Shown: piece after piece, positions 1 through 64,000 of the stretch | Layout: each line of letters begins with the position of its first letter | How positions within the stretch are numbered: position 1 is the stretch's first letter | Virus genome (UHGV): UHGV-1362809 | Length of the DNA stretch: 64,000 bases | Origin: a virus | Direction: 5' to 3' (one strand) | The notes under the pieces: generated by a model | Databases searched by the model: none | What the model saw: the letters and a program-made list of their open reading frames with translations, nothing else | What the model was told of the DNA's origin: nothing | Made by a program: the position numbers and the translations under genes

Positions 1-5
1 AAACC

Positions 6-185
6 ATGATTACCGAATACCAACGTGAAGCACTCAAAGAGTGTCGTGAAAAAATCAAAGTGTACAACCAACAGTACCAAGACAGGTTAATCAGTACCGA
101 CGAATACTTGTACAAAATGGCGGATTTGTGGTTTAAACACAATTATGTGTTGCACGAAATCGAACAGGAACCTATCAACTTGTAA
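6..185 (+). CDS. hypothetical protein (59 aa; may extend upstream of window)
   Basis: ORF ending in TAA at 183-185; coherent amino-acid composition; frame is open to the window edge. Confidence 0.35.
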   Translation: MITEYQREALKECREKIKVYNQQYQDRLISTDEYLYKMADLWFKHNYVLHEIEQEPINL

Positions 186-305
186 TGGGAGGGGTGCGCA
201 ACACATTGGTTGCGCACCTACCTGTTCTTCAATTATATGTTGCACAACCAGTGTTGCATATAGCTAGACAAAAAATCGTGTTTAACCCACGAAAAGGAGA
301 AATTC

Positions 306-683
306 ATGAAGTTAGATTATAACTGGGTTAGTAAAGACGTATTAGACCACGTCGTATCGACCTTAGTGCGGGGCGGTGCCACGAAAAAAGAAGCTACATC
401 GTTCGGTGACACTGTGGTAAAACTAAACCACTTTATACATGACGATAAGACCACTCCCGAACCCTACAAATATCCTGAGGAGCACGTCGAATATACACCA
501 ATGGAAATGGTGTATTATCTTGATTACATTGACACAGTGTTTTACGATTGTGGCGCTGAAAACGCACCGTTTTTTGCAAAGTACGAAAAAGCCTTTTTAA
601 AGTTTAGCCTTAAATACGCACACTGGGCTTTGACGGGTACACAGGAATACGGTGACTTTATTAAACAGGTAGAGGGGCACTAA
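306..683 (+). CDS. hypothetical protein (125 aa)
   Basis: ORF with RBS aaaggagaaattc-ATG; no recognisable motif. Confidence 0.6.
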   Translation: MKLDYNWVSKDVLDHVVSTLVRGGATKKEATSFGDTVVKLNHFIHDDKTTPEPYKYPEEHVEYTPMEMVYYLDYIDTVFYDCGAENAPFFAKYEKAFLKFSLKYAHWALTGTQEYGDFIKQVEGH

Positions 684-684
684 C

Positions 685-912
685 ATGAAAAAACATTTTG
701 ACGAAATGACCCAGCAGGATTGGGAGGACTTAAAAGGTTTGTTTAAATGCAATTCCGCAAAATACGATGAATACATGGCTCGTATCGAAAACGGGTTTAA
801 AAGGGAACGTTCCAAGTTTATGAAGGGTCGCAAAAAACGTACTTGGGCAACCCCGATGTCGGAAGTTCAAGTCGTGTACCTTAAAAAACACCCGTGTTCT
901 AAATTCGCATAA
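685..912 (+). CDS. hypothetical protein (75 aa)
   Basis: ORF packed against previous gene (TAACATG junction). Confidence 0.5.
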   Translation: MKKHFDEMTQQDWEDLKGLFKCNSAKYDEYMARIENGFKRERSKFMKGRKKRTWATPMSEVQVVYLKKHPCSKFA

Positions 913-924
913 AAGGAGGATATC

Positions 925-1605
925 ATGTCAACGCACGCTAGAATTTATGTTGTTTCTAAAGGTCACCGCACCGTTAGACTGTATCGTCACTATGACGGTA
1001 ACCCCGAAGTCACCCATCTTGATTTGATTGACAAAGTATCAACGATTAAAGCCCGCACTCCTACTGAATGGGCTAAAAAGTTGGTGCATATTCCTACTGT
1101 TAATCCCTATATAGAACAGATTAAAGAGGAAACTGGTAAGTATCCTGATAACTACACCCCACATTCTGCCTACGGTGTCGTACCAAACAGTGACGCCGAT
1201 TTGGGCGAGGAATACCAGTACACCGTCAACTTAGATACAAAGGGTATCGGTTTTAAAAAACGTCCCTTTGATGATGTTCCGAAGCATACCTGCGATGACG
1301 TAGGCAGCAACCTTGGGTATTATGTGCAGTTGTGTGAAGAAGACTACACAGAGGGTATGGAAAAATTTAATCAAGACGCCTTAAAGTTTTTTGGGGTGGA
1401 TAACATTCAACACAAGGACCAGTTTTTGCATATTGCTAAGGACTACGCAATGTTAGAATACTGTGACTTGAATGATATGTCTTTACCTTTGTCTCCTGAC
1501 TACCAATTAGACGATGCAGGTGATATACAGGATTATCTCCGTATACTGCGGGATACCATGTGCGACCTTGCTTCGATATTTACGGGTGAATTAAAAGAGT
1601 ATTGA
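925..1605 (+). CDS. hypothetical protein (226 aa)
   Basis: ORF with RBS aaaggagga 7 nt upstream of ATG. Confidence 0.6.
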   Translation: MSTHARIYVVSKGHRTVRLYRHYDGNPEVTHLDLIDKVSTIKARTPTEWAKKLVHIPTVNPYIEQIKEETGKYPDNYTPHSAYGVVPNSDADLGEEYQYTVNLDTKGIGFKKRPFDDVPKHTCDDVGSNLGYYVQLCEEDYTEGMEKFNQDALKFFGVDNIQHKDQFLHIAKDYAMLEYCDLNDMSLPLSPDYQLDDAGDIQDYLRILRDTMCDLASIFTGELKEY

Positions 1606-1645
1606 CATTCCCCTTTGGGTATGGTATATTACATACATAATCAAA
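1602..1645 (+). promoter_or_regulatory. early-type sigma70-like promoter, copy 1 (TTGACA-N17-TATATT followed by conserved ACATACATAATCAAA box)
   Basis: ttgaca 1602-1607, 17-nt spacer, tatatt 1625-1630, then acatacataatcaaa; one of six near-identical copies. Confidence 0.7.
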
Positions 1646-1684
1646 CGGGGTAACCCAAACCCCACCAACCAAAGGAGCAACGTT

Positions 1685-1834
1685 ATGAATAAAATTGAAC
1701 AAATGGACAAAGTCGATATGTATATTGAAAAAGCGTGCAGTACCGTGTGGAAATGTATTGTATGGTTTGGCATGTTGAATTTTGCAGCCATGTTAGTTCG
1801 GTTTGCCTGGGCGTTGTACCTTGGTAAAATTTAA
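1685..1834 (+). CDS. small hydrophobic protein (49 aa)
   Basis: ATG 1685 preceded by aaaggagcaacgtt; hydrophobic C-terminal half; first gene after promoter copy 1. Confidence 0.4.
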   Translation: MNKIEQMDKVDMYIEKACSTVWKCIVWFGMLNFAAMLVRFAWALYLGKI

Positions 1835-1845
1835 TGGAGGTTGAC

Positions 1846-2310
1846 ATGAACGACTGGAGACAAATTCGGGTGGAACACACCCAGCAGGTTATTAAGCGGT
1901 ACGACCGCAAATATAATCGTCGTGTGGACCGTGAACTGTTAGACCGGGAGTATAATGCGGGGCAAGCTCGCAAGTGGTTTATGAAGGAAGTCGAACTTCT
2001 TAAGGTACTTCAAGTTAACTCTACCAATCCGAAAGTCAGAGTGATTAAGCAAGCTCCATTGAACAACTTTCAAATCAAGCATATTTCAAAACAGGAAAAC
2101 GGTATTGAAGTATTGCTTGTGAACACCAACAAAAAGCAGTATGATTGCAATTTGTACGTTGTACAAGTCAACAGGAACGAGATTTCTTTTAACCTTGCCA
2201 ACGTTAAGCGTCACACTGTTCACTGTATCGACCGTTTGAATATACAACCCATCAAGCCGTCGATTATGAAGAAGGCTATCAAACGGGTAGCCAAAAAGAT
2301 CAAGGGTTGA
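1846..2310 (+). CDS. hypothetical basic protein (154 aa)
   Basis: ATG 1846 with ggagg 4 nt upstream; ORF track start 1834 overlaps the previous stop. Confidence 0.55.
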   Translation: MNDWRQIRVEHTQQVIKRYDRKYNRRVDRELLDREYNAGQARKWFMKEVELLKVLQVNSTNPKVRVIKQAPLNNFQIKHISKQENGIEVLLVNTNKKQYDCNLYVVQVNRNEISFNLANVKRHTVHCIDRLNIQPIKPSIMKKAIKRVAKKIKG

Positions 2311-2362
2311 AAACCATAGCTTATATGGTTAAATTAGCACTAGATTATAGGAGTATTTTGAA

Positions 2363-3196
2363 ATGGCTAATTTGAATGAACGTGTTGCGAAAGCTTTGGA
2401 AGGATTGACCGCCGACCAGAAAAAGATGATTCTCAACGTTATCGGTTTGATTACGGTTCCCGAAAATGACCAGCCCACCGTGTTTGACCAAAACGACGAG
2501 GACAAAAAAGTTTTCAACATCGCTGAGCTGACGGGTAAACCCAAGGCTAAGAACGATGACGAAGAAGACGACATCGAAACTGAAGGTGAGGATGAAGAAG
2601 ACATCGAAACCGCTGATGATGACTACGACATCGAAGAAGATTTGGATTCTGACTCTGAAGGTGAGGACGATGACGGCGAAGAAGACGACGATGAAGAAGA
2701 CGAAAAACCTGTGAAAAAAGGTAAGGCAAAAGATGAATACGATTTTGACGATGACGTCGAAGATGACAGCGAAGACGACGGGGAAGACGATGACGGCGAA
2801 GATGACGAAGACGACGAACCCGTGAAGAAGAAAGCTTCCACAAAGAAACCCTCTTCTAAAAACGTTAAAAAAGTACCTGTTAAAAAGGTTAAGTTTGACG
2901 GTGAAGATTTGGACACGTGGACAGTTGACACCATCAAACAGGTTAAGAAATACATCAAGGACTCCTACGGTGTTTCTTTGACGGGTAAAAACGACAAAGT
3001 AATTATTAAGACCGCTAAGGAAGTGGATGAAAAAGTCAACGCCTATTATGAAACCCTTGAAAAGAAGAAAGACTCGGTTGTAATCAAAATGGCTGAAAAA
3101 CAGGGTATCAAGCTCAAAGGTCGTTCTGAAAAAACCAAAGCTGAAAACGCAAGAGACGAATTGTTGGGTGTTTTCATTGAAGAAAACTGGGGTTAA
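2363..3196 (+). CDS. highly acidic protein (277 aa; ~100-aa D/E-rich core, Lys-rich tail)
   Basis: Translation contains long D/E runs (EDDIETEGEDEEDIETADDDYDIEEDLDSDSEGEDDDGEEDDDEEDE...); low-complexity antisense ORFs on the - strand are artefacts of this region. Confidence 0.6.
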   Translation: MANLNERVAKALEGLTADQKKMILNVIGLITVPENDQPTVFDQNDEDKKVFNIAELTGKPKAKNDDEEDDIETEGEDEEDIETADDDYDIEEDLDSDSEGEDDDGEEDDDEEDEKPVKKGKAKDEYDFDDDVEDDSEDDGEDDDGEDDEDDEPVKKKASTKKPSSKNVKKVPVKKVKFDGEDLDTWTVDTIKQVKKYIKDSYGVSLTGKNDKVIIKTAKEVDEKVNAYYETLEKKKDSVVIKMAEKQGIKLKGRSEKTKAENARDELLGVFIEENWG

Positions 3197-3252
3197 AAAC
3201 TCAACGGGGTGGGAGGTTTACTTCCACCCCAGTCAACTAAGGGAGACTTAAA

Positions 3253-3525
3253 ATGGCTGAACTCAAAGTAAATGACATCATGGTTATTAAAGCCCTGTCG
3301 AAAAAGTGCAAAGACCGTACCCAATCCGTTATCAAAGTTGTTTCTTTCAACGACAAAGACCCCGTGTTGGTTAAACAAACTTATTATAAGGACAAGGAAA
3401 GCGGTAAATGGATGCCCGGCAAGTTGAGTGGTTTTACCTATGACGACTTGTTGTTTATCAAAAATAAGCAAGACCGTGCCGAATTGTTTGAAGCCCTTAA
3501 ACCCGATATGGAAGATGAGGACTGA
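3253..3525 (+). CDS. hypothetical protein (90 aa)
   Basis: RBS aagggagacttaaa-ATG. Confidence 0.55.
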   Translation: MAELKVNDIMVIKALSKKCKDRTQSVIKVVSFNDKDPVLVKQTYYKDKESGKWMPGKLSGFTYDDLLFIKNKQDRAELFEALKPDMEDED

Positions 3526-3526
3526 T

Positions 3527-3892
3527 ATGAAACTCAAAGCAGGGCTGTGGTATTATAACAAACAACAAGACTCTTTTTTGCAGTGTCGTTTTACCGAAGG
3601 AAAGGTTACTGTTCAAACATATAGCAGGATGTCAGACTCAGATTACAATGTTTATCAAGCAGAGGACGACCGAGTTTGTATTGATGACATTCCTGAAACG
3701 ATGACCAGAGGGTATAGACCTTTTGGTAAGCTCAAAGGTAAAGGATGTTTTGTCAAAGAGAACGGTAAAACTTTTTTGGTTATCCCTAGAACCGAGTTGT
3801 TCAGAGAGCGTATTAAAGAGCAACTTCCCAAAGGGTTTGACGAAAAGGTGTTTAAGCAGTTAGCATATGAATTTCCTGATATGCTGATGTAG
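3527..3892 (+). CDS. hypothetical protein (121 aa)
   Basis: ATG 3527 directly after the previous stop with gaggac upstream; the ORF track's longer 3428 start overlaps the upstream gene out of frame. Confidence 0.5.
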   Translation: MKLKAGLWYYNKQQDSFLQCRFTEGKVTVQTYSRMSDSDYNVYQAEDDRVCIDDIPETMTRGYRPFGKLKGKGCFVKENGKTFLVIPRTELFRERIKEQLPKGFDEKVFKQLAYEFPDMLM

Positions 3893-3896
3893 GAGA

Positions 3897-3929
3897 TAGG
3901 GTGACCCGTTATGGTCACCCTATTTTTTT
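3897..3929 (+). terminator. rho-independent terminator
   Basis: agggtgacccgttatggtcaccct hairpin followed by tttttttg. Confidence 0.7.
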
Positions 3930-3931
3930 GT

Positions 3932-3975
3932 TTGACTTTCTTATTCGGTTATGGTAAATTATATACATAATCAAA
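3932..3975 (+). promoter_or_regulatory. early-type promoter, copy 2
   Basis: ttgact 3932-3937, 17-nt spacer, taaatt, then atatacataatcaaaa. Confidence 0.65.
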
Positions 3976-4013
3976 AAGGGGTTGACACCCCACCAACAAA
4001 AAGGAGAAGTGTA

Positions 4014-4241
4014 ATGTTTACGGTAAAGAAATTGGCTAAATTGGTCGAAGGCGACAAGGTTTGTATTCAGTGGAAACAGGGAGGTAATTACCGTTGGTTT
4101 ACCGCTGAAGTGACGCAGGTTAAGCAGCGCATTATCAAAGTGATGTTTGAAGCTGAAAAGTTGACGATGTCTATTTCACTCACAACAGGTTTGGCGACAG
4201 GCAACAAATACAAAGGTGCCTTTGTGTACGCAACAAACTAA
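4014..4241 (+). CDS. hypothetical protein (75 aa)
   Basis: ATG 4014 preceded by aaaaggagaagtgta. Confidence 0.5.
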   Translation: MFTVKKLAKLVEGDKVCIQWKQGGNYRWFTAEVTQVKQRIIKVMFEAEKLTMSISLTTGLATGNKYKGAFVYATN

Positions 4242-4252
4242 GGGAGGCTACC

Positions 4253-4516
4253 ATGAAACTTGCTGATTTTGATAAATGGGATGAACTTAGAAAGAAGGCA
4301 GACGAAAACACTCAAAACAAGATTCCTGTTAAGGAGGGTGATTGTGTAGCGGCTATTGACGACACTATGTACCATTTTGAAACTTTGGGTAAAAGAGACG
4401 CCTTTATAATCGGGTTAGCTTTTGGAAATCCCATTGAAAAGGTTATGACTTTATCCTATAAACACGAGCCTCTGACCGAACAGAACAAACACCGATTAAA
4501 CGAAATACACTTGTAA
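4253..4516 (+). CDS. hypothetical protein (87 aa)
   Basis: RBS aagggaggctacc-ATG. Confidence 0.5.
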   Translation: MKLADFDKWDELRKKADENTQNKIPVKEGDCVAAIDDTMYHFETLGKRDAFIIGLAFGNPIEKVMTLSYKHEPLTEQNKHRLNEIHL

Positions 4517-4632
4517 AGGGAGGCTACCATTAAACTAATACGCATTGAGCCTCATCAGAGATTTGGGTAAGAGCAAAGGTATGTATGGTCGCTTGTACAG
4601 TGCATTGAAAGAGGCTGACAGAATAAAAAGAA

Positions 4633-4827
4633 ATGATGGTAAACTTATCTGAATATTTTGAACAATATCGTTTTGAACCAATTACTACTTATACAGTAGA
4701 TAAAATAAAACATGATTTGAATGAGATTGTTCCCGATTTTTATCCTAACTGGGCGGTTAGACTTTTTAACAACCCATTACAAATAGAAATTTCATACAAC
4801 GGGAAAATAGTTTGTGTTTTGAAGTAA
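4633..4827 (+). CDS. hypothetical protein (64 aa)
   Basis: ORF in an AT-rich stretch; weak RBS. Confidence 0.35.
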   Translation: MMVNLSEYFEQYRFEPITTYTVDKIKHDLNEIVPDFYPNWAVRLFNNPLQIEISYNGKIVCVLK

Positions 4828-4961
4828 TGGAATACTTTCAAAAATTCTTTTGATTTCCTTATTCATATCTTATAACATAATTATATGAAAGGGATAAAGA
4901 TAATCTGTAAAGTAGTCAATGACTCAAGAGGAGAAAAAGAAATAATGAAAGTGCAAACAAG

Positions 4962-5642
4962 GTGGAGGGAATGAACATGACTAAAGAACAAGTTAATGAT
5001 TACGAAGAATATGATGATGAAGACGAATACGAAGCTCCTATAAGAAAAACTATTCCAGAGCTCCTAAAATATATTGCTGAGATTAAAGGAAAAATTAAAA
5101 GGGGTTTGCTTTCTTTTTATAAGGAAATTAAACCTAAAGAAGATAAATATCATGGTGCAGACTATGATTATGACTGGATTTCCGAGGACATACTTGAAAT
5201 TGTCCAAGATATAGATAATGATAAACTAAAGAATGCTTATAAAAAATACAAGAAGTGGGAAAGCGAAGCAGAACTCATTAGTGATGAAGAAGAGTACAAT
5301 GAAGAGTATGCCGATGTTGATCTAATGATTCCTTTTGAAATTCAAGACTTACTTAGAGCGCTTCATGCTTGGACAGATAATTACTACTATGCTAAAAAGA
5401 AAGTCCAAGAAGAGAAAGATTATAAGTCAGCAGAGAAAAATTTAACCACTTTTGCTAAAAGTGGTACTCTAACTAAAGAAGAAGCAAACTGCATTACTCT
5501 TATTTTTAGTGAGGATGTTAAAAACTATAAATTCATGAAAGACTATATTGTAAATGTCTTGAATAAACTTATAGTAGAAAACTTGAACAATAGCATTGAG
5601 CAACACTTAATTTGGGCTGTACAGTATATAAAAGGTTTATAA
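4962..5642 (+). CDS. hypothetical protein with acidic N-terminus (226 aa)
   Basis: RBS ggtggagggaatgaac-ATG; DYEEYDDEDEYE stretch. Confidence 0.5.
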   Translation: MEGMNMTKEQVNDYEEYDDEDEYEAPIRKTIPELLKYIAEIKGKIKRGLLSFYKEIKPKEDKYHGADYDYDWISEDILEIVQDIDNDKLKNAYKKYKKWESEAELISDEEEYNEEYADVDLMIPFEIQDLLRALHAWTDNYYYAKKKVQEEKDYKSAEKNLTTFAKSGTLTKEEANCITLIFSEDVKNYKFMKDYIVNVLNKLIVENLNNSIEQHLIWAVQYIKGL

Positions 5643-5645
5643 TAC

Positions 5646-5690
5646 TTGACATGCTAAATTAGATATGATATAGTATATACATAATGAACA
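5646..5690 (+). promoter_or_regulatory. early-type promoter, copy 3
   Basis: ttgaca 5646-5651, 17-nt spacer, tatagt, then atatacataatgaaca. Confidence 0.6.
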
Positions 5691-5885
5691 TTGAAAACAA
5701 GGGAGAATAGTTATGACTCGTGCAAGTTAAAGCGGAAATCAGACATCTGGCAAACCATTATAGTTTTTATGGACGGTTGTTGGAAGCCTTAAATGAAGTA
5801 TCTGAAGAAGACCAGAATGCCTTTTATGACCAGTTTAAAGGCTGCAAAGACGAAATCGACCTTATTATGCAAGTGGAGGCATAGA

Positions 5886-6104
5886 ATGAATATCAAAATG
5901 AAAATGGGACGTTGGTATCGTCGTAAAAGTTGGGCTGCAGGTACAGCTATTTTGGTTGATACAATGGACAACAGACCTTCGTTTACGTTATACCGCAAGG
6001 GGCAACTGATTAAACGGGATTATCCTTTGATTGCGGACGACATATTTGCAACGGATTGGGTTGACCACAGCCGTTTTGCTATTCATTATAGGGGGTTGTT
6101 ATGA
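5886..6104 (+). CDS. hypothetical protein (72 aa)
   Basis: ATG 5886 with ggagg RBS. The upstream part of the track ORF 5793..6104 is more likely a separate small ORF in another frame (approx. 5720-5884, GTG start). Confidence 0.35.
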   Translation: MNIKMKMGRWYRRKSWAAGTAILVDTMDNRPSFTLYRKGQLIKRDYPLIADDIFATDWVDHSRFAIHYRGLL

Positions 6105-7042
6105 AGTCATGTTATAGAGGTGTACAAAAAAATGGATGCTTTTATGTTGTCAATGTGCCTAAGGTTCTCTTCCCTACAGTAGGAAAGTACAGTGTTTCTT
6201 TTAGAACAATAGAAGAGGCTATTAAACAAAAAGAGGAATGGCATAACCTTTATTGGGTGAAGACCCCCAACTCTGTTGATAATGAGGAAGACTACGGTAT
6301 AGATTGGTCTATTATTGAAAACCAGTTTGCTCAGTTAAAAGGTAAATCCTCTATAGATAGTTCCCTCTTAAAGGCTGTAAAGCAACAGCTGTTTGGTCTC
6401 GTATCCATAAATAGTAGATTTAGGTTTTATGTACACTTTCCCACCTGTACAAGGACTTATGCTTTGAGAACGGAAGACGATATTCCCTTAGTTAAAAATA
6501 CTTTGATTAAAGCTCACTATGATATAAGCAAAGGGAATCATATTAAGAGGGATAAGCTTAACATCAAGGCTTGTGAGGAATATAGAAAAGACTGCACCCA
6601 TATAGCTTTTACAGGTAAAAGTTATGTAGTGAGTTTACCTACGAGTATTCCTTCTGACCTTAAGATAAGTAAGACCAAGTTTGCAAAGTATGAGGACGCT
6701 AAAGCTCTAAGAGATTCCTTGGCGCATTATTATAAATGCACTCGTAATAGAGGTGGCTGTATTCCTTATTTTAGAGAATACTCTAAAGAAAAGAGTGACA
6801 GTTTACCTAATGACCTTGAAATAAAACTTGAAGCTCTTAAGTGTCTTGCACGCCCAGATACGGATACCCACTACGCAGAAGACGTTTATATTTTAAACGA
6901 AAAAGACCATACTTATCATCATCTTGGTCCTTGTTCCAAGTTTGAAATTTTGACAAGCATTGTTAAATGCGGAACTTCCGAGGTAGTGGTTTTGTCAAAG
7001 AGTGATGACCGAACTTACAAGGTTTTAAACATTCTCACCTAA
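6101..7042 (+). CDS. hypothetical protein (313 aa)
   Basis: Long ORF with ATGA overlap to the previous gene. Confidence 0.5.
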   Translation: MKSCYRGVQKNGCFYVVNVPKVLFPTVGKYSVSFRTIEEAIKQKEEWHNLYWVKTPNSVDNEEDYGIDWSIIENQFAQLKGKSSIDSSLLKAVKQQLFGLVSINSRFRFYVHFPTCTRTYALRTEDDIPLVKNTLIKAHYDISKGNHIKRDKLNIKACEEYRKDCTHIAFTGKSYVVSLPTSIPSDLKISKTKFAKYEDAKALRDSLAHYYKCTRNRGGCIPYFREYSKEKSDSLPNDLEIKLEALKCLARPDTDTHYAEDVYILNEKDHTYHHLGPCSKFEILTSIVKCGTSEVVVLSKSDDRTYKVLNILT

Positions 7043-7051
7043 CTAATGCAA

Positions 7052-7081
7052 ATGGGGTATCGAAAGGTATCCCATTTTTTG
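7052..7081 (+). terminator. rho-independent terminator
   Basis: tggggtatcgaaaggtatccca hairpin (two G-U pairs) followed by tttttt. Confidence 0.55.
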
Positions 7082-7082
7082 T

Positions 7083-7127
7083 TTGACATTCTCATTTTGG
7101 TATGGTATAGTTTACGCATAATCAAAC
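7083..7127 (+). promoter_or_regulatory. early-type promoter, copy 4
   Basis: ttgaca 7083-7088, 17-nt spacer, tatagt, then ttacgcataatcaaacg. Confidence 0.65.
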
Positions 7128-7156
7128 GTAAACGACCAACCCGAAGGAGAACAACC

Positions 7157-7276
7157 ATGATTAAACGAGGAAGAAAAATTCGCAGAAGAACAACCCCGAG
7201 ACTGTCAAACTATGTAGCTCAAGTGGAAAAATACTGCAAGGTAAAGAGCGTGGGTTTATTGACGTTGACCGTTTAA
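7157..7276 (+). CDS. small highly basic protein (39 aa)
   Basis: ATG 7157 after ccgaaggagaacaacc; Arg/Lys-rich. Confidence 0.3.
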   Translation: MIKRGRKIRRRTTPRLSNYVAQVEKYCKVKSVGLLTLTV

Positions 7277-7281
7277 CCCAG

Positions 7282-7476
7282 TTGACTTCCTTGTTTAACC
7301 CTTTACAAGGGAACGACTTTTACAACGTTGTGGATATTGTCACTTTGGCGTTTAGTCAAAGAAAGCTCATCGCACGAGTCAATGAAGATAACGTCGAGTT
7401 TGATACCTATCAGGACTACGGTAGTGCAATGAGCGATGTGTTTTACATTATAGCTAAAGACAAAGGGTTGGTTTAA
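7282..7476 (+). CDS. hypothetical protein (64 aa)
   Basis: ORF. Confidence 0.4.
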   Translation: MTSLFNPLQGNDFYNVVDIVTLAFSQRKLIARVNEDNVEFDTYQDYGSAMSDVFYIIAKDKGLV

Positions 7477-7488
7477 CAGGAGGAATCC

Positions 7489-9507
7489 ATGAAGAATATT
7501 GATACACTCAAACAGTGGGCAAGCGCATATTACAATGACCAGCCTATGGTGTCAGACGATGAGTACGATGCGTTGTATGATACGCTCAAGGCTAAATACC
7601 CTAATGATGCGTTTTTCAACACTGTTGGAGCGTCTACTCAATCAGAAGCAGTAGACCTTCCGTATCAAATGGGTTCTCTAAATAAGGTTAATCCCTATAC
7701 CATCACAGACTTTATAAAGCCTAAGGGTGTTTATCTTGTTACCCCCAAATTCGATGGATTGACGTGCCAGCTTATTTATAAGAATGGTAAATTGAAAGCT
7801 GCCTATACCAGAGGAAACGGGTATCAAGGACAACCAGTTTTGACACGGGCAAAGTACATCGGAGGTATTCCTAAAACTTTACCCACCTCCCTTAAAGGGG
7901 AAATTGAAGTGGAAGGAGAACTGATTATTTACAAGTCGGTGTTTAATAAGCTATACAAAGGAGAGTTTGCCCACCCTCGTAATTTTTGCGTTGGTACTTT
8001 GAGACCAAAGGTGAGTGAAAAAGAGTATCAAGCTTTGATTGATAAGGATTCCTCTGTAAAAGACCGTCTTAAATATATGCAGTTTATTGCTTTCAAGGCG
8101 AGAGGGCTTAAATCTACAAGTAAATATGATTCCTTGTTGACCCTTAAAGGTTGGGGTTTTAGCACTTCCGTTCAACCCTCCAAAAAATGGTCGGACGCCA
8201 ATTTCAAAACATACAAATCAGAGGGTAGGGACGCATTGTGCAAGTGCAAACGATTTGAACTGCCCTTTATGCCTTTGCCTCGTACTTCCGACTTGACAAC
8301 CGACTGGTTTAAAGCAGCTATTGACGGTGTTAAATCCTCCAAGTTTGACGTTGCCTGCGATGGGGTTGTTATAGAGTATGACGATCTCAATAAACAAAAG
8401 AAAATGGGTCTTGAGACAAATTCTCTTAACCCAAAGTTTGCTCGTGCAGTTAAACATATCCAAAAGGAGCAGACAGGTAAGTACACCACGGTGCAAGATA
8501 TTGAATGGAATATGTCTAAACGTGGTAATTTTGTTCCGACTTTGGTTCTCGACCCTATTGAGTTAGAAGGCTCCACCATTTCACGGGTTAGTGGAAACAA
8601 TATTGATATGCTTAAAAAACAGGGCATCGGTGTGGGCGCTAAAATTAAGATAGTCAGATCTGGCGACGTTATTCCTTATATCGTTGACGTGTCGAAAACT
8701 TCTGCTGTTGAGTACCCCAAGAAATGTCCTTACTGCGGTACTAAACTTACTATAGAGGGAGTGCATTTGCATTGTCCTAATGCCAAGTGCAACGGTCGTA
8801 AAGCACAGGAGGTTCAAGGCTTCTTTCAAATTGCTAAGTGCGATGGCGTATCGGGTGCAACAATCAATGACTTTATGTTAGCAGGGTACTCACTCAAAAA
8901 GATTTTGACACTTAAAACTTCTGATATTACTTGTTTGGAAGGATACAAGGCTAAAAGTGCAGCCAACATTGTAAAAGCTATTAAGACTATGCGTGGTTCA
9001 CTTTACCTGTGCAATTTGATGCACGCCTTGGGTTATTTTAACACAGCCCAGACGGGTTTAGGAGCTACTAAGCTTCAGTCTATCATTGACTTTTTGGGAG
9101 CGCAAAATATATATGAAGACAACGTCAAGCAATCGAAACTAAATAAGCTTGGTACGATTGCAGGTATCGCACAAAAGAGTGCCGATATATTTATCTCCAA
9201 CTATTCCAAGTTTCAATCTAAGTTTCAGTCGATTAAGAGTTTGTTCGACCTGTTAGACTTTAAAGAAGTGGAGTTGGCTTCTACGAAATTGGACGGTATG
9301 TCGTTTTGTTTTACTGGTGCAAGAGACCACAACTTGGAAAAGGTTATTGTTGACAATGGAGGTACGGTTAAAGGAAGTGTGACTAAGGATTTGACTGTGT
9401 TGTTTTCAGCGGGGGATTCGAGTAAAACTGCAACTGCCAAACAACGTGGCGTCAAGATTGTTCCTTTTGGTCAGGCTGTTTCCTACATAAACAAGTTAAT
9501 AGGGTAG
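7489..9507 (+). CDS. ligA: NAD-dependent DNA ligase (LigA family)
   Basis: 672 aa; adenylation motif KxDG (TPKFDGLTC); Cys4 zinc finger (CPYCGTKLT...HLHCPNAKC); C-terminal BRCT-like region; RBS caggaggaatcc-ATG. Confidence 0.9.
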   Translation: MKNIDTLKQWASAYYNDQPMVSDDEYDALYDTLKAKYPNDAFFNTVGASTQSEAVDLPYQMGSLNKVNPYTITDFIKPKGVYLVTPKFDGLTCQLIYKNGKLKAAYTRGNGYQGQPVLTRAKYIGGIPKTLPTSLKGEIEVEGELIIYKSVFNKLYKGEFAHPRNFCVGTLRPKVSEKEYQALIDKDSSVKDRLKYMQFIAFKARGLKSTSKYDSLLTLKGWGFSTSVQPSKKWSDANFKTYKSEGRDALCKCKRFELPFMPLPRTSDLTTDWFKAAIDGVKSSKFDVACDGVVIEYDDLNKQKKMGLETNSLNPKFARAVKHIQKEQTGKYTTVQDIEWNMSKRGNFVPTLVLDPIELEGSTISRVSGNNIDMLKKQGIGVGAKIKIVRSGDVIPYIVDVSKTSAVEYPKKCPYCGTKLTIEGVHLHCPNAKCNGRKAQEVQGFFQIAKCDGVSGATINDFMLAGYSLKKILTLKTSDITCLEGYKAKSAANIVKAIKTMRGSLYLCNLMHALGYFNTAQTGLGATKLQSIIDFLGAQNIYEDNVKQSKLNKLGTIAGIAQKSADIFISNYSKFQSKFQSIKSLFDLLDFKEVELASTKLDGMSFCFTGARDHNLEKVIVDNGGTVKGSVTKDLTVLFSAGDSSKTATAKQRGVKIVPFGQAVSYINKLIG

Positions 9508-9535
9508 AAACATGCCTATCTATGTGAATCAAAAG

Positions 9536-9580
9536 TTGACAAACTGATAAGAGTATGTTATATTACATACATAATCAAAC
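9536..9580 (+). promoter_or_regulatory. early-type promoter, copy 5
   Basis: ttgaca 9536-9541, 17-nt spacer, tatatt, then acatacataatcaaacg. Confidence 0.7.
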
Positions 9581-9619
9581 GAACCCAAAGGGGTTTAACC
9601 AACCAAAAGGAGAAGAATC

Positions 9620-9928
9620 ATGACTACCGTTAGAACTAACAACTTTGACAAATTGTTTACCCCTTCATATATTGAAGAATTACGCAAAAAACGCGGATTG
9701 CTGGGTCACCGTGTTGATAACACTTTTGAACGTTTCGACACAGTTTGGATTGAACTTGGCAAAGACAACGAAGTTCTTTCGACCATGCGTATAGTAGAAA
9801 CTCGTACTTCAGAAGGCTTCACTTGTTTCGTACTGGCTAAAGATGCCAGCACCGGCGCAACAACCCAGTCAGTCACCACAGGTGATACTCTGAAAACCGC
9901 CTTTACTGACGTTCTTAAAAAAGGTTAA
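9620..9928 (+). CDS. hypothetical protein (102 aa)
   Basis: RBS ccaaaaggagaagaatc-ATG. Confidence 0.55.
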   Translation: MTTVRTNNFDKLFTPSYIEELRKKRGLLGHRVDNTFERFDTVWIELGKDNEVLSTMRIVETRTSEGFTCFVLAKDASTGATTQSVTTGDTLKTAFTDVLKKG

Positions 9929-9952
9929 TATACAGCACAGAGGAGGGGAACA

Positions 9953-10186
9953 ATGAAACCGTGGTTGCTTATACCTTTTATGTTGACTGGCTGCACAGAG
10001 TTAGCAGCTACGGTTTATTGCGCACCTATGGTAGTTCTCAACCCTATACAGGGACCAACTTTTTGTAAATCTTTGTATGGCTCTATACCACAAGAACTCG
10101 AAACAAGCTGTGTAATGGGTGACTGGGAAGCGTGCGACAAACTTGAAGAGTTGAAAAATAAGGAGGAGGGTAAAAATGAAAGTTAA
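9953..10186 (+). CDS. putative lipoprotein (77 aa)
   Basis: N-terminal signal peptide with lipobox LTGC; RBS gaggagggg. Confidence 0.5.
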   Translation: MKPWLLIPFMLTGCTELAATVYCAPMVVLNPIQGPTFCKSLYGSIPQELETSCVMGDWEACDKLEELKNKEEGKNES

Positions 10187-10592
10187 TCCCGTAGGATGTG
10201 TTTGTATGTGGATACATAGCCACATGTTCGGAACTGATTGGTTTGAAGTGAAAGTTGCCTACACCATGGAAAGCCTTAACCAACTGTTTGAAAAACTCAA
10301 GACCGAAAAAGTAGAATTTGCATACGGTCGTAAAACTCTGAAGTGTTTTAAATTTGGTGAAGACTTTAAAAAACCAGAATATGGAGCAGTATTTTGCAGT
10401 AAGAATCAGCACTGTACAGACATATCGCAGTTAGAATTTACTTATGATTCTACCCCTGCCCATAAATTGACTAAACGTTATGTAAAGGATCATAGCCATG
10501 GTTTTTATCCCGACCACTTGACTACCTTTAGAAAGGATAGATACTGGTATTTCCCTTGCGTTTCTATAATATCAACTTTTGAGGAGCAATAA
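10176..10592 (+). CDS. hypothetical protein (138 aa)
   Basis: RBS aaggaggagggtaaaa-ATG. Confidence 0.5.
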   Translation: MKVNPVGCVCMWIHSHMFGTDWFEVKVAYTMESLNQLFEKLKTEKVEFAYGRKTLKCFKFGEDFKKPEYGAVFCSKNQHCTDISQLEFTYDSTPAHKLTKRYVKDHSHGFYPDHLTTFRKDRYWYFPCVSIISTFEEQ

Positions 10593-10914
10593 AATGAATC
10601 CTATCGCTTGCATCGTTATTCGTAAAGACAATGACTACATCGTTTCAGTTGCTGGTACTCCAAAACAGTTAAAGGATCAGTACAAACAGGCTAAGGATAA
10701 AGTAGCATCTTTCCCTGCATCGGATTGGTCGTTGACCGTTTTTGAATTGGGCACGCCCGATTTTGTTCCCTTGCACGGAGCTGTTGTACTCACGGACGAT
10801 GGTTGGAAGTATTACACTCGTCACAACATTGACAAAAAAGGTGCCTCCTTGTATGATGGTGCCAAAATGTTTCGACCCTGTGTCGATACCATAGACCTTG
10901 ATGTGCTGGATTGA
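10579..10914 (+). CDS. hypothetical protein, tandem paralogue A (111 aa)
   Basis: MNPIACIVIRKDNDYIV...DDGWKYYTRHN is homologous to the next gene. Confidence 0.55.
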   Translation: MRSNKMNPIACIVIRKDNDYIVSVAGTPKQLKDQYKQAKDKVASFPASDWSLTVFELGTPDFVPLHGAVVLTDDGWKYYTRHNIDKKGASLYDGAKMFRPCVDTIDLDVLD

Positions 10915-10930
10915 TAATAGGAGGTAGGCA

Positions 10931-11257
10931 ATGAATCCTAAGTTTTGCGTCGTAATTCGTAAGGACAACGATTATATCGTTCGGGTATCGGACACAATGG
11001 AGGACTTGAAACAACAATACAAAGAGTCCAAAAAAGAAACTGAATCATTTTCGACCTATGACTGGTCTTTGACTACCTATGCTCTTGGTAGTCCTGCTTA
11101 TCATAACGTCGATGAAAATGGTGTGATTGTGCAGTATCCTGACGGATGGAAATACTATACTCGTAACGCTTTTAGGCGAAAAGGTACCGCTGTATATGAA
11201 AATGCTTCTTCAGTTCGACCTTGTCTACACATGATATTCCTACGTGACTTAGTATGA
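10931..11257 (+). CDS. hypothetical protein, tandem paralogue B (108 aa)
   Basis: MNPKFCVVIRKDNDYIV...PDGWKYYTRNA; RBS taggaggtaggca-ATG. Confidence 0.55.
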   Translation: MNPKFCVVIRKDNDYIVRVSDTMEDLKQQYKESKKETESFSTYDWSLTTYALGSPAYHNVDENGVIVQYPDGWKYYTRNAFRRKGTAVYENASSVRPCLHMIFLRDLV

Positions 11258-11261
11258 CTAA

Positions 11262-11285
11262 TGGGAGGTAATACCTCCCATTTTT
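11262..11285 (+). terminator. terminator-like hairpin with T-tract
   Basis: tgggaggtaatacctccca followed by ttttt, immediately before the RBS of the next gene. Confidence 0.5.
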
Positions 11286-11296
11286 AAGGAGTGACT

Positions 11297-12376
11297 ATGA
11301 ATTTAGATAATTTATCAAACATATCAGACACCACAGATGTCTCCCATTGTTTTGACGTACCGAATTTACATCATCTATCCTTTGGTCGTCTTAAAGTACT
11401 ATGGGAAGCAGGATTTCCTATAACGGGTATTTCTGTACAAAAAGGTTTAGACCACACAGATTACACTATGTACTCTCTGTTGCTCAACTGTGAGTGTATG
11501 AGTATATCTGAAGCTAATTATATCCTGTGGTGCCAAATTCTTGAACAGTTGCAAGACCCTCCTGCACAGTTATTGAGTGCCTTTTCGGTGCAGGCTGCTT
11601 CTGTAAATGAATTTTTGATGGATACCCTGTATCAGCGTAGTATTTGTTGTTTGTCAGCCTACCGTAAATACGAAGGTGTTCTGGAGAAAGAAATGCAACG
11701 CATCAACACCGAGAATAGTAATACGCTTCAACAGGCACTTAAACAGACAGGAAGACTTGTTATAAAATTACAAGGTATGTTTAGAGAGCAGAATGAGTTT
11801 GGAGATACTGTCGATAATCCTGACGAAGTTTCCTACTTGGTGATTTCTAATAAGAATGAGGACACTATGTCCTTTGTTGATTCAATGTTTGTTTTTGGTA
11901 AACAATATAATCAAAACAGTATTTTGATAAGAGAAAAGGATGATAAAAACGCATACTATCTTGGCTGTTGCGGGGTACTAAATCCTACAACATTTGCTCC
12001 TGGATTGGGCAATAAAGCTAAAATAGGAGTATTATTACCTTACAAAATGCTAGATTATTGTTCGGTCCCTTACAAATACAAAAGAGACAAAGACGGTTAT
12101 GTATACAAGTTAGACTACAATGATGCTTTCGCCTTTGATACCGAGTCAGTAAAACTGCCCAAGTTTAATAGTAGCTATTGGAAAAGATTGGATTCTAATG
12201 TTTGCTCCTACGAACATCCTACCTTTGGTAGTCCTAAATTCTATCGGTGGAAGGTTATTAAGAACGGTGTAATGTATGGAGGAGTTGAAAATAATTACAA
12301 CCAGGCTAAAAGAATGGTCGTAAAAGTTAAAAGCGGTAAATTTGTGCCAAATCAATACAAAATCGGTGTGGTGTAA
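11297..12376 (+). CDS. hypothetical protein (359 aa)
   Basis: ATG 11297 after taaggagtgact; no recognisable motif. Confidence 0.55.
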   Translation: MNLDNLSNISDTTDVSHCFDVPNLHHLSFGRLKVLWEAGFPITGISVQKGLDHTDYTMYSLLLNCECMSISEANYILWCQILEQLQDPPAQLLSAFSVQAASVNEFLMDTLYQRSICCLSAYRKYEGVLEKEMQRINTENSNTLQQALKQTGRLVIKLQGMFREQNEFGDTVDNPDEVSYLVISNKNEDTMSFVDSMFVFGKQYNQNSILIREKDDKNAYYLGCCGVLNPTTFAPGLGNKAKIGVLLPYKMLDYCSVPYKYKRDKDGYVYKLDYNDAFAFDTESVKLPKFNSSYWKRLDSNVCSYEHPTFGSPKFYRWKVIKNGVMYGGVENNYNQAKRMVVKVKSGKFVPNQYKIGVV

Positions 12377-12404
12377 ATATACAGTGTAGTAAAGGAGTAA
12401 TAAT

Positions 12405-13250
12405 ATGAATATTACATTAGCTCAGTCCCCATTTTTCTCGGTTCAAGGAGAAGGGATTTATGTAGGGGTTCCCAGCGTGTTTGTGCGTTTGACACATTGC
12501 ACGTTGGACTGTAAAGGTTTTGGACAATGTCATCCTAAGGACCCGTCCACTTATAAATCTAACCCTGTACAACACATCGACAGTTTAGACCAGTATGAAA
12601 CCCCAAAATATGGGTGTGATACCTCTTATGCAAAAGATCCAGAGTTTGAACACTTGTGGATTCATACTGACACTGAGTCCTTGGCTAAAATGTGCGCAGA
12701 CTTAGTTGAAGGTTCTTTTACTAAAAATGGTAGCGACATACATCTGGTCATTACAGGCGGGGAACCTATGTTATACCAAGAGGCTATTGCGCACTTATTG
12801 ACTATTTTGTATAACAAGTACGACCTTAGGAATTGTACGATTGAAACCAATGGCACAGTGCCTCTCAAACCATATTTGGTGTTCACCCCCGTCAGGATAT
12901 TTATGTCTGTAAGTCCTAAGCTGCATTGTTGCTCCGGTGTACCTAATGACAAAGCTATTAAACCTGCCGTAGTACAAAAATACATACGATACTTTGATGG
13001 ACAGCTTAAATTTGTGTGTGGTAAGGATCCCGAAGTGTGGAAAGAAATGTTGACTGTGCTGGGTGAGTACGGTGTGCAAGATGGTTATAATAGTTCGCAT
13101 AATTGGACAACAGTGGTGATGCCTGTTGGTAGCGATATGCAACAAATGGAGGAAAATGCAACCTATGTCGCTGAAAAGTGTATGCACTATGGACTGCGTT
13201 TTACCCCTCGTTTGCATATTTACTTGTGGAAAAATTCTTATAACACTTGA
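12405..13250 (+). CDS. queE: 7-carboxy-7-deazaguanine synthase-like radical-SAM protein (QueE family)
   Basis: N-terminus FFSVQGEGIYVGVPSVFVRLTHC matches the QueE signature. Internal ITGGEP...IETNGT...SVSPKL...TPRLHIY also match QueE blocks. The cysteine cluster spacing is unusual (C-x3-C-x5-C). Confidence 0.75.
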   Translation: MNITLAQSPFFSVQGEGIYVGVPSVFVRLTHCTLDCKGFGQCHPKDPSTYKSNPVQHIDSLDQYETPKYGCDTSYAKDPEFEHLWIHTDTESLAKMCADLVEGSFTKNGSDIHLVITGGEPMLYQEAIAHLLTILYNKYDLRNCTIETNGTVPLKPYLVFTPVRIFMSVSPKLHCCSGVPNDKAIKPAVVQKYIRYFDGQLKFVCGKDPEVWKEMLTVLGEYGVQDGYNSSHNWTTVVMPVGSDMQQMEENATYVAEKCMHYGLRFTPRLHIYLWKNSYNT

Positions 13251-13315
13251 TTAAATGTTGTAAATAACGATGTACAATATTGTACGAGTTTTTGCAAAAA
13301 CTTTGGAGTATAAAA

Positions 13316-14119
13316 ATGGCAAAATATATCATAAACAATGGGTGTGCGTACCCTTCTCGTCTGATTTCAAAAATCGAACCTTCTGTCATGGAAACGACGG
13401 TTAGATGTTCCTCGATTGATTTGCTTAATGTTAATCGTGCTTCCTATATTGACGTTGTTTTTAATGTGTATGTTGATGGGGTTAAAGGAGCTACGCAGTT
13501 TAGACACCCTGCTAATGGTTCTGTTGAATCCGTTTACTTGCCTGAGGATGAAGACTTCGTGGAATGGTTGTCGGAACAGCAGTTGAAAAGCGGTAAAGAC
13601 CCTATCAAAGTGTTCAAAAATGCGGTACTCAAAGTCAACCGTATCAAAATGGCTATTGCAGAATGTGAAAAGGCAAAACAGTCTAATGAAAAAATCGTTG
13701 AAACGGTTGCACCAGTTGTTCAGCAAGCAGAAGCTCCCGTAGCCGTTGACTTGAAGCCTCGTGTTGATGGCGAGATAGTTGACCTTGACGTAGCTTTGAA
13801 AGACTTGTCGGAAGAACCCGAACTGCTTTTTGAGCCGCAAATCGTTGCTCCTAAGTCTGAAACGTTTGTCAATGAGGAACTGGAAGAATTTAATCAGCCT
13901 ACTGTTTCTGACGAAGACATGCATTTGTTGCACAAGAAAACAGCTTTCATTGAAAAAATGACGGCTAACTATATCGCAGCGGTTAATGCACTTGAACCCG
14001 AAACCAAATTGATTACAGCAGTTGGTCGTAAACAGCCTGATGAGTTGACCGAATACGAAGAAACCATCGTTTCCTTAACGATGAAAGAATTTGCTGAAGA
14101 TTTATTGGGAGAGGTATAA
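13316..14119 (+). CDS. hypothetical protein (267 aa)
   Basis: ATG 13316 with ggagtataaaa upstream; the ORF track's 13280 start lacks an RBS. Confidence 0.55.
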   Translation: MAKYIINNGCAYPSRLISKIEPSVMETTVRCSSIDLLNVNRASYIDVVFNVYVDGVKGATQFRHPANGSVESVYLPEDEDFVEWLSEQQLKSGKDPIKVFKNAVLKVNRIKMAIAECEKAKQSNEKIVETVAPVVQQAEAPVAVDLKPRVDGEIVDLDVALKDLSEEPELLFEPQIVAPKSETFVNEELEEFNQPTVSDEDMHLLHKKTAFIEKMTANYIAAVNALEPETKLITAVGRKQPDELTEYEETIVSLTMKEFAEDLLGEV

Positions 14120-14362
14120 ATGACTCCTTATAAAGGTTGGTTAATAGCCCGAATGAGTGAGCAAGCTACAGGAGGCTTCATTGTACGTGGAGCCTCCCGA
14201 GGTTTGTTTGAGGGTAAAGTAGTGTCCATAGATGCAGACACTAAGGATATTAAAGTGGGTGATACAGTAGTGGCTCCGACGAATGAATGCTTTGAATATA
14301 GCCATCATTCGGAAGGTTTGTTGTACTTTGTACCTCTTAAGCATATCGTAGGTGTTGAATAA
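14120..14362 (+). CDS. groES: co-chaperonin GroES-like (80 aa)
   Basis: Size and pattern of GroES (mobile-loop-like TGGFIVRGASRG, KVGDTVV, C-terminal HIVGVE). Sits immediately upstream of the GroEL-like gene with a TAATG overlap. Confidence 0.7.
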   Translation: MTPYKGWLIARMSEQATGGFIVRGASRGLFEGKVVSIDADTKDIKVGDTVVAPTNECFEYSHHSEGLLYFVPLKHIVGVE

Positions 14363-15987
14363 TGTCACAGGTTATTTTAAGTGGAGACCAGAACAGAACT
14401 GAACTGTTGGAAGGTCTTAAAATTATGGCTGAAACAGTAGGTAGTACTTTGGGTCCTAAGGGTCTCAATGTTATTTTGCAAACTGAATTTGGTGCGCCCC
14501 ATATTACTAAGGACGGTGTTTCAGTCGCTCGTGAAATTAAACTCGATGGTGTGCAGGGATTAGGTGCATCATTGGTTAAGGAAGCTGCTAATAAGGCTGC
14601 TGTTGTCGGTGACGGTACGACTACAAGTTCTGTTTTGGCGTATGAAATTGCACGTCAAGGTATGACAAGCGCAGCCTATACCAACAAGTTTGGTATCAAA
14701 CGTGGTATTGAAGCAGCGTTAAAGGACATTGTGTCTAAACTTGAAGATAACACCATTCAAGTTAAAGATTCCAGCGACGTGTATAATATTGCGTTGGTAT
14801 CGGCTAATCATGATGAATCCATTGCTGAGCTATTTAAAAAGGCGTTTGAGTTGTCAGGCAAGGATGGTGTTATTGTTGTTCAAAAAACAAACAACTCTGA
14901 AACGACTTGCGAACGTGTGGAAGGTATGCAGTTTGACCGTGGATTTTTGAGGTCGATATTTATCAACGACTTTGAAAAACAGGAATGTCGCTTTGAACAC
15001 CCAAATATTGTGTTCGTGGATGGTAAACTCGACAGTCTGATTGAGCTTAGTACATTTTTTAATTCTAATGGAAAGGCTTTGGTTGAAAAACCATTGGTTA
15101 TTGTGGCGGAAGACTTCGATGCCCCTATCGTCGGCACCTTTGTTGAAAACCGTGTGCAGAGTGGTACGAGAGTATTGCTGGTTAAGGCTCCTGGATTTGG
15201 TGACCGTCGTAAAGACCACTTGGCTGACTTGTGTGCCTTTACTGGTGCAACCCTTATTTCTGAAGAGCAAGGTTTGTCGTTGGGTAAATGCACGATGGAA
15301 CACATGGGTCACTGCGATGTGTGGGTTTCGGACTTTGATAAGTCAACTATTCTTGGTGGTAAGTTTGATGAGACCCAGTTAGAAGATGCTAAAAAAGCTA
15401 TTCGTGGTCTTATTGAACGTGCTATTACCGACGTTGACCGCAATCGTTACAAAGAACGTTTGGCTCGTTTATCTGATGGTGTTGTTTCCATTTCGATTGG
15501 CGGTAATACCGATGTTGAAATCAAAGAGTTGTGCGACCGTATTGATGATGCCTTGTGTGCTGTAAAAGCTGCCGTCAAGGGTGGTTATACTGTAGGCGGC
15601 GGTATTGCACTTCTTAAAGCCTCGACTGAATGTGCTAATCCGTTTGACGTTGGCTCATCAGAACATATCGGCTACAACATTCTGCTCAACTGTTGTAAGG
15701 CCCCGTTGAAAAAGATTTGTGCTAATGTTGGTAATGACGATTTTACTCCCGACTATGTTGTTAGTACAGTGCTGCATAGCATAAAGAATGGACAGTCTAA
15801 TTTTGGGTTTGACGCAAAAGAGGAACACTTTGTTCAAAATATGCTAGACCATGGTATTATTGATCCAACGGACGTTGTTATCAGTAGTATCACCTGTGCA
15901 GTTTCCGCTTCTACTTTGTTGTTGAGTTCAGGATGCTCTGTACTACGACCCGAAGAAAAGAAGTGCGACTGTAAGTGTGGCAAGTAA
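14362..15987 (+). CDS. groEL: chaperonin GroEL-like (541 aa)
   Basis: Conserved Hsp60 blocks: GPKG(L)NV, AVVGDGTTTSSVLA (ATP-binding GDGTTT motif), equatorial and apical domain patterns. Confidence 0.9.
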   Translation: MSQVILSGDQNRTELLEGLKIMAETVGSTLGPKGLNVILQTEFGAPHITKDGVSVAREIKLDGVQGLGASLVKEAANKAAVVGDGTTTSSVLAYEIARQGMTSAAYTNKFGIKRGIEAALKDIVSKLEDNTIQVKDSSDVYNIALVSANHDESIAELFKKAFELSGKDGVIVVQKTNNSETTCERVEGMQFDRGFLRSIFINDFEKQECRFEHPNIVFVDGKLDSLIELSTFFNSNGKALVEKPLVIVAEDFDAPIVGTFVENRVQSGTRVLLVKAPGFGDRRKDHLADLCAFTGATLISEEQGLSLGKCTMEHMGHCDVWVSDFDKSTILGGKFDETQLEDAKKAIRGLIERAITDVDRNRYKERLARLSDGVVSISIGGNTDVEIKELCDRIDDALCAVKAAVKGGYTVGGGIALLKASTECANPFDVGSSEHIGYNILLNCCKAPLKKICANVGNDDFTPDYVVSTVLHSIKNGQSNFGFDAKEEHFVQNMLDHGIIDPTDVVISSITCAVSASTLLLSSGCSVLRPEEKKCDCKCGK

Positions 15988-16101
15988 TTTGCATAAAATA
16001 CTCTCAATGTAAATATTGTAAATAATCGTGGGTGTATGGTATATGCCTACAACATTTACTCCTTTTATGTTGTGTGTGAGTCAAGGGGTTGAAAATACCC
16101 C

Positions 16102-16146
16102 TTGACTTATTAAATAAGAGGTGGTATAGTATATACATAATCGAGG
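16102..16146 (+). promoter_or_regulatory. early-type promoter, copy 6, heading the RNA-rich region
   Basis: ttgact 16102-16107, 17-nt spacer, tatagt, then atatacataatcgagg. Confidence 0.6.
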
Positions 16147-16812
16147 TTGAAACGAGGTGCGAAGACCGAGTTAAAACCAGTTGACAATGGTCAAGGATTA
16201 TGGTATTGTAAATACACAATGCAACGAGTTGTTAGACACTGTTAATATGAACCCACAAGATGTAGTCAACCTTTTCGTGGTTTGTGGGATAAGTAAGTAC
16301 TGGGTTTCTTGTGTGTGATTTACCTCGCACGTCTCATACCGTACCGTGGCTGAAACTAATAGACTATTTACCTATGTAGGTGGGTAATGAGATACTATAA
16401 AGCCCTCGTTATGTTGTGCAAAGGGAGGGTGGATATACGTACTATTGGTGGAGTCAATGACGACACGATAACAATTAAGGCCTTATCATGAAGAGTGGCG
16501 CACTTTGTAATTGATGCTTGAGACTGTGAAACCTGTTTTACAATGTGTATCGCTTACAACATACGCATCGAGTTCGTGCGAGAGGTGAACATCCTCGGTT
16601 CACCAGAACTCACCCCTTTACGATTTAAAAATCGGTTGGCGGTTTAATCCCTCGACTCCTTTTATCAAGCGGAGGATTGTTGAAGTATGTAAAATACGGT
16701 CTAAGTACTAAACCATATTTTTTCTGTACTATATTATACGTGGATAAATGGAGCGTACCGAGTTAGTGCGTTAGGTAGAAATACCATAACTCTTCCTTTT
16801 GGTGGTCTAAAC

Positions 16813-16889
16813 CCCCTTGTAGCTTAGGCGGTTAAAGCAGTGGTCTTATAAACCAAAGAGCAGAGGTTCAAGTCCTCTCAAGGGGACCA
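16813..16889 (+). tRNA. tRNA with UAU anticodon (Ile-like), CCA encoded
   Basis: Manual cloverleaf: acceptor ccccttg/caagggg, D-arm gctt-aggcggtta-aagc, anticodon loop cttataa, T-arm agagg-ttcaagt-cctct, discriminator A plus cca. Confidence 0.6.
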
Positions 16890-16900
16890 ACAAACTTTAT

Positions 16901-16945
16901 GGAAACGTTGGTGTACAAAGTATAGGTTCGATTCCTATGGTTTCC
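16901..16945 (+). ncRNA. tRNA-like minihelix (acceptor-like stem plus T-arm, no D or anticodon arms), followed by T9 run
   Basis: ggaaac...tatagg-ttcgatt-cctat...gtttcc, then gttattgttttttttt; may act as a terminator or processing signal. Confidence 0.4.
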
Positions 16946-17358
16946 GTTATTGTTTTTTTTTAGTCTTGTTAGATACAATGCGAGTTTGGGCTCCTTTCAG
17001 TTGACGGAATGAGTGCTAGTATAATGTGGTTGCGATGCTGGTAAGACAGCGGTCCAGACTCTGTTTTCATTGTATAACGTTGTTTAATTATACCGTCCTC
17101 ATTCCGTCAGACCTGTAATGTAAGTACCTCCACGTGGTACAGGTTGGGTGCCTATTTTTAGGTAGCTAAAACTTACACACTCTTCTTTAAGTTGGTTAGA
17201 ACACCTGCTGGTTTACTTTGTGTTTGTCAGCAGGTTGACTGGTTGAAAGAACTGCCTCCTCGTGGCACCAGTCGGGTAGTGTGTTTTACACACGAGCTAA
17301 AAGTTCAAGCTTCAGACTGACGAGTCTGAATGATGATTGGATGATGAGTATATTATAG

Positions 17359-17441
17359 TGTTGCACGCCAAAGTGGAGAGTTGGCTGTTTCTAGATAAAC
17401 AGGGAAGCAATTCCTAATAGGTTCGATTCCTATTGCAACAT
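17359..17441 (+). ncRNA. type-II tRNA-like element, copy 1 (no encoded CCA, non-canonical anticodon loop)
   Basis: Acceptor tgttgca/tgcaaca, D-arm ccaa-agtggagag-ttgg, anticodon stem ctgttt/aaacag with 6-nt loop ctagat, variable hairpin ggaa-gcaa-ttcc, T-arm atagg-ttcgatt-cctat. Confidence 0.4.
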
Positions 17442-17447
17442 TATATC

Positions 17448-17528
17448 GAGTGCATTCCGTAGAGGTGAGACGGCTGTTTCTGAATAAACAGGGAAGCAAT
17501 TCCTAATAGGTTAAACCCTATCACACTC
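17448..17528 (+). ncRNA. type-II tRNA-like element, copy 2 (degenerate acceptor)
   Basis: Repeat of the previous element (ggctgtttctgaataaacagggaagcaattcctaatagg...), with only 5 of 7 acceptor pairs and a ttaaacc T-loop. Confidence 0.3.
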
Positions 17529-17805
17529 ACACCTTAGCTTCGAGGTCACCAAAGAGCAGTCGCACGACTTTAAACAGGGTATTTGCTTGATTCACCTAAG
17601 GAATGTAAATCAAGCGGTGGGTGTTTGACTACCATAAATCAACACAGCGTTTGTTGGCTATATATGCACGCACGTAGATAGTGATAAGATTACCGATGGG
17701 CAAGTGGTGATTGCTTTGTATGATTCGTAAATTCATACAGGGGTACTGACATACAGCCCCTTAACCGATGACATAGCAATATGATTGTCGTGTATGTCAA
17801 TTATT

Positions 17806-17839
17806 GGAGCGTTGGTAGAATGGTTATTACAACGGATTG
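17806..17839 (+). tRNA. tRNA-Ser 5' exon (acceptor, D-arm, 5' anticodon stem)
   Basis: ggagcgt (acceptor 5'), U8, 3-bp D-stem gta/tac with gaatggttat loop, acgga anticodon stem 5' strand. The complementary strands lie ~700 nt downstream. Confidence 0.6.
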
Positions 17840-18529
17840 AAAAGACTATGGGAAAATCTAAATTTATCTGTACTTATTGCGGTAAGGATTGTAAAAATTT
17901 AGGTGGACTTAATTGTCACGTCCCCTACTGTAAATTATAAAAATAGGGTGCCGAGACCCAGAAGCCCTTTAGCCCGCAGTAGAAAAGGTTGTATTCCTTG
18001 GAATAAGGGTTTAACAATGGCTACTTCTAAAATTGTTAAACGAGGGAGAGATAAACGGGTTAAACTTTATAGGGAAGGAATAATTGTTGGCTCTTTTACA
18101 GGTAGGCATCATACCGCCAAAACTAAAAGAAAAATGTCGAAAATTTGTAAACAAAGGCATTTAGATGGTTGGGATAATAAGGCAGGACGGTGTAAAAAGT
18201 ACAAGTATAAAAGTAAGTATGCTGGCTTAGTTACTTTAGACGGTACTTGGGAATTAGCTGTCGCACAATATTTAGACAAAAATGATATTCCTTGGAAGAG
18301 ACCTAATAAACGTTTTCCCTATAGATTTAGAGGAAAAAGTCGTACTTATAAACCCGACTTCTATTTAACTAAAAGGAGAACCTATATTGAAGTTAAAGGT
18401 TATCAAACATTAATGGATAGAGCTAAATGGAGAGATTTTCCTTATAGACTTCAAGTATGGAAAGCAGATAAACTTATTAAATTAGGCATTTTATAGTTGA
18501 ATGTTTAAATTGAAGTAGAGGATAGATTA
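17840..18529 (+). mobile_element. intervening sequence in tRNA-Ser: candidate group-I intron carrying an endonuclease ORF
   Basis: Separates complementary tRNA halves (7/7 acceptor pairs, 5/5 anticodon-stem pairs); contains the 197-aa nuclease ORF. Confidence 0.5.
17903..18496 (+). CDS. putative PD-(D/E)xK-type endonuclease within the tRNA intervening sequence (homing-endonuclease candidate)
   Basis: 197 aa with GTG start. C-terminal block RTYKPDFYL...RTYIEVKGY resembles a restriction-endonuclease-like fold (D...EVK). A 30-aa CxxC...CxxxxC ORF at 17848-17938 overlaps the 5' end in another frame, suggesting a frameshifted zinc-finger N-terminus. Confidence 0.5.
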   Translation: MDLIVTSPTVNYKNRVPRPRSPLARSRKGCIPWNKGLTMATSKIVKRGRDKRVKLYREGIIVGSFTGRHHTAKTKRKMSKICKQRHLDGWDNKAGRCKKYKYKSKYAGLVTLDGTWELAVAQYLDKNDIPWKRPNKRFPYRFRGKSRTYKPDFYLTKRRTYIEVKGYQTLMDRAKWRDFPYRLQVWKADKLIKLGIL

Positions 18530-18581
18530 CTAATCCGTCGTCCGAAAGGATGTGTGGGTTCGAGTCCTACACGCTCCGCCA
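18530..18581 (+). tRNA. tRNA-Ser 3' exon (3' anticodon stem, long variable arm, T-arm, acceptor 3', G73, CCA)
   Basis: tccgt; variable arm cgtccgaaaggatg; T-arm gtggg-ttcgagt-cctac; acgctcc pairs 7/7 with ggagcgt at 17806; discriminator G and CCA; matches tRNA-Ser architecture. Confidence 0.6.
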
Positions 18582-18914
18582 TATTACCTTTGGATTCATT
18601 TAAGGTCTGGTTATAGTTGGGTTGGTCCCCAACTTGGTACTAGATAAAGGCTGACATAAATCAGTATTGATATGTCCGTTGGTTGAAAGATTCCCGTTGT
18701 GATGACTGGAGTCGCCTTGATTGAGTCAATATATTGTGATTCTGTGTTTAAGGAATACAGCGTGGAAGCGTATGCCGCTATGCAACGACCTGTGGACAAC
18801 GAAAAGTGCCTTAAAGAGGATTAGTAAGTGCTGATGGTTTGGTAATTTGCACTTGGGAGTACTTTGTACGAGCAAACAACTGCCTATAAAAATTACCTGC
18901 AATTTTGACTATTT

Positions 18915-18991
18915 GGTGTCGTAGCTCAACGGGATAGAGCATAAGACTTCTAATCTTAAGGTTGGGCGTTCGAGTCGCCCCGACATCACCA
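18915..18991 (+). tRNA. tRNA-Arg (UCU), CCA encoded
   Basis: Acceptor ggtgtcg/cgacatc, D-arm gctc-aacgggata-gagc, anticodon stem taaga/tctta with loop cttctaa (UCU), T-arm gggcg-ttcgagt-cgccc, discriminator A plus cca. Confidence 0.8.
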
Positions 18992-19319
18992 AAAATTGGG
19001 TTGGCTACGTTAGCTCCCAAGTCATCAAAACGTGGCTATGTACTTGGTCAACGGGCATCAAGTAGGCTATGGTATGACGTGCCTTTACATACTCCTAATG
19101 CAATAATGGTGACTGTTGCGGGTCCGTCGTTAGGACCGTCTTCACAGGTAGCGCTGTAAACGACTATGGTAGAGAACTGCCCGTGATTTGACATCCAATA
19201 ATAGTACGTTAAGCTGTTAGTGCATTGTGTAATGCAGTGCAATAGTACAGGAGGGATGTTTTTTCTTTTCTTCCTCAGTTAGCTCTTTATAGTTTTCGGT
19301 TCCTGTGAAAAACTAATAT

Positions 19320-19402
19320 GCCCTTATGGTGAAATTGGTAGACACGCAAGATTAAGGTTCTTGTGCGAAAGCATCTCCGTTCGAGTCGGAGTAGGGGCAC
19401 CA
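19320..19402 (+). tRNA. type-II tRNA-Leu (anticodon loop ttaaggt read as AAG; possibly UAA), CCA encoded
   Basis: Acceptor gccctta/taggggc, 3-bp D-stem gtg/cac with 11-nt D-loop, anticodon stem caaga/tcttg, long variable arm gtgcgaaagcat, T-arm ctccg-ttcgagt-cggag, A73, cca. Confidence 0.6.
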
Positions 19403-19516
19403 TATTTATGGGGGCTCTGGTGAGTCTGAAACTTTAATTGTTGAACTCGAGCAACAAACTGTGACGACAAGATAACGGTTTTAATATTTGACCCAGATAA
19501 AGACCGACCCCACCGA

Positions 19517-19558
19517 TGCTCCTTATAGGTAGTTAGACAGTTCGATTCTGTCAAGGAG
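19517..19558 (+). ncRNA. second tRNA-like minihelix (acceptor-like stem plus T-arm only)
   Basis: gctcctt...acag-ttcgatt-ctgt...aaggagc. Confidence 0.35.
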
Positions 19559-19646
19559 CCTATTATACAGTTGCATAAAGCACCTGTTATAATGGTTAGA
19601 GGTGCGGTTATCCAAACCTATGCACCGATGTTTCTAACTCTAGTAA

Positions 19647-20015
19647 ATGAGGCATAGCATGTTATTAAAACAAGCTTCTTACAAAGTAACGATGCCCAAA
19701 AGCTTTGAGGACTTGTACTTCAAAGAGGAAATCGTAAACTTTATTGACGCACAAATCAGAGATTGGAAAAGAACTAATGGTAGCATTCCTTTCTCCGCCT
19801 TAGCACTTTTCGGTAAATCTAAGTTTAAAGATTGGTGTGACATTCCTTTGGACAAGATTTACCAATACAATCTCGAACGATATGATGGTGATTCAATAAA
19901 GGCGCAAAGGCAGTCGGGTATTGACGTTGGACATTTGTTGAAGTGGCGTTGTTCCCAGTACCCTGCAAACATTCTCGTGCAGCATGGGTATTTTACCTCC
20001 TATCAGTTTATTTAA
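19647..20015 (+). CDS. hypothetical protein (122 aa)
   Basis: First ORF after the RNA region. Confidence 0.5.
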   Translation: MRHSMLLKQASYKVTMPKSFEDLYFKEEIVNFIDAQIRDWKRTNGSIPFSALALFGKSKFKDWCDIPLDKIYQYNLERYDGDSIKAQRQSGIDVGHLLKWRCSQYPANILVQHGYFTSYQFI

Positions 20016-20038
20016 CCTCCTTTATAAACTGATGTTTA

Positions 20039-20076
20039 CCCCTACTTGTAGAAATACGGTAGGGGGTATTTTTTTG
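20039..20076 (+). terminator. rho-independent terminator
   Basis: cccctac-ttgtagaaatacg-gtagggg followed by gtattttttt. Confidence 0.7.
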
Positions 20077-20077
20077 T

Positions 20078-20106
20078 TTGACATTCATCCTCAAGTGTGA
20101 TATTTA
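20078..20106 (+). promoter_or_regulatory. sigma70-like promoter
   Basis: ttgaca, 17-nt spacer, tattta, immediately after the terminator. Confidence 0.5.
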
Positions 20107-20146
20107 TAAAAAATGGTTGGTTGTCATATTTAATAAGGAGGTAATT

Positions 20147-20794
20147 ATGGCATTTACAGCAGCACAAAGTAGAGCATTGGTCGATACCTTATATCAGCCT
20201 ATGATTAAGGTTTTTGACAAAATTATGCAACAAGTACACGAACGTACATCCAAAGGAGGCGACTTCGGTGAATACGATTGTGAAGTCCGAGACTGTATTA
20301 ATTTGTACAAGTTGGTAAAGAAGTTTGATAATCTCCAACACGATGCACAGGAAATCGCCAATGAAATTGATAGTTGTTATCAGGCTATTATGTGGCAGGA
20401 TTGTAATGAAACGGTTTATGGAGATGCTCCTTCCGATAGCATCACCAATGAACTGAGAACCTTTTTGCCTCGTGCCCGTAATACTTTTATAGCGATTGTG
20501 GCTATCAACGCACTTACGGAGTTGAGTATAAACCAACAAAGAATGTACGCTATCCTCGATAGTGAAATTGAACGGGTAAAATCCCCAGTTTTGAAAGTTT
20601 CGTTGAGTCGTGTATGTCTGGACGAAGCATCAATCGACTCCAGTATCCTATTGTTGAATGACATCATCAAACAGTTTGGAGAAGATAAGGTGTTGGTTAA
20701 AAAATTGTCCACGGTTTTGAAATGGTTAGAAGACTATCGAAAAGGTGCAAATTCTAAGGCAAAAATGCCTGTTGCACTACCATGTTTTATTTAA
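20147..20794 (+). CDS. hypothetical protein (215 aa)
   Basis: ATG 20147 after aataaggaggtaatt. Confidence 0.55.
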   Translation: MAFTAAQSRALVDTLYQPMIKVFDKIMQQVHERTSKGGDFGEYDCEVRDCINLYKLVKKFDNLQHDAQEIANEIDSCYQAIMWQDCNETVYGDAPSDSITNELRTFLPRARNTFIAIVAINALTELSINQQRMYAILDSEIERVKSPVLKVSLSRVCLDEASIDSSILLLNDIIKQFGEDKVLVKKLSTVLKWLEDYRKGANSKAKMPVALPCFI

Positions 20795-20805
20795 GGAGAA
20801 AGAGT

Positions 20806-21330
20806 ATGGAAGAATCAAGAGCTAAATTGTGTCCTATTGTGGGACAAGTGTGGTCAGACGGTACAAATTGCTTTGTAATTACGCACGAAGAAGACGGGGA
20901 CTATGATATTTTGTGGTCCAATGGTGTTACCGAACGTGAATTACCCGATATGCGGGATTATTATTTGGCAGGTGAGTATCGTACTATTAAAGACGCTATT
21001 GCCTCTCCAGATTTTGCACTTCCACCTTCTCGTGGTGAACGTATTATGCAGTGTGCAAGTATGTTGGTGCGGGCGGGCAACAAATTAAACAGGGCTGTCG
21101 GTATGAAGGAAAAATCCCTTGCATTAGGGGATATACTTACTGTAGACTTGGCTTTAGAAATCCAACCCAATATGACTGCTGAGCAGTTGAGGAACATAGT
21201 GTCCAACGGGTTTAATTTGATTAACAAGCTGGACATAGCAGCTCATAATATTAAATCCAATTGCGACGACGAGTGGAAAAAGACTGCTGTTATTTCGCTT
21301 GACCGCTTAGCGTCTATTGACAGCGAGTAA
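20806..21330 (+). CDS. hypothetical protein (174 aa)
   Basis: ATG 20806 after ttaaggagaaagagt. Confidence 0.55.
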   Translation: MEESRAKLCPIVGQVWSDGTNCFVITHEEDGDYDILWSNGVTERELPDMRDYYLAGEYRTIKDAIASPDFALPPSRGERIMQCASMLVRAGNKLNRAVGMKEKSLALGDILTVDLALEIQPNMTAEQLRNIVSNGFNLINKLDIAAHNIKSNCDDEWKKTAVISLDRLASIDSE

Positions 21331-21361
21331 AAACGGTTAATGTTTGTTGGGGAGGGAACAG

Positions 21362-21715
21362 ATGAGAGTAAACATATCCAAAGTGATGAAGATGATACAG
21401 TATGAAGACCCAGAAAATATAAGTGGGTTGACACTACCTATTACCGCCGAACAGCTGGACAGTGTTGAAGAGATACATTTTGTTCCTATCTTGCAACGCA
21501 CAGACGATTATGACTTGAGACGTGTAAAATACTTTGTAAATCACCCAGAGGAAATTAACAATTTGGAGTTAGAATTTGATGATGTCGTGTTAGTTGTAAA
21601 TGATGGTAACCATCGACTTATGGCTGCCTTGTATTTGGGTATGACAAGTATTGACGCAGAATTGTACGGGTGCGTTGATTATGCCTATTTGATTGAGGAG
21701 AACACGAATGCTTAA
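21362..21715 (+). CDS. hypothetical protein (117 aa)
   Basis: ATG 21362 after ggggaggg. Confidence 0.5.
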   Translation: MRVNISKVMKMIQYEDPENISGLTLPITAEQLDSVEEIHFVPILQRTDDYDLRRVKYFVNHPEEINNLELEFDDVVLVVNDGNHRLMAALYLGMTSIDAELYGCVDYAYLIEENTNA

Positions 21716-22358
21716 AAAGCTTAAGACCATATTTGAAATTAGTGCAGGGGTTATTTTCGTATTAGCTATAGGTGCTTATTTCGCCTTAGACTATTACGAA
21801 AAAGAAATGCAAAAGGAAGCCGCTCGTATGGAGAAGGAGATGTTTCCATACAAAGAAACAGCGTGCAGTATTAACCACGCTAATGTTGTGGCATACAAAA
21901 CTGGTATGGAAGCCTTGTGGGTAGTAAAAAATCTCAACCCATGGAAACAGTTTTCGTTTGGTTATTTGTTTAGTATGACAGCTACTGACGATGCACAAGA
22001 ATTGCTTCCTAAGTTTGCTTTTGAAGGGTTTAACAATGGTCTTATCACAGCCGAGGTTGCTACCCTTGGGGAAGACGATACGGATATGGTTTGTGAAATG
22101 ACATTGTCTATGTCTGAAGACTTTATGTCAACTATCAAAATTCCCAGTTTGTACAAACGAGTAGCTGAAGAAATGGATTCTGACTCTATGTATGCGGCTA
22201 ACACTACCTACGGGTTTGATTGGGGTAGCGTTGACTTACAGGAAAAACAGATGTTTTGGATGGTATTTCATGAACGGTTAGCCTCCCCGTTTAAATACAA
22301 AGTTTCAACAATTACAGGTCAGATTTCCGATGTGGAAACTCCTGACTTGACAGATTAA
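21708..22358 (+). CDS. membrane-anchored hypothetical protein (216 aa)
   Basis: ATG 21708 after gaggag; N-terminal TM helix IFEISAGVIFVLAIGAYFAL. Confidence 0.5.
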   Translation: MLKKLKTIFEISAGVIFVLAIGAYFALDYYEKEMQKEAARMEKEMFPYKETACSINHANVVAYKTGMEALWVVKNLNPWKQFSFGYLFSMTATDDAQELLPKFAFEGFNNGLITAEVATLGEDDTDMVCEMTLSMSEDFMSTIKIPSLYKRVAEEMDSDSMYAANTTYGFDWGSVDLQEKQMFWMVFHERLASPFKYKVSTITGQISDVETPDLTD

Positions 22359-22368
22359 GGAGAATTAA

Positions 22369-22845
22369 ATGTATACACTAAGAAAGCGACTGAAAGACGC
22401 ATGTATTGCGCACTGGTTGGGAAAGGATTATCCGAAGGCGTGCAAACACGTTCACGGGCACAATTACAGTTTTGAAATTGAAGTTAAAGGGGAACAGCTT
22501 AATCAGTATGACATGCTGATTGACTTTGGCGATATCAAAAAAGTGTGTGACGATTGGATTCAAACAAATTGGGACCACCATTTGTTGGTTTCTCAGCATC
22601 AGTATGACAATACACCATTCTTAAAGGAGTCGATGTTTGACCTGTACAAGATGCCTGGCGACGTCAATACTACGGCTGAAAATATGTCTAAATTCTTGTG
22701 TGAGTTGTTTACGAGTGAATTGGTAAAGCTTAATCCTTCGATTACACGGGTGTCAGTATCCGTGTGGGAGACTTCTGATTCAGTAGCCCAGTTTACTATT
22801 GCACGAGGACCATCTATAATAGCGACAATACCTTTCAGAATGTAA
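22369..22845 (+). CDS. queD: 6-carboxy-5,6,7,8-tetrahydropterin synthase-like (QueD/PTPS family)
   Basis: 158 aa; catalytic zinc/active-site motif CKHVHGHNYSFEIEV (C-x3-HGH); RBS ttaaggagaattaa-ATG. Confidence 0.8.
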   Translation: MYTLRKRLKDACIAHWLGKDYPKACKHVHGHNYSFEIEVKGEQLNQYDMLIDFGDIKKVCDDWIQTNWDHHLLVSQHQYDNTPFLKESMFDLYKMPGDVNTTAENMSKFLCELFTSELVKLNPSITRVSVSVWETSDSVAQFTIARGPSIIATIPFRM

Positions 22846-22860
22846 AATATGACAATATAC

Positions 22861-22896
22861 GGGGTGGAGGTATGTATTACTTTCCACCCTTTTTAT
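22861..22896 (+). terminator. rho-independent terminator
   Basis: gggtggag...ttccaccc followed by tttttat. Confidence 0.65.
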
Positions 22897-22907
22897 CGTA
22901 GGACAAC

Positions 22908-23336
22908 ATGACAAGAATAAATGCAGTACCCGTTGAAGAACTATCCGACCAACATTTAATTCGGGAGTACAATGAATTGCCCCGTTGTATCAAACAGCCT
23001 CTTAACATAAAGGACGCTCCTGATACTTATACCCTTGGCACAGGACACATGAAATGGGGTCGTAAACACTGGCACTTGCTACTTAAACGTTATGGACAGC
23101 TGTGTAAGGAACTTAAATATAGAGGTTTTAACACAAACTACACTGCCAAGTCTTTAAAGGATTTTTGGTACGCCACCTACCCAGATATTCCCTTAGTTAG
23201 ATATCGTTTTACTGAACAAGATATAAAGGTTAGTCGGCAACGTTTAAAAGAAAAAATTGCACTCAAACCAAATTGGTATCGTTGGACACTTCGACCTGTT
23301 CCTAAATATGCGCAACGATTGAAAAAGTGTGTCTGA
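22908..23336 (+). CDS. denV: pyrimidine-dimer DNA glycosylase (T4 endonuclease V/DenV-like)
   Basis: MTRINAVPVEELSDQHLIREYNELPRC is near-identical in pattern to the T4 DenV N-terminus ([27 protein letters not shown]); RGFN and WY motifs further on. Confidence 0.85.
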   Translation: MTRINAVPVEELSDQHLIREYNELPRCIKQPLNIKDAPDTYTLGTGHMKWGRKHWHLLLKRYGQLCKELKYRGFNTNYTAKSLKDFWYATYPDIPLVRYRFTEQDIKVSRQRLKEKIALKPNWYRWTLRPVPKYAQRLKKCV

Positions 23337-23499
23337 AATATGCCTGAAATGTGCAAATACAAATATTGTAAATAATGATAGTTTTGTATTGACAAATCAG
23401 TTCGGATATGATACTATTATACACAATCGAATGTTGGGTTTGTATCAACATAGGATAGCTTTCAATAATTTAATGACGATTGGGCTATTAAGTAATCTA

Positions 23500-23551
23500 A
23501 CACCTTGCTTAATGATTCATTCGTCGAGTTATTGAGCAAGGTGTTTTTTTG
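23500..23551 (+). terminator. rho-independent terminator
   Basis: acaccttgcttaat...attgagcaaggtgt 14-bp stem followed by ttttttt. Confidence 0.7.
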
Positions 23552-23566
23552 TTACAGGAGGTTTTA

Positions 23567-24124
23567 ATGAAAAAGCTCAAATACAAAACGTTGAAAAAGA
23601 TATTGGACAAGTATTTGACCGTTAATAAATACGGTACGGAAGACTTGTTGAAAAAGGTTGCCGACCCGAAGACTCACGACGACATTGTAAAGGCAGCTCG
23701 TAATGTTGCGAAAACAATGGGCTGGGGTTCTGAATTTGAACAGGCGTTGCCCTGCGTAGAGAAAGGTGATTTTACGACCTACAAAAAAGCAAGCCGCAAT
23801 GTGATTTCTACGTTTAAAAGTTTGTTACGGCGTACTAACGAGGGGCTTATAACGATTCATGCCTATAAACCCAAAAGCAGACTTGTTTATGATATATACT
23901 TGGGGAAGGGTGACGTGTCGAATGACTACATTGTATTGACTAAACAGGTATTGAAAAAAGCTATCAAGCTGTACAATAAAATGCTTAAGCGGACGGGTTT
24001 GACGTCACTGCCTGGTTCTGAACAAGCCTTGATAGAAATTTTTGACCTGTGCAAAACTAAAAAGAAAGAGCAGCAACTGATTTCCGCTGTAATTGCTACA
24101 ATCCACACCTTTAAGGAGAACTAA
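23567..24124 (+). CDS. hypothetical protein (185 aa)
   Basis: ATG 23567 after acaggaggtttta. Confidence 0.55.
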   Translation: MKKLKYKTLKKILDKYLTVNKYGTEDLLKKVADPKTHDDIVKAARNVAKTMGWGSEFEQALPCVEKGDFTTYKKASRNVISTFKSLLRRTNEGLITIHAYKPKSRLVYDIYLGKGDVSNDYIVLTKQVLKKAIKLYNKMLKRTGLTSLPGSEQALIEIFDLCKTKKKEQQLISAVIATIHTFKEN

Positions 24125-24126
24125 AG

Positions 24127-25350
24127 ATGACACACCCTATTGACACTATTATTTCTAACTACAACAACAAAGGCTTGACGCTGACCCCCGAACAACAAGC
24201 TCGTTTTGATACGATGAAGGATCTGTTTGACGAAGGTTCCTTGGACTTGGGTACAGTTATTCTGGACACCCTTGACATCATTGGGGAACAAAATCGTGAT
24301 TGCGTTCCTTTGTCTATGATTAACCAGTCAGTTAAAGAATTGGCACCCAGTAAGCCCGACGTGGAGCCCATTACGATTAAAAACGGTCGTATTACTACCC
24401 CTGTTGAAGCTGCTGAAAATGTCCAAAATGTAAAGACTATTGAAGAATTGAAGCACGGTGACGTGTTTAAACTGACTATGGATGCAATGACTAATATGCA
24501 GTCTAAAGAACCCGTGCAAAATGAAACGCAGAACAATGCACAAACACAAGAAAATGTGCGTGTTGAAGAAGTAGTTCCTGGTGTTGTTGAGCCTGTTAAT
24601 GTTCAAAAGGAACAGAAAGAAATGGTGCAAGAAATGACTGTTGAACCCGTGTTGGAGGACGAACATCAGCTCCGAGTCGAGGAAGCCGCTGCAGAAGTTA
24701 TTGAACAGTTGGCAGCCGCTGAAGAAGAACATACCTTTACTGTTATTGTTCCGACTATTGAACTTAACACCGTTTCGGCAGTCAAGGACGAATCATACAA
24801 AATGGTTCCCGAAAAGTTTATTTCGGATTTAGTGTATGAATTAACCTTGGCTCGCAATATGGTTACCAAGTTGGGCGAATGGGTTGGCACCAAAGCGTCT
24901 GTTAAGGACGAACCGTCGGTGCAGTTGGCATATTCTCGTGTGGTGCAGCGTTTGACCGATACAACCTACACCAAAGAAGCTTTGGAACGTGCTAACAAAA
25001 AGGTTGAACAGCTCGATAAACAGTTGGTCGATATGTCAGCTGATTTGAAACGTGCATATCAAGAAGTTGAAACCGTGAAATCCGACTCGGCAATAGCCTT
25101 GAAGAAACGGTCGATTGCCAATACGGGGCTGTACATCGTACAGTTTGATTATAATGGCAAACCCGCATTTGTTTCCGGAACCGACAAGACACTGCAGGTA
25201 ACGATGTACTTGTCAAAAGCGCATTTCTACGATTTGCAGGGTGCTTGTGACGTGTTGGATTACGTAATTAAAAATGGGGAACAGTTTAACATTCCCGAAA
25301 CAATGTTGACTACGTTTAAGGTAAGAGCTGTAGGGTTGCAAGACGTTTAA
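24127..25350 (+). CDS. hypothetical protein (407 aa)
   Basis: RBS ttaaggagaactaaag-ATG. Confidence 0.6.
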   Translation: MTHPIDTIISNYNNKGLTLTPEQQARFDTMKDLFDEGSLDLGTVILDTLDIIGEQNRDCVPLSMINQSVKELAPSKPDVEPITIKNGRITTPVEAAENVQNVKTIEELKHGDVFKLTMDAMTNMQSKEPVQNETQNNAQTQENVRVEEVVPGVVEPVNVQKEQKEMVQEMTVEPVLEDEHQLRVEEAAAEVIEQLAAAEEEHTFTVIVPTIELNTVSAVKDESYKMVPEKFISDLVYELTLARNMVTKLGEWVGTKASVKDEPSVQLAYSRVVQRLTDTTYTKEALERANKKVEQLDKQLVDMSADLKRAYQEVETVKSDSAIALKKRSIANTGLYIVQFDYNGKPAFVSGTDKTLQVTMYLSKAHFYDLQGACDVLDYVIKNGEQFNIPETMLTTFKVRAVGLQDV

Positions 25351-25416
25351 AAGTGTACAGGGGTGTATACGAGTGGGAGCGATTAATCGCTCCCACATCT
25401 AACTAAGGAGAGTTAA

Positions 25417-27039
25417 ATGAAAATTTCTGCATATTCTGCTACCTTGTTGTACAGAGACCTGTGTAAATTCAAACGCAATGTCTTGCGCAAAACCGACTTG
25501 TCAGATAATGACAATTTGCTGGATTTGATTAGGGCTGAATTACCCTGCAACATTATAAATTCCATCAACTTTAGAAATGGCATCAAAGTGTTGAGAACCC
25601 TTTTGGACGGGGTTAAAAATATGCCCAAGTACAAACCCGATGTTGTAATTCCTAAGTTTTGTGCAGTTCTCAATCCGATGATTGATACACTAAAACCGGA
25701 CGTTTTATTTTATGTCACTCAAGAACAGAGACAGGAATTAGAAGTGTTAGATGCCCGAAACAAGTGGGTGTTGTTATCACAGGCTAATAAGACCGATGAG
25801 GAAGTGTTTTCTAAATATGAAGATTACTTAGAGGCTCAGAAAAATGAGGAAGAATTTGAGGATGCTTCTGGTGAGTTTGTAATAAAAAGTACCATTAAGG
25901 AGAAAAAGGATACCGAAAGTGCGTTAAGACGTAAGCTCGGTGATACCTCTGATGAAGTTGACGTAGAATCCTTGCTTAGTCGATACCACAAACCCACGGA
26001 ACCGAACTCCGATAGTCCTTTTGCAGTATTAGGTCAGCTGCAGGAAAATTTACAAAAGCAGTCAGAGGAACATCCTACAGAACAGGAAATTGATGTAAAA
26101 TCCTTGTTAAAATCTAACCCCGATATTGATACATGGACTCCCGAACAAAAATTAGCCCTTTTGAAATGCAACCCCGCAGTGCGTAAGGAAACTGACGAAG
26201 AATATATGGAACAGCGGGTAAAAGGGTTTGATAAATATCAACAGAAGGACTACCCTGTTAAACTTGATAAAAAAGCCAAGTACGTTATTATGGATATGCC
26301 TATTTATGCGCAGACCCAGCCATATTTGACTGCCTCCACCTTGCAGAAGTTGGGTGTTGTCGGGCAACAAGTAATGGGTGGCTGGATTCTTGAAAATCAA
26401 AAGTGCGTAGGCATTAGAAATTCTGCCGATTTGGACTTAGAAATTGCTAATGCTTGTATGCAACTGTATAAGGAAACAGGCTATACTTGGTACAATACAA
26501 CGTATGAGGCTGAATGGGTTACTCCTGGGTATAGAGGTTTGACGTGGGTGTGGGTTGTACCGCATATTTGGAACTTATACTTTGGCAACCTTACCGCCTT
26601 TGCCTGTCAGCACGCTTTCAAAATGTTTCATTCTAACGGGGATAAAGCTAATTTACAAGCTATTCGTGGTGAATTGGAACTCAAAATCAAGGAGTACACG
26701 GCTAAGTATCAATCCAAACTTGATAGATACAACGAATTGACTATTCATTATGCTAATTTAGTCAACAAGTATAGCGAACTGTTGCAACCGTATGAAGATG
26801 AGTTAGAAGAAGCCCAACGGGAAGCTTCTTGCAGTGACGTGTTGACCAAAATATCTGGGTACAAGAAAGTGCGTAGTGTTGAAAAGACTATGGGAGAATA
26901 TAAGTCTAAGCTCGACAAATATGACGCCAAGTACAAGAAATACCGCTTGAGATATAATAGATTGTCCAAACGCCTTAAAGAGAAAGCAGAACTAATGCGA
27001 GCTGAGGCTTTTGCAAAGTATCAGGAGTCGAAAAAATGA
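25417..27039 (+). CDS. hypothetical protein with coiled-coil C-terminus (540 aa)
   Basis: RBS aactaaggagagttaa-ATG; heptad-like KYQSKLDRYNELTIHYANLVNKY region. Confidence 0.6.
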   Translation: MKISAYSATLLYRDLCKFKRNVLRKTDLSDNDNLLDLIRAELPCNIINSINFRNGIKVLRTLLDGVKNMPKYKPDVVIPKFCAVLNPMIDTLKPDVLFYVTQEQRQELEVLDARNKWVLLSQANKTDEEVFSKYEDYLEAQKNEEEFEDASGEFVIKSTIKEKKDTESALRRKLGDTSDEVDVESLLSRYHKPTEPNSDSPFAVLGQLQENLQKQSEEHPTEQEIDVKSLLKSNPDIDTWTPEQKLALLKCNPAVRKETDEEYMEQRVKGFDKYQQKDYPVKLDKKAKYVIMDMPIYAQTQPYLTASTLQKLGVVGQQVMGGWILENQKCVGIRNSADLDLEIANACMQLYKETGYTWYNTTYEAEWVTPGYRGLTWVWVVPHIWNLYFGNLTAFACQHAFKMFHSNGDKANLQAIRGELELKIKEYTAKYQSKLDRYNELTIHYANLVNKYSELLQPYEDELEEAQREASCSDVLTKISGYKKVRSVEKTMGEYKSKLDKYDAKYKKYRLRYNRLSKRLKEKAELMRAEAFAKYQESKK

Positions 27040-27185
27040 CCGAAAACGACAAGAATTTTATCAAAATTTTGGCAGTATTAGTTGTGTTTTTGACATCTCT
27101 ATGTGTGATTACCATTAATGACAATCAGTACAAAGTGGACATGGAATACGCAAAGAAGTGTGCTGTTCGGTTGCAGAGGTAGTAA

Positions 27186-27554
27186 ATGGGTATTAAGACT
27201 ATCAATAAAGCCATAGACATACTTTGTTTTTCAGCAGGTATCGTTTCAGCCGTTCTTTTATATGCAGTACCCGTTACAAATGCAATGTTTTTGCTAACAG
27301 GTGTTGAACCTCCTTTTGATGAACAAGCCCGTCAAGTAGTAAAATGGTCGCTTATGATAGGCAGTATATTAGAGATTATGATTGGTGCCCATATGGGAGT
27401 ACTATTTTGGATACGTCATCAGCGTACAAAACATTTGCCCAAAGTGCCTATGTATTTTCAAGAGGATATGTTGCAATTAGAAGACATACAAAAAGATGTT
27501 GAAAAACGGGTTGAAAAATTGTTAGGTGACTTAGATGAATTGGAGGTAAAATGA
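27186..27554 (+). CDS. small membrane protein (122 aa, 2 TM)
   Basis: Two hydrophobic helices followed by a charged C-terminus. Confidence 0.5.
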   Translation: MGIKTINKAIDILCFSAGIVSAVLLYAVPVTNAMFLLTGVEPPFDEQARQVVKWSLMIGSILEIMIGAHMGVLFWIRHQRTKHLPKVPMYFQEDMLQLEDIQKDVEKRVEKLLGDLDELEVK

Positions 27555-27731
27555 AACCCGTATTGTATGATTACAATGAAGTAGCGCAGAACTGGAAAGA
27601 CTCCGTCAAAGAATTTGAAAAAGCAGTGCAAGAGTTCAATGAAGCAATGCAGGAGTTTGACACCGTAGTACAAAAGTTAGGTCGTTCAATAGAGGGTATG
27701 TCTAAACGGATGCAAAGGAGTATGAAATGAA
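27552..27731 (+). CDS. hypothetical protein (59 aa)
   Basis: ATG 27552 after ggaggtaaa; overlaps neighbours with ATGA. Confidence 0.35.
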
Positions 27732-27963
27732 ACCTTCTTATACACAATTTGAACAGGATGTTATTCAATGTTTAATGCAACAGGAGGGGTACGCAAAAGT
27801 GTTAGCTGAGGCCACTATTGAAACAAGGCATTCTGCTTTAAGAGAACACTACGAATTGATAGACTGGGATCCTGTTTCTAAAAAAGATATACTGTGTACA
27901 AGCGGTAGGTATAATTATTGTGTAGGGATTTGTGCCTCCTTATTAGCAGACTCTATCGCATAG
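27727..27963 (+). CDS. hypothetical protein (78 aa)
   Basis: RBS aaaggagt. Confidence 0.45.
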   Translation: MKPSYTQFEQDVIQCLMQQEGYAKVLAEATIETRHSALREHYELIDWDPVSKKDILCTSGRYNYCVGICASLLADSIA

Positions 27964-27972
27964 GAGGGCTAT

Positions 27973-28551
27973 ATGGATTTACTAGCATATTTTATTGTGC
28001 AAGCTAGCCGAGGTGTTTCGAGAAAAACTTTTGATTCTTTTACTGTTAAGCAAAAGTTGGACTATTTTAAGTTATTTCCTACATCCTCTTATAAACCAAA
28101 GGTAAAAGACTGGGTGGCTAAATTAACTGCGAGGTCTTTTATGACTCTGTTAAAAAAGGCAAAGTTATCCCAGCTTCCCTTAGCAAGATGGTGTGTGTCT
28201 CTAGACCATGATTTTAACTATTATAGTAAGGGGACTACTTGGGGAACAAAAGGCGGTTCTACTTTTTCTATTGTGGATAAGGATATTGTTAGTCTCTGTC
28301 GTAATCGTAATGATCCCTATAGAGGTAGAGATTTAGTTAAATTGGCTGTTACTAAGGGAGGTAGAAAATTAGATGCCTATGGAGTATTATATAACCTCTA
28401 TACGTCCTGCGGTTTTCAGCCCGTGTGTATGGTTAGGTTTAATAAACAATATGCTCCTAATGACTGGTGTGAGGATTATGGTGAACCCCCCCTATTATTT
28501 TTTATAAATATAATACTAAATATAAACCTGTTCCCTATAGGGATTGGGTAG
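27973..28551 (+). CDS. GNAT-like acetyltransferase-fold protein with N-terminal extension (192 aa), paralogue of 43440/43600
   Basis: C-terminal KGGRKLDAYGVLYNLYTSCGF resembles the GNAT motif; N-terminal 65 aa is homologous to ORF 43440-43634 and the remainder to ORF 43600-44127. Confidence 0.5.
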   Translation: MDLLAYFIVQASRGVSRKTFDSFTVKQKLDYFKLFPTSSYKPKVKDWVAKLTARSFMTLLKKAKLSQLPLARWCVSLDHDFNYYSKGTTWGTKGGSTFSIVDKDIVSLCRNRNDPYRGRDLVKLAVTKGGRKLDAYGVLYNLYTSCGFQPVCMVRFNKQYAPNDWCEDYGEPPLLFFINIILNINLFPIGIG

Positions 28552-28612
28552 ACCAGGCGGTAGTGCTCAATGATTACGACGAGGCATATGCCTATAGAGA
28601 TAGGAGTATGAA

Positions 28613-29032
28613 ATGACCCAATGTTTAGTGTGCGGGACGACACTCAACTTACAGTCTCACCATATTACCCCCGTTTCGTTAGGGGGACCAGAAGACGGAC
28701 CACAAGTACCACTGTGCGGTAATTGTCACTCTAATATCCACAAAATGGCGGAGTCCTTACGCACAAAGGCAGTACAACAGGGTGCAATCCCACCGATGTT
28801 GTTTAATAAAGAGGAGTTTGAAAGAGCCAAACCGTTAATTCAGGCAATTTTAACAGCACATACCAGCTTTGAATCATTGGCACAGTCTAACGAACCCCGT
28901 AGGCGTATGTTTGTTTTGCACATAGGGGACGCCGACTGGGCAAGACTGCACAAGGCAAAAGCGGATGCAGGCTTTACGTCAATGACAAAATATCTAACCA
29001 ATTTACTGCTCAATCAAGTGAGGAAACAATGA
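28613..29032 (+). CDS. HNH endonuclease (139 aa)
   Basis: CLVCG...HHITPVSLGG...LCGNCHSNIH is the HNH zinc-finger nuclease motif. Confidence 0.7.
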   Translation: MTQCLVCGTTLNLQSHHITPVSLGGPEDGPQVPLCGNCHSNIHKMAESLRTKAVQQGAIPPMLFNKEEFERAKPLIQAILTAHTSFESLAQSNEPRRRMFVLHIGDADWARLHKAKADAGFTSMTKYLTNLLLNQVRKQ

Positions 29033-29787
29033 AACTATATAGCCCAAGATGCTCAAATTGTGTGTACTTTCAAAAACACAATATAAAAGGAGGTACAAAG
29101 ACGTGTGAAGGTGCGGGTAAGTTAGGTTCCGACGCAGCTTGTCCTTTGTTTATGATAGACTATAGAAATATACACATCACAAGTTCCGCCCGTCATCGCA
29201 ACCTGTTTAAGCAGGTACACAAGGCTAAAGGTATTGACCTAAAGACTCTCTCCTTTATTGCCCAACAGGAACTTGTTACCCGTAAGCACGGTTTTTCCTT
29301 GGGACAAATCGGGTACGTCAAGGTGTTTAGACCTAATTATCAGTCCTCCTATTTCAAGGTGGTAGTTTTGGCAGCTAATGATACTTATGTTTCTGTAGAA
29401 TCCTCCTTTAAGGGACACACTTGGTACGGGGAGTTTTTACATGCCTCCGTATTAACTGAACAGCAGTGGTTGGCACTGAAGGACACACTCCCTAAAAAAG
29501 ATCCCGACTTTGACAAGTATTTTAAATATGTCAAAGTTTCCAACTCTAACCTTAATGTACTCAAACGCAAAGGTCGCAAAAAGAAAGACCAACAACCTAC
29601 ACAGCAGGAAATTCTCGATAAAATTGCTGACGATTTGTTGAGTACTGCGGATACGTCTAGCATCTCTGGGGTTGGGCGTAAGGATGAAATCGACAAGGAT
29701 ATTGACGTGCGTATCGAGGAAATGACCAAAACCCTTAGCACAGATGATTTTGACGATGAACCGAGTGCGAATTACGAAGATTATTAA
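29029..29787 (+). CDS. hypothetical protein with N-terminal Cys cluster (252 aa)
   Basis: ATGA overlap; CSNC...C...C near the N-terminus. Confidence 0.55.
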   Translation: MKLYSPRCSNCVYFQKHNIKGGTKTCEGAGKLGSDAACPLFMIDYRNIHITSSARHRNLFKQVHKAKGIDLKTLSFIAQQELVTRKHGFSLGQIGYVKVFRPNYQSSYFKVVVLAANDTYVSVESSFKGHTWYGEFLHASVLTEQQWLALKDTLPKKDPDFDKYFKYVKVSNSNLNVLKRKGRKKKDQQPTQQEILDKIADDLLSTADTSSISGVGRKDEIDKDIDVRIEEMTKTLSTDDFDDEPSANYEDY

Positions 29788-29792
29788 AACCC

Positions 29793-29821
29793 TTGACATT
29801 TACCTATTTTTGTGTTAGAAT
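29793..29821 (+). promoter_or_regulatory. sigma70-like promoter
   Basis: ttgaca, 17-nt spacer, tagaat. Confidence 0.5.
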
Positions 29822-29843
29822 TACAACATAATAGGAGGTGTGT

Positions 29844-30893
29844 ATGAAAAAATTACATATACCTGCGGTAGACAGGTACATTTCAAGACAAGGGTTGCCA
29901 ATAACTCCTGACTATCAAATGGCGGTTGTTGGCTATATTCTTAGACTGTTTGATAGTAGTGCATTTACAAAAATGACAGCGGACTTACCGTCTAACGTTC
30001 GTAAAGAGTTTAGAATGGGTATTCGTACAAAATCTAACCTTATTTTGGACTTTAAGTTGGCTGCAATTAACAGTCTTAAGACTCGTACCAACTGTTTTTT
30101 GCAAGAAGGTTTGGCAAGTGCTAATATCAATTTTGTACCTCTATTAAAACAGTATGACCTTTATGATAAGTATCTACTGCTTATTAAGGACGTACCGATT
30201 TTGACGGGTAATCAGGCACGACAACAGTGCGGGGAGGTAATCAAAAAATTAAACTCGTATATTGCCAAATTTGTAAGTCATAGCATGGCGTTTATATGCA
30301 GAGGTAACAACCTTGATAGAAAGGACTTAGAAGGTCTTATTAAATATGACACCATTCAGTCCTACTACAACGAAGTTCCCTTTGTTAGAGACCTACATCT
30401 CTTCAACAAGTGTAAATCCAAGATACAATCGAGTGGTAACAATCTAATCAAGTTTTATACTACTCAAAAACGTAAAAGAATGGTGGAGGCAAACGGTAAG
30501 TACGAAGGTACAGTAGTAAGCATAGAACAGTCTAATGACGGGGAATTTAACGTACTTGATAGGTTAGAGGTCGCACAGCCCAATCAGTATGCTAAAATTG
30601 ATGGCGCACGCACTATTTATTCCATATTTAAACGGTATGAAAGACCGAATAGTGCAGACAAAGGAGCTAAGTACAAGGCATTATGGCTTTTGAGTTGTCT
30701 TGACGATCCCAAGTTTGTGCAGTGGTACAACGCACACTATCCCACCCGTAAGAAGTATGTTCCTATAAATACACAAGACGTATATGAGGATATAGGGGAT
30801 TCAGAAAAGTACAATGAAGTCGTTAGACAATATTTAAAAGCAGGAAGGGGTAGTTGGAACTCCTTTTTGATGGAAGTTCAACAGTATTTTTAA
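29844..30893 (+). CDS. hypothetical protein (349 aa)
   Basis: ATG 29844 after ataggaggtgtgt. Confidence 0.55.
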   Translation: MKKLHIPAVDRYISRQGLPITPDYQMAVVGYILRLFDSSAFTKMTADLPSNVRKEFRMGIRTKSNLILDFKLAAINSLKTRTNCFLQEGLASANINFVPLLKQYDLYDKYLLLIKDVPILTGNQARQQCGEVIKKLNSYIAKFVSHSMAFICRGNNLDRKDLEGLIKYDTIQSYYNEVPFVRDLHLFNKCKSKIQSSGNNLIKFYTTQKRKRMVEANGKYEGTVVSIEQSNDGEFNVLDRLEVAQPNQYAKIDGARTIYSIFKRYERPNSADKGAKYKALWLLSCLDDPKFVQWYNAHYPTRKKYVPINTQDVYEDIGDSEKYNEVVRQYLKAGRGSWNSFLMEVQQYF

Positions 30894-30902
30894 GAGGTTT
30901 AA

Positions 30903-31118
30903 ATGGCACAGTTAATTTCAAGTATGACTAATGACAGCGAAAACACCGTCATTATTCCTATTAGGACAATCGTTGCTAATCGTAAAATTGGTAGTTTGCC
31001 TACCTTTATGCAGTTGGTTAGAAAGATGGAGGGTTCTGCTATAATTAAGGGAGACACCGTAGTTGTTACCGCTCCCGATGCGAACACCATCAAAAACTAC
31101 GTGGAGGGGAAGATCTGA
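30903..31118 (+). CDS. hypothetical protein (71 aa)
   Basis: ORF. Confidence 0.4.
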   Translation: MAQLISSMTNDSENTVIIPIRTIVANRKIGSLPTFMQLVRKMEGSAIIKGDTVVVTAPDANTIKNYVEGKI

Positions 31119-31780
31119 TGCAAACATATTTTGACGAGTGGTTTAAGACCCACTCTAACTATGTGGTTACATTTGAAGGACCAAAGGGTAGTGGTAAAAC
31201 TAAACACGCTAAGCTGTTTACACAGTGGTTGAACGACCAAGTAGACTACAATATATTGTATATTTCTAACCCGTTCAAAGCAACAGTTGACGCCGACGAA
31301 ATTAGACGTAAGTGGATGTCATGCACAAATGACGTTGACGCTCTTTTGTACAGCGTGCTTAACAAAAGACTCTTGCAATCATACATCACCAATTACACTT
31401 TAAATCACCCCAAGACTATCTTTGTCGTGGATCGATGGAATTTGTCAATGTGGGTGTATCAAGTAGCAGTACCCGATTTGATGCACAAAAAGATGGAATA
31501 TGCTATGTGGGCTTTAGACTATCCCGACGAGGTAATTCCAAACTATCAAGTGTTGTTAGATGCCTCCGAAACTACCCTAAACAGTAGATTCAGTTTGAAA
31601 GAGGTTACAAACAGGTATGAAACGCCTGAATATATTGCTAAATCAGTTCAGGAGTATCATAGATATGCCTGCAACTGTAGCGATATGCAAGTAGTAAATA
31701 CGGATATTGGCGATGTATCTCAGACCCAAAATGTTATAAGAGATATGTTTTTGAGTAAGATTGGAGAAGAAATTGGTTAA
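31118..31780 (+). CDS. thymidylate-kinase-like nucleotide kinase
   Basis: P-loop FEGPKGSGKT and DRW..S..YQ motif (VVDRWNLSMWVYQ) typical of dTMP kinases. Confidence 0.6.
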   Translation: MQTYFDEWFKTHSNYVVTFEGPKGSGKTKHAKLFTQWLNDQVDYNILYISNPFKATVDADEIRRKWMSCTNDVDALLYSVLNKRLLQSYITNYTLNHPKTIFVVDRWNLSMWVYQVAVPDLMHKKMEYAMWALDYPDEVIPNYQVLLDASETTLNSRFSLKEVTNRYETPEYIAKSVQEYHRYACNCSDMQVVNTDIGDVSQTQNVIRDMFLSKIGEEIG

Positions 31781-32066
31781 GAAGTCACAACAAATAGAAA
31801 TACCCATGGAGGAATTTGAAAAAATGCTGGCTGAACGGGTGCAGAGTTTACCCTCCAAGAATTTGGTGTACGATACGGATATCTTTATTGACGAATACAA
31901 AATACTGTTATCGCCTATCAAAGGTAAGCTGAGCACGCAAGTAGTAAAGGCTGAACAAGCGGCATTTTTGCTTGAAAAATCTCTAAAAATTGCTGAGAAT
32001 GTACTGGAGCAGGTTTCGATTTTGAAAGCGGAGGACGAGTTGAAGAAAGGTCGTACTATTCATTAA
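31761..32066 (+). CDS. hypothetical protein (101 aa)
   Basis: ORF. Confidence 0.45.
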   Translation: MEKKLVKKSQQIEIPMEEFEKMLAERVQSLPSKNLVYDTDIFIDEYKILLSPIKGKLSTQVVKAEQAAFLLEKSLKIAENVLEQVSILKAEDELKKGRTIH

Positions 32067-32108
32067 TATATAAGCGGATATATACTTAGTACTCTGCATA
32101 CTTTCAAA

Positions 32109-32145
32109 TAGGAGTGTGACTTATGCTGCACTCCTATTTTTTTTG
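32109..32145 (+). terminator. rho-independent terminator
   Basis: ataggagtg...cactcctat followed by tttttttt. Confidence 0.7.
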
Positions 32146-32174
32146 TTGACAATGCCATTAAACTGTGTTATGTT
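32146..32174 (+). promoter_or_regulatory. sigma70-like promoter
   Basis: ttgaca, 17-nt spacer, tatgtt. Confidence 0.5.
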
Positions 32175-32208
32175 TAAGTAAAATTACACGACCGAAAGGG
32201 GTACTAAA

Positions 32209-33411
32209 ATGGCTACGAATTTGAATGTTAATCAATGCACCTATGATGAAGCTCTTCAACTTGTTAATCATTGTATTGATTTAAAACTGGCGGTGTTGGT
32301 TCACGGTGCGCCCGGACTGGGTAAATCGACTATCCCCCGTGATATTGTTAAACAACGCAACGAGGACTTAGTTAAGTCTATTATCAAAGTTCGCAAAACT
32401 AAGGGGAAGTCTATTAAGGGCATCGAACAGTCTCCTCGGTACATTAGAGAGCACTGGGAAGTTATGGATATTCGTTTGGGGCAATACCCCGTCGAAGACG
32501 TTGCGGGTTTACCTGTGCCTATTGAAGTCGAAAAGGATGGAGTAAAATCCTACACTACTTTGAGATCACTACCCGACTTTTTACCCAGACAAGGTAATGG
32601 TATTTTGTTATTGGACGAAATTAACCAAGCTAATGCCATCGTTTTGGGTGCAGTGTTTCAACTTATCTTAGACCGTAAGATGACCAATGGTTATGACTTG
32701 CCCGATGGGTGGTCGATTGTTGCGGCTTGCAACGATGTGGAATATAACAGTGACGTGACAGAGTTCAATAGCCCTATCAATGACCGTTTCGTACACCTTT
32801 CTCTCAAACCCGACAAAAAACAGTGGTTGGAATGGGCGAGGAACAACGATATTCACGCCAATGTGATTGACTTTGTTTCACAGGCGTCTTCGGAAGACCT
32901 GTGTGGCGAACAGCACATGAATGACGACATCGTGTTTGCTACACCTCGAAGCTGGGCACGAGTTAGTGAGTTTGAAAAGCTTTTTGACGAAGGCAAGCTT
33001 TCAGTCGGTTTGTTGACCACTGCCTTAACAGGTATCGTTGGTACTTCTATCGCCACTCGTTATATGATGTTTAACAGCGGTAGACGTGACGGTAAGGTGT
33101 CGCTTTCGGTGTACAAGAAACTGTTGCTTACACCTAAAAATTCCGATATTGAAACATCAGTAGAACCTCGCAAATGTTTGGAATATATGGTTATGGCATT
33201 TCGTAAGTACACGGTTACCGATGAACAGGACGAGTTGGCAGTATACAACTTGACCCGTTGGGCATATAACAAATGTGGTATGCTGATGGAGGAATTGGAA
33301 AATATGTGGAGTCGTTTGTACACCGTTGAAGAAGACGGGTTTGTGAGTGATTCCGCATATATTAAGCAAAACTACCCCGATGCATGGGCGGTTGTAGCTC
33401 CCTTATTTTAA
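32209..33411 (+). CDS. MoxR-family AAA+ ATPase (400 aa)
   Basis: Walker A HGAPGLGKST, Walker B ILLLDEINQA, sensor/arginine regions, size typical of MoxR/CbbQ-type ATPases. Confidence 0.75.
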   Translation: MATNLNVNQCTYDEALQLVNHCIDLKLAVLVHGAPGLGKSTIPRDIVKQRNEDLVKSIIKVRKTKGKSIKGIEQSPRYIREHWEVMDIRLGQYPVEDVAGLPVPIEVEKDGVKSYTTLRSLPDFLPRQGNGILLLDEINQANAIVLGAVFQLILDRKMTNGYDLPDGWSIVAACNDVEYNSDVTEFNSPINDRFVHLSLKPDKKQWLEWARNNDIHANVIDFVSQASSEDLCGEQHMNDDIVFATPRSWARVSEFEKLFDEGKLSVGLLTTALTGIVGTSIATRYMMFNSGRRDGKVSLSVYKKLLLTPKNSDIETSVEPRKCLEYMVMAFRKYTVTDEQDELAVYNLTRWAYNKCGMLMEELENMWSRLYTVEEDGFVSDSAYIKQNYPDAWAVVAPLF

Positions 33412-33413
33412 GG

Positions 33414-33441
33414 TTGACTTTTACCTTGGACGTGGTATAAT
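33414..33441 (+). promoter_or_regulatory. sigma70-like promoter
   Basis: ttgact, 16-nt spacer, tataat. Confidence 0.5.
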
Positions 33442-33486
33442 AGGTATATACAGTTGAAAATGACTGGTAATGATTGCGAGGTAGCT

Positions 33487-35202
33487 ATGTATAAAGAACC
33501 TGTGATGGAATTGTTGAAAGATTGTTGTCGAAAAGACTTGAGTAGCTTACTCGGTTTTTTACGGGAACGTGTTGTAGACCAGCCCTTTTATGCGTGCGTG
33601 ACGAACGACAACGAGCTGGTACTGGGTAAACGGTTTTTTACTCTCAATCAAAAACAACGTACTTTTGCTATTTTACATGAGCTGTTGCATATTAGCTATG
33701 GACATTTCAAGTTTTACAAAGCGGGTGTAAATCACAAAGTTATGAATATAGCTAATGATGCTGTTATCAATGAAGCTATTTTGCTCGGTAAGATAGTACC
33801 TGTGGAATATGTGCAGGCGGTTGACGGTATTCCTTTGTTAAAGAATACGGTGTACCGAAATAAGGACAATTTGGTTGCCTTTTGTAAGAGCTATTATGGT
33901 AATTTAAGACAGGGAGACCTTACAGACGGGTGGTTTAAACGGTATCTTACTTCCTCTATTGTGTACAAGGTATTGATGGAATCCCCTGTACCAGAGGTTC
34001 CTAAGGTTAGTCCTCGTAAATCTAACAGCCAAAACAGTCAGGATACAAATCAAAATACTGGTTCTGACGATAACAATGTTAAACAGGAGAATAATGATGA
34101 ATACAAAGACGAACACAAAGCAAACGGCAAAGAAGATGATGCTGAAAATACAGGGGATGAAGAATCCACAGGGGAAAGTGGAGGTTCGGATTACAGCCCC
34201 GACCGAGATTATGACGAAACCGAGTGTGATGGACAAGATAGCCAAGATAGCCGAGATAGTGAAGCAGATATAGACCTCGATGATGAGTCAGACCAAGATG
34301 ACGAAACACAGTCTGATGATGGGTCAGATTCTGATGACGAGTTAGACCAAGACGATGAAGCACAATCGAACAACGAATCTCAAAATAGTGACACGCAGGG
34401 GGAACAACCAGACCCCCTGCAATATGAACCTGTAGCTTTTGACCTTGAGAGCTTGGGTCAAGAATACCAAGACGATTTTGACGGTGCGTCTAACCCGTTT
34501 GAAGTGTACAAAAACTGTGACGGACAGTTTGACAACAGCAATCAGATTTGTGGTGGTTTGAGTTCCGACGAAGCCTATGAAAACGGTTATAATGCGTATC
34601 TTGTTAAAGAGGCATTATCAAGAAATATCGACTGGAAATCGGTTGTAAAGACGTGTATTGCACAGTCAAAAAAGACTATAAAGCAATATGGTTTTAGTGT
34701 TCCTAATCGTCGGAACTACAAACTGCAGCAGGTTACCCAGTCTAAGGTACAGCTCCCCAATCAATGTAGCACTCAACCCGTTCCTACGGTGCATATTTAT
34801 GTGGATACCTCGACAAGTGTGTCTGACTACAGTTTGGCGTGTATGATATATGAGATTAAGGATATCTACAAATTTAGCGGGAACATTGATTTGACTGTAC
34901 GGTTCTTTACTGAATATGTGTACGGGGAAATGAATACCAAAGCCAAAACCTTCAACTATCGTAATATGCCTAAATTGAGGCGTGGTGGAACCAGTTTTAA
35001 CGCTATTTATGCGCAGTACTACAGTCCTAATGGAGAAGTACACCATAAAATTCCCGATGTTTGTGTGGTAATTACGGACGGTTATTGTTGGATTGATAAC
35101 CAATTCTTACCCCTTCCCCTTGGACGTAAGACTGTATGGGTAACTGATAGAACGATGCGTATGCCCAACCCCAAATGTATCAACGTAGTAAGACCTTTTT
35201 AA
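33487..35202 (+). CDS. MoxR partner protein: N-terminal HExxH metallopeptidase-like domain, acidic linker, C-terminal VWA-like domain
   Basis: ILHELLHISYGH (HExxH); ~150-aa D/E/S-rich linker; VHIYVDTSTSVSDYS (DxSxS MIDAS-like). Start chosen at ATG 33487 (gaggtagct RBS); alternatives are 33454 and 33460. Confidence 0.65.
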   Translation: MYKEPVMELLKDCCRKDLSSLLGFLRERVVDQPFYACVTNDNELVLGKRFFTLNQKQRTFAILHELLHISYGHFKFYKAGVNHKVMNIANDAVINEAILLGKIVPVEYVQAVDGIPLLKNTVYRNKDNLVAFCKSYYGNLRQGDLTDGWFKRYLTSSIVYKVLMESPVPEVPKVSPRKSNSQNSQDTNQNTGSDDNNVKQENNDEYKDEHKANGKEDDAENTGDEESTGESGGSDYSPDRDYDETECDGQDSQDSRDSEADIDLDDESDQDDETQSDDGSDSDDELDQDDEAQSNNESQNSDTQGEQPDPLQYEPVAFDLESLGQEYQDDFDGASNPFEVYKNCDGQFDNSNQICGGLSSDEAYENGYNAYLVKEALSRNIDWKSVVKTCIAQSKKTIKQYGFSVPNRRNYKLQQVTQSKVQLPNQCSTQPVPTVHIYVDTSTSVSDYSLACMIYEIKDIYKFSGNIDLTVRFFTEYVYGEMNTKAKTFNYRNMPKLRRGGTSFNAIYAQYYSPNGEVHHKIPDVCVVITDGYCWIDNQFLPLPLGRKTVWVTDRTMRMPNPKCINVVRPF

Positions 35203-35213
35203 GGAGACGAAGA

Positions 35214-35918
35214 ATGTATTGTATTGTTAATGCTCAAACCCCGATTTCAACGTGGGAAAACTTGGACGACGCCTTACTCAACATTATTGCCTTATCAAAG
35301 TTTACACAACCAGAGCAGTTTGACGATAGCTCTTGGAGTATTGTGGACAACTATTTTGCAGGGTGCAACTTGGACGAACTACCCAGAGTAACAATTTCTT
35401 CACAGGTAAAATGTTGTTCCCATTGTGGTCTTCTTTATCCTCTTAGTTGGTTTGTTGGGGCGCGTAAATCCCATCGTGTTACAAAGGAATGTAAAGCCTG
35501 TAGGCAAGACCGTGCTGTCAGACATGGTGGGTTTGCCAAATCAAAACCGCAAGGATGGAAACCATTTAGGATGATGACCATCGAGGAAAAACGACAGTAT
35601 TTTAAGGACAGAGGTTTTACTACCAAACGTCCTGGCAGGGATACGCCCAAAGTAGTGCAAATTAAAGAACCTTCTGCTATTGAAAAGCGATACATGGAAA
35701 ATGGTGTAAATATGTTTAGGTGGTCGCTGTGGTACTACGACCTAACTTCTACACCTGTTGTTGATAAGATGATATGGGATTTGGAGTGTCCGTCCAAGGT
35801 ACAGTGTAAACACGAAGGAGTAGTGGCTGATAAAGGGTGGCGTTTTATTGTGTATGCGACATCAAAGGAAAAGGCTATAGAAAAGGTGCAACAGTACATT
35901 TCTAAAATGGCTGCCTAA
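35214..35918 (+). CDS. hypothetical Cys-rich protein (234 aa)
   Basis: ATG 35214 after taaggagacgaaga; CCSHCG...CKACR zinc-ribbon-like. Confidence 0.55.
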   Translation: MYCIVNAQTPISTWENLDDALLNIIALSKFTQPEQFDDSSWSIVDNYFAGCNLDELPRVTISSQVKCCSHCGLLYPLSWFVGARKSHRVTKECKACRQDRAVRHGGFAKSKPQGWKPFRMMTIEEKRQYFKDRGFTTKRPGRDTPKVVQIKEPSAIEKRYMENGVNMFRWSLWYYDLTSTPVVDKMIWDLECPSKVQCKHEGVVADKGWRFIVYATSKEKAIEKVQQYISKMAA

Positions 35919-35941
35919 TTACCTATTGCAAGGAGAATGAT

Positions 35942-36292
35942 ATGAATTTAGATAAACCTCTTAATACCGTGATGGGTGTGCAAGTTCCCCGTGAACAACG
36001 GTACAAGAGATTGACAGACCCAAAGTCATTATTTACGCAACCTGCTGATATTCCATTTTCGTTTTATGACGGGGCTAATTGTATTGGTAGAAATGCGTAT
36101 GATGATAGTTGTCAGAACCACGTTCCTTCTATCAAAAATTTCTTAGACTATTTGTATGAATGTAAGCCTATAGGGTTTAAGGAATTTGAAAAAGACCATA
36201 TTTGGACTTACATAGATGTTGCTTTTGATTTTGGGGAGATTGTGGATGAGTACCTCAGATCTGTTAAAGGCACGGTCAAAAAACCAGTTTAA
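35942..36292 (+). CDS. hypothetical protein (116 aa)
   Basis: RBS caaggagaatgat-ATG. Confidence 0.5.
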   Translation: MNLDKPLNTVMGVQVPREQRYKRLTDPKSLFTQPADIPFSFYDGANCIGRNAYDDSCQNHVPSIKNFLDYLYECKPIGFKEFEKDHIWTYIDVAFDFGEIVDEYLRSVKGTVKKPV

Positions 36293-36875
36293 CTGGATGT
36301 GCAGAAAAATACCGAGACCTACTGATGAACAATACGAGGAATGGGTCAGGACTAAGGACTACGACGCTATTGTGTACCATAGTATACCTCTAATAGCTTA
36401 TATTTTGAGAATACACCTTGGTACATACGACGATTATTTAGACATTGTGCAGTCCTGTATAGTGCGTATACTAGAAGTATTGCCCAAATTTGATCTTCAA
36501 AAAGGGTGTAAATTGACTTCCTGGTTGTTTGTGATAATCAAGCATTTTGTGTACAACTATACTCGCTCTGCCGCATACCACGTATCTTTGAATAGTTTGA
36601 TAGGGGATAGCGACGATTGTGTGCAGGATTTTTTGATTGACTCATCTCCAACGCCGCACGAAACTGTACAACGCAGGAGTGATTCTCAACATTTTTATGC
36701 CAAGGTTTGCAGAATTCTTAAACCGTGCAACGAAAGAGACAGAAAAATGATGTTGGAGTACATATTTTCTGACCAGTCGATTACTCAAGCGGATATAGCT
36801 CGTAAGTATGGAGTGTCAAGACAGTACTTTTCACAGGTGTTTTTCAAGAGATTTAGCAATTACAAGAGAGGTTAA
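36246..36875 (+). CDS. sigma-70 family (ECF-like) RNA polymerase sigma factor
   Basis: Region-2-like CIVRILEVLPKFD...LTSWLFVIIKHFVYNY and region-4 HTH ITQADIARKYGVSRQYFSQVF. Start ambiguous (36246 overlaps upstream gene; alternative ATG 36297). Confidence 0.6.
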   Translation: MSTSDLLKARSKNQFNWMCRKIPRPTDEQYEEWVRTKDYDAIVYHSIPLIAYILRIHLGTYDDYLDIVQSCIVRILEVLPKFDLQKGCKLTSWLFVIIKHFVYNYTRSAAYHVSLNSLIGDSDDCVQDFLIDSSPTPHETVQRRSDSQHFYAKVCRILKPCNERDRKMMLEYIFSDQSITQADIARKYGVSRQYFSQVFFKRFSNYKRG

Positions 36876-36876
36876 G

Positions 36877-37299
36877 ATGATTTGGTATGTGATTATACCT
36901 TGTATGGCGTTGTTTGGGTTCGGTTTTATGAAACTGTTAGACGTGTGCTACTCTAAGAGTTTAGCTCTTTTAGATAGACATAGTATAAAATATGACAGTA
37001 GAGGGGTACCATTGAACCTCGACTTGCCGGAACAAATCGTACAACACCTGTTAGACTTACAAAAACAGGGTTTGGAAATTAGTTGGGATCAGTGGTGGTG
37101 TTATAGAGATGAATACTGGGCTAATGGTGCCTTATGGTTTCCCTCGCTTCCCAACGTTAAATCCACTATCAAACTAAACGAAGACGGTAGTGGGTTTACT
37201 GACCTAAAAAATAGACCGATAAAAGTGTTTTCTGACCATGGATATTGGTACTATTTTGACTTAGATACAGGAAAAAAGACGTACTGTATTTTTGGATAA
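36877..37299 (+). CDS. membrane protein (140 aa)
   Basis: ATG 36877 after gagaggttaag; N-terminal TM helix. Confidence 0.5.
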   Translation: MIWYVIIPCMALFGFGFMKLLDVCYSKSLALLDRHSIKYDSRGVPLNLDLPEQIVQHLLDLQKQGLEISWDQWWCYRDEYWANGALWFPSLPNVKSTIKLNEDGSGFTDLKNRPIKVFSDHGYWYYFDLDTGKKTYCIFG

Positions 37300-37327
37300 C
37301 AGTGTACAGGCAATACTGTAAATAAAC

Positions 37328-38164
37328 ATGGGTGGAATGCACCTAACTTTTGATAAATGGAGAACTGATATGAAATTGGTAGAATGTTTCAACACGAATT
37401 TTGAACCTCGTTTGTGGCAGGTAGATGAGTTTAGTAAATATAGACCCGCTTTGCAAACGGAGCGAGACCTTGGTAGAGTGTTGAGTGATAAACGTGCGAA
37501 GTATAAATATAAGCTGGAAAAGGCTAATTTGTGTAGTGACGAAGATGCAAAGTCCAAAATTATGCACAGCGCCAATGATATGCGCAAGGTAATTTTTAAG
37601 CTTAATAAGGCTAAGGAAGAAGCCACCAAAGAAGTATATGCCGACCCTATGGTAAGACACTATATTCGTTGCCAGAGACTGTGCGACAAAGATACTGCTG
37701 GTAACATTGTCAGAATGATTTATTTCAACCTTGCAGGCTGTACTTTTGACGAAGCGATGTCGTATGTGAAACAGTCACAGGATCCCGTAAAATGCTGGAT
37801 GGAACTGGAAAACTACACAAAACAAACTTTGTGCCTGTGGTCAGCATTTTTCAACAATGTTTATTACACAGGTGAAGAAGCCGAAAAGGTAATTGACGAG
37901 GCTCACAAAGTAAAAGGCAGTTATCACCCCAAGGTTTTGTGCTGGTTTAGTGAGTGTTCTGATTCCACCCGTGACTTTTTGTTTGGCACTAATTTTGACC
38001 GTTTGTGCAGTGCTATTAAACAGAATAATTGGATGGGTAGAAACTCGAAATTGCAGTATGACGGTATGTCATTTGTAAACAATGTCACTATGGAAAAAAC
38101 AGGTAAAGAATACTCAAGCTTCGCTAAGTTGGTTGGTTATATTTATCAAGGGATTAAGCCATGA
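37328..38164 (+). CDS. hypothetical protein (278 aa)
   Basis: ORF. Confidence 0.55.
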   Translation: MGGMHLTFDKWRTDMKLVECFNTNFEPRLWQVDEFSKYRPALQTERDLGRVLSDKRAKYKYKLEKANLCSDEDAKSKIMHSANDMRKVIFKLNKAKEEATKEVYADPMVRHYIRCQRLCDKDTAGNIVRMIYFNLAGCTFDEAMSYVKQSQDPVKCWMELENYTKQTLCLWSAFFNNVYYTGEEAEKVIDEAHKVKGSYHPKVLCWFSECSDSTRDFLFGTNFDRLCSAIKQNNWMGRNSKLQYDGMSFVNNVTMEKTGKEYSSFAKLVGYIYQGIKP

Positions 38165-38418
38165 AATACATTGTGTTGTTAGAGAATGATTACCCGCACG
38201 GGTATGGAGTAGTATGTCCTGACTTGCCTGGATGTGTTACTTGTGGTGACACTCAAAAGGAAGCGTTGAAAAATATGAAGGAAGCAATTACTTTGTATTT
38301 GTATGAAGAAACACCTCCTAAACCGAGTACTTTGGACGAAATTAAAACAAATTGGAACGATTGGGGCGATTGGAAAGCTCATCGTGACTTTACAGTAGAG
38401 GAAATTGACTATGAATGA
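38161..38418 (+). CDS. HicB-like (UPF0150) antitoxin-fold protein (85 aa)
   Basis: YGVVCPDLPGCVTCGDTQKEALKNMKEAITLYL matches the HicB family signature (FPDLPGC..G.T.EEA); no HicA partner visible. Confidence 0.6.
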   Translation: MKYIVLLENDYPHGYGVVCPDLPGCVTCGDTQKEALKNMKEAITLYLYEETPPKPSTLDEIKTNWNDWGDWKAHRDFTVEEIDYE

Positions 38419-39265
38419 AAAAGAATACATTTTGGTAGATCCTATTGAACTGTTGCCTAAACAAAGTGTTGCACGTTTTGACTTGTGGTCAGACCATATT
38501 GAAGACGATTTTAGGGAACATTTAAGTTATTTGTATCCCGACTCCGAGTTTAAACTGTTTAGAACACGATGTTTTTGCTTTTCCAAACCTATTGGCACGC
38601 CTACTGGCGTGTTTACTTTGACCAGTCATAGCGGTTGGTTGTGCATGGCGCAAGTATCTACCTCCTTGGCTCCTGCACTGCTGTTGACGAACGCACCCTT
38701 CGTAAAATTTAATGCTCGTAATCCTCAGTTGAAATTTTCCTTTATTAAAGGCGAGACAGGGGTGACTTTCAAAGTTATTGACGAGGGTGAACGAATTGTT
38801 CTTTGCAGTGAAAACCTGTATGACGATGTGTTGCGCAAAGAGTTTGAGTCCATCCTCCCTCCCAACGTAAATACTTCTGGTATTTATGGTTTGCATCTTG
38901 AAACAGTATCAACTATTGTAGATTGGGCTATTTCTAACAACACTCACGGCGTATACAAAGTCGGGTTTGAAGGAGTGTGCGGCAAGTCAGTTACAGCGGC
39001 AACCATTTCGTACCAATGGGAAAAACAGGGTGTGACGTTTGGTTATACGTGCTGCGATAACTGGGCTACTGCTTCCATAATTAACAACCTAAACAAGACT
39101 TACGGGTGTCATCTTAAAACGGTGTTGACCAACAACATACACAATAAAGGAGACGTGCTGTTTGTGGAGCATTTCAACCCCAGTGACGAACTGCTTAAAA
39201 AGTTAAAGGCTAAGTGGAATATCATTATTATTCTCAATGACGATAATTACACAGTTCAGGAGTAA
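38411..39265 (+). CDS. hypothetical protein (284 aa)
   Basis: ATG 38411 after gaggaaattgact. Confidence 0.5.
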   Translation: MNEKEYILVDPIELLPKQSVARFDLWSDHIEDDFREHLSYLYPDSEFKLFRTRCFCFSKPIGTPTGVFTLTSHSGWLCMAQVSTSLAPALLLTNAPFVKFNARNPQLKFSFIKGETGVTFKVIDEGERIVLCSENLYDDVLRKEFESILPPNVNTSGIYGLHLETVSTIVDWAISNNTHGVYKVGFEGVCGKSVTAATISYQWEKQGVTFGYTCCDNWATASIINNLNKTYGCHLKTVLTNNIHNKGDVLFVEHFNPSDELLKKLKAKWNIIIILNDDNYTVQE

Positions 39266-39267
39266 AG

Positions 39268-39612
39268 ATGATTAAACAGGAATATCAGCTGTTAGATGCA
39301 GTGATTATGTTAAACGAGTACCTCCGTACCAGTAAACAGCAGGATAGAATTATTACCTTGGGGTATGGTTCTAATGCGGATTACTTGGGTGCAATCAAAG
39401 AGTTTGCGGATAATCATCCTGATAAAGTGTGTGGTTTCTTTGGTGACGATACTGACGCCGAAATTATGACAAAGAATCAAGCCAAGGTTGTTATCCTGGA
39501 TTCCTTGTCTCCAATCGAGGTGGACTATGTGTTTGTAACAGAGGGTTGTTTGTACAAACTTGATTGTATCGCTAAGGCAATTCCTTATTGTACCATTGTT
39601 GCACTGGGTTAA
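39268..39612 (+). CDS. hypothetical protein (114 aa)
   Basis: RBS caggagtaaag-ATG. Confidence 0.5.
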   Translation: MIKQEYQLLDAVIMLNEYLRTSKQQDRIITLGYGSNADYLGAIKEFADNHPDKVCGFFGDDTDAEIMTKNQAKVVILDSLSPIEVDYVFVTEGCLYKLDCIAKAIPYCTIVALG

Positions 39613-39627
39613 TATATCTAAGCACAC

Positions 39628-39663
39628 GGGCGTATCCTAAATACAGGGGTACGCCCGATTTTG
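39628..39663 (+). terminator. rho-independent terminator
   Basis: cgggcgta...tacgcccg followed by attttgtgtg. Confidence 0.6.
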
Positions 39664-39832
39664 TGTGTATCGGTGGAATTTATTACATATTTGAGGACTT
39701 ATGAAAAGAGAAGATGTGATTGTGTATGTGTTTTTGTTGTTGACTTGCTCTTTTATATTTGGTATAATTGGTTATCAAATGGGTAAATATGACACCATTG
39801 AACGGTGTGGATGTGAGCATAGGACGTAGGAA

Positions 39833-40390
39833 ATGACTGATTTTAATGATACCCTTAAAAAGATGGGTTTTATATCTAACAAGTGGTATGTGGGGATACC
39901 TATTCCTGGACATTATGATATATATGTAGAATATAAACAAAAGATGTACGACGATAGTCTTAATAATGGTGACTTTGAGAGGTGCATAAGTATTGTAGAG
40001 CGTCCTTACCGATTTCAAGAGTTCGTGGATTTGATGTGGAAAATGACTCCTAAACAGCGGTTTGAATGTCTTAGGTATGTTTGGACTGATTGTGAAGAAC
40101 CATACATCAATATAGACGTGTGGAAAATCGTGTTTGAGGATGACTCCATACAGTCTTACTTACAGGATACCCTTACGGATCTACCAGACGAAGTAGTTAT
40201 ATACCGTGGTATTTCTTATAAAGGTGCGACTTTAGACACAGGTATAAGCTGGATACTATCTAAAAGGGTAGCTAAAAAGTTTGCATTTAGATGGGGAGAC
40301 AAGGGTAAAGTGATATCCAAAAAGGTGCATAAATCGGATTTAAAGGCATATTTTAATGACCGTAACGAGCAGGAGGTAATATACTGGTGA
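39833..40390 (+). CDS. hypothetical protein (185 aa); possible ADP-ribosyltransferase-like R-S-ExE arrangement
   Basis: VIYRG...GISWILS...NEQEVIYW at the C-terminus; speculative. Confidence 0.45.
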   Translation: MTDFNDTLKKMGFISNKWYVGIPIPGHYDIYVEYKQKMYDDSLNNGDFERCISIVERPYRFQEFVDLMWKMTPKQRFECLRYVWTDCEEPYINIDVWKIVFEDDSIQSYLQDTLTDLPDEVVIYRGISYKGATLDTGISWILSKRVAKKFAFRWGDKGKVISKKVHKSDLKAYFNDRNEQEVIYW

Positions 40391-41475
40391 AATACTTTGA
40401 ATTTTTGGTAATTGGCGACGTGCATCTGGAGGCTCATTCTCGTTATTCTTTATTAGAGGACTGGGTTACCCCTGTGTCACGGGTAATGACTCAAGTTAAG
40501 GACTATGCTAAAAGAGAAGGCATCAAAACAATAATTCAGCTTGGTGACGTGTTTAATTCACCCTACCCGCTTAAAACTACCCAAATTGCGTGGTTAAAGA
40601 TGTTAGACCCAGATTTTGATTGGCATATTATTATGGGAAATCACGACTATGTGTACGAAGAAGCTGATGGTAATCAAGAACTGGGTGAATCCAACGCCTA
40701 TACACTGCTGGAATACTTTGAACAAATGGGGGCTTTACCGCATATTCATTACTATCTTAAACCCACATACAAAAAACTGGGTGGCATTCCGTTCAATTTC
40801 TTACCCTTTCCTTATACGCAACCTAAGGCTAAGTTCAGAGATGAAAACACAGGAAAATCGTCTATCAAGATTGGTCACTACGAGGTAGGTGGGTACAAGA
40901 TGGACAACGGGTTTGACATCAAATCGACGAACAAAGCAGATAGGTTGACAATACTCGGTCATATCCATACTCCTCAGTTTCCTTTGTATCCTGGGAGTTT
41001 GATTCAGTGTAATTTTGGGGAATCCCCTAAAAAGCAGTTTTGGCACTGCACTGCGGTTCTTAAGAAGGGTCATTTAAGGGTTGAAAAAAAGGTTGTTCCT
41101 ATTGTGCTTCCTTTTCAGCTGGTAAATGTTCAAGTCAATAATGACGAGGACTTGAAGCAGTTAGATAACTATAAGGACGATACAACGCACAAATATCTGT
41201 TGAAGTTAATTGTCAATAAAGACGTTGTTCTACCTGCCGACCTAAAAATACGGTACAACAATATAGAGTCTATTGTTGGGTGTAATTCAAAACAACAGGC
41301 TCTAGCGTTAGAAAAAGGAGTACTTATAGACAATGAAGTAAATTCTAACCTGCTAGATGAGAAAAAACTACTCAAAAAATATCTCAAAAACTCAGGTCTT
41401 AGTAAAGAGGACATAAAAACCTCTATAAAAATAATCAATTCAATCAAACCATTTAGCACAGGAGAAGCAAAATGA
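40387..41475 (+). CDS. calcineurin-like metallophosphoesterase (Mre11/SbcD-like)
   Basis: GDVHLE, QLGDVFN, IIMGNHDY, GHIHTPQ phosphoesterase motifs in order; no Rad50/SbcC partner seen. Confidence 0.7.
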   Translation: MKYFEFLVIGDVHLEAHSRYSLLEDWVTPVSRVMTQVKDYAKREGIKTIIQLGDVFNSPYPLKTTQIAWLKMLDPDFDWHIIMGNHDYVYEEADGNQELGESNAYTLLEYFEQMGALPHIHYYLKPTYKKLGGIPFNFLPFPYTQPKAKFRDENTGKSSIKIGHYEVGGYKMDNGFDIKSTNKADRLTILGHIHTPQFPLYPGSLIQCNFGESPKKQFWHCTAVLKKGHLRVEKKVVPIVLPFQLVNVQVNNDEDLKQLDNYKDDTTHKYLLKLIVNKDVVLPADLKIRYNNIESIVGCNSKQQALALEKGVLIDNEVNSNLLDEKKLLKKYLKNSGLSKEDIKTSIKIINSIKPFSTGEAK

Positions 41476-41681
41476 AGCTAAAAATTGGTACTTATGTTAG
41501 AATACAGGATAAAGTGTACAGAGTACACACTACGTTTGATTGGGAATGTTATCCTACAGGTTGGTTGGAACACTATGAATATGTAGTAGATTTAAGTAAG
41601 GAGGAACGGTTTAACGAGTGGATTAAGTACCTTGTGTCTAATAACTATCTATGCCCGTTAGACATTGTTGACCTAAAATAA
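41472..41681 (+). CDS. hypothetical protein (69 aa)
   Basis: ATGA overlap. Confidence 0.45.
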   Translation: MKLKIGTYVRIQDKVYRVHTTFDWECYPTGWLEHYEYVVDLSKEERFNEWIKYLVSNNYLCPLDIVDLK

Positions 41682-41684
41682 TGG

Positions 41685-41713
41685 TTGACATTGCTGGTTG
41701 ACTGTGGTAGTAT
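41685..41713 (+). promoter_or_regulatory. sigma70-like promoter
   Basis: ttgaca, 17-nt spacer, tagtat. Confidence 0.4.
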
Positions 41714-41761
41714 AGAATATAGTTGCGATTGTGCGACGGTAGATGATGAAAGGAAACTAAA

Positions 41762-42313
41762 ATGAAAAAGATGTTGATTGCGTTGTTGTTGGCACTGTTA
41801 CCTATGAAAGCTAATGGTGCAGTTTACACAGGGGACGAGGTATTAAAACTTATAACGAATGCCGACAGTATGAGAGCAGACTTAAAAGCCCATAATTGTC
41901 AAAATCTCGAAAATTATGTGTTTGCCTCTCCGTTGTACGGACTGAATGAAGCCAAGGTTAAGTACGTTGCAGCTATGTGGATTCCTGTGCAGGATTCCCC
42001 TGCAGCCGTTTTTAGTGCAGCAGGTTTACCCTTTGTGTTATTGTACTCCATTAACTCTGTAACCGAACCCGCATTGGCTTCTTTTGTTAAGGATTATTCC
42101 TGTAAAATCAAGCCGGACAAAATAACGTTGTATTTTAAGAACTCACAGGAGACGTTTAGAATTGACTTTAAGGCGGAAAATGATACAATTTTACTGCCCC
42201 AAGGGGAGGGTCATACGGATCACGGACAAAAAGAGGAAGACGGCTACTACAGTGGTATAGCTCTTGAGTACGATGGGCTTATTAAACGTTGGCTGATGTT
42301 TTTGGCTGATTGA
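41762..42313 (+). CDS. secreted/periplasmic protein (183 aa)
   Basis: N-terminal signal peptide MKKMLIALLLALLPMKANG. Confidence 0.55.
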   Translation: MKKMLIALLLALLPMKANGAVYTGDEVLKLITNADSMRADLKAHNCQNLENYVFASPLYGLNEAKVKYVAAMWIPVQDSPAAVFSAAGLPFVLLYSINSVTEPALASFVKDYSCKIKPDKITLYFKNSQETFRIDFKAENDTILLPQGEGHTDHGQKEEDGYYSGIALEYDGLIKRWLMFLAD

Positions 42314-42335
42314 TATATGCTGACTGGTAATACAA

Positions 42336-42366
42336 GGTGCAATCTAAACAAGGTTGCACCTTTTTT
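42336..42366 (+). terminator. rho-independent terminator
   Basis: ggtgcaa...ttgcacc followed by ttttttg; followed by a promoter. Confidence 0.7.
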
Positions 42367-42367
42367 G

Positions 42368-42395
42368 TTGACATTTTGGGTGGATTTGTTATAAT
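42368..42395 (+). promoter_or_regulatory. sigma70-like promoter
   Basis: ttgaca, 16-nt spacer, tataat. Confidence 0.55.
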
Positions 42396-42435
42396 ATAAT
42401 AATGGTAATATACTTTGAATGAAAGGAGAACTACT

Positions 42436-42615
42436 ATGTCACAACAGGATACAGCGTGGGTTGTTACCGAATTGTCTATCACGGGTTTTGAAACTAAGAA
42501 AGAAGCAGAATCCTATATTAAAAGAAACGGTGGAGTATTGTTTACTGACAGAGAAGAGGCAGAAGACGAATACTATAGTTTAAGAGACCCAAGAAATTTC
42601 TTCTGGGAACCCTAA
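42436..42615 (+). CDS. hypothetical protein (59 aa)
   Basis: ATG 42436 after gaaaggagaactact. Confidence 0.45.
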   Translation: MSQQDTAWVVTELSITGFETKKEAESYIKRNGGVLFTDREEAEDEYYSLRDPRNFFWEP

Positions 42616-42676
42616 ACAAAGAAGGGTAAAATCAAACGAACAGGAATATGTACATCTAGAGATATGGAGAAATGTC

Positions 42677-43144
42677 ATGAAACGATTTGTAGTTTTAGCG
42701 CTTATGTTGGGTTTGACAGGATGCGTACATTTTGACCCAGACGCCCAAAGATTGTTCACCGAGGAAGTATGGTTGAATATCGAAGGCGAGGATCCTTCAT
42801 ATACTTATTTGACTCCTGGACGAGTTGTTGTAACGGACGACTGGTGCGGTGGTGACCAAGCCCTGCGATTTGTACCGACCAAAGGAAAACAAAGTTATGC
42901 GGATTACTTTGGTAGTGGAGTTTTCTTTCCCCTCGGTGCAACAATAGACCCCGTTGTAGTGTGTACGGAGTTTAAAAAACGTCGGGGCATGTATGTGGTG
43001 GGCTACAAGAACCAACCTCTTAATTATATCGCTTTCGACTGGACTGTGCAACAGGTGCTGAAACAATCTAAAGAAGCAGCTAAATCGTGCAACTTAAAAG
43101 CGGGTCAGGACTACCGTATCAAATGTAAGGAGGCTTGGAAATGA
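42677..43144 (+). CDS. putative lipoprotein (155 aa)
   Basis: Signal peptide with lipobox LTGC. Confidence 0.55.
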   Translation: MKRFVVLALMLGLTGCVHFDPDAQRLFTEEVWLNIEGEDPSYTYLTPGRVVVTDDWCGGDQALRFVPTKGKQSYADYFGSGVFFPLGATIDPVVVCTEFKKRRGMYVVGYKNQPLNYIAFDWTVQQVLKQSKEAAKSCNLKAGQDYRIKCKEAWK

Positions 43145-43425
43145 AAAGTTATAATATAAATGGCATAGTAAAAACTATTGAAGAATGGAAAAAGGATATT
43201 GCACCCCAAGTAAAAAAGCTGCACTTTGGTTGGAATGATGCCGATGTGCAAAGGGAAATGAAGAATTGGGACAAAACTATTGTGCATTTCTTTGAAAACT
43301 TAGACTGTGAGTATCCCTGTGACGACCAAGGTAATCTGTACAAAAGAGAAATTATTGTGGACGAACATAGGTATTATGATAGGTTAGAGGATATATCTCG
43401 TCTTATTGCAGATTGTATCATATAA
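43141..43425 (+). CDS. hypothetical protein (94 aa)
   Basis: ATG 43141 after aaggaggcttgga; ATGA overlap. Confidence 0.45.
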   Translation: MKSYNINGIVKTIEEWKKDIAPQVKKLHFGWNDADVQREMKNWDKTIVHFFENLDCEYPCDDQGNLYKREIIVDEHRYYDRLEDISRLIADCII

Positions 43426-43439
43426 GGGAGGAGATACTA

Positions 43440-43634
43440 ATGTATAAAGTGTTAGACCGTCTTATGTATAGTGTGGTCGGTAGAGGAGTATCTCAATCTA
43501 CTTGGGATAAAATGAGTTTACGAGATAAACAATCTTATCTAAGGAAGTATCGTAATTCCAAGTATAAACCCAAATATAAAAATTGGGTAATTCGTCCTTT
43601 TGCTGATATGTATAAATTTATTGAAAGTGTGTAA
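43440..43634 (+). CDS. N-terminal fragment of the GNAT-like paralogue (64 aa), frame 0
   Basis: ATG 43440 after aagggaggagatact; homologous to residues 1-65 of the 27973 gene. Confidence 0.4.
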   Translation: MYKVLDRLMYSVVGRGVSQSTWDKMSLRDKQSYLRKYRNSKYKPKYKNWVIRPFADMYKFIESV

Positions 43635-44127
43635 GCTTACACTCGCTCCAAAATATAGGTGGAGGGTAGACGATACGCATACTGTTGCGGACTATAATAA
43701 TGATAAATTGTTTTCCACAAAGGGTGGCAGTGTAGTAGCAGTAGACGCCGACGGTGATATTATTTCACTATGTAAAAATGATGGAGACCTTTATTTTGGG
43801 TCTGATATACTAAAAGTTGCTGTTAAGAATGGAGGTAAAAAGTTAGACGCCTATGGTGATAGTTTGTACGAGTTTTATACAAAAAATGGATTTAGACCTA
43901 TTTCTTGGACACCTTTTAATAAAGAGTACGCTCCTCACGATTGGGGAGAAGATTTTGGGGACAATCATCATATAATTTTTTATGTATATGACCCTAATTA
44001 TATTTGCACTAAAACATACGAGGAATTTTTGCAAAGTGTTCCATGTTGTAAATATAATGATGGTTATGAAAAGGCACGAAAAATAAGGGATGAATATCTC
44101 TTAACTATGGAGAATAATAATGGCTAA
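43600..44127 (+). CDS. C-terminal part of the GNAT-like paralogue (175 aa), +1 frame relative to 43440
   Basis: Homologous to residues ~58-192 of the 27973 gene (KNGGKKLDAYGDSLYEFYTKNGF); no ATG (TTG at 43600); overlaps the upstream fragment by 35 nt. Looks like a frameshifted single gene. Confidence 0.45.
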   Translation: MLICINLLKVCKLTLAPKYRWRVDDTHTVADYNNDKLFSTKGGSVVAVDADGDIISLCKNDGDLYFGSDILKVAVKNGGKKLDAYGDSLYEFYTKNGFRPISWTPFNKEYAPHDWGEDFGDNHHIIFYVYDPNYICTKTYEEFLQSVPCCKYNDGYEKARKIRDEYLLTMENNNG

Positions 44128-47100
44128 GGATTATAATGCCAATTCAATCAAAGTACTGGACTACCCCGTCTGTTGCCACGTTCGCCCAGGAATGTATATC
44201 GGCGATACAACGGCTCCCAAGGGTGGATACTGCGATGGTGTGTTGCAGTGTGTAAAAGAAGCTCTTGATAATGCGGTTGACGAGGCTTCAAACAAGTATT
44301 CTAATGTTGTCGGTTTTGTGGCACAAAAGGACGGTTCCTTTGTAATTTATGATACGGGACGTGGTATTCCTGTTGAAGTACACCCCAAGTTTAAAAAAGA
44401 AAAGAAGTCAACTTTGGAGGTTATTTTTACCGTGTTACACGCAGGCGGTAAAATGGACTCTTCCAATTATGATAAATCGGTCGGTCGTAACGGTTTGGGT
44501 ATTTCTGTCACAAATGCTTTAAGCTCTTGGTTTCGAGTTACAACGTGCAGGAATCGTAAATGGTATACCCAGTTGTACCAAGAGGGGTATGTTAAGTCTA
44601 AAGTGCGGACTACCGTAAATCCTTCTAAAAGATTGGGTATAAAAGTTTCTAAAGGCACAGTAATTGAATTTTTACCCTTGTCCAAGGTGTTTAAAGATAG
44701 TATCAAGTGCGATTTGTCTGCTGTTTTTAAATGGATGAAGTTTAGTCAATACCTACTTCCTGGGATTACATTCAAGTACGAAAATCGTCTAAAAGGTAAA
44801 AGTAAGGAATTTTGTTCCACCAAGGGCATCGAGGGATACCTTAATAAACTGTGTAAGGATATCGGTTCTGAGGATATTACTGACACTTTTACGCTAAGAT
44901 ATCCTACTATTGACTTGTCTCTTAAATGGGTAAAAAATGACGACTGTATCATAGAATCCTATGTAAATGGAAGCCCTACTCCTAACGGAGGTACACACGT
45001 CAATGGGTTGAAAAAAGCTCTTACTGCTTGCATTTCTAACTATTCCAAACGGTCAGACTCCTTTAAGCCCGACGATTTGTTAGAGGGACTGGTGTGCGTT
45101 TTAAACTACAAAATGGACGAACCCTTGTTCGATAGTCAGACCAAGACAAAGTTGGTAAACAAAGGTACGGTGGATGATTTACCTGCTGAGATTGAAAAAG
45201 ATTTGACTAAGTGGGGCAGAGCTAATAAACAGGCATTATTGGAGATTATTCAACGTGCTAACGATATTAGGGGTGCAAAATTACAGTTTGAACAGGCTCG
45301 TAAGGCTATTGCAGCTGTTAAGGGTAAACGAGGTAAATCGTCGCTTCCCCCTTCTTCCAAATTTTCAGTTTCCACGACCAAAAATGCAAAGGATAGAGAA
45401 CTTTACATCGTGGAAGGTTTGAGTGCGGCAGGTACGGCTAAAGCAGCTAAGGATCACCATTATCAGGAGTCGTTGGCTCTTCGTGGTAAATTTCTTAATG
45501 CTGAAAAAACAACTGCAAGTCGTTTGTTTGAAAGTGATGAAGTGCTTAATATACTTAAAGCGATTGGGTATAATTCTGACGATAAATCTATAACCTATCG
45601 TGTCGGTAAAGTAATTATGTTGAGCGATGAGGATGATGATGGTTGCTTGGATGGTAACACCCGTATTTTGACTTTGGACGGTAAAAATCCAAAAATTAAA
45701 ACTTTGGTGAAGCAGTATGAAAAGGATAAGAACCCTATTGAAGTATATTCAGTAGATAAAGATGGTAATTTGGTAGTAGGAAAAGCTATTGAACCTCGTG
45801 TAACTAGAACTGTCAACAAAATGATTAAACTAACTTTTGACAACGGTTCTACGGTTTTGTGTACGCTTAACCATAAGTGGCTTATAAATAATCCTTCTAG
45901 GAAAGATGATAGAGTTATTTGGAAAGATGGTTTGGGGTATATACAAGCTAAGGACTTAAAGGAAACAGATAGTATTCGTAGCGTGTATCTTGAAAATAGA
46001 CATTCAGATGGGTCTTTTGTTTCTAATAGATATAAGTGTATTATAAATGCTTCCTCACAGGGAAAATACTGTGATAGAGATACTATGCCTGTGCATCAAT
46101 GGGTTAAATGTTGTGAGCAAAAAGGTTGGAAAAAATATAGAAAGGCTGGTAGGGGTATAGCTATACATCATATAGACGAAAACCCACAAAATAATTGCTC
46201 GAGTAATTTAAAGTATTTAACCCAAGCGGAGCATGGTAAGTTGCATATAAAGGAGCAGTGTGAAAAATATAATGGGTCTCAAAAACAGAAAGATGATTTA
46301 GCTAAAAACTGGGCTAACGGTGTTTATGATAAGATAAAGGATACTATTATTATATATAATAGATCAAAAAAACACAGAAAGCTGGTAAGTAAAATGAATG
46401 GAGATAAGAACCAATGCTTCAGACAGGCTATGGGAAAATTAAAGAACTATTATTTAACATTGAAGCATAACCACATAAAGGTAAATAGAGATAATTGGAA
46501 TCTCTATGTGGGTAAAAAGGGAATAGGTGGTGTTATGACTTGGGAGCTCTTTCATTCTAAAGGTATAAAGTTAAAAGATATTAAAACTTTTACTAATATG
46601 AGAGAAAGTGTCCGGTTGTACAAGTTATCTACTGTGAAAAACTGTTATCCTACTCAAAAACTTACAAAGTTTGAGTCTTTTTGTGACTATTTAAAGTCCA
46701 AGGGGTTGTCCGTTAATAAAGCTACATATAATAAGATAAGGATAAAGCTTATTCGTAAAAAGAAACTTTCTCAAGGGACGCCTAAATGGGAAACAATAAA
46801 GAACCATAAAATTGTTAAAAAGGAAGTTATTAATTCCGAACAGGAAGTTTATTGTATGACTGTTCCTGATTATGGTAACTTTATGGTGGCGGATAAGTAT
46901 GGTAACGGAATTGGTAGTAGCAATAGTCATATTGATACTTTGGTTTGTACATTGCTACAAAAGTTATGTCCTGATTTAATTGAAAAGGGTATGCTGTACA
47001 AGGTAAAGGCACCTTTATTCGTTGGGAGAACTGACTCTACCCAATATTATGGTGCTAGTATGAATGACCTAAAACGGCAGTATAAAGGAAAGTTTAAGTC

Positions 47101-47281
47101 TATTACCCGTATCAAAGGTTGGGGAGAAGCCAGTGCATCTTTGTTAAGAGAAGTTGCCTTCGACCCTGCTACCCGTAAACTAATTCAAATAAAACAGAGC
47201 GACAAAAAGGGTATACAACAGGCTAAGAAACTTTTGGGTGACGACATCGAAGCTCGTAGACAGTTGTTAAGTGAGGAATAA
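44120..47281 (+). CDS. type II DNA topoisomerase large subunit (GyrB-like ATPase plus Toprim; T4 gp39/gp60-like) interrupted by an intein
   Basis: GyrB blocks RPGMYIGDT, LDNAVDEA, LHAGGKMD, GRNGLGISV, ELYIVEGLSAAGTAK. DEDDDG | CLDGNTRIL... ...GIGSSN | SHIDTLVCTLL: the extein junction recreates the canonical DxDxDGSHI Toprim motif. The intein (45644-46924, 427 aa) contains an HNH motif (HHID...N...H). Confidence 0.85.
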   Translation: MAKDYNANSIKVLDYPVCCHVRPGMYIGDTTAPKGGYCDGVLQCVKEALDNAVDEASNKYSNVVGFVAQKDGSFVIYDTGRGIPVEVHPKFKKEKKSTLEVIFTVLHAGGKMDSSNYDKSVGRNGLGISVTNALSSWFRVTTCRNRKWYTQLYQEGYVKSKVRTTVNPSKRLGIKVSKGTVIEFLPLSKVFKDSIKCDLSAVFKWMKFSQYLLPGITFKYENRLKGKSKEFCSTKGIEGYLNKLCKDIGSEDITDTFTLRYPTIDLSLKWVKNDDCIIESYVNGSPTPNGGTHVNGLKKALTACISNYSKRSDSFKPDDLLEGLVCVLNYKMDEPLFDSQTKTKLVNKGTVDDLPAEIEKDLTKWGRANKQALLEIIQRANDIRGAKLQFEQARKAIAAVKGKRGKSSLPPSSKFSVSTTKNAKDRELYIVEGLSAAGTAKAAKDHHYQESLALRGKFLNAEKTTASRLFESDEVLNILKAIGYNSDDKSITYRVGKVIMLSDEDDDGCLDGNTRILTLDGKNPKIKTLVKQYEKDKNPIEVYSVDKDGNLVVGKAIEPRVTRTVNKMIKLTFDNGSTVLCTLNHKWLINNPSRKDDRVIWKDGLGYIQAKDLKETDSIRSVYLENRHSDGSFVSNRYKCIINASSQGKYCDRDTMPVHQWVKCCEQKGWKKYRKAGRGIAIHHIDENPQNNCSSNLKYLTQAEHGKLHIKEQCEKYNGSQKQKDDLAKNWANGVYDKIKDTIIIYNRSKKHRKLVSKMNGDKNQCFRQAMGKLKNYYLTLKHNHIKVNRDNWNLYVGKKGIGGVMTWELFHSKGIKLKDIKTFTNMRESVRLYKLSTVKNCYPTQKLTKFESFCDYLKSKGLSVNKATYNKIRIKLIRKKKLSQGTPKWETIKNHKIVKKEVINSEQEVYCMTVPDYGNFMVADKYGNGIGSSNSHIDTLVCTLLQKLCPDLIEKGMLYKVKAPLFVGRTDSTQYYGASMNDLKRQYKGKFKSITRIKGWGEASASLLREVAFDPATRKLIQIKQSDKKGIQQAKKLLGDDIEARRQLLSEE
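45644..46924 (+). mobile_element. intein 1 (Cys1 ... Asn, followed by Ser) with HNH homing-endonuclease domain, inside the topoisomerase ATPase/Toprim subunit
   Basis: In-frame 1281-nt insert beginning CLDGNTRILTLDG and ending GNGIGSSN before SHI; interrupts the conserved DxDxDGSHI motif. Confidence 0.75.
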
Positions 47282-47282
47282 A

Positions 47283-49763
47283 ATGAAAAAAGCACAGAAT
47301 GTTATCACAGATTATAATTCCTTTGTTAGAAGCAGTTATAAAAGGTATGCAATTAGTGTATTGAGCGACCGTGCGTTACCAGATTTTCGTGACGGTTTGA
47401 AGCCCGTTCAGAGAAAAATGTTGTGGACTGCCTATAAACTTGGTCTACATAATAACAAGGCTTTTACAAAATGTACGAATATTACTGGTAATTTGATGGC
47501 TCGTTTTTCCCCGCACTGTTTAGACGGTAATACTCAAATACCGTTATTAAACGGGGAAAAAATTAAATTAAAGGATATGGATTATAATAAAGTTTATGAT
47601 GTTCTTTCAGTTGACGAAAGCGGTAAAATAGTTGCTGCTAAGCTTTCAAAGGCTCGTAAAGGTAAAATTGTTGATAAAGAATATCATATCGTATTGTCCA
47701 ATGGTACAGTACTACCTTATTGTTCCAACAATCACCAGTTTTATATGGGTAATTCCACTTGGAAGAGGGCAGACGAAATACAGGTTGGAGATGAAGTGTA
47801 TGGAGGGACTTGGCTCTTTGAACAGGATTATTGTCCTATCGTAAGTTATTCTTCAAATAGTAAAAATACGAGAAGAACTGGAGTACATAGAATAGTTGAC
47901 TTCACTTACAGAGGTATTCTAAATAAAACTAATGAGAATACTGGGGATAAGTTACAAGTTCATCATAAGGACTTAAATACCCGTAATAATTTAATATCTA
48001 ACTTGAAAAGACTATCTTATAATGACCACATGAGATTACACAGTAGTTCTGGAGGTAATACTGTTAATGAAGTATTAAGGTCTTCAAAACGAGTAGTAAA
48101 AGCTAATAAGGAAAAAAATTCCTTTTTACTCTCAAGTTATAATAAATACAGATGGTTATATGTAGCCATTAAAGCAGTTAAAATTTTAAAGGAGAATAAA
48201 CTTCCCCTTACATGGAAAAACTATGATAGTTTAAGAACTAAGATACGAGGTTTGACCCTAAAGACCACGTTGCTTGAAAGGGGTTGGGATTTAAAAAGAC
48301 TATACAAAGAAAGAAATTGGACTTTTGATAAAACACCAATTCTTGGAAAAGTAACAAGAGCCTTATTAGGAAATAATAAACGACATCCCTATGAAGGAAA
48401 AGGCTACGGTTGGAGTAAAGGTTTAAGTCATAATTGGAATAACAGTAACATTAAACCAAAACTCTATGTAAAAGAAATAATAGTTAAAAAAGTAAAAAGA
48501 AAACAACTCTATGACTTTACTGTTAAAAAGCATCAAAATGTTTTGATTATTTTGGGAGATAACAAGACGTTTATTTGTGCCCATAATAGTGATGCCTATG
48601 GGGTGCTGGTTAATTTGACTGGTAATAGCGTAAAATTCAATCTTTTTGAAGGAAACGGGAACTTTGGTAACTACATTGACGAAGCTGCCGCACCCCGTTA
48701 TACGGAAGCCAAATTAAGTAAGTATAGCGACGACTTTTTGTTGAATCAGAACTATTTGGAAGTGTGTAAAATGCTTCCAAACTATTTGGACACCGAGGAA
48801 GAACCTATGTTGTTACCCTCCTTGTTGCCTGTGTTGTTTTTGATTGGATGTCAAGGTATTGCGGTAGGTTATAAAACTGAAATTCCAACCTTTACTCTTA
48901 AGTCTCTTATAAAAGTTGTCAAAAAAGGGTTGGTCAAAAAACTAAAAAGTAAGGATTTACTGTGTTTAGAGTTTGATGACATCTATAACGCTCAGTATGT
49001 TGGGACTGACCAGCAGTTGTTGGATTATTATACTTCTGGTAAGGCAGCCCTACCTTTTAATGTATTCTATAAATTGGATAGCACTAAATCATTTACTATC
49101 AATTCTATCATAGGAAATGGGGAAACTATGATTAACAAGATAGAATCTGACGATAGGGTTTATCAAGTAAATGATTTGACAAGTGGCAACGACATCAAAA
49201 TACAAGTTGTGTTGAAGCCTTCTATAGCCAGTAAGGACGTGAAAAATGTAGCTGCTGATATTGTGGCTAAGTTAAAAATAAATAGAATATTTATTACAAA
49301 CGTTATCAAAAGAGTTGTTACTGAACAAAAGGACGGAGACCATACGTTTTATGACGAGGGTGCGGTCTTAAAAGAGTCTAACCCAGTTGACTTGCTCAAC
49401 GAATGGATTAAATGGCGTGTTGAACTTGAAGTAAAGATGCTTAACAACCAAGTATCTAAGACAAATGACAAGGTAAACCAGTTGGAGTTTTATCGTTATT
49501 TAATTTCTAAATTAGATATTATCTTTAAAGTACTCAAATCGAAAACAAATGATTTGAAGGGAGCGATGAAGAAGGCTCTTAAGTGTACCGATGACCAAGC
49601 TCAAACGGTGTTAGATATGCCTGTTAGACGGCTGAGTAAATTGAGCGACGACGAGTTAAAGGGACAAATTAAGGACTTACAGCAGTATTCAAAGGACTGT
49701 AAAAAATGGTTGAAAAAACCACAAGATAAAATTTTGCAAGATTTGAACAAGGTAAAGGTGTGA
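47283..49763 (+). CDS. type II DNA topoisomerase DNA-cleavage subunit (GyrA-like; T4 gp52-like) interrupted by an intein
   Basis: RYAISVLSDRALPDFRDGLKPVQRKML (GyrA signature); ...MARFSPH | CLDGNTQIPL... ...FICAHN | SDAYGVLVNL...GNGNFG: extein junction recreates the HPHG(D)SAVY...GNFG block. ATG 47283 (gaggaataaa) preferred over 47271. Confidence 0.85.
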   Translation: MKKAQNVITDYNSFVRSSYKRYAISVLSDRALPDFRDGLKPVQRKMLWTAYKLGLHNNKAFTKCTNITGNLMARFSPHCLDGNTQIPLLNGEKIKLKDMDYNKVYDVLSVDESGKIVAAKLSKARKGKIVDKEYHIVLSNGTVLPYCSNNHQFYMGNSTWKRADEIQVGDEVYGGTWLFEQDYCPIVSYSSNSKNTRRTGVHRIVDFTYRGILNKTNENTGDKLQVHHKDLNTRNNLISNLKRLSYNDHMRLHSSSGGNTVNEVLRSSKRVVKANKEKNSFLLSSYNKYRWLYVAIKAVKILKENKLPLTWKNYDSLRTKIRGLTLKTTLLERGWDLKRLYKERNWTFDKTPILGKVTRALLGNNKRHPYEGKGYGWSKGLSHNWNNSNIKPKLYVKEIIVKKVKRKQLYDFTVKKHQNVLIILGDNKTFICAHNSDAYGVLVNLTGNSVKFNLFEGNGNFGNYIDEAAAPRYTEAKLSKYSDDFLLNQNYLEVCKMLPNYLDTEEEPMLLPSLLPVLFLIGCQGIAVGYKTEIPTFTLKSLIKVVKKGLVKKLKSKDLLCLEFDDIYNAQYVGTDQQLLDYYTSGKAALPFNVFYKLDSTKSFTINSIIGNGETMINKIESDDRVYQVNDLTSGNDIKIQVVLKPSIASKDVKNVAADIVAKLKINRIFITNVIKRVVTEQKDGDHTFYDEGAVLKESNPVDLLNEWIKWRVELEVKMLNNQVSKTNDKVNQLEFYRYLISKLDIIFKVLKSKTNDLKGAMKKALKCTDDQAQTVLDMPVRRLSKLSDDELKGQIKDLQQYSKDCKKWLKKPQDKILQDLNKVKV
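47517..48587 (+). mobile_element. intein 2 (Cys1 ... His-Asn, followed by Ser) with HNH-like motif, inside the GyrA-like subunit
   Basis: In-frame 1071-nt insert beginning CLDGNTQIPLLNG (same N-terminal block as intein 1) and ending ICAHN; contains HHKDLNTRNN...HMRLH. Confidence 0.7.
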
Positions 49764-49764
49764 C

Positions 49765-50097
49765 ATGAATGTAAAAGAACAACAAGAAAATCTTATTGAA
49801 CAATTAGCTGATGCCTTAAATAAATATGATGGCATCGACGCGGATATTAACTACGTTGCTGAGGAGGGTAAAGGCACTATTATATTTTATGTAGAAAATA
49901 TGGAACATCTAAGGCAGTTTTGTACTGATGTAAAAGACGCTTTGAGTGCCGTTTTTGTTATCAGCTATTTATACTACGATGACACTGAGACTGATAAACT
50001 TGGTTTTGCTCTTGAGCCTAAGTGTCGTAATCCAAAGGTTTTTGAGGAATCTGTAAATAACCTTATAAATGCAATAAAAAAGGTGACGGAGAAATAA
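49765..50097 (+). CDS. hypothetical protein (110 aa)
   Basis: ORF. Confidence 0.45.
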   Translation: MNVKEQQENLIEQLADALNKYDGIDADINYVAEEGKGTIIFYVENMEHLRQFCTDVKDALSAVFVISYLYYDDTETDKLGFALEPKCRNPKVFEESVNNLINAIKKVTEK

Positions 50098-50703
50098 ATG
50101 CAATATGATGAAGAACGTGTGACAAGTGCGGCTGAGAATATTATACAGGCATGTGAACGTTATGTCACGAATACTGTATATGTAGGTTCCGCAGGAAATA
50201 CTATTTTTATTAATTCTAAGGCGAAGGGGTCTTTTCGATTATTAGAAGATACTCCTGAATTTGTGCGGGAGGTAATTGTAAAAATATTTCAGCAATTTGA
50301 TGTTGTTGCTCCTGTAGAGTTAGAAAATAAATATATAACACTTCCCTTTGAGTTTGAAGACTCAATTAATACGCTTGTTAGTGCATCTACCTCTTGTTTG
50401 CAAAGTCTGCGTAATGATTGTTATCTTAATCTGCACAGTTTTAAAAGACGGTTATGTTGCATAGATGAGATATTAAAATCTCGTAAGAAGGAACCAAAGC
50501 CTGTGGAAGACCTATTTCCTATATTGAAACAGGGTTACGTGGCTATGAATAAAGACTGTATTTGGTATTGGTTTGAAAATTCTCCTGAGTTGCAGAGCTT
50601 TGGTGTTTGGCAGGATCCAGAGCAGGGTAAAGTATGTAGTTTATCTTGTTTCTGTTTATTGTCCGTGGACGATTACAAAACATCTAAACGTTGTATAGAT
50701 TAA
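50098..50703 (+). CDS. hypothetical protein (201 aa)
   Basis: TAAATG junction. Confidence 0.5.
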   Translation: MQYDEERVTSAAENIIQACERYVTNTVYVGSAGNTIFINSKAKGSFRLLEDTPEFVREVIVKIFQQFDVVAPVELENKYITLPFEFEDSINTLVSASTSCLQSLRNDCYLNLHSFKRRLCCIDEILKSRKKEPKPVEDLFPILKQGYVAMNKDCIWYWFENSPELQSFGVWQDPEQGKVCSLSCFCLLSVDDYKTSKRCID

Positions 50704-50713
50704 GGAGGTTCGT

Positions 50714-51109
50714 ATGCAACCCTATTATTTGACGGAAAAAGACCTTGAGAGTAAGTATGGTACTTATGGTATTGTGCGTAAGGAGGAGATTATTAAATAT
50801 GTGGACATAGCGTTTGACCACGGAAGAGCCTCCTTAGTAATACGGTTGTACAATATGTGCTGTTATTCTGGGTTTGTTTGTACTGTTTCCTTAGGTACTC
50901 AACTTGAAGACTTACGGAGATTTGTTGACCTCGGTGACGATAAAGGGTTGGATGATTTTTCCGATAAATTTTTGACAGTTGTGTACAAAAAAGTAATGGG
51001 AAGAGATGAAGAATATCCTATAGCCATAGGTGATAGCGTTAAGGATATATACGTTGACATCGTAGATTGGTGTGGTGAAATTACTCATAGCATAAGAGGT
51101 GGGAAATGA
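50714..51109 (+). CDS. hypothetical protein (131 aa)
   Basis: RBS taaggaggttcgt-ATG. Confidence 0.5.
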   Translation: MQPYYLTEKDLESKYGTYGIVRKEEIIKYVDIAFDHGRASLVIRLYNMCCYSGFVCTVSLGTQLEDLRRFVDLGDDKGLDDFSDKFLTVVYKKVMGRDEEYPIAIGDSVKDIYVDIVDWCGEITHSIRGGK

Positions 51110-51507
51110 AAATTCAGATATACACTAAAAAAGCTATTGAAGAACTACATAAACTTGATGAAGAAAGAGAACGTAAAGAGTTAATTTCCTATAGTAGTAA
51201 GGTAGCGGCACAACAAGTAGCAATACTTAGGCACGTAATTCCTTCATATTTGGCTTGTTTGCATCAGGCTCACAATCATACTTGGGATCATGATTTGTGT
51301 AATTCTATTATTTCTATTTTAGTAGAAATGAATAGTCCTATTCCTAATAAGTCAATTATATTAGCTCTAAAAACTTTAATATCAAAAGTAAATGTATTAG
51401 CTTCTAATTGTGATGAAGAATATAATCAAGTATTGATGTTAATGCGTTCCAATTTTGTTAGTTCTCTGTTTGAGCTAGATTGTGCTATGAAAAATATGGA
51501 GGGTTGA
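51106..51507 (+). CDS. hypothetical protein (133 aa)
   Basis: ATGA overlap. Confidence 0.45.
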   Translation: MKIQIYTKKAIEELHKLDEERERKELISYSSKVAAQQVAILRHVIPSYLACLHQAHNHTWDHDLCNSIISILVEMNSPIPNKSIILALKTLISKVNVLASNCDEEYNQVLMLMRSNFVSSLFELDCAMKNMEG

Positions 51508-51569
51508 TTTCAATAAACTTAAATATGAGAAATCTTTTAATAGAACTAATGGTTGCATGGAGTAAATAA

Positions 51570-51929
51570 ATGAAAGTACTGTTTGAAGATAAAGACATCG
51601 ACACACTGGATATGGATGACTTTAGAGTGGTAGATATAGTTGAGCTCTCATATATTGAGGGTTTAAAAGAAGGAGACGCTTTTGGTTGCGGCACCATAAC
51701 TGTTGGTGAATGGAATAGCTGGTCGGAAGATAAAAAGTCCAAGTTTATAACTTTGAGAAGGTATCCTGTTCAAAAGTTCAAGGTAGTAGGCGACTCTACT
51801 GCTCTTGGGGTTAAGCACGACATCAAAACAGATAAGTATTTTTTGCGTGGTGTTATTCGTACAGGTAAGGAATTTGATAGCATCGACTTTATTGAACCAA
51901 GGCATGTAGAATATGAAAAAGCAAGCTAA
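51570..51929 (+). CDS. hypothetical protein (119 aa)
   Basis: ORF. Confidence 0.45.
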   Translation: MKVLFEDKDIDTLDMDDFRVVDIVELSYIEGLKEGDAFGCGTITVGEWNSWSEDKKSKFITLRRYPVQKFKVVGDSTALGVKHDIKTDKYFLRGVIRTGKEFDSIDFIEPRHVEYEKAS

Positions 51930-52081
51930 AATTCCTGAATTAACTGAAGTCCAAGTGAAACAGTTATATGTTGACCCAGAGGAATATCCTGTATATAAGG
52001 TATCCAAAAAGTGTTTAGAGGATAACAAGTTAGAAGGTAAACCTCCCACTTGGAACCCTTGGGATTATTATCCTATGTAAT
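51911..52081 (+). CDS. hypothetical protein (56 aa)
   Basis: ATG 51911 overlapping the previous gene end; below the ORF-track cutoff. Confidence 0.3.
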
Positions 52082-52092
52082 AGGAGGACGTT

Positions 52093-52365
52093 ATGAAACT
52101 GGTGCGAGTTGTAAAAGATGGTGTGAATAAGATTGCTTTTGAAATGACCTCAAAGCAAAAACGTAGAGTAAACAAATGTAAAGCTACTTTGCACAAAGGT
52201 ATGTTGGTAGAGAAATTAGGATTGGATTACTGCCATCAGCGTACTGGTATTTCCAGACGCCACCTTACCCATTTATTGCACGGGTATAACTTACTAACAA
52301 AGCGCGAGAGTGTAAAGTTAGATAGTTTTATAGAAAAGGAGGCTAAAAATGGACACCTTATATAA
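52093..52365 (+). CDS. hypothetical protein (90 aa)
   Basis: RBS taggaggacgtt-ATG. Confidence 0.45.
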   Translation: MKLVRVVKDGVNKIAFEMTSKQKRRVNKCKATLHKGMLVEKLGLDYCHQRTGISRRHLTHLLHGYNLLTKRESVKLDSFIEKEAKNGHLI

Positions 52366-52945
52366 CATACCTTCTACTTTAGAGGATTCCTTGATAAAAT
52401 TGTTTGAGGATACCCAGTATTCAATGGCTCTTAAAGAATCCTCGGATAAACTTTCCTCTATATGCAATAATAGAGTTGTATTGCCCATTAATGATTGCTG
52501 TCTTAAAGTATGTCCAAACTGTAGTAGTTTTATTAAAGAATACTTTGACCAATGTCCAAAATGTGGATACAAGCATTTACACAAACAGCCAAAACCCGTA
52601 GACCAGTTTAGTTATCCTTTGCGTGTAAAACAGTCTATCAATTACAATTATTTGTTCTTGTACAAGGAGTTATGCAGGTATAGTTCTAATACTGAAATGA
52701 ATATAAAGGCAATAAATAGTTGGGTGCAGGGTAAATATCCTACGAATTTGTTGCTGGATATACTGTTTTGCAAAGCATTGTATCACTTGCGGTTTAGAGT
52801 TACTGGGTTCAAGTGGTGTCCTTATTATTATAAAGACGGAGAACCAAAGGTTAAAAAAGATGCCTTACAGGATTGGTTTCAACTAAAATACTCTAAAAAG
52901 AAATGGTATCTCATATATCAAGGTATCAAAACAAAGTACGAATAA
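52349..52945 (+). CDS. hypothetical protein with zinc ribbon (198 aa)
   Basis: CPNCSSFIKEYFDQCPKCGY. Confidence 0.5.
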   Translation: MDTLYNIPSTLEDSLIKLFEDTQYSMALKESSDKLSSICNNRVVLPINDCCLKVCPNCSSFIKEYFDQCPKCGYKHLHKQPKPVDQFSYPLRVKQSINYNYLFLYKELCRYSSNTEMNIKAINSWVQGKYPTNLLLDILFCKALYHLRFRVTGFKWCPYYYKDGEPKVKKDALQDWFQLKYSKKKWYLIYQGIKTKYE

Positions 52946-53045
52946 TTTTTAATATATATTGTTACTTGGTTGGTACATAGGTATCTAACGCTAAAGAAAA
53001 CAAGTGGAGTGTATATTTTTACACGTTTGATATAGGAGAATACAA

Positions 53046-54272
53046 ATGAAAAAACGCTTATTAAAAGCTGTTGTTCGTAGTGGAGTTTCTTCTTGGAAAC
53101 TTTTTGACTATGACGACAAAAAGTCTCAAATTAAGGCAGTTACTCCTTTTAACTACCTGTACAAATTTGCAACTTCAAGATTGGAGTTGACTGTAGGGGA
53201 TGTTTCCCTGGCGGTAAAAGTACTTGGTTCCTTTAAGGGTATGGGATTTTTGTTTGAAAAGGACGAAAAACTTTTTAAGGCTGAAATCAATAATGGTGTT
53301 GCCTCCTTTGTAGAATTTACTGGAATCAATACTCCCTTTGTGATTATTGAACAAGGTAACACTATCGAGGAATTAAATTCTATTAAATCCTTTGCAGAAA
53401 AAGGAAACGTAGTATTGGTTGCGGGATGTAGTTTTAAACATAATCCTCCTGAACTTTCACTTACGTTGTCAAATAAGCAGGTGGTGGATATCGACGACCC
53501 TACCGTTCCCGTTAAGGAAAATGATCCAGACCGTGTATTTGTTGTTTCCGGTACAGCTTCCGAAGGAATTACTATCAATGGCAAAGGGGCGGAATTAACT
53601 GACGTTGTTTTGACCTCTGATTCACGTTTGCGTGTTGATGCTTCTGAACACGTCAAGATGTCAAATATGAAAGTACAAGGTTCTTTCACAAAGTCTAAAG
53701 GTAATTCGCAGACTATTATTAACGCATCTAGCATCGACATTGCAGATTCCTCTTTCGAGGCAACTGGTTATAATGCCGTTGAGTGCGGTATGTGGTCTAA
53801 ACCGACGGAAATTAATATTGAAAACATTGTTTTTAGTGGAAAGCTAGACAATAATGCCATCAATGTGTTTGATACTGCGGATGGGGCTGTGGTGAATATT
53901 AAAAACTGTGTGTTTGACGATGTTGCTAACCCTGTTAGAATTAGTAATAATTCTAACGCAAAGGTTACCTACAACTTTATAGATTGTGAAGTTAAGAAAT
54001 GGAATTCTCGTGTTGAGTATCGAGGCTTGATGCTTTTCCAGGATTACACTTCAAAAAGTGCCGAAGACTCTAAGAAAAACAATATGTTCGGTCCAGATAA
54101 AATGACCGTTAATATTGTCAACTGCACTACGCCTAATGGTAAGATAGGACCTGTTGAAGACTTATCCACGGTATGCGGTACTAAGGACGCTAACCAACTG
54201 TTTTATATGTATGATAAAGAAGGCGAAGTTGCCTATAGTGCTGACCGTTTCCCAGTTATTACAATTAAATAA
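53046..54272 (+). CDS. putative right-handed beta-helix protein (408 aa)
   Basis: Repeated N/V/I-rich rungs (NIKNCVFDDVANPVRISNNSNAKVTYNFIDCEV). N-terminal 40 aa shared with the next gene. Confidence 0.55.
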   Translation: MKKRLLKAVVRSGVSSWKLFDYDDKKSQIKAVTPFNYLYKFATSRLELTVGDVSLAVKVLGSFKGMGFLFEKDEKLFKAEINNGVASFVEFTGINTPFVIIEQGNTIEELNSIKSFAEKGNVVLVAGCSFKHNPPELSLTLSNKQVVDIDDPTVPVKENDPDRVFVVSGTASEGITINGKGAELTDVVLTSDSRLRVDASEHVKMSNMKVQGSFTKSKGNSQTIINASSIDIADSSFEATGYNAVECGMWSKPTEINIENIVFSGKLDNNAINVFDTADGAVVNIKNCVFDDVANPVRISNNSNAKVTYNFIDCEVKKWNSRVEYRGLMLFQDYTSKSAEDSKKNNMFGPDKMTVNIVNCTTPNGKIGPVEDLSTVCGTKDANQLFYMYDKEGEVAYSADRFPVITIK

Positions 54273-54284
54273 TGGGAGGTCGGT

Positions 54285-54863
54285 ATGATTAAGAAACGTT
54301 TGCTGCGTGCAATTTTAAACTCCGGCGTATCCGCTTGGAAGGAATTTAGTTATGACCAGAAAAAGGTAGCAATTTTAGAAGTTACTCCTTTTGACTACAA
54401 TACTAAATACGCCTTGGTTCAACTTCCTTCTATTGAAGTTGGTAAGGACGCTGTATCTTTTAACTTAGACATCAAAGGAAACTTTATAGATTTCGGAATG
54501 TTGTTTATACGCAATTCTGAATTAGTCAAGTTAAGCATCAATGATGGTGTCGCACACCTTGAACAGGTGGACATTAAAAAGAGTCCTGTTTTGGTTATAG
54601 GTAGAGGTAACACTGAACAGGAAATTGACAGTGTGGAACAGTTGTCAATTTCCGAAGGTACTGTTTTGACACCTATTGCTGGTGTTAAGTTTAAAACTTC
54701 TATTCCCACTATAACTCTCGGTATTAAAATTGCGGAGTCAAGTGATGAAGAAGTGGTGGACCCTGTTCAACCACAGCCAGAACCAGAAGAACCTGCAAAG
54801 GAAGAACAACAAACTGAAGAAGTTGTAAACCCTGTTGACTTAGAGTTCCCAACAGAGGAATAA
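54285..54863 (+). CDS. paralogue sharing the N-terminal module of 53046, with acidic Pro/Glu-rich C-terminus (192 aa)
   Basis: MIKKRLLRAILNSGVSAWKEFSYDQKKVAILEVTPFDYN versus MKKRLLKAVVRSGVSSWKLFDYDDKKSQIKAVTPFNYL. Confidence 0.55.
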   Translation: MIKKRLLRAILNSGVSAWKEFSYDQKKVAILEVTPFDYNTKYALVQLPSIEVGKDAVSFNLDIKGNFIDFGMLFIRNSELVKLSINDGVAHLEQVDIKKSPVLVIGRGNTEQEIDSVEQLSISEGTVLTPIAGVKFKTSIPTITLGIKIAESSDEEVVDPVQPQPEPEEPAKEEQQTEEVVNPVDLEFPTEE

Positions 54864-54874
54864 CTCCTTACTAC

Positions 54875-54907
54875 GGGGTGCGTGAAATTCACGCACCCCT
54901 ATTTTTG
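54875..54907 (+). terminator. rho-independent terminator
   Basis: ggggtgcgtgaaattcacgcacccc followed by tatttttg. Confidence 0.7.
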
Positions 54908-54973
54908 TCTTGATTTTTACCCTGTTTTTTAGTATACTGTAAATAGTAATAAGTTGACAAAAGGAGTATGACT

Positions 54974-55183
54974 ATGACTTATGAGGAAGCAGTATGTTTG
55001 ATGAAGCAAGGTAAAATGGTGCGCCGGAATAATGGCGTATATTTTATACGAGATGGTAAATCAATGTGTTTGGTAATAGATTCCTATCCAAAAGATAAGG
55101 ATACCAGAATTGATACCTTTTTGATTGATTCAGATATTGATGATTTTGACAGAAATGCTACTGACTGGGAGGTAGTAGGATGA
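54974..55183 (+). CDS. hypothetical protein (69 aa)
   Basis: ATG 54974 after aaaaggagtatgact. Confidence 0.45.
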   Translation: MTYEEAVCLMKQGKMVRRNNGVYFIRDGKSMCLVIDSYPKDKDTRIDTFLIDSDIDDFDRNATDWEVVG

Positions 55184-56121
55184 TTTGGTTGTGTGTTTGT
55201 TTATGGGTTTGTACCTATTTGTTTTTCGCCAATGTGGCTGATGACTGCTATACTTTTGACGGAGACGCATTAGAACAACGTATTTTTAAACTGTGTTGCC
55301 TGTTGTTAGCCCCTTTGCTTGTCGTATGGTATATTGCTATAAGCCTATTTGACTTTAAGTTGTCCTACAAGACAAAACGTTGGTTGGTAGGGTTGGAGCT
55401 TGGTAATTTAGATTGGCAGTTCTGGTTTCCTGTTGGTAAAAGACAACGTCATACTTTTTATGGTACGAGCAGACGTCAATTCTACCATTATAAGTATGTT
55501 TTATCCGAAACTTTGGTGCGCTGGTATCGTAATATAAAACTGCTTAACCCATTTAGCTTGTACGCTAATTTTGTTGGACAACAGCTGTTATCTCACATGG
55601 ACGCAAAGCTGTATGAAAACAATTTAAGCAGAGTGTATGAAGTAGATAAGACAGTATTTTATTCGTACACGGTTACTTTTGGTTATCTTACCATTTATTC
55701 CTATGAAGAAGACGAACAGTTCGATACTAAGAAAAATATTACTACTTTGTATCAAGGCTTCATTTATACTTCTAACCAAGCATCTAAGGTATTTAGACTG
55801 TTTATGTCTAATCCTTCGTATAAGTACTGGCACGAGGGAATGTTCTGTAGAGGTTTGTACTGTTATCTATTATTTCTTATAAATGGAGACAATGCAGACC
55901 TGTATAAAAAACAGGTTAAAAAAGTAGGTAAATATACTATGCTTGGGTATATTATAAGCCAGTGGTGTATACATTGTTCTAATACATCATTTATGAAGGC
56001 TCTGTACAATGTAATGTTTTATGTAGTATGCGGGTCTAAGAAAGATGTGCAGCAATACTTAGAAATAGCTTTGGGGCAATGCAAAACTTATGTTCCTGCA
56101 TTTAGAATAAACTTTTATTGA
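55180..56121 (+). CDS. membrane protein (313 aa)
   Basis: N-terminal hydrophobic segments; ATGA overlap. Confidence 0.5.
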   Translation: MIWLCVCLWVCTYLFFANVADDCYTFDGDALEQRIFKLCCLLLAPLLVVWYIAISLFDFKLSYKTKRWLVGLELGNLDWQFWFPVGKRQRHTFYGTSRRQFYHYKYVLSETLVRWYRNIKLLNPFSLYANFVGQQLLSHMDAKLYENNLSRVYEVDKTVFYSYTVTFGYLTIYSYEEDEQFDTKKNITTLYQGFIYTSNQASKVFRLFMSNPSYKYWHEGMFCRGLYCYLLFLINGDNADLYKKQVKKVGKYTMLGYIISQWCIHCSNTSFMKALYNVMFYVVCGSKKDVQQYLEIALGQCKTYVPAFRINFY

Positions 56122-56132
56122 GGAGAATAATT

Positions 56133-56513
56133 ATGGGGTTCAAGAGAAAATTTTATGAAGAACGTGCCCTGTTGATTAAAGCTGTTTATCAAACGCTTCA
56201 TTTAGGTCTTCTTAATTGTATTCCTACAATTTCTAATTTGGAACATCATACATGGGATAAACAGGAGTGCATAAAGGCTAATATATTTTTTACTAAGGCT
56301 ATTAATATGTTTGCCGAGAAAAGCTATGACCTACAACATGCAAAGTTAAAAGAATGTTGGAATCTTTTGTTGGAAGTTAATGATAGCCTCAATATCATTA
56401 GGAAAAATGCTAATTCTAAACAGGAGGACTGTAGTATTGGGTACTTCCAACACGATTTTATTAATTTGACAAACATACTGGCTAGCACAATATATCTGCT
56501 GGACGAAAAATGA
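56133..56513 (+). CDS. hypothetical protein (126 aa)
   Basis: ATG 56133 after ttgaggagaataatt. Confidence 0.45.
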   Translation: MGFKRKFYEERALLIKAVYQTLHLGLLNCIPTISNLEHHTWDKQECIKANIFFTKAINMFAEKSYDLQHAKLKECWNLLLEVNDSLNIIRKNANSKQEDCSIGYFQHDFINLTNILASTIYLLDEK

Positions 56514-56890
56514 CGAAGCTGTTTGCGTGTGTGATAAAAGCAGGGTTAGAAGAATGTAAAAAATCTACTTTTAGTCCTAAGATTGGTGCCGTAGTGTTCA
56601 AAGGTAAAAAGATCTATAGCACTGGTCATAACGGAATAAGAAGTAGTAGTATTTCTATGAAACACCGTCATTGGGAAGAATCCTTACACGCTGAACAAGC
56701 TGCCCTGCTTAATTTAGACTGGTGTAAACTTAAAGGTGCAAGCATACTGGTGTTAAGGTTGTCTAAATCTGGTAAGCTTGGTATGTGTAAGCCATGTCCT
56801 ATGTGTGAAAAACTTATACGTTATGTTGGTATGAAGGACGTATGGTACTCTACCGTCTCTGGGGAAATTATTTGTGAAAGACTAGACTAA
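56510..56890 (+). CDS. CMP/dCMP deaminase-family zinc-dependent deaminase (126 aa)
   Basis: HAEQAALLN ... PCPMC catalytic zinc-binding motifs of the cytidine/deoxycytidylate deaminase fold. Confidence 0.7.
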   Translation: MTKLFACVIKAGLEECKKSTFSPKIGAVVFKGKKIYSTGHNGIRSSSISMKHRHWEESLHAEQAALLNLDWCKLKGASILVLRLSKSGKLGMCKPCPMCEKLIRYVGMKDVWYSTVSGEIICERLD

Positions 56891-57495
56891 TGACTGTGTA
56901 TATAACTTCCGACTTGCACTTTAACCATTCCAAGGTTATGGAACAACGTGGTTATACCGACCTTGCTAAAATGAATTGGGACTTGATTGATTTTTGGAAC
57001 TCAAAAATCACTGAGAATGATGATGTGTATTATCTTGGTGATTTTTGTTTTGGGGATATAGACCATACTCTAAAGAGTTATAAAATCGAACTTCCTAATG
57101 GCTATGTTTCCTGTAATGATTTGTTACGTCATTTGAGATGTAGAACTCTACATTTTGTAATTGGAAATCATGACACTTCCTCAAAGCTTAAGATATATAA
57201 TAACTACGGATATACGGATAAGACTATTCGTTTTTATTCCTGTTTGACTTATAAAGTATCTGAGTTTGAAAAAGTGTTGTTTACTCACTATCCCATTCAT
57301 CCTTATTTATTTAATGAAGAGTCACGGGAAGGAGTAAAGAAGTTGGGTAATGTACACGGTCATATACATTTTGGAACTGTAAATGATAGTAGGTATATTA
57401 ATGTGAATTATGACGTATGTCATAAGATTTATACCTTGGACGAAGTGTTAGACTATTTTAATGGAGATAAAGATGCAGGAATACAGAAAAATTAA
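56890..57495 (+). CDS. calcineurin-like metallophosphoesterase (201 aa)
   Basis: SDLHFNH, YYLGDFCFGD, VIGNHD, GHIH motifs. Confidence 0.65.
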   Translation: MTVYITSDLHFNHSKVMEQRGYTDLAKMNWDLIDFWNSKITENDDVYYLGDFCFGDIDHTLKSYKIELPNGYVSCNDLLRHLRCRTLHFVIGNHDTSSKLKIYNNYGYTDKTIRFYSCLTYKVSEFEKVLFTHYPIHPYLFNEESREGVKKLGNVHGHIHFGTVNDSRYINVNYDVCHKIYTLDEVLDYFNGDKDAGIQKN

Positions 57496-57742
57496 ACCTT
57501 TGCTGGACAATAATAGAGGCAAGCTTTTGTTAAGTGGGTGGGTAGTTATAAATCTAAATGGAAATTTACCCACTGTTGTACATGAGAATATGGATAGTGC
57601 GAATGATGCTGTGAAAAAAGCAGTAGCTAATGGAGATAAGGGAACTTATTTAGTGTGTGAAATTCGTGCGATTCACGCTTTGGAAATGCACACCTATACA
57701 AATCAAGGACGCATTGATGCTGATTACGGTTTTTGTGGCTGA
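57473..57742 (+). CDS. hypothetical protein (89 aa)
   Basis: ATG 57473 after ggagataaag. Confidence 0.45.
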   Translation: MQEYRKIKPLLDNNRGKLLLSGWVVINLNGNLPTVVHENMDSANDAVKKAVANGDKGTYLVCEIRAIHALEMHTYTNQGRIDADYGFCG

Positions 57743-58064
57743 ATCACTTAAAGCTTGGAAAAGTTTATTTCCTAAGGCTAATGTGGAAGAATATCCTGGA
57801 GTTTCTATCTTAGAGCAAAGACAGTTAGGAGCAAGGTGTAGTTATTTAGCTAAGTCCGAATGGGGTACTATGTCTCCCTTTTTGCTAAATTCCTTTATAC
57901 AATGCGCAAAAGAAGATGGTTTATTTTCTTATGTACGCATTAGGTATATTTATGACAATGGGGACGTTAAGGACTTCACTGATAACTTGCCTGGATTATA
58001 TCGTATGATGTTTAAACCTATGGAAGCTTTGTACGATCCTGCTTTTGAAATAACGGTCAAATAA
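57657..58064 (+). CDS. hypothetical protein (start uncertain)
   Basis: ORF overlapping the previous gene by 85 nt; the true start is probably downstream. Confidence 0.35.
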   Translation: MKFVRFTLWKCTPIQIKDALMLITVFVAESLKAWKSLFPKANVEEYPGVSILEQRQLGARCSYLAKSEWGTMSPFLLNSFIQCAKEDGLFSYVRIRYIYDNGDVKDFTDNLPGLYRMMFKPMEALYDPAFEITVK

Positions 58065-58097
58065 TTTTGAGTAGTATAAACTCAAGGTTATTTAGTC

Positions 58098-58559
58098 ATG
58101 ATATACGAATATAAAGAGGGAAATATTCTAAGTTGCTCCTCCAACATTTTGTTGTGCAACGTAGACGATGTTGGTACTCTTAAGGGATTATGTTGGCAGT
58201 TTTGTCAGCGGTTTGACGGGTTCCAGGATTTTTATATAAATGCTTGTAAAACGAATGTATTTAGTTCTACTTGCATATTGAGTAAGGATTTTGAAGATCC
58301 GTATACCAAATCTATAAAAAAGGTTGTTTGTGTACGGTGCAAGGACTGGGAGGGTAATTCAGATTATTTAGGTCTTAAACTTGGGTTGTTTGAATTGAAG
58401 GAACAGCTATTATGTCTAGACAGTAAGGTTATTGTAGCTGTTCCTCCTCTTGCCTATACTTCTAAACATAATAGTTTATCAAAGGCTACCATAGAGGGTT
58501 TGCTTAAGGAGGTATTTTGGAATACCTCCTGTTTGTTTTGGTTGTATAATTTTAGGTGA
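58098..58559 (+). CDS. hypothetical protein (153 aa); weak macro-domain-like pattern
   Basis: NILLCNVDDVG...KVIVAVPPLAYTSKHNS loosely resembles macro-domain N..AAN...GGG and AFPAISTG blocks; speculative. Confidence 0.4.
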   Translation: MIYEYKEGNILSCSSNILLCNVDDVGTLKGLCWQFCQRFDGFQDFYINACKTNVFSSTCILSKDFEDPYTKSIKKVVCVRCKDWEGNSDYLGLKLGLFELKEQLLCLDSKVIVAVPPLAYTSKHNSLSKATIEGLLKEVFWNTSCLFWLYNFR

Positions 58560-58563
58560 AAAT

Positions 58564-58887
58564 ATGGCTTTAAATGATTATAAATGTCCTTTAGGGTGCG
58601 TTGATTCCGGCGTGGAGCAAATTGATGTCTTGACAGGTTGGGTTATTGGACAAAAACAATGGGCTATGGATAAAGCTACGGAGTTGATGCAAAAAATTAA
58701 AGAGGAAATGGAAGAGCGTAGCAAAAAACGCAACGCCAATAAGCCTCCCGCACCTCCTAAAAAGCCTGACCCTTGTTTAGAAAAATGTAAGGCTCGATTT
58801 CAACAAATAGAGAAAGACGTTAAGGCAGGTAAAATAAAAGAAGAAGATAAAAAACAAGCCTATGTGGATGTAATTATAGAAGAATAG
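58564..58887 (+). CDS. hypothetical protein (107 aa)
   Basis: ORF. Confidence 0.5.
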   Translation: MALNDYKCPLGCVDSGVEQIDVLTGWVIGQKQWAMDKATELMQKIKEEMEERSKKRNANKPPAPPKKPDPCLEKCKARFQQIEKDVKAGKIKEEDKKQAYVDVIIEE

Positions 58888-58977
58888 GTAAATCCTAAGC
58901 TTAATGAAAAATTAGAAGATATTAGGTCTTCGATTATTGTAGAAGGTCAAGCTGCCGTTGGTTGGGCTAAGGACATA

Positions 58978-59367
58978 ATGGATAAGTTAGCTCCTTTGAT
59001 GGAAATGCCTTCTATTGATACTATTCTTACTTGGGTTTCCAGTATTATTAGTCTGCTGAAAGAGTTAAAGGGTAAGTTGCAAGAAATAATTGAGTGTATA
59101 CCAGATCATATTTCTGCTACTACTGGTGCTATTGATGATCTTAAACAAGAATGTGGTATGGGAGAAAAAGATCCAAAAGAGGATAAGCCTATTGATTTTT
59201 CTAAATTAAAAGTAGAATTTGAGCCCATCACTATGGCTGATTTTATGAATGGTAGAAAATTTCCTAAATTGAAATACAAAAAGCCAACGAAGTATTCTAA
59301 AAAATCTATGCCACCTGATAAGTGTTATTCTAAAGCAAGAAATAAAGCCAATAAAGATAGCAAATGA
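58978..59367 (+). CDS. hypothetical protein (129 aa)
   Basis: ORF. Confidence 0.45.
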   Translation: MDKLAPLMEMPSIDTILTWVSSIISLLKELKGKLQEIIECIPDHISATTGAIDDLKQECGMGEKDPKEDKPIDFSKLKVEFEPITMADFMNGRKFPKLKYKKPTKYSKKSMPPDKCYSKARNKANKDSK

Positions 59368-60176
59368 AAATATATAATAAAGATGCATTAGATTTATTAA
59401 AGTCTATAAAGTCGGATTCTATTCATTTTATACACACAGATATACCTTATTATATTACCGAAAACGGTATTACTAAGTCTAGCGAAAGTGGGTATAACTG
59501 GGCTTCTAAAGATAAAAAATGGGATGAGCAGTGGTCTTCACTAAAAAGTTATCGTAGATGGTTGCGTACCGTAGTTAGACAACTTATTAGAGTGCTAAAG
59601 CCGCAACGGCATTGTGTAATATGGTGCAACATTAGAGATATTAGCTATATAACGGATGTGGCTATAAAATATGGTTGCACCATTAATCCTATGTGGGTGT
59701 GGCAGAAAACTAATCCTGTTCCTCAAGCCGCAGGGGTTACACCTAAAAAAGACGTAGAAGTAGCTGTCTGGTTTGTTAAAGGGGACCGAAAACAAAAATA
59801 CTATAATAAGCACTATGGGGCTATTTCTCAAGTTATACGATGTTCTATTCCTCGTAATGAAGGTAGTGATATACGACATCCAAGTCAGAAGCCTTTGTTT
59901 TTGGTAACAATAATAAACTTGTTTTTGTCTAAAAAGGGGTCTATTGTATTGGATCCTTTTGGTGGTACTGGGTCTATAGCAATAAGTGCCAATTTTTTGC
60001 AACGAAATGTTATTGTAAATGACATTGATAAGAAATATTATCAGTGTATAAAAAATAGAGAAAAAGACTTTGATTGTACCAAAGTGTTTGATTACCTAAC
60101 ATCCTTAGGTGGAAATGATGGTAAGCTAAGGAAAATACTAAAATGTTGTCAAAAAAGACCAAAAAGGGTATTTTAA
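59364..60176 (+). CDS. DNA methyltransferase (N6-adenine/N4-cytosine type)
   Basis: Catalytic DIPY (DPPY-like) near the N-terminus and AdoMet motif VLDPFGGTGS near the C-terminus (beta-class order). Confidence 0.75.
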   Translation: MKIYNKDALDLLKSIKSDSIHFIHTDIPYYITENGITKSSESGYNWASKDKKWDEQWSSLKSYRRWLRTVVRQLIRVLKPQRHCVIWCNIRDISYITDVAIKYGCTINPMWVWQKTNPVPQAAGVTPKKDVEVAVWFVKGDRKQKYYNKHYGAISQVIRCSIPRNEGSDIRHPSQKPLFLVTIINLFLSKKGSIVLDPFGGTGSIAISANFLQRNVIVNDIDKKYYQCIKNREKDFDCTKVFDYLTSLGGNDGKLRKILKCCQKRPKRVF

Positions 60177-60178
60177 AT

Positions 60179-60415
60179 ATGATTGAATACTGGAATAAAC
60201 ATTTATCCAGTGGTGGTAATCTTAGTTTGCAGGATTATTCTCATCATTACTGTAAAGCCAACCGACCCTACTACAAGGAATGTATAAAAACCCATTTCGA
60301 TTGCTCCTTGATTGTTACCAAGCAAATGGTTAAGCTTTTTGTACAAGATAGGGATACACTCTTTCAAAAAGGGTTTACTGATATAGAGGTAAAAGATGGA
60401 CATACTATACAATAA
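60179..60415 (+). CDS. hypothetical protein (78 aa)
   Basis: ATG 60179 in frame with track ORF 60143. Confidence 0.4.
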   Translation: MIEYWNKHLSSGGNLSLQDYSHHYCKANRPYYKECIKTHFDCSLIVTKQMVKLFVQDRDTLFQKGFTDIEVKDGHTIQ

Positions 60416-60974
60416 ACAACATTTTTTAAACTTATTGCAATGCGTACAGCGGCAGGGAATTAGTCAGTTAAATCAATATCTTTGCGACTCGGACTTTTTT
60501 ACTGCTCCAGCTTCTGTTAAATACCATGATAGCTACGAAGGTGGTCTGTGTCAACATTCTTTAAACGTGTACAGATACTTAGTCAAACTTGACGATTTTT
60601 ATAAAACACACCTTTCTAAGGAGAGTATGATTATTGTTGGTTTGCTACACGATTTGTGTAAGGTAGACTTTTATGTTCCCACTAAAAGAAATCAAAGGAT
60701 TGATGGTAAATGGCAAGAAGTAGATACCTATACCTACAATGACGATTTTCCTTGTGGTCACGGGGAAAAGTCAGTATTTAGAATTATGCAGTTTATTAAG
60801 CTCAATAAACAAGAAATACTTGCTATTAACTGGCACATGGGTGCATACGACGTTAGAGCAGACCAGTTTAATCAGTTGGATAGTGCATATAGAATAAGCC
60901 CCCTTACCTTTTTATTACATCAGGCTGATATGTCTGCTACTTATATGGGAGTTGAAAATGAAGCAGGAAATTGA
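60396..60974 (+). CDS. HD-domain phosphohydrolase-like protein (192 aa)
   Basis: H...HD arrangement (QHSLNVYRYL ... VGLLHDLCK ... D). Confidence 0.55.
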   Translation: MDILYNKQHFLNLLQCVQRQGISQLNQYLCDSDFFTAPASVKYHDSYEGGLCQHSLNVYRYLVKLDDFYKTHLSKESMIIVGLLHDLCKVDFYVPTKRNQRIDGKWQEVDTYTYNDDFPCGHGEKSVFRIMQFIKLNKQEILAINWHMGAYDVRADQFNQLDSAYRISPLTFLLHQADMSATYMGVENEAGN

Positions 60975-61179
60975 TACTTATGCTAAAATTGCTCTTCATA
61001 ACGATTTTGAACTAACTGAAAAAGCTAACAAAGTTATCAATGCTAAGAAAGTGTTAGGCGTTGGTATAAAGTGTCCTTGTGAGCCTGATAATCACGACCG
61101 ATACTGCGGTTCTAAATTTTGTATGAATGAAGTATCACAGACTGGTATTTGTCATTGTGGCTTATTTCGTAGAAAATAG
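60952..61179 (+). CDS. small Cys-rich protein (75 aa)
   Basis: CPCEPDNHDRYCGSKFC...CHCG. Confidence 0.45.
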   Translation: MKMKQEIDTYAKIALHNDFELTEKANKVINAKKVLGVGIKCPCEPDNHDRYCGSKFCMNEVSQTGICHCGLFRRK

Positions 61180-61206
61180 TGTAGGGTAAATTACTTAGGA
61201 GGTATT

Positions 61207-61530
61207 ATGCCTATTTGTTATGTGTGTGAATCCAGTTTAGCACTACCTAATGGTGTATCAACAGAAGAATGTAATCGGTCTATAGAAGAAACAATCCAGC
61301 AGGCGGAAAAAGCCGTTGACAGTGAAAAGTCCGTTTATACTATGTCCCCGTTTTTTCTACAGCCCTTAATTTTATTTGCCGATGAAAAAGGTGTTTTGGA
61401 TAGCTGGAAACTTGTATTGTTACATGATGATGGTTCCGAGGAAGATAAAACTGATAAGCGGGAACATCTGTTTGAAATGATGTCGTCACCTCTAGACCGT
61501 CTATTTACTACAGCCTGGAAGGACGGATAA
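61207..61530 (+). CDS. hypothetical protein (107 aa)
   Basis: RBS cttaggaggtatt-ATG. Confidence 0.45.
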   Translation: MPICYVCESSLALPNGVSTEECNRSIEETIQQAEKAVDSEKSVYTMSPFFLQPLILFADEKGVLDSWKLVLLHDDGSEEDKTDKREHLFEMMSSPLDRLFTTAWKDG

Positions 61531-61748
61531 TGAAGGTTTGGGAACAAGGTACAAGGTTAAAACACTTTAAAGGGAATTTGTATACCGTTGTTACTATGGC
61601 TTTAGAAGTTTCTTCTGATAAAGAAATTCCTTATTGTGTTTATACTGACGGAAACAATACTTATTGTAGACCTGTTAGTAATATGCAGGATATAGTAGTA
61701 AATTTTCAAGGTAAAAGCGTTCAACGATTTGTAGAGGCGTCTAAATGA
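61530..61748 (+). CDS. hypothetical protein (72 aa)
   Basis: TAATG junction. Confidence 0.45.
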   Translation: MKVWEQGTRLKHFKGNLYTVVTMALEVSSDKEIPYCVYTDGNNTYCRPVSNMQDIVVNFQGKSVQRFVEASK

Positions 61749-62371
61749 TTGTTATCATGACAGGACACGCAGGAGCAGGTAAGGATACCATAGCTGATTA
61801 TTTAGTGTCTAACTATAATTTTACAAAGTTGAGTCTAGCAACTAAACTTAAAGAAGGAGTTGCACATATATTTGGTTGGGATTATGAAATGTTATTAGGC
61901 AGTACTCCCCAATCACGTTTATGGCGAGAACAACCAGACCAGTACTGGTCATCTGTATGTGGTAGACAAATTACTCCTCGTATTGCCCTACAACAGGTAG
62001 GAACCGAATGTTTTAGAAAAGTGTTTGGTGAGGATTTTTGGGTAGGTTGTTTAGCCAAAGAGATTGTTCAAAATAAGTCTAACAATTATGTTATATCTGA
62101 TGCTAGATTTATGAGTGAAATAACCTATCTTAAAAATTTAGGCGGTCAAGTATGGGAAGTACAACGCTCTTTACCTTGGTATTACACTACTATTTGGGCG
62201 GCTAAAAGAGATGGTACTTATGATACTGATCCTGAGGTGCTAAAAATTAAGGAGCAGGTGCATAGTTCGGAACTCGAATGGATTTATGATAATAAGCCTA
62301 TGCACACTATTAGAAATACAAATGATTTTGATACTTTGTACAAGTCGATAAACGAGTTAATGAAATTTTAA
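61745..62371 (+). CDS. deoxynucleoside monophosphate kinase (T4 gp1-like)
   Basis: MIVIMTGHAGAGKDTIADYLVSNY... parallels the T4 gene 1 N-terminus MKLIFLSGVKRSGKDTTADFIMSNY; the C-terminal region VISDARFMSEI matches the VPDTRQDHEM block. Confidence 0.7.
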   Translation: MIVIMTGHAGAGKDTIADYLVSNYNFTKLSLATKLKEGVAHIFGWDYEMLLGSTPQSRLWREQPDQYWSSVCGRQITPRIALQQVGTECFRKVFGEDFWVGCLAKEIVQNKSNNYVISDARFMSEITYLKNLGGQVWEVQRSLPWYYTTIWAAKRDGTYDTDPEVLKIKEQVHSSELEWIYDNKPMHTIRNTNDFDTLYKSINELMKF

Positions 62372-62418
62372 CTTTTTTGTTTTAGTATGAAATCATCAAC
62401 AAATGAAAGGGTTGAAAA

Positions 62419-62613
62419 ATGACAACATACGAACAAGAAGTTAAACAAATGCGTAATCGCCAAGTATTGACGAAGGTCTTTTCAGTTTTATCATTTTTAA
62501 TGATAATGGTCTTTGTCATTGTTGTAATGGTGTATTGCTGGGATAGTGGTATGTCGAAGAACGAACACTACAAAAATTCCAATGCGTGCATATTCAAGTC
62601 AAACTGTAAATGA
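62419..62613 (+). CDS. small membrane protein (64 aa)
   Basis: Central TM helix. Confidence 0.4.
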   Translation: MTTYEQEVKQMRNRQVLTKVFSVLSFLMIMVFVIVVMVYCWDSGMSKNEHYKNSNACIFKSNCK

Positions 62614-62623
62614 GAGGTGCGAT

Positions 62624-62887
62624 ATGGATATGCGTATAGTGATAAGATTGTGTGAGTCTGCATACTCCAATCGTTTTGGGGGTTCTTCTATCAGAATAGT
62701 TGAATGTTCTGATTCAAAGATAGGTTACGGTTTGGATTTATCAGACATACCTACCGACCAACATTCCTTAGTATCTACTCGTTTTAATAAAATTTTAGAG
62801 GAAGTATGCACTATAATAGCCTACTCCTCGAAGGACGATCTGCGATACTATATGAGCGGTAAACAAGTATCTCTTAGTATTAATTAA
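62624..62887 (+). CDS. hypothetical protein (87 aa)
   Basis: Internal ATG 62624 after gagagg, downstream of the previous stop; the track ORF 62546 overlaps the previous gene. Confidence 0.45.
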   Translation: MDMRIVIRLCESAYSNRFGGSSIRIVECSDSKIGYGLDLSDIPTDQHSLVSTRFNKILEEVCTIIAYSSKDDLRYYMSGKQVSLSIN

Positions 62888-62898
62888 AGGAGGCAGCT

Positions 62899-63192
62899 AT
62901 GGAATTTTGGGCTCCAGGAAAACCGTTTAATCTAAACCTTACGATATTGTTTATTGCGTATCTAGGTATTTGGTTTTATGTGCTGAAAGTATGGTGGCAT
63001 GCGCTGAATAATACTGCCTATTTTAAATACAAGATTTTTCATTTTGTAAAAAGATGGGGTAGTATTATTTTGGAACGTAGAATATCAATTAAAATTCAAA
63101 TAGCTCCTAAGGGTACTCCTTTGTTTAACTATACGAATAAGGATGAAAACATCATAGACGCTATTTATGAAGACATTGAAAATTGTAAATAA
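62899..63192 (+). CDS. small membrane protein (97 aa)
   Basis: RBS taaaggaggcagct-ATG; TM helix. Confidence 0.45.
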   Translation: MEFWAPGKPFNLNLTILFIAYLGIWFYVLKVWWHALNNTAYFKYKIFHFVKRWGSIILERRISIKIQIAPKGTPLFNYTNKDENIIDAIYEDIENCK

Positions 63193-63210
63193 CACTATAA
63201 GGAGATTGTT

Positions 63211-63408
63211 ATGAAAATTGAAAATATTTCTTTTAGCGTCGAACGTGTGATAAATACGGGCAACTATGAGTCAGTTCGGATTAGAGCTGAAATGGGTGGA
63301 TCAACAGAGGACGTAAAGTCTGATATGAAATTGCTTAAAAAGGCAGTATATAAATGTATCGACGCTGAGTCTGATGTAGTATTAGAAAAATATGGAAATG
63401 ACAAATGA
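63211..63408 (+). CDS. hypothetical protein (65 aa)
   Basis: RBS taaggagattgtt-ATG. Confidence 0.45.
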   Translation: MKIENISFSVERVINTGNYESVRIRAEMGGSTEDVKSDMKLLKKAVYKCIDAESDVVLEKYGNDK

Positions 63409-63866
63409 AACTTATCAAGAAAATCAAACGACTGTTCAATAAGATTATTACCCCTATGATTTTGGGTATTCCTGTGTACTCTACTAAGTTTTTTAGACAT
63501 GTTTGTCATAAGAACTTTTTGCAGGGTATTACATACGCTTTGTCCAAAAAACAAAAGGCTCTCAATAAAATAAAAAATAAAACTATCTGGGATAACGTTG
63601 TTAATTTTTCCATCGTTTATTCTACTTTGTGTAGTACCAAGGTAAAGAATAAATGGGTACAAGAAGCAAAAGACTTTTGTTGTTATTATGCCTTTACTTG
63701 TTGTCACGGGCAGACTAAGGAATTTAAAGCCGCTGTCATTAAACGTATTGTGGAGGCACCGCATTTTAAATCTTTGTCTGAAGACCAAGTGAAAACTTTT
63801 ATTTCCTCAGTGACTTGCAATCATAAAGACTTGATGGAACTTTTGTTTTTGAAATGTAGGATATAA
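63405..63866 (+). CDS. hypothetical protein (153 aa)
   Basis: ATGA overlap. Confidence 0.5.
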   Translation: MKLIKKIKRLFNKIITPMILGIPVYSTKFFRHVCHKNFLQGITYALSKKQKALNKIKNKTIWDNVVNFSIVYSTLCSTKVKNKWVQEAKDFCCYYAFTCCHGQTKEFKAAVIKRIVEAPHFKSLSEDQVKTFISSVTCNHKDLMELLFLKCRI

Positions 63867-64000
63867 ATGAAGGAAGAACTTATAAAATTAAAGGGCGAAG
63901 TTGTAGAAAAATGTCCTAATGCTTTGTTTCGTGTAAAGCTAGAAAATGAAATGAATGTACTGTGTACTCTTAATGGTAAGATGCGCAAGAATAGTATTTA
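63867..64000 (+). CDS. infA: translation initiation factor IF-1 homologue (5' partial, runs off the window)
   Basis: [44 protein letters not shown] aligns with the bacterial IF-1 S1-fold (..[35 protein letters not shown]). Confidence 0.6.

Follow-up and report, generated by a model that had tools for sequence, protein, structure and literature searches.

The question raised by this locus is what a MoxR-class AAA+ ATPase, encoded next to a protein that combines an HExxH motif with a VWA domain, might be doing in a phage whose gene content agrees with a lytic-type lifestyle. An ORF check places both genes (32209-33411 and the next open reading frame, ending at 35202) on the + strand of the window, by which is meant the whole stretch of 64,000 nucleotides of viral DNA that was analysed. 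A preliminary description of this DNA had called the function of such a pair in phages unknown, in agreement with the published status of gp24 and gp25 of phage N4 (PMC2784036). The features of the locus are collected in Table 1.

Table 1. Features of the ATPase-partner locus, with positions in the window
Feature	Position	Strand	Evidence
Intrinsic terminator of the upstream transcription unit, 13-bp stem then T-run	32106-32139	+	scan, folding
Predicted sigma70-type promoter of the ATPase gene, extended -10, TTGACA-17-TGtTATGTT	32146-32174	+	scan, conservation
MoxR-class AAA+ ATPase, 400 aa	32209-33411	+	Pfam AAA_5, PHROG 1297, AF2 model
Walker A GAPGLGKS, ATPase aa 33-40	32305-32328	+	
Walker B ILLLDE, ATPase aa 132-137	32602-32619	+	
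Predicted second sigma70-type promoter, extended -10, TTGACT-16-TGgTATAAT	33414-33441	+	scan, conservation
Partner, putative N-terminal zincin-like metallopeptidase domain, aa 1-173	33487-34005	+	Pfam DUF2201_N, conservation
HELLHISYGH	33676-33705	+	
NIANDAVIN	33745-33771	+	
Partner, disordered polyacidic Ser/Asn/Gln-rich linker	34006-34416	+	composition, pLDDT <50
Partner, conserved middle region, aa 311-430	34417-34776	+	alignments; C-terminal part of DUF2201_N profile
Partner, C-terminal VWA-like domain with complete MIDAS	34777-35202	+	Pfam DUF2201, conservation
VDTSTS (D440-x-S442-x-S444)	34801-34818	+	
RGGTS (G501-T502)	34981-34995	+	
ITDG (D531)	35071-35082	+	

Relationship to the N4 gp24/gp25 module

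The pair is a two-gene module of the N4 gp24/gp25 type, which has already been described and is not new; judged from sequence, the MoxR ATPase and peptidase-VWA partner encoded here are a divergent further member of it. Gene order and Pfam architecture are identical to those of N4, the HExxHxxxxH motif and the MIDAS being invariant between the two and N4 gp25 scoring 3e-87 with DUF2201_N and 1e-46 with DUF2201. On the other hand, identity to N4 is only ~21%, gp25 has 380 aa and a short linker as against 571 aa and a 137-aa linker here, and the ATPase of the window differs from N4 gp24 in an extra C-terminal extension of ~110 aa. Homologues of gp25/gp24 occur throughout the N4-like phages (Schitoviridae). 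A MoxR AAA+/metallopeptidase-vWA pair, regarded as a chaperone and its cochaperone, was also reported from the group 2.2 jumbo phages by Iyer, Anantharaman, Krishnan, Burroughs and Aravind (2021, PMC7824862); its architecture is the same, and BF_0212/BF_0213 of Serratia phage BF carry the same Pfam domains.

The pairing itself recurs across lineages. ATPase and partner genes stand side by side in Pantoea phage G19, Serratia phage BF, N4 and three diverged relatives of the window (L005, L006 and L007), and lie near each other on two contigs of ~200 kb (L009 and L011). Among GenBank phage records, ~790 carry the ATPase and 689 the partner (the latter mapped with the canonical N4 gp25 as query), with matching taxon distributions. 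With roughly 700-800 GenBank phage genomes carrying it, and tens of thousands of metagenomic relatives of its partner family (29,244 cluster representatives in a profile search), few function-unknown gene pairs of large virulent phages are as widely conserved as the gp24/gp25-type module. The window DNA found no match among GenBank phages by megablast, and its partner protein only a single weak one by tblastn, in Sinorhizobium phage Phosso. A contig search with N4 gp25 returned near-N4 sequences only and was uninformative on cellular homologues.

The ATPase and its multidomain partner

The first gene had been read from its Walker motifs as encoding a MoxR AAA+ ATPase of about 400 aa, an assignment now confirmed by Pfam AAA_5, PHROG 1297 and a NorQ/CbbQ-like structural model. 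The AAA_5 match is marginal (25.1 bits, 2e-5; cut-off 22 bits) and covers aa 131-194 only, while PHROG 1297 ('ATPase') matches at 2e-56. The AlphaFold2 model (pLDDT 83.9) has as its best PDB matches in Foldseek the NorQ structures 9qh4, 9qh7 and 9qh8 (E 1.6e-8 to 1e-7; TM on target 0.59-0.64); the MoxR ATPase CbbQ2 (6l1q) is also a top match, and dynein AAA modules rank after these. The H2-insert, DVAGLP, is found at aa 97-102. Across 42 homologues, G33, G36, G38, K39, E137, N175, R193 and R247 are invariant and D136 is nearly so, conservation by which the ATPase is judged catalytically competent; from their positions, N175 would be the sensor-1 Asn and R193 and R247 the arginine finger and the sensor-2 Arg. 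The protein presumably assembles as a hexameric ring. A helical extension of ~110 aa at its C-terminus is lineage-specific, being common to close relatives only.

The partner likely starts at ATG 33487 rather than at TTG 33454, where the mechanical ORF call begins, since the ATG has a GAGG Shine-Dalgarno sequence and all homologues start there; the protein then has 571 aa. Its N-terminal domain is matched by Pfam DUF2201_N, a putative metallopeptidase family (51.1 bits, 1.9e-13; cut-off 23.2). H64, E65, H68, H73, N87, A89, D91, I94 and N95 are invariant in eight sequences including N4 gp25, and HExxHxxxxH is kept in 124 of the 152 top relatives of the partner family. A linker follows that had been described as a polyacidic, Ser-rich stretch of ~150 aa; the composition holds, and the measured length is 137 aa, of which 50 are D/E and 8 K/R, giving a net charge of -42. 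AlphaFold2 pLDDT stays below 50 over aa 169-381. Long acidic linkers recur within the partner family, and among close relatives the length ranges from 75 to ~200 aa with sequences that are unalignable; weak 9-nt and 18-nt tandem repeats lie within the linker at 34234-34358. The middle region beyond it has an invariant W383 and P406-x-R408-R409 in alignments, and in canonical family members the match to DUF2201_N covers sequence on either side of the linker.

The C-terminal domain is matched by the VWA-like Pfam family DUF2201, marginally (28.0 bits, 2.5e-6; cut-off 26.4). The MIDAS residues D440, S442, S444, T502 and D531 are invariant in alignments of partner homologues including N4 gp25, DxSxS plus GGT is kept in 147 of the 152 top relatives, and a C-terminal NPK...F is conserved as well. 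The earlier picture of an HExxH-metallopeptidase/VWA protein, with HELLHISYGH at one end and a DTSTS MIDAS at the other, thus stands: the DUF2201-type metallopeptidase and VWA matches that had been expected from Pfam were both obtained, the profiles assign the protein to DUF2201_N and DUF2201 rather than to an unrelated family, and both motifs are conserved across distant homologues. The DUF2201 score, like that of AAA_5, lies just above its Pfam cut-off, which counts against the mechanism proposed below.

For the partner, AlphaFold2 gave a poor model (pLDDT 48) owing to a shallow alignment, the word-indexed homologue searches having yielded 3 and then 9 proteins, and the fold matches of this model are therefore only indicative. 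It predicts a beta-sheet followed by the HExxH helix, a secondary structure compatible with a zincin fold; the sole peptidase fold match, to abylysin, is weak (E 0.017), as are all the VWA fold matches (integrin I, NorD VWA and MDN1 MIDAS domains). A PDB sequence search with the partner gave no real match, only low-complexity matches to the acidic linker, and an NCBIfam search gave no meaningful matches. PHROG 1314, which matches the partner at 4.8e-27, is labelled 'HNH endonuclease', as is N4 gp25 in RefSeq; neither the window protein nor N4 gp25 had any HNH-type Pfam match, even at relaxed E-values, and the label is apparently a mistake of annotation. The practical point is that a widespread annotation of the partner family would be wrong.

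Proposed mechanism and its precedents

By analogy with better characterised motors, it seems reasonably probable that the N4 gp24/gp25-type module consists of a ring ATPase and an acidic-tethered zincin/VWA cofactor, which together capture, remodel and cleave a client protein. The VWA domain would dock at the pore face of the ATPase ring, and its Mg2+-loaded MIDAS would bind a carboxylate of the client; ATP-driven rotation or pulling would then pass through the linker and remodel the client, which would thereby be exposed to the tethered metallopeptidase and cleaved. Docking, client capture and pulling likely resemble those of NorQ/NorD, CbbQ/CbbO and Midasin, on which they are modelled. To identify the client would close a genuine gap in the understanding of phages and would give the first MoxR/VWA motor coupled to a protease. 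A CRISPRi-ART paper held nothing relevant on the fitness effects of N4 gp24/gp25.

NorQ/NorD and CbbQ/CbbO provide the best structural matches of the ATPase, but at a sequence identity of 13-14%. Partners of the NorD/CbbO type are built, as here, of an N-terminal domain joined by a linker to a MIDAS-VWA domain at the C-terminus; finger-in-pore docking and linker stretching have been described for NorQD (PMC13036017, PMC9976466), the linker being the element remodelled by the motor (PMC13036017). NorD and CbbO differ from the phage partner in that they are without an HExxH peptidase domain, and their clients are respiratory or carbon-fixation enzymes. In Mg-chelatase, ChlI/ChlD (BchI/BchD), an AAA+ motor cooperates with a VWA domain bearing a MIDAS, ahead of which ChlD has a long acidic linker (PMC6604950); the N-terminal domain of ChlD is AAA-like, that of the phage partner peptidase-like. 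As in ChlD and Midasin, the acidic tether can become long in the phage module, reaching ~140 residues here.

Midasin/Rea1 has a D/E-rich region and, unlike the two-gene pair of the window, carries motor and VWA in one polypeptide. Its VWA docks on the centre of the ring, according to work that PMC13036017 cites.

Most of the characterised MoxR/VWA pairs serve to insert metals or to activate enzymes and not to cut proteins, so the HExxH domain could instead be a metal-handling or binding module, and the pair a cofactor- or metal-insertion chaperone acting without proteolysis in the manner of NorQD, CbbQO, CoxDE and the chelatases. The closest structural relatives of the ATPase, NorQ and CbbQ2, are indeed such metal-insertion/activase MoxR proteins, and the pair lies beside genes for thymidylate kinase (here and in L005-L007), dCTP deaminase (N4), thymidylate synthase (phage BF) or dUTPase (phage RG-2014). 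Zincin peptidases, however, have an HExxH with an invariant Glu as their catalytic signature, and Pfam names the family a putative metallopeptidase; no candidate metalloenzyme client is consistently adjacent, and the neighbourhood may simply mirror the make-up of a middle-gene block. An activase without proteolysis is accordingly held to be very unlikely.

A chelatase proper (BchI/BchD/BchH or CobS/CobT/CobN) was rejected: the N-terminal domain of the partner is DUF2201_N, not AAA or CobT. The match of the CobS-type PHROG 249 is marginal (E 0.0057). No ChlH-/CobN-like third subunit or BchH-sized ORF was found in the 64-kb window, the largest ORFs being topoisomerase subunits. The MoxR-vWA ternary conflict system of Kaur et al. 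(2020) was likewise dismissed, bpMoxR scoring 11.3 bits in Pfam against a cut-off of 27; no VMAP, STAND, FtsH or propeller matches were present among the neighbours of the pair. A known defence system was rejected too, as PADLOC gave no matches.

Transcription signals, gene context and time of action

The preliminary description had given the pair its own terminator and promoter (32109-32174) and an internal promoter at 33414. Both elements upstream of the ATPase gene are present, although the terminator belongs to the preceding transcription unit. Its hairpin plus T-run folds at -16 kcal/mol (z = -4.66), a stability equalled by none of 200 shuffles, and an equivalent hairpin occurs in L005, L006 and L007. 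In the same three relatives, the -35 GTTGAC and the TGnTAT of the ATPase promoter are kept between flanks that diverge. The internal promoter was recovered within the 75 nt that separate the two genes, with 11 of 12 consensus positions, and is conserved in all three as well. A plain sigma70 consensus scan of the window was not above chance (22 found, 22.6 expected). The extended -10 pattern, to which both promoters of the pair belong, occurs 16 times, always on the + strand, against 1.03 expected, an enrichment of ~16-fold. The pair is not an insulated cassette, since the upstream hairpin ends another unit and a terminator scan downstream of the pair found none, nor is it a strict operon, for relatives have a terminator between the two genes.

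Immediately around the pair lie a thymidylate kinase gene and ORFs that are small or unknown, and the wider neighbourhood in the window includes a sigma factor, SbcD and topoisomerase II; the N4 pair, too, stands amid nucleotide-metabolism genes, among them dCTP deaminase. The downstream neighbour has a weak match to Lar-like restriction-alleviation proteins, and L007 has a Lar_restr_allev gene further downstream. Besides another divergent member of the module, the window adds little more than the conserved host-type promoters within a replication block and the expanded acidic tether.

Given predicted host-type sigma70 promoters within an early/middle block of DNA and nucleotide-metabolism genes, the module probably has its role within the infected cell, ahead of replication or while it proceeds, and not at the late stage of head maturation alone. 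Its counterparts in N4 are middle and not late transcripts (PMC4193335), with the difference that phage RNAP II transcribes the middle genes of N4, whereas the window promoters look like those of host sigma70. Against this explanation of the module stands the preference of Iyer et al. for a role in virion assembly (PMC7824862).

That role, in which the pair would help structural proteins to assemble, with processing of these by the peptidase domain, was proposed for the group 2.2 jumbo phages by analogy with p618/p892 of Acidianus two-tailed virus (PMC7824862). The archaeal-virus precedent, p618 (MoxR) and p892 (VWA), figures in PMC7824862 and PMC7159879 as the sole virus MoxR-VWA couple with experimental evidence, relating to tail development. 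It resembles the window pair, by description, in being a virus-encoded MoxR-VWA couple, but it comes from an archaeal virus, its VWA partner is without a peptidase domain, and the site of action of the couple is extracellular, in the virion. Further points in favour are that the pair of Serratia phage BF lies directly 3' of four 'structural protein' genes, that the PA5oct ATPase is annotated with an 'ESI-MS/MS' note, and that virion-protein genes of roseophage RPP1 are near its gp24/gp25 homologues (PMC4193335). The gene context here suits the proposal less well: genes for nucleotide metabolism and replication surround the pair in the window as in N4, here with sigma70-type promoters ahead of it, no identified capsid, portal or prohead-protease gene lies beside it in the window, and the N4 genes are, as noted, not late. 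A virion-assembly chaperone-protease is therefore a possibility to be held tentatively, and on the doubtful side.

The same promoters, being early/middle and host-type by prediction, could serve a protease for host takeover or counter-defence, which would capture and cleave a host protein such as a nucleoid, transcription or defence protein and whose acidic tether may be a nucleic-acid-like decoy. The extreme charge of the linker would suit such a role, as would its rapid evolution in length and sequence, expected at conflict interfaces, and the Lar-like genes downstream here and in L007. Such a protease nevertheless seems unlikely, as the folded domains are strongly conserved across phages of very different hosts and the family has ~29,000 representatives, which suggests a conserved client and not the target of an arms race, and PADLOC matched no defence model. 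Acidic linkers before the VWA are found in housekeeping AAA+ partners as well, for example ChlD (PMC6604950), and no decoy is needed to account for the charge. A bolder form, regarded as decidedly unlikely, is a machine directed at the host in the early/middle phase that would 'capture, unfold and cut'. Its hyper-acidic, fast-evolving tether would recruit basic host DNA-binding or defence proteins as a nucleic-acid mimic, and the MIDAS/AAA+ motor would pass them on to the tethered zincin; if true, this would be a new class of takeover or counter-defence device in N4-like, rV5-like and jumbo phages.

As regards PA5oct, the 'putative homing endonuclease' encoded 3' of its ATPase was considered as the partner and rejected, being a real REase-like protein. 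The PA5oct-type partner is found elsewhere, ~3 kb downstream in phage MIJ3.

The ATPase, its partner and their relatives

The preliminary description read the locus as a MoxR AAA+ ATPase of about 400 aa with Walker A and B motifs, paired with an HExxH-metallopeptidase/VWA protein; the observation is confirmed, and its interpretation is supported by Pfam domains and conserved residues. The ATPase was only barely over the Pfam threshold for AAA_5 (25.1 bits, cut-off 22) and fell below threshold for AAA_3 and AAA; PHROG 1297 "ATPase" was matched at 2e-56. It looks catalytically competent, given that 42 aligned homologs show no or almost no variation in Walker A (GAPGLGKS, aa 33-40), Walker B (ILLLDE, aa 132-137), N175, R193, and R247. 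The AlphaFold2 model built from this alignment was confident (mean pLDDT 83.9), its best solved-structure match being the MoxR ATPase NorQ, alone and complexed with the NorD VWA domain (E 1.6e-8 to 1e-7, TM 0.59-0.64 on target), followed by dynein AAA modules and the MoxR ATPase CbbQ2. The last ~110 aa form a helical extension common to the closest relatives only.

The partner gene is best taken as 33487-35202 (571 aa), because every homolog start aligns with Met12 of the 582-aa ORF and a GAGG precedes ATG 33487, the upstream TTG having no ribosome-binding site; residue numbers here count from this Met. The DUF2201-type metallopeptidase and VWA domains predicted for the partner were both matched, namely Pfam DUF2201_N "putative metallopeptidase" (1.9e-13) and, barely over threshold, DUF2201 "VWA-like" (2.5e-6). 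When the partner was aligned with those of close relatives, Pantoea phage G19, Serratia phage BF, and coliphage N4, the invariant residues comprised H64-E65-x-x-H68-x-x-x-x-H73, N87-x-A-x-D91-x-x-I-N95, W383, P406-x-R-R409, and a complete MIDAS (D440-x-S442-x-S444, G501-T502, D531). No solved structure related by sequence was detectable in PDB searches, and the AlphaFold2 model was poor overall (pLDDT 48) because just nine sequences served as input. This poor model placed a beta-sheet before the HExxH helix at the N-terminus and gave an alternating beta/alpha C-terminal domain, whose weak matches to integrin I domains, NorD VWA, and the MDN1/Rea1 MIDAS domains are indicative only.

The pair has already been described. 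In phage N4, gp24 (the ATPase) and gp25 constitute the same module, gp25 matching DUF2201_N at 3e-87 and DUF2201 at 1e-46, and homologs are listed with function unknown in N4-like roseophages (PMC2784036) and Delftia phage RG-2014 (PMC5735904). By tblastn, 790 GenBank phage records carried the ATPase type and 689 the gp25 type, with nearly identical taxon breakdowns, and an exhaustive profile search of the partner family returned 29,244 cluster representatives (6,675 at E <= 1e-30). The pairing is kept in three close relatives and in phages G19 and BF, and is loose in ~200-kb GroEL-encoding contigs. The window pair is a divergent member of a very widespread phage module.

A mistaken annotation widespread in the family is "HNH endonuclease" (PHROG 1314, RefSeq N4 gp25, many other RefSeq entries, and many N4-like phages), a label which is unsupported, as an HNH domain was not detected; "DNA repair ATPase" and "anti-sigma factor" are further labels in use.

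Coordinates of features in the window and in related sequences
Feature	Position	Strand	Details
Intrinsic terminator hairpin	32106-32139	+	strong: -16 kcal/mol, z = -4.66
Promoter TTGACA-17-TATGTT	32146-32174	+	TG upstream
ATPase ORF	32209-33411	+	400 aa
Promoter TTGACT-16-TATAAT	33414-33441	+	TG upstream
Partner ORF, mechanical call	33454-35202	+	582 aa from TTG start
ORF overlapping partner 3' end	35175-35918	+	CxxC...CxxC motifs
Phage sigma factor gene	36216-36875		
Extended -10 promoters, examples	1602, 3932, 5646, 7083, 9536, 16102, 16181, 23389, 29793, 39740, 41685, 42368	+	
QueE-like radical SAM gene	12405-13250	+	
Full-length GroEL	14362-15987	+	PHROG 5725, 4.9e-114
tRNA cluster	16813-19402	+	Ile-TAT, Arg-TCT, Leu-AAG
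GyrB-like subunit	44120-47281	+	1053 aa; Pfam Intein_splicing aa 520-923
GyrA/ParC-like subunit	47271-49763	+	830 aa; Pfam Intein_splicing aa 91-426
ATPase-partner intergenic GC-rich terminator, three relatives	L005 4650-4680; L006 11206-11232; L007 5995-6015		
N4 gp25	L008 1165-2307		HNH domain not detectable

The acidic linker and a possible mode of action

The polyacidic linker, first put at ~150 aa, is indeed highly acidic and measures 137 aa (aa 174-310), containing 50 D/E and 8 K/R (net charge -42) with only 8 large hydrophobic residues. Residues 169-381 were modelled with pLDDT <50, and weak tandem repeats of 9 nt and 18 nt occur in the underlying DNA. Relatives at 62-29% identity carry unalignable linkers of 75, 110, and ~200 aa. 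In canonical family proteins this place is taken by a short Gly/Asp/Ser-rich stretch, and several distant homologs have long Q/S/D/E-rich linkers. Among the top 152 family hits, a sample biased towards proteins similar to the query profile, the HExxH-to-MIDAS spacing of 376 residues (median 286) lies at about the 88th percentile and the charge of the most acidic 100-residue segment (-41, median -18) at about the 10th, with several proteins reaching -45 to -53; by these comparisons the linker is special in degree only. Midasin has an acidic linker before its MIDAS-VWA domain. The same arrangement is found in ChlD (PMC6604950).

In NorQ/NorD, the best-studied MoxR/VWA pair, ATP-driven rotation stretches the linker between the VWA and N-terminal domains (PMC13036017). 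By analogy, the most likely mode of action of the phage pair is that the VWA domain would dock on a putative ATPase ring, the MIDAS would capture a carboxylate of a client protein, force passing through the acidic tether would remodel the client, and the tethered zincin would then cut it. A non-proteolytic role in metal insertion or enzyme activation, which would suit both the NorQ/CbbQ resemblance of the ATPase and the nucleotide-metabolism genes recurring as neighbours, is improbable in view of the invariant glutamate of HExxH. Tests within the 64-kb window did not place the pair among the MoxR-vWA ternary conflict systems or the chelatases.

Transcription, genomic context and candidate roles

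A generic sigma70 consensus scan of the window was not above chance. The pattern TTGAC-N13-16-TGnTAnnnT gave 16 matches against 1.03 expected, all on the + strand; these extended -10 sigma70-type promoters are spread over 1602-53941, 15 of the 16 within 1.6-42.4 kb, which suggests an early/middle region transcribed by host RNA polymerase. The promoter before the ATPase gene and the internal one, both proposed previously, are present, and their -35 and extended -10 elements are kept, amid diverged flanking DNA, in three relatives with ATPases at 82% to 49% identity. In L005-L007, diverged relatives with adjacent genes, a GC-rich intrinsic terminator and a promoter lie between the two genes; window 33412-33486 keeps the promoter and is missing the hairpin. 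ATPase and partner may therefore be dosed independently. Of the terminator and promoter proposed as the pair's own, the promoter is present, and the hairpin at 32106-32139 ends the upstream unit. A terminator scan found none 3' of the partner gene, and the downstream ORF shares 28 nt with the partner 3' end. Each gene thus has a predicted host-type promoter, yet the pair, judged by these signals, is not an insulated cassette.

All genes of the window lie on one strand and encode, among others, an NAD-dependent ligase, GroEL, a QueE-like enzyme, four tRNAs, thymidylate kinase, a sigma factor, SbcD, and a split topoisomerase II. The window looks like part of a large virulent phage, and no close nucleotide relative was found among GenBank phages. 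Virion assembly with proteolytic processing, proposed by Iyer et al. for the MoxR and metallopeptidase-vWA pair of group 2.2 jumbo phages (PMC7824862), draws support from the pair's neighbourhood in phage BF; the replication and nucleotide-metabolism context and host-type promoters in the window, together with the middle-gene status of N4 gp24 and gp25 (PMC4193335), render it a doubtful, though possible, role. Host takeover or counter-defence would fit such timing and the fast-evolving acidic tether, and is nevertheless unlikely, the folded domains being deeply conserved across hosts and PADLOC having found no defence-related matches.

Other features of the phage

The ORF overlapping the partner 3' end has no Pfam match and weakly resembles Lar-like restriction alleviation proteins (PHROG 5558, 5e-4); L007 has a Lar_restr_allev gene on the downstream side of its pair. 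On distant ~200-kb contigs, Cpn60 is encoded a few kb from the ATPase/DUF2201 pair (e.g. L009 10169-11821). Each topoisomerase II subunit gene carries an in-frame intein with an HNH homing-endonuclease insert. ARAGORN reported an odd tRNA-like gene with a 2-nt "anticodon" at 17358-17442. The QueE-like gene, together with a PTPS (QueD-like) gene in a close relative (L006 59-517), hints that phages of this group may have a 7-deazaguanine pathway of DNA modification.

Follow-up and report, generated by a model that had tools for sequence, protein, structure and literature searches.

The two subunits of a jumbo phage type IIA topoisomerase carry HNH inteins that were probably acquired separately

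Introduction

Phages abound in inteins, which favour the catalytic motifs of DNA-metabolism enzymes; those of GyrA, and HNH inteins of GyrB, have long been known. The locus described here lies in a 64,000-nucleotide stretch of DNA (the window) from an uncultured jumbo phage (237-kb contig), and it raises the question of how both subunits of one type IIA topoisomerase came to hold inteins that begin almost alike. A first-pass annotation of the window had answered it by duplication of a single homing intein and its transposition from one subunit gene to the other. From the junctions, the intein-free alleles and the relatives of each element, we conclude that each subunit very probably carries an independent, site-specific homing intein, and that the two were acquired separately.

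Results

Architecture of the interrupted genes

The GyrB-like gene is an open reading frame (44120-47281, + strand) whose translation gives a 1053-aa precursor, and the GyrA-like frame (47271/47283-49763, +) codes for 830 or 826 aa depending on the start codon. ATG 47283 is most likely the start, rather than GTG 47271, because a GAGGA site lies upstream and because it agrees with the gene calls in the source contig (L001) and in a related phage contig (L003). The mature subunits, of 626 aa (GyrB-like) and 469 aa (GyrA-like), have a two-subunit layout as in T4 and match PHROGs 543 and 551. The earlier description of a T4-type topoisomerase II fits this layout and the short A subunit, but not the sequence: the GyrA-like protein resembles bacterial ParC/GyrA (E = 3e-33) more than T4 gp52 (PDB 8ylu, E = 9e-16), T4 gp39/gp60/gp52 are not the closest sequence relatives, and the best phage matches, about 35% identical, come from the jumbo phages Xanthomonas PhiXhv, Vibrio GR11A and phiRSL1. 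The GyrA-like subunit has no C-terminal β-pinwheel domain of GyrA (no PF03989 match), and RNA families such as group I introns gave no match in the region. The features of both genes are listed in Table 1.

Table 1. Positions in the window of the exteins, inteins and nuclease motifs of the two topoisomerase genes
Feature	Position	Strand	Description
N-extein, GyrB-like topoisomerase II large subunit	44120..45643	+	aa 1-508: GHKL ATPase, transducer, first part of Toprim; ends DEDDDG
Intein 1 (427 aa)	45644..46924	+	aa 509-935; PF14890 and TIGR01445 above cut-offs; missing from L003/L004
HNH nuclease motif of intein 1 (IAIHHIDENPQNNCSSNLKYLTQAEHGKLH)	46157..46246	+	PF13392 HNH_3; PHROG 7545
C-extein, GyrB-like subunit	46925..47281	+	SHIDTL... 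through stop codon
N-extein, GyrA-like subunit	47283..47516	+	aa 1-78 (826-aa numbering), ends ARFSPH; Pfam DNA_topoisoIV, PHROGs 551 and 20354
Intein 2 (357 aa)	47517..48587	+	PF14890 37.5 bits (cut-off 35.8); missing from P0152/L003
HNH nuclease motif of intein 2 (LQVHHKDLNTRNNLISNLKRLSYNDHMRLH)	47952..48041	+	HNH_3 match and invariant family positions
C-extein, GyrA-like subunit	48588..49763	+	SDAYGV... through stop codon; Pfam DNA_topoisoIV over aa 442-818

Intein 1 has the junctions ...LSDEDDDG↓CLDGNTRI...GIGSSN↓SHIDTL (arrows mark the ends of the insert) and splits the Toprim motif between DDDG and SHI; the length and coordinates first reported for a Cys...Asn intein inside DxDxDG↓SHI proved exact. 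The N-extein matches Pfam HATPase_c, DNA_gyraseB and Toprim as well as PHROG 543 (E = 1.6e-120), and is collinear with the uninterrupted 626-aa GyrB of L003. The GyrB-like protein scores 45 bits on the Pfam Intein_splicing model PF14890 (gathering cut-off 35.8) and intein 1 scores 44.7 bits on the NCBIfam intein_Nterm model TIGR01445 (cut-off 24.5); its GC content is 0.33, against 0.39-0.40 for the exteins. Its key residues are Cys1, Thr74/His77 in block B, Trp79 (B:12), Cys404 (F:4) and a block G that reads Ser425-Ser426-Asn427, followed by Ser+1. The isolated HNH segment reaches 25.9 bits on PF13392 HNH_3 (cut-off 24.8) and matches the PHROG 7545 HNH endonuclease (E = 4e-10).

The junctions of intein 2 are ...ARFSPH↓CLDGNTQI...FICAHN↓SDAYGV. 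The site had been given as HPHG↓(D)S, and the size, the coordinates and the HPHGD-equivalent block (the quinolone-resistance region of GyrA) all stand; the motif itself does not, as the block reads SPH-(A/S)-D in this phage lineage and no Gly is found at the junction. With Cys1 as the position-1 nucleophile, Ser70/His73 in block B, Asp333 at F:4, a block G formed by His356 (G:6) and Asn357, and then Ser+1, intein 2 is by its residues a canonical class 1 intein. Its score on TIGR01445 (16.9 bits) is below the cut-off of 24.5. The AlphaFold model (pLDDT 79) gave 38 PDB fold matches with E <= 0.001, nearly all of them intein splicing domains and the rest a few related Hint folds (hedgehog, bacterial intein-like), so the predicted structure has the Hint fold. 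The HNH_3 match of intein 2 (19.2 bits) is under the Pfam cut-off of 24.8, but every invariant HNH family position is present (H-H, N, N-L, H, H), and PF13392 is precomputed for the full-length homologues P0155 and P0162-P0169. The HNH motifs originally noted in both inteins are borne out by HNH_3 matches inside both inserts, and both begin with the shared N-terminal block CLDGNT(R/Q)I. Blocks A, B, F and G could be placed in both elements, block B being T74-x-x-H77 in the first and S70-x-x-H73 in the second; F and G align across the family.

The exteins join seamlessly, both against L003 and against solved topoisomerase IV and gyrase structures, where the spliced sequences are ungapped across both junctions and the sole gap falls a few residues past the GyrA junction. 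These alignments bear on whether the inserts could be ordinary lineage-specific insertions kept in the mature enzyme, or an artefact of assembly. We give that reading almost no credence: both inserts fall within motifs (DxDxDG-SHI and the HPH block) that are continuous in the solved structures; every splicing block is present with a terminal Asn followed by Ser, and intein models match; homologous inteins occur in thousands of proteins; and four long contigs carry the identical precursor, which also indicates that the intein-bearing phage propagates.

Intein-free alleles and the junction footprint

Two related contigs, L003 and L004, carry both topoisomerase genes uninterrupted. In both, the genes encode 626 and 469 aa, exactly the lengths predicted for precise excision, and align to the exteins of the window with zero gaps at 98.1% (GyrB) and 97.4% (GyrA) identity. 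The empty sites read DDDG↓KHID in GyrB and SPH↓ADAYG in GyrA, the +1 residue being Lys and Ala there and Ser in the occupied alleles.

Nucleotide differences from L003 are concentrated at the GyrB junction, where 28 of the 93 lie within positions -19 to +131 (7.7 expected, binomial P = 1e-9). The diverged tract covers 45625-45643 and the first ~132 nt of the C-extein (46925-47056), and its differences are mostly synonymous; dS is 2.66 over the 44 codons flanking the junction and 0.17 in the rest of the gene. As judged from this pattern, the tract is co-conversion-like. The GyrA junction shows a footprint of one codon and no extended tract, the nearby differences being the +1 codon (AGT versus GCC) and position +8. 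The polymorphism would fit a gain of the inteins in the phage of the window as well as a precise loss in L003, and we take a gain as the working reading.

Relatives of the two inteins

Both inteins belong to a very large HNH-intein family with 9129 cluster representatives. All 21 family HNH segments match PF13392, with H32, H33, N41, N45, L46 and H54 invariant, and the HNH profile of the family matches I-HmuI (PDB 1U3E, E = 1.1e-5). All of the nearest relatives of intein 1 sit at the DxDxDG site of GyrB (core identity 45-90%); same-site relatives are P0034, P0001, P0125 and L006. Those nearest to intein 2 are mostly HNH inteins that interrupt the HPHGD block in other GyrA proteins; full-length matches to these score 132-92 bits, whereas the match to intein 1 scores 62 bits and covers the N-terminal half.

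Intein 1 and the same-site mini-intein of L005 have splicing domains that are 87% identical in amino acids and 81% in nucleotides, with a dN/dS of 0.054, whereas the GyrB exteins of the mini-intein phage are only about 49-61% identical to those of the window (52% nt in the N-extein). An intein far more conserved between distant phages than its exteins, together with the low dN/dS, indicates on sequence grounds both horizontal movement and functional constraint (purifying selection) on the splicing domain. Site occupancy also varies, with only the GyrA intein in the P0155 phage, only the GyrB intein in phiRSL1 and neither in L003. The phiRSL1 element, in the GyrB of an isolated Ralstonia phage, is a previously unannotated Toprim-site intein.

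These comparisons do not favour the proposal that one homing intein was duplicated in this genome and transposed ectopically to the second subunit, which would make the two inteins recent paralogues. They do sit in one genome, belong to one family and are 29% identical over the N-terminal splicing/HNH region (first ~205 aa, E = 4e-15). They also share the hexapeptide CLDGNT, which is found exactly in 4 of 405 family N-termini and, outside the intein 1 clade, in no other than intein 2; the chance of such a six-residue match is ~0.005, and independent acquisition leaves it unexplained. Yet the codons of this hexapeptide differ at 5 of 6 third positions, so the DNA was not recently copied from one intein to the other. 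Intein 2 ranks 168th of 192 by its similarity to intein 1, and intein 1 ranks 42nd of 192 by its similarity to intein 2; in 112 of the 151 sampled proteins there is an intein that outranks intein 2 in similarity to intein 1. Each intein has full-length, higher-scoring same-site relatives in other phages and groups with these, the C-terminal halves of the two do not align, their active-site residues differ (W-C-S-S-N in intein 1, F-D-A-H-N in intein 2), and in other phages either site can be filled without the other. Recent paralogy is therefore very unlikely; the inteins are distant members of one family that share only deep family ancestry.

At the site of intein 1, mini-inteins that have lost the nuclease (P0001/L005, P0125, L006 and phiRSL1) illustrate another course, in which both elements of the window would be vertically inherited passengers that still splice but no longer home, their HNH nucleases having become inactive. 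The homing-cycle model predicts such nuclease decay following fixation. In both inteins, however, all invariant HNH family residues are intact and the reading frame stays open through a nuclease/DNA-binding insert of ~200 aa, and near-identical phages still harbour intein-less alleles, with a divergent tract centred on the junction that is the signature of recent recombination at the site. We consider the passenger state unlikely, and infer that splicing and nuclease activity occur in both inteins. Splicing has indirect support in that the interrupted motifs are catalytic ones of the type IIA topoisomerase encoded by the phage itself, in the four contigs with the precursor and in the low dN/dS of the splicing domain.

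Splicing class of intein 1

Intein 1 lacks two residues that commonly assist class 1 splicing, having Cys instead of Asp at F:4 and Ser instead of the penultimate His (G:6). Neither residue is obligatory in class 1, and loss of the penultimate His is common in phage inteins (PMC5050341). Within the Toprim-site clade, Cys F:4 and Ser G:5 are present in all members, Trp B:12 in most and the penultimate His in none. The subclade of intein 1 (with P0034, P0001, P0125 and L006) keeps Cys1 with Ser+1, and a sister subclade at the same site (P0118, P0067, P0101, P0136, P0138, L038 and phiRSL1) starts with Pro and uses Cys+1.

This configuration raises the possibility, which we hold at somewhat less than even, that intein 1 splices in a class-3-like rather than a class 1 manner, with Cys404 of block F attacking the N-terminal junction and Cys1 being dispensable or regulatory. 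It has Trp B:12, Cys F:4 and Ser G:5 without the penultimate His, at positions confirmed by alignment to Pho RadA and Npu DnaE. The sister subclade cannot perform the class 1 first step because its N-terminal residue is Pro, and it retains Cys F:4; among the family N-termini, Pro occurs in 48 of 405, and where block F could be located in these, Cys F:4 is nearly always present. The class 3 prototype, the mycobacteriophage Bethlehem DnaB intein, likewise has Pro1, and 3 of 37 InBase WCT inteins have an N-terminal Ser or Cys (PMC2807308). On the other side, the subclade of intein 1 conserves Cys1 alongside Thr B:7 and His B:10, so that the class 1 route is fully available; G:5 is Ser425 and not the Thr of the Trp B:12/Cys F:4/Thr G:5 triplet; Cys F:4 is also seen in family members whose ends are otherwise canonical (Cys1...HN); and the clade profile best matches class 1 structures, with no solved class 3 intein up to E = 10. 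Class 3 inteins are defined by having no Cys, Ser or Thr at position 1, and intein 1 starts with Cys. It shares with the prototype (PMC2807308) a phage host, Trp B:12, Cys F:4, a hydroxyl residue at G:5 and Ser+1, and its same-site sisters share Pro1, but it differs in keeping Cys1, in having Ser-Ser rather than Thr-His at G:5-G:6, and in its HNH nuclease, the nuclease being LAGLIDADG in 82.5% of class 3 inteins (PMC7891396).

More doubtful still is the idea that intein 1 represents a living intermediate between class 1 and class 3 chemistry, in a clade nested within a mostly class 1-like HNH-intein family. If both the Cys1 and the Pro1 forms splice, they would mark a stepwise path from N-terminal-nucleophile to block-F-cysteine splicing, independent of the mycobacterial and phage DnaB-type class 3 inteins. 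Such a path would oppose two published positions: that no viable intermediates lead from class 1 to class 3 (PMC7664689), and that class 3 had a single origin (PMC4031507).

Discussion

Under the favoured explanation of two separate acquisitions, each gene would be translated as a precursor (1053 or 826 aa) from which the Hint domain excises itself and ligates its flanks. In the 626-aa large subunit splicing would rebuild the Mg-binding Toprim DxDxDG-SHI motif (predicted junction peptide DEDDDGSHIDTL), and in the 469-aa A subunit the SPH-SD block beside the DNA-gate helix (predicted junction peptide FSPHSDAYGV). Ser+1 would act as the acceptor nucleophile in both, the intein being released through cyclisation of its terminal Asn. 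The freed inteins, each with an I-HmuI-like HNH nuclease, would be expected to nick or cut intein-less alleles of related phages at co-infection, and repair off the intein-bearing copy would transfer the intein plus a short flank. The two belong to different site-specific lineages of the one HNH-intein family.

The inteins of the window are a clean and well-documented, yet expected and fairly ordinary case of a known selfish element. Their interest lies in the matched intein-plus and intein-free alleles (subunits 97-98% identical) with a clear flank footprint, a direct and seldom-seen trace of probable homing in uncultured jumbo phages. The two Ser+1 inteins and a natural mini-intein derivative are candidate tools for protein engineering, and the two predicted HNH nucleases would have known topoisomerase gene sequences as natural targets. 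The Toprim-site clade is a more interesting lead than the main finding.

In T4, too, a homing element of the HNH family has landed in a functionally critical part of a topoisomerase II gene, the mobA insertion splitting gene 39/60 (PMC2988022). There, the element is a free-standing endonuclease gene that leaves the subunit as two polypeptides, whereas the window holds in-frame inteins and predicted splicing restores a single chain. I-HmuI, an intron-encoded HNH nicking endonuclease of Bacillus phage SPO1, is the sole solved structure matched by the HNH profile of the family; both share the conserved segment hRlV...vvdHkD.Nk.NN...NL, but no similarity is detectable in the DNA-binding part past the HNH motif.

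Intein 2 most resembles the metagenomic HNH inteins of the GyrA HPHGD block (P0155, P0156 and P0162-P0173), with which it shares the whole-length architecture, at 25-34% identity over aligned regions and 92-132 bits, the same block, and a Ser+1 three or two residues ahead of a conserved Tyr. Those inteins sit mostly at HPHGD↓S, with the P0155 type one residue further (HAHS↓S); the window site is SPH↓S because its lineage lacks two residues of the block. The mycobacterial GyrA inteins (Mxe GyrA, PDB 1AM2) likewise interrupt the catalytic N-terminal domain of the A subunit, and the intein 2 model has 1AM2 as one of its fold matches, but they occupy a different site, adjoining the catalytic Tyr, and have no HNH module. 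The NCBIfam model GyrA_w_intein matches just the extein part of the GyrA-like protein of the window.

For intein 1 the classic counterpart is the HNH intein in GyrB of Synechocystis sp. PCC 6803, which is alike in having HNH within the Hint domain, a position in the GyrB Toprim region, Cys1...Asn and Ser+1. It differs in its cellular host, in its site, which is EGD↓SAGG and not DxDxDG↓SHI, and in its canonical His-Asn end, intein 1 having Cys F:4 and a Ser-Ser-Asn end. Inteins at EGDSA-type sites exist in the sampled family as well (P0010).

Two inteins in adjacent topoisomerase genes

The window is part of a 237-kb ENA metagenome contig, and identical copies of its GyrB precursor are present on four long contigs. 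Searches against PHROGs and NCBIfam concur with the Pfam assignment of both topoisomerase genes, whose best phage matches are around 35% identical and come from jumbo phages. No close DNA relative of the region was found by megablast against 50,697 phage records, so among these the phage lacks a sequenced close relative, and none turned up in IMG/VR when it was scanned with the GyrA C-extein. Besides the genes listed in the table, the larger ones encode an SbcD-like nuclease and other phage proteins. Translation of the GyrA-like subunit probably starts at ATG 47283, preceded by a GAGGA within the end of gyrB, rather than at GTG 47271, the upstream start given in the ORF list; this choice moves the numbering of the mature protein by four residues.

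Coordinates of the inteins, their host genes and other window features (arrows mark intein-extein junctions)
Feature	Position	Strand	Description
GyrB-like gene	44120-47281	+	1053 aa; Pfam HATPase_c, DNA_gyraseB, Toprim, DNA_gyraseB_C
Intein 1	45644-46924	+	427 aa; DDDG↓CLDGNTRI...GIGSSN↓SHID
Intein 1 block B	45860-45880	+	Trp B:12
Intein 1 block F	46844-46888	+	Cys F:4
Intein 1 block G	46907-46924	+	Ser G:5
GyrA-like gene, adjacent to GyrB-like gene	47271/47283-49763	+	830 aa listed, 826 aa likelier; Pfam DNA_topoisoIV in two pieces
Intein 2	47517-48587	+	357 aa; SPH↓CLDGNTQI...FICAHN↓SDAYG
NAD-dependent DNA ligase	7489-9507	+	PHROG 3869, E = 2e-123
GroEL-type chaperonin, full-length	14362-15987	+	PHROG 5725, E = 5e-114
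582-aa ORF	33454-35202	+	PHROG 1314 (HNH endonuclease), E = 5e-27, two stretches

The first-pass annotation had placed inserts of 427 and 357 aa in the two subunits, and their positions and lengths were confirmed exactly. Its interpretation of both as inteins is supported by Intein_splicing matches above the Pfam gathering cut-off in both precursors, by an HNH_3 match within each insert and by seamless junctions, since the exteins align with solved topo IV and gyrase structures with no gap at either site. An RNA element such as a group I intron was considered and rejected, as Rfam gave no match to a group I intron or any other RNA element at E ≤ 1. The predicted spliced junction peptides are ...VIMLSDEDDDGSHIDTLVCTLLQK for the GyrB-like and ...FSPHSDAYGVLVNLTGNSVK for the GyrA-like subunit.

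The HPHGDS block of this GyrA lineage is two residues short (SPH-A/S-D-A-Y). Intein 2 is followed by Ser+1 (the first C-extein residue), two residues and the conserved Tyr, which equals the spacing of HPHGD↓S inteins in other GyrA proteins; because this spacing is kept, the +1 Ser is arguably the counterpart of GyrA Ser83, though the alignment is ambiguous. HNH inteins in the HPH block of other GyrA proteins lie mostly at HPHGD↓S, with HAHS↓S in P0155 and HPH↓C in P0171. The variation in position within the block among P0155/P0156 (L049 6001-8412) and P0162-P0173 is partly extein length variation, and the P0155 intein is genuinely shifted by one residue from that of the window relative to the conserved Tyr. 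A literature search on the GyrB DxDxDG and GyrA HPHGD insertion sites found nothing relevant.

An intein-free relative with a footprint at gyrB

A search with the whole GyrA precursor retrieved an intein-free protein of 469 aa, listed at 91% identity. In two related phage contigs (L003 and L004) this GyrA adjoins an uninterrupted GyrB of 626 aa, and the L003 lengths are exactly those predicted from precise excision of the inteins. The spliced window exteins are 98.1% (GyrB) and 97.4% (GyrA) identical to the L003 proteins over their full length, gap-free. The empty sites read DDDG↓KHID in GyrB and SPH↓ADAYG in GyrA, corresponding in L003 to ...GATGAAGATGATGATGGA↓AAACACATAGATACATTG... and ...TTTTCCCCGCAC↓GCCGATGCTTATGGGGTG..., respectively. 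Both occupied alleles carry Ser at +1, replacing Lys in GyrB and Ala in GyrA, the latter with all three codon positions changed, in agreement with the requirement for a +1 nucleophile.

Of the 1881 nt of gyrB extein, 93 differ from L003; the stretch from -19 to +131 around the junction holds 28 of these differences, against an expectation of 7.7 (binomial P = 1e-9). In the 44 codons past the junction dS reaches 2.66, versus 0.17 in the remaining gene, and the protein is still 93% identical. This tract looks like flank co-conversion from a diverged donor during homing, and it would equally fit a region replaced when the intein was precisely lost in L003. The gyrA junction differs from L003 only at the +1 codon plus one further base. 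As donor of the diverged flank we considered a phage of the type of contig L005, which encodes P0001, a same-site relative of intein 1; 13 of 26 informative sites match L005 and 8 match L003, which is not decisive.

Other differences from L003 lie at the gene ends. The first ~45 nt of gyrB (window 44120-44165) hold 14 of the 93 differences, and the genes upstream are unlike, with ORFs of 94, 64 and 168 aa in the window (42677-44127) and of 153, 308 and 250 aa in L003 (3148-6119), where the 250-aa product has SMC_N/AAA domains. The gyrB start appears to mark a boundary of mosaic recombination. Differences in gyrA concentrate in its final ~75 nt, and the 110-aa ORF that follows it in the window (49765-50097) is absent from L003.

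Independent occupation of the two sites

The first-pass annotation had further proposed that a single intein was duplicated into both subunits, a proposal that the comparison of the inteins does not support. Alignment between them is confined to the N-terminal splicing region plus the HNH motif, at 29% identity and 62 bits. An exhaustive profile search recovered 9129 cluster representatives at E ≤ 0.001 and 655 at E ≤ 1e-30, many of them multi-intein proteins; among the best 151 proteins, 112 hold an intein nearer to intein 1 than intein 2 is, and 27 hold one nearer to intein 2 than intein 1 is. Neighbours were also ranked by aligning 193 splicing cores. The eight closest to intein 1 were all at the GyrB DxDxDG site (45-90% identity), with intein 2 at rank 168 of 192. 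Those closest to intein 2 were mostly GyrA HPH-block inteins, with intein 1 at rank 42 of 192, and intein 2 aligns over its full length with GyrA HNH inteins such as those of P0155 (132 bits), P0156, P0162, P0166 and others. These relatives emerged only with the whole GyrA precursor as query; a word-index protein search with intein 2 alone gave no match. Occupancy varies among phages: the P0155 phage has only the GyrA intein, phiRSL1 only a GyrB intein and L003 neither. The two sites are occupied independently.

The shared CLDGNT start (45644-45661 and 47517-47534) is found at 4 of 405 N-termini in the family, namely those of the two inteins here and of two relatives at the intein 1 site. Third codon positions differ between the two inteins in five of the six codons, and recent gene conversion is therefore excluded; we tentatively put the shared start, an oddity, down to chance or convergence.

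The best family matches (P0003-P0151) are very long proteins (the longest 3009 aa) matched over 4-10 stretches, that is, several HNH inteins each, with SWVRNL↓P, LRYNPL↓P and IVDE↓C among the recurrent host junctions. Several GyrB proteins carry 2-4 inteins at separate motifs (for example past residue ~122, behind EGDSA and at DxDxDG).

Splicing chemistry

Intein 2 is a textbook class 1 intein, with Cys1, SxxH, Asp at F:4, a terminal His-Asn and Ser+1. Intein 1 departs from the textbook, combining Cys1 and TxxH with Trp79 (B:12), Cys404 (F:4), Ser425 (G:5) and Ser426 in place of the penultimate His, positions confirmed by alignment to the Pho RadA, Npu DnaE and Pab PolII inteins. The pattern recurs in the same-site relatives P0034, P0001, P0125 and L006, a clade with Ser or Ala at G:6, and can be described as a class-3-like triplet with Cys1 retained.

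A sister group at the same site (P0118, P0067, P0101, P0136, P0138, L038 and the GyrB of phiRSL1) has Pro1, the same block F cysteine and a Ser-Ser/Ala-Asn end followed by Cys+1. In phiRSL1, an isolated Ralstonia jumbo phage, gyrB (L002 2477-5125, BAG41779.1) contains a 179-aa mini-intein at DxDxDG (protein aa 521-699; DPDPDG↓PFVADT...VYCLTV...VVSSN↓CHIN) with Pro1, Cys F:4 and Cys+1, the penultimate His being absent; the record names type IIA topoisomerase as the sole annotation of the gene, with no intein, and a literature search on this intein found nothing relevant. A similar insert is present in the IMG/VR contig L038. Across the sampled family Pro occupies 48 of 405 N-termini, and nearly all of these with a locatable block F have Cys F:4. 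For an intein with Pro1 the first step of class 1 splicing is impossible. The class 3 prototype, the DnaB intein of mycobacteriophage Bethlehem, shares Pro1 and Cys F:4 with the sister group, and at that time 37 Trp-Cys-Thr inteins were known, 3 of which started with Ser or Cys (PMC2807308). A profile of the intein 1 clade has class 1 structures as its best matches and matched no solved class 3 intein up to E = 10. Intein 1 may thus follow either the class 1 or the class 3 route.

Nuclease and mobility

The motif segments of 21 family members all match Pfam HNH_3; taken alone, that of intein 1 exceeds the cut-off of 24.8 bits with 25.9, and that of intein 2 falls short of it with 19.2 but keeps every invariant family position. 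The segment profile matched a single solved structure meaningfully, the SPO1 nicking endonuclease I-HmuI (1U3E, E = 1.1e-5). AlphaFold gave an unusable model for intein 1 (4-sequence alignment, pLDDT 41) and one with pLDDT 79 for intein 2 (15 sequences). The latter has 38 PDB fold matches at E ≤ 0.001, nearly all intein splicing domains and the remainder related Hint folds (hedgehog autoprocessing and bacterial intein-like), with target-normalised TM-scores up to 0.62. Separating the HNH motif from block F are 130-200 residues that are helical in this model, match no known family and presumably form the DNA-binding part.

P0001 (L005 151-1821) is a partial GyrB from a diverged phage, with a 162-aa mini-intein at the intein 1 site; over its final ~25 residues the called protein appears to be frameshifted or to run into the contig end. 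Its N-extein is 49% (aa) and 52% (nt) identical to that of the window, versus 87% (aa) and 81-82% (nt) for the splicing regions, which have a dN/dS of 0.054 between the two inteins. With the HNH part cleanly deleted, its intein is a natural mini-intein derivative. Because the mini-intein is far closer to intein 1 than the exteins are to each other, the intein 1 lineage has moved between diverged phages and is under purifying selection, with nuclease loss begun in one host. Such loss is predicted by the homing-cycle model. The G+C content is 0.33 for intein 1 and 0.315 for intein 2, versus 0.36-0.40 in the exteins.

Proposed mechanism

The frames of both genes are open throughout, showing that each is translated into a precursor. 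From this each Hint domain would excise itself and so re-form the Mg-binding Toprim motif and the block adjoining the DNA-gate helix. We infer splicing because the blocks are intact, the host motifs are catalytic, selection is evident and the phage propagates. The free inteins would then act as HNH endonucleases on intein-less alleles of co-infecting relatives, probably nicking them as I-HmuI does, and recombinational repair would carry intein and flank across, a step whose footprint is observed at gyrB and whose direction is deduced. The carrier phage could possibly gain a competitive benefit of the kind reported for a nuclease encoded within a jumbo-phage intron (PMC11620839).

Two aspects stand slightly above the routine: a matched relative in which both sites are empty, together with the footprint in the flank, and an intein 1 clade that spans Cys1 and Pro1 forms with the block F cysteine. 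Established precedents exist for GyrA and GyrB inteins, HNH inteins, phage inteins, genomes with several inteins and decay to mini-inteins. Homing elements are also known to target the topoisomerase II genes of phages (PMC2988022), and the two inteins therefore fall within a known kind. Within the 64-kb window no additional intein of their HNH family was found; the 582-aa ORF may be a further homing nuclease of this phage, free-standing or fused.

What the first reader, a model, noticed from the sequence alone, without database searches (positions are those of the whole stretch)
63867..64000. Phage-encoded translation initiation factor IF-1 homologue
The last ORF in the window aligns residue-by-residue with the bacterial IF-1 OB-fold core (FRVxLENxxxVxxxxxGKMRKNxI). 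Phage-borne IF-1 is uncommon and would imply direct manipulation of host 30S initiation. It sits near other host-takeover-style genes (methyltransferase, kinases).
Basis: partly seen in the sequence, partly recalled or inferred. Interest (0 to 1): 0.55.

Follow-up and report, generated by a model that had tools for sequence, protein, structure and literature searches.

The report
Jumbo-phage copy of initiation factor IF-1
The last ORF of the window is the first 44 codons of a real, intact and strongly conserved bacterial-type translation initiation factor IF-1 gene carried by a ~235 kb gut-type jumbo phage; this is a kind of gene already reported in huge phages, so it is a new member of a known kind, not a new phenomenon.

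Summary
Observation confirmed. ATG 63867 opens an ORF cut by the window end. Its 44 codons match IF-1 (Pfam PF01176 36.9 bits, above the cut-off; PDB IF-1 chains about 1e-9).

A public 237,192-bp contig (L127) is 100.000% identical to window 53867-64000 and completes the gene. The product is 72 aa and has all the conserved C-terminal residues. It passes the NCBIfam infA equivalog cut-off (93.7 vs 61.15 bits). A model of a 93%-identical orthologue superposes on 30S-bound E. coli IF1 (TM 0.93, rmsd 0.8 A).

The element is a phage. On that contig a major head protein lies 6 kb downstream of the gene and a tail sheath 10 kb downstream. The capsid is 35-39% identical to phiRSL1/PaBG-type jumbo myoviruses.

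The gene is under strong purifying selection (dN/dS 0.023). It is syntenic in three phage lineages (93% and 70% aa identity).

Phage IF-1 is rare but already published: Lak megaphages 2019, huge phages 2020, Jug phages 2026. The neighbours are DNA and nucleotide-metabolism genes, not host-takeover genes.

The one unusual point is that the whole clade replaces the A1493-contacting Arg46 with Tyr and loses both conserved histidines.

Most likely function: it supplements or replaces host IF-1 on 30S subunits during infection. This is inferred, not shown.

The parts
63867..64000 (+). 5' part (44 codons + 2 nt) of the phage infA-like gene. The complete gene is 219 nt (72 aa plus stop) on the 100%-identical contig L127, at 10001-10219.
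   Evidence: fragment matches IF-1. (completion on L127). (full-length P0192: TIGR00008 93.7 bits vs cut-off 61.15; PF01176 73.3 bits vs 30.2).
63858..63861 (+). AGGA Shine-Dalgarno core, 5 nt upstream of the ATG.
   Evidence: Sequence read. An SD-like core lies upstream of 53 of 79 plus-strand ORFs in the window, against 9.1 +/- 2.9 at random positions.
63405..63866 (+). Upstream 153-aa ORF of unknown function. Its TAA stop abuts the IF-1 start codon (TAAATG). It is conserved in the same position in all related contigs.
   Evidence: No PHROG, Pfam or NCBIfam match. No promoter or terminator excess around the gene, so IF-1 is probably co-transcribed in this gene array (inference).
59364..62371 (+). 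Surrounding module: DNA N6/N4 methyltransferase (59364-60176), HD phosphohydrolase (60396-60974), DUF1653 protein (61530-61748) and dNMP kinase (61745-62371). This is DNA and nucleotide metabolism, not host takeover.
   Evidence: PHROG hits (phrog_67, phrog_28876, phrog_139). Pfam marks.
16813..19402 (+). tRNA cluster: Ile-TAT at 16813-16889, one of undetermined type at 17358-17442, Arg-TCT at 18915-18991, Leu-AAG at 19320-19402. These are the only other translation-related genes seen in the window.
   Evidence: ARAGORN. Rfam confirms two of the four at gathering score.

Best explanation
The ORF is the 5' end of a functional, phage-encoded orthologue of bacterial translation initiation factor IF-1 (infA). 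It is carried by an uncultured jumbo myovirus of about 235 kb and 37-39% G+C.

Proposed mechanism. The 72-aa OB-fold protein is made from a tightly packed gene array in the phage's DNA and nucleotide-metabolism region. It binds the A site of the host 30S subunit (helix 44, 530 loop, uS12) as cellular IF-1 does, and works with host IF2 and IF3. This keeps initiation capacity high, or raises it, during a long infection in which host gene expression is probably curtailed. The phage tRNAs (Ile-TAT, Arg-TCT, Leu-AAG) would act alongside it.

Shown:
- Family identity and completeness of the gene.
- Predicted fold, modelled on a 93%-identical orthologue.
- Retention of 11 of 13 reported 30S-contact residues.
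- Phage location.
- Strong purifying selection, and conservation across three phage lineages.

Inferred:
- 30S binding.
- Cooperation with host IF2 and IF3.
- That the benefit is supplementation rather than altered selectivity.
For: 1. Family. The fragment matches IF-1. The full gene on the 100%-identical contig passes TIGR00008 infA (93.7 vs 61.15 bits) and PF01176 (73.3 vs 30.2 bits).
2. Fold. The AlphaFold model of orthologue P0003 (93% identical) has pLDDT 90.3. The best Foldseek hits are all IF-1: 4ql5 at E 5.5e-9, and E. coli IF1 on the 30S (9fco_I) at TM 0.93, rmsd 0.8 A.
3. Contact residues. Those listed in PMC10913371 and bioRxiv 10.1101/2023.10.27.564398 are kept: K2, P17, R22, G37, K38, R40, Y59, D60, K63, R65, R69.
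4. Phage origin. On L127 there is a major head protein (phrog_2522, E 3.8e-68), a virion protein (phrog_16710), a primase, ThyX and a tail sheath (PF17482) within 10 kb downstream. Contigs of 234-237 kb come from independent samples, with the gene at different offsets. The capsid is 35-39% identical to phiRSL1, PaBG and BcepSauron jumbo phages.
5. Selection. dN/dS is 0.023 between the window lineage and the L001 lineage (27 synonymous, 5 non-synonymous differences). Three neighbouring genes give 0.05-0.13. All 5 polymorphic sites among 8 contigs are synonymous.
6. Retention. The same IF-1 to ThyX neighbourhood is found in lineages with 93% and 70% identical IF-1.
7. Precedent. IF-1 genes occur in Lak, DAC/SJC, Phosso and LR7565xx phages and in the literature.
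Against: - No expression, binding or complementation data exist for this or, as far as my literature searches found, any phage IF-1.
- The clade replaces Arg46 (E. coli numbering), which is reported to contact the flipped-out A1493, with Tyr. This holds in all 13 clade members, against R/K in 259 of 273 comparison sequences and Tyr in none. The clade also replaces both conserved histidines (H30 to M/I/L, H35 to T/Q). The protein may therefore not behave as a plain substitute for host IF-1.
- One near-identical short contig (L003, 99.3% nt) has a 4-nt deletion that frameshifts the gene.
- The host is unknown, so the comparison with the host's own infA could not be made.
- The structure model was made for the 93%-identical orthologue, not for the window's own protein.
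Confidence: 0.6

Rival explanations
1. Specialised or neofunctionalised IF-1. The phage protein still docks in the 30S A site, but its changed contact residues alter the outcome. It could bias start-site or mRNA selection towards phage messages. It could out-compete host IF-1 as a partial inhibitor of host translation. It could occupy the A site to shield initiating ribosomes from host ribosome-targeting defences.
For: The substitutions are clade-wide and fixed at otherwise highly conserved positions. E. coli R46 becomes Tyr in 13 of 13 members; the 273 comparison sequences have R/K in 259 and Tyr in 0. H30 becomes M/I/L (H in 235 of 273). H35 becomes T/Q (H in 225 of 273). L17 becomes Cys. 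S/A37 becomes Asn. R46 is reported to contact A1493. Very strong purifying selection (dN/dS 0.023) shows that the derived sequence itself is maintained. The clade sits on a long branch with no supported cellular sister. Two other phage IF-1s, Phosso and IMG/VR L004, also lack R/K at this position and have Asn instead.
Against: Eleven of thirteen reported contact residues are unchanged, and so is the predicted fold. Tyr can stack on an extruded adenine, so the change may be functionally conservative (inference). Nothing in the sequence points to a new partner or an added domain: the protein is 72 aa with no extension.
Confidence: 0.2
2. RNA-chaperone or other non-ribosomal role. The small S1/cold-shock-like OB fold is used by the phage as a general single-stranded-RNA binder or antiterminator, not as an initiation factor.
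For: IF-1 shares the S1/CspA-type OB fold, and E. coli IF1 has been reported to have RNA-chaperone activity (my recollection of the literature; not checked here). The gene lies in a DNA and nucleotide-metabolism module, not beside other translation genes.
Against: The residues kept are the ribosome-specific ones: P17 and R22 (h44 loop), G37-K38-x-R40 (530 loop and A1492), Y59-D60 (uS12). The protein passes an equivalog-level infA model. There were no hits to cold-shock or S1 families.
Confidence: 0.07
3. Decaying or non-functional passenger gene, or an assembly chimera that joined a bacterial infA to phage DNA.
For: Contig L003 (1,157 bp, 99.3% identical to the window) has lost one unit of a tandem GTTGGTTG. 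This frameshifts the ORF after codon 47 and gives a 54-aa product. The window itself stops before this site.
Against: The 100%-identical contig L127 and seven further long contigs (96.7-98.6% nt) all carry the intact gene and encode the identical 72-aa protein. The exact protein is indexed in 49 blocks of contigs. dN/dS is 0.023. Synteny is conserved in three diverged lineages from different samples and assemblers, which rules out a chimera. No cellular IF-1 is more than 66% identical.
Confidence: 0.03
4. The window is bacterial (chromosome, prophage remnant or plasmid), so this is simply a cellular infA.
For: No virion gene lies inside the 64-kb window itself. The window encodes GroEL, NAD-dependent ligase and gyrase-like topoisomerase, all of which also occur in cells.
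Against: The major head protein, a virion structural protein and the tail sheath follow within 10 kb on the identical contig. All genes are on one strand and most have no known family. The topoisomerase genes carry inteins with HNH domains. The context differs from cellular infA, which sits in infA-SDR-SppA or secY-adk-infA-rpsM arrangements. Contig sizes cluster at 234-237 kb with permuted ends.
Confidence: 0.02

Closest known systems
Bacterial translation initiation factor IF-1 (infA; TIGR00008, Pfam PF01176; e.g. E. coli IF1, PDB 1AH9 and 9FCO chain I)
   Same: It is a 72-aa single OB-fold protein that aligns to E. coli IF1 without gaps over its whole length and is about 53% identical to it. 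It scores above the equivalog cut-off. The predicted structure of the 93%-identical orthologue fits at TM 0.93, rmsd 0.8 A. It keeps K2, P17, R22, G37, K38, R40, Y59, D60, K63, R65 and R69.
   Different: It is encoded by a phage inside a DNA-metabolism module, not in a ribosomal-protein operon or as a cellular stand-alone gene. Arg46 becomes Tyr, His30 becomes Met/Ile/Leu, His35 becomes Thr/Gln, and two clade-specific cysteines (C16, C33) appear. The best identity to any cellular IF-1 found is 66%.
IF-1 genes of huge phages: Lak megaphages of Prevotella (PMC6784885), huge-phage clades of Al-Shayeb et al. (PMC7162821; LR756511, LR756508), Jug phages (core gene 'translation initiation factor 1A', PMC12880540)
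   Same: These are also jumbo or huge phages from gut or environmental metagenomes that carry a bacterial-type IF-1 alongside tRNAs. The literature interprets the gene in the same way, as augmenting or redirecting host translation.
   Different: The proteins are only 47-53% identical (Lak-C1 47%, LR756511 53%) and do not group with this clade in the tree. The genome here is about 235 kb with 34-42% G+C in the window, against 540-550 kb for Lak and 360-402 kb at 27-30% G+C for Jug. The capsid is of phiRSL1/PaBG type.
IF-1 homologues in cultured phages: Sinorhizobium phage Phosso (annotated IF-1) and Bacteroides phages DAC16-23 and SJC03 (annotated hypothetical)
   Same: These show that isolated, propagated phages do carry the gene. 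Like this clade, Phosso lacks Arg/Lys at the Arg46 position; it has Asn there.
   Different: The proteins are 50-56% identical. The DAC19 ORF has an N-terminal extension of about 35 aa and lies next to the phage GroEL across the record ends, whereas here GroEL is about 50 kb away.
phiRSL1 / PaBG / BcepSauron-type jumbo myoviruses of Proteobacteria
   Same: These are the closest cultured relatives by major head protein (35-39% identity over 90-96% of its length) and have a similar genome size of 200-260 kb.
   Different: None of them appeared among the phage records with an IF-1 match. IF-1 is therefore a trait of this uncultured lineage, not of the wider group.

Membership tests
Bacterial IF-1 (infA; TIGR00008 equivalog / PF01176) | Whole-protein score above the curated family cut-offs | tested here: met
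   Full-length P0192, whose gene is completed on the 100%-identical contig, scores TIGR00008 93.7 bits vs 61.15 and PF01176 73.3 bits vs 30.2. The 44-aa window fragment alone scores PF01176 36.9 bits, above 30.2, and TIGR00008 47.5 bits, below 61.15 because only 43 of 69 model positions are present.
Bacterial IF-1 (infA; TIGR00008 equivalog / PF01176) | Single-domain protein of about 70-75 aa with an intact C-terminal half (GD, YD, KGR, C-terminal Arg) | tested here: met
   The protein is 72 aa with G49-D50, Y59-D60, K63-G64-R65 and R69 present. It is identical in 8 long contigs. The one exception is the frameshifted short contig L003.
Bacterial IF-1 (infA; TIGR00008 equivalog / PF01176) | Five-stranded S1-like OB fold with the short helix between strands 3 and 4 | tested here: met
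   The AlphaFold model of orthologue P0003 (93% identical) has pLDDT 90.3, with strands 5-16, 20-25, 30-35, 51-57 and 60-69 and a helix at 37-41. The top 14 Foldseek PDB hits are all bacterial IF-1. This is a prediction, not an experimental structure.
Bacterial IF-1 (infA; TIGR00008 equivalog / PF01176) | Conservation of the residues that contact h44, the 530 loop and uS12 on the 30S subunit | tested here: inconclusive
   Eleven of thirteen listed contacts are kept. Arg46 (the A1493 contact) is Tyr and His35 is Thr/Gln in the whole clade. The contact list comes from PMC10913371 and bioRxiv 10.1101/2023.10.27.564398.
Bacterial IF-1 (infA; TIGR00008 equivalog / PF01176) | Binds the 30S A site and stimulates IF2/IF3-dependent initiation; essential function complementable in vivo | not testable with these tools
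   This needs biochemistry or genetics. See the decisive next steps.
Phage-encoded translation factors of huge/jumbo phages | The gene lies on a bona fide phage genome, with virion genes on the same molecule | tested here: met
   On L127, which is 100.000% identical to window 53867-64000, there is a major head protein (phrog_2522, E 3.8e-68), a virion structural protein (phrog_16710, E 1.8e-39) and a tail sheath (PF17482). The head protein matched 95 phage records, among them phiRSL1/PaBG-type jumbo myoviruses.
Phage-encoded translation factors of huge/jumbo phages | Genome of at least 200 kb | tested here: met
   The exact protein lies on contigs of 234,035, 235,353 and 237,192 bp, and the cluster table lists a longest contig of 237,238 bp. 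The contigs come from independent samples and carry the gene at different offsets and orientations. Circularity and completeness were not directly checked.
Phage-encoded translation factors of huge/jumbo phages | The gene is maintained by selection in the phage lineage and is not a transient capture | tested here: met
   dN/dS is 0.023. All within-species polymorphisms are synonymous. Synteny holds across lineages with 93% and 70% aa identity. No cellular sequence is more than 66% identical.

The most novel reading that the evidence does not exclude
This phage clade has evolved a specialised IF-1. The A1493-contacting arginine is replaced by tyrosine, both conserved histidines are lost and two cysteines are gained, and all of this is held under very strong purifying selection. 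The changes could alter what the factor does in the 30S A site. Possible outcomes are favouring phage mRNAs or particular start contexts, displacing host IF-1, or protecting initiating ribosomes from host A-site-targeting defences. It would then be more than a spare copy of the host factor.
Probability: 0.12. Interest if true: 0.7.

Novelty: new member of a known kind. Interest (0 to 1): 0.3.

Why it matters
Phage-borne core translation factors are one of the arguments that large phages partly re-equip the host ribosome, yet my literature searches turned up no functional test of a phage IF-1.

This clade would make a clean test case for three reasons:
- The gene is tiny.
- It is fixed and strongly constrained across several related jumbo-phage lineages recovered from many metagenomes.
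- It differs from cellular IF-1 at a defined decoding-centre contact (Arg46 to Tyr).

A simple swap experiment could therefore tell 'extra supply' from 'altered function'. As a genomic observation alone it adds one more lineage to a published list.

Tried and rejected
- Megablast of window 58000-64000 against 50,697 phage records found no match.
- Exact-pattern scans for the gene found nothing in IMG/VR or in JGI metagenome contigs. The completing contig came instead from a cluster-member look-up followed by an exact-protein look-up.
- The first homologue search found only four relatives. Its one 100%-identical hit, P0001 on short contig L003, is frameshifted. I considered a pseudogene or a programmed frameshift. 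I rejected both after eight long contigs showed the intact gene and the deletion mapped to one unit of a GTTGGTTG tandem repeat.
- The Jug-phage hypothesis (IF-1 is a Jug core gene) was rejected on G+C and genome size: 27-30% and 360-402 kb for Jug, against 34-42% in the window and about 235 kb here.
- The HMMER search of 1.84 billion representatives gave 6,350 hits, but the library carries no taxonomy and the representatives are clustered at 50% identity. It therefore only bounded the identity to cellular sequences at 66% or less. The cluster look-up of the top hits gave no organism names.
Its ranking (Alphaproteobacteria 64-66%, Bacteroidales 54-56%) is suggestive only.
- The NJ tree with 100 bootstraps resolved the phage clade (100%) but nothing deeper (15% or less). 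No donor lineage can be named. An earlier Biopython bootstrap run timed out.
- The promoter/terminator scan around the gene gave nothing above shuffled expectation.
- The Rfam scan of the window found only two tRNAs and no introns or riboswitches.
- Two jumbo-phage reviews and two gut jumbo-phage catalogues do not mention IF-1.

Full report
**1. The observation**

The window ends inside an ORF. The ATG is at 63867-63869 and directly follows the TAA stop of the upstream 153-aa ORF (TAAATG). It is preceded by an AGGA core at 63858-63861. The 44 readable codons are [44 protein letters not shown].

The fragment alone matches:
- Pfam PF01176 (IF-1/eIF-1A) at 36.9 bits, above the 30.2 gathering score.
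- NCBIfam TIGR00008 infA at 47.5 bits over model positions 1-43 of 69, E 1.3e-12. This is below the 61.15 cut-off only because the ORF is truncated.
- Twelve solved bacterial IF-1 chains at E 1.5e-9 to 6e-6.

**2. Completing the gene**

The window region has no near match among deposited phages, and exact patterns from the gene are absent from IMG/VR and JGI contigs. A protein search found a small clade:
- P0001: 54 aa, 100% identical over the fragment.
- P0002 and P0003: 72 aa, 91-93% identical.
- P0004: 74 aa, 70% identical.

The cluster listing revealed P0192, a 72-aa protein whose first 44 residues equal the window fragment. It is recorded in 49 blocks of contigs, seven of them with contigs of 0.2-1 Mb.

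Contig ena:ERZ27229744:k119_39996 (237,192 bp; locus L127) is 100.000% identical to window 53867-64000 over 10,134 nt. Seven other long contigs are 96.7-98.6% identical. All eight encode the identical protein [72 protein letters not shown].

This protein passes the infA equivalog cut-off (93.7 vs 61.15 bits) and PF01176 (73.3 vs 30.2 bits).

P0001 is the only exception. Its 1,157-bp Logan contig (L003, 99.3% identical to the window) has lost one unit of a tandem GTTGGTTG. The C-terminal half is still readable in the other frame. This is a single outlier, either a rare slippage allele or an assembly error.

**3. Is it a phage?**

Inside the window all sizeable ORFs are on the + strand and most have no known family. 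The recognisable genes are:
- NAD-dependent DNA ligase.
- GroEL.
- An AAA ATPase.
- A DUF2201/VWA protein.
- QueE-like radical SAM protein.
- SbcD-like nuclease.
- Both topoisomerase II subunits, each interrupted by an intein with an HNH domain.
- A DNA methyltransferase, an HD hydrolase and a dNMP kinase.
- Four tRNAs.

No virion gene lies in the window itself.

On the identical contig, however, the IF-1 gene is followed by a 54-aa ORF (overlapping by ATGA), ThyX, an M78-like protein, a DnaG-type primase, a virion structural protein (phrog_16710, E 1.8e-39), the major head protein (phrog_2522, E 3.8e-68) and an 865-aa tail sheath (PF17482).

Contigs of 234-237 kb from independent samples carry the gene at different offsets and orientations, as expected for a permuted or circular genome of about 235 kb.

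The head protein is 35-39% identical to those of phiRSL1, PaBG, BcepSauron and Erwinia/Xanthomonas jumbo myoviruses. The organisms and hosts tabulated for the 95 matching records are Proteobacteria. 'Phage-encoded' is therefore supported.

**4. Is the gene functional in the phage?**

- Between the window lineage (L127) and the L001 lineage (77-81% nt identity, colinear) the IF-1 gene shows 27 synonymous and 5 non-synonymous differences. That gives dN/dS 0.023, lower than three neighbouring genes (0.05-0.13).
- The five polymorphic sites among eight conspecific contigs are all synonymous.
- A third lineage (L129; IF-1 70% identical) keeps the IF-1, ThyX, M78-like order.
- The gene has an SD core like most genes of the phage: 53 of 79 ORFs, against 9.1 +/- 2.9 at random positions.
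- There is no separate promoter or terminator signal, so it is probably co-transcribed with the DNA and nucleotide-metabolism array (inference).

**5. Structure and contact residues**

An AlphaFold model of the 93%-identical orthologue P0003 has pLDDT 90.3 and shows the five-stranded OB barrel with the short helix. Its best PDB matches are all bacterial IF-1, including E. coli IF1 bound to the 30S (9fco_I; TM 0.93, rmsd 0.8 A).

Two papers list the IF-1 residues that contact h44, the 530 loop and uS12 (PMC10913371; bioRxiv 10.1101/2023.10.27.564398). The phage protein compares as follows:

| Position (E. coli numbering) | Phage clade (13 members) | 273 comparison sequences |
|---|---|---|
| 11 contact residues (phage K2, P17, R22, G37, K38, R40, Y59, D60, K63, R65, R69) | kept | conserved |
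| Arg46 (contacts A1493) | Tyr in all 13 | R/K in 259, Tyr in 0 |
| His30 | Met/Ile/Leu | His in 235 |
| His35 | Thr/Gln | His in 225 |
| Leu17 | Cys | Leu in 255 |
| Ala34 | Cys | Ala in 187, Gly in 64, Cys in 20 |

The comparison set is biased towards the best hits. Even so, the pattern is clear and is the only unusual feature of this protein.

**6. Origin and host**

No cellular IF-1 found is more than 66% identical (HMMER over 1.84 billion representatives; genome collection).

The closest by identity are Alphaproteobacteria, including low-G+C MAGs from sheep colon and rumen (64-66%). Bacteroidales reach 54-58%.

The nearest cellular genes sit in typical chromosomal contexts: infA-SDR-SppA, or secY-adk-infA-rpsM.

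In an NJ tree the phage clade is solid (100% bootstrap) but its deeper placement is unresolved (15% or less). It does not group with Lak, DAC, Phosso or LR756511 IF-1s. The gene is therefore an old, diverged acquisition with no nameable donor.

Weak, convergent hints point to a proteobacterial host, possibly a low-G+C gut alphaproteobacterium. This is a lead, not a result. The hints are:
- The capsid relatives infect Proteobacteria.
- The phage uses SD sequences heavily, and Bacteroidia ribosomes are reported to ignore SD (abstracts of PMC7797042 and PMC9976891).
- The G+C content is similar to those MAG contigs.
- Such bacteria co-occur in the same ENA study series.

**7. Comparison with what is known**

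A tblastn search with the full-length protein finds IF-1 homologues in 35 of 50,697 phage records:
- Fifteen Lak Prevotella megaphages.
- Six Bacteroides phages (DAC/SJC; annotated hypothetical).
- Sinorhizobium phage Phosso (annotated IF-1).
- Two huge-phage genomes (LR756511, LR756508).
- Several records that look like cellular contamination.

A PHROG family of 'unknown function' (phrog_30201) matches at 81.7 bits.

The literature already reports 'prokaryotic initiation factor-1' in Lak phages (PMC6784885). It also reports 'initiation factors IF1 and IF3' among genes implicated in redirecting host translation in huge phages (PMC7162821). 'Translation initiation factor 1A' is listed as a conserved single-copy gene of Jug phages (PMC12880540). 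The window is not a Jug phage, on G+C and genome size.

My searches found no experimental study of a phage IF-1.

**8. Mechanism and verdict**

Best-supported reading (confidence about 0.6 for the mechanism, above 0.9 for the identity): this is a functional phage IF-1 that occupies the 30S A site and, together with the phage tRNAs, sustains or boosts initiation in the infected cell.

The main rival (about 0.2) is a specialised IF-1 whose changed decoding-centre contacts alter selectivity or compete with the host factor. Pseudogene, chimera, cellular-origin and non-ribosomal OB-fold readings are largely excluded by the data above.

They are DNA-modification and nucleotide-metabolism enzymes.

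Overall this is a correct call on a real and complete gene. It belongs to a class already described for huge phages. It is a new member of a known kind, of modest interest, with one testable twist (Arg46 to Tyr).

Noticed in passing
window 44120-47281 and 47271-49763: Both topoisomerase II subunit genes (gyrB-like and gyrA-like) are interrupted by Intein_splicing domains that carry HNH endonuclease matches. Two inteins sit in adjacent essential genes.
   Followed up: no
L003 660-690 (corresponds to just beyond window 64000): A 99.3%-identical short contig has lost one unit of a tandem GTTGGTTG in the IF-1 gene. This frameshifts it to a 54-aa product, while eight long contigs are intact. It is either a rare slippage allele or an assembly error.
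   Followed up: partly
window 58564-58887 and 58978-59367: These two ORFs (107 and 129 aa) form a single 267-aa gene in the related contigs L121-L126 and L128. They are split in the window and in its identical contig L127. This is a strain-specific disruption of a gene of unknown function.
   Followed up: no
window 17358-17442 and 19320-19402: ARAGORN calls a tRNA of undetermined type with a 2-base 'anticodon', and a tRNA-Leu(AAG). Rfam's tRNA model at gathering score confirms only the Ile-TAT and Arg-TCT genes. The other two may be atypical or false.
   Followed up: no
window 11291-13250: An ORF with an S-adenosylmethionine-lyase-family match (11291-12376) lies next to a QueE-like radical-SAM gene (12405-13250). 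This suggests an anti-restriction or 7-deazaguanine modification module.
   Followed up: no
window, whole: There is strong Shine-Dalgarno usage: an SD-like core upstream of 53 of 79 plus-strand ORFs against 9.1 +/- 2.9 at random positions, with a G-rich peak at -11 to -7. TAG is a rare stop codon (5 of 79). This argues against an SD-blind Bacteroidia host and fits the standard genetic code.
   Followed up: partly
L116 (Bacteroides phage DAC19, MT074139.1) 627-932, and record 177248-178849: The DAC/SJC Bacteroides phages carry an unannotated IF-1 homologue (DAC19_4, 'hypothetical protein') with an N-terminal extension of about 35 aa. It lies next to the phage GroEL across the ends of the linear record.
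   Followed up: partly
L115 (MT836093.1) 5950-6174, and other hits: The best 'phage' hit, an UNVERIFIED human-faecal scaffold with 51.6% G+C, encodes an IF-1 almost identical to that of sheep-gut alphaproteobacterial MAGs. It may be cellular. The 'Acinetobacter phage MD-2021a' contigs (infA plus groL) and the unannotated Listeria, Staphylococcus and Enterococcus records also look like possible bacterial contamination of the phage collection.
   Followed up: partly
L121 17222-18331, against L127, L124 and L123 at the same place: A homing-endonuclease gene of about 369 aa (DUF7487; phrog_3339) lies between the head gene and the tail region in some strains (L121, L122, L126) and is absent or replaced in others. 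This is a presence/absence polymorphism of a mobile element.
   Followed up: no
P0039 and P0191 (database proteins): The top-scoring representative in the HMMER search is a 343-aa plant protein (Oxalis oulophora) with two IF-1-like stretches. A 610-aa Aphanomyces protein is listed in the same 90% cluster as the 54-aa P0001, which looks like a clustering artefact.
   Followed up: no
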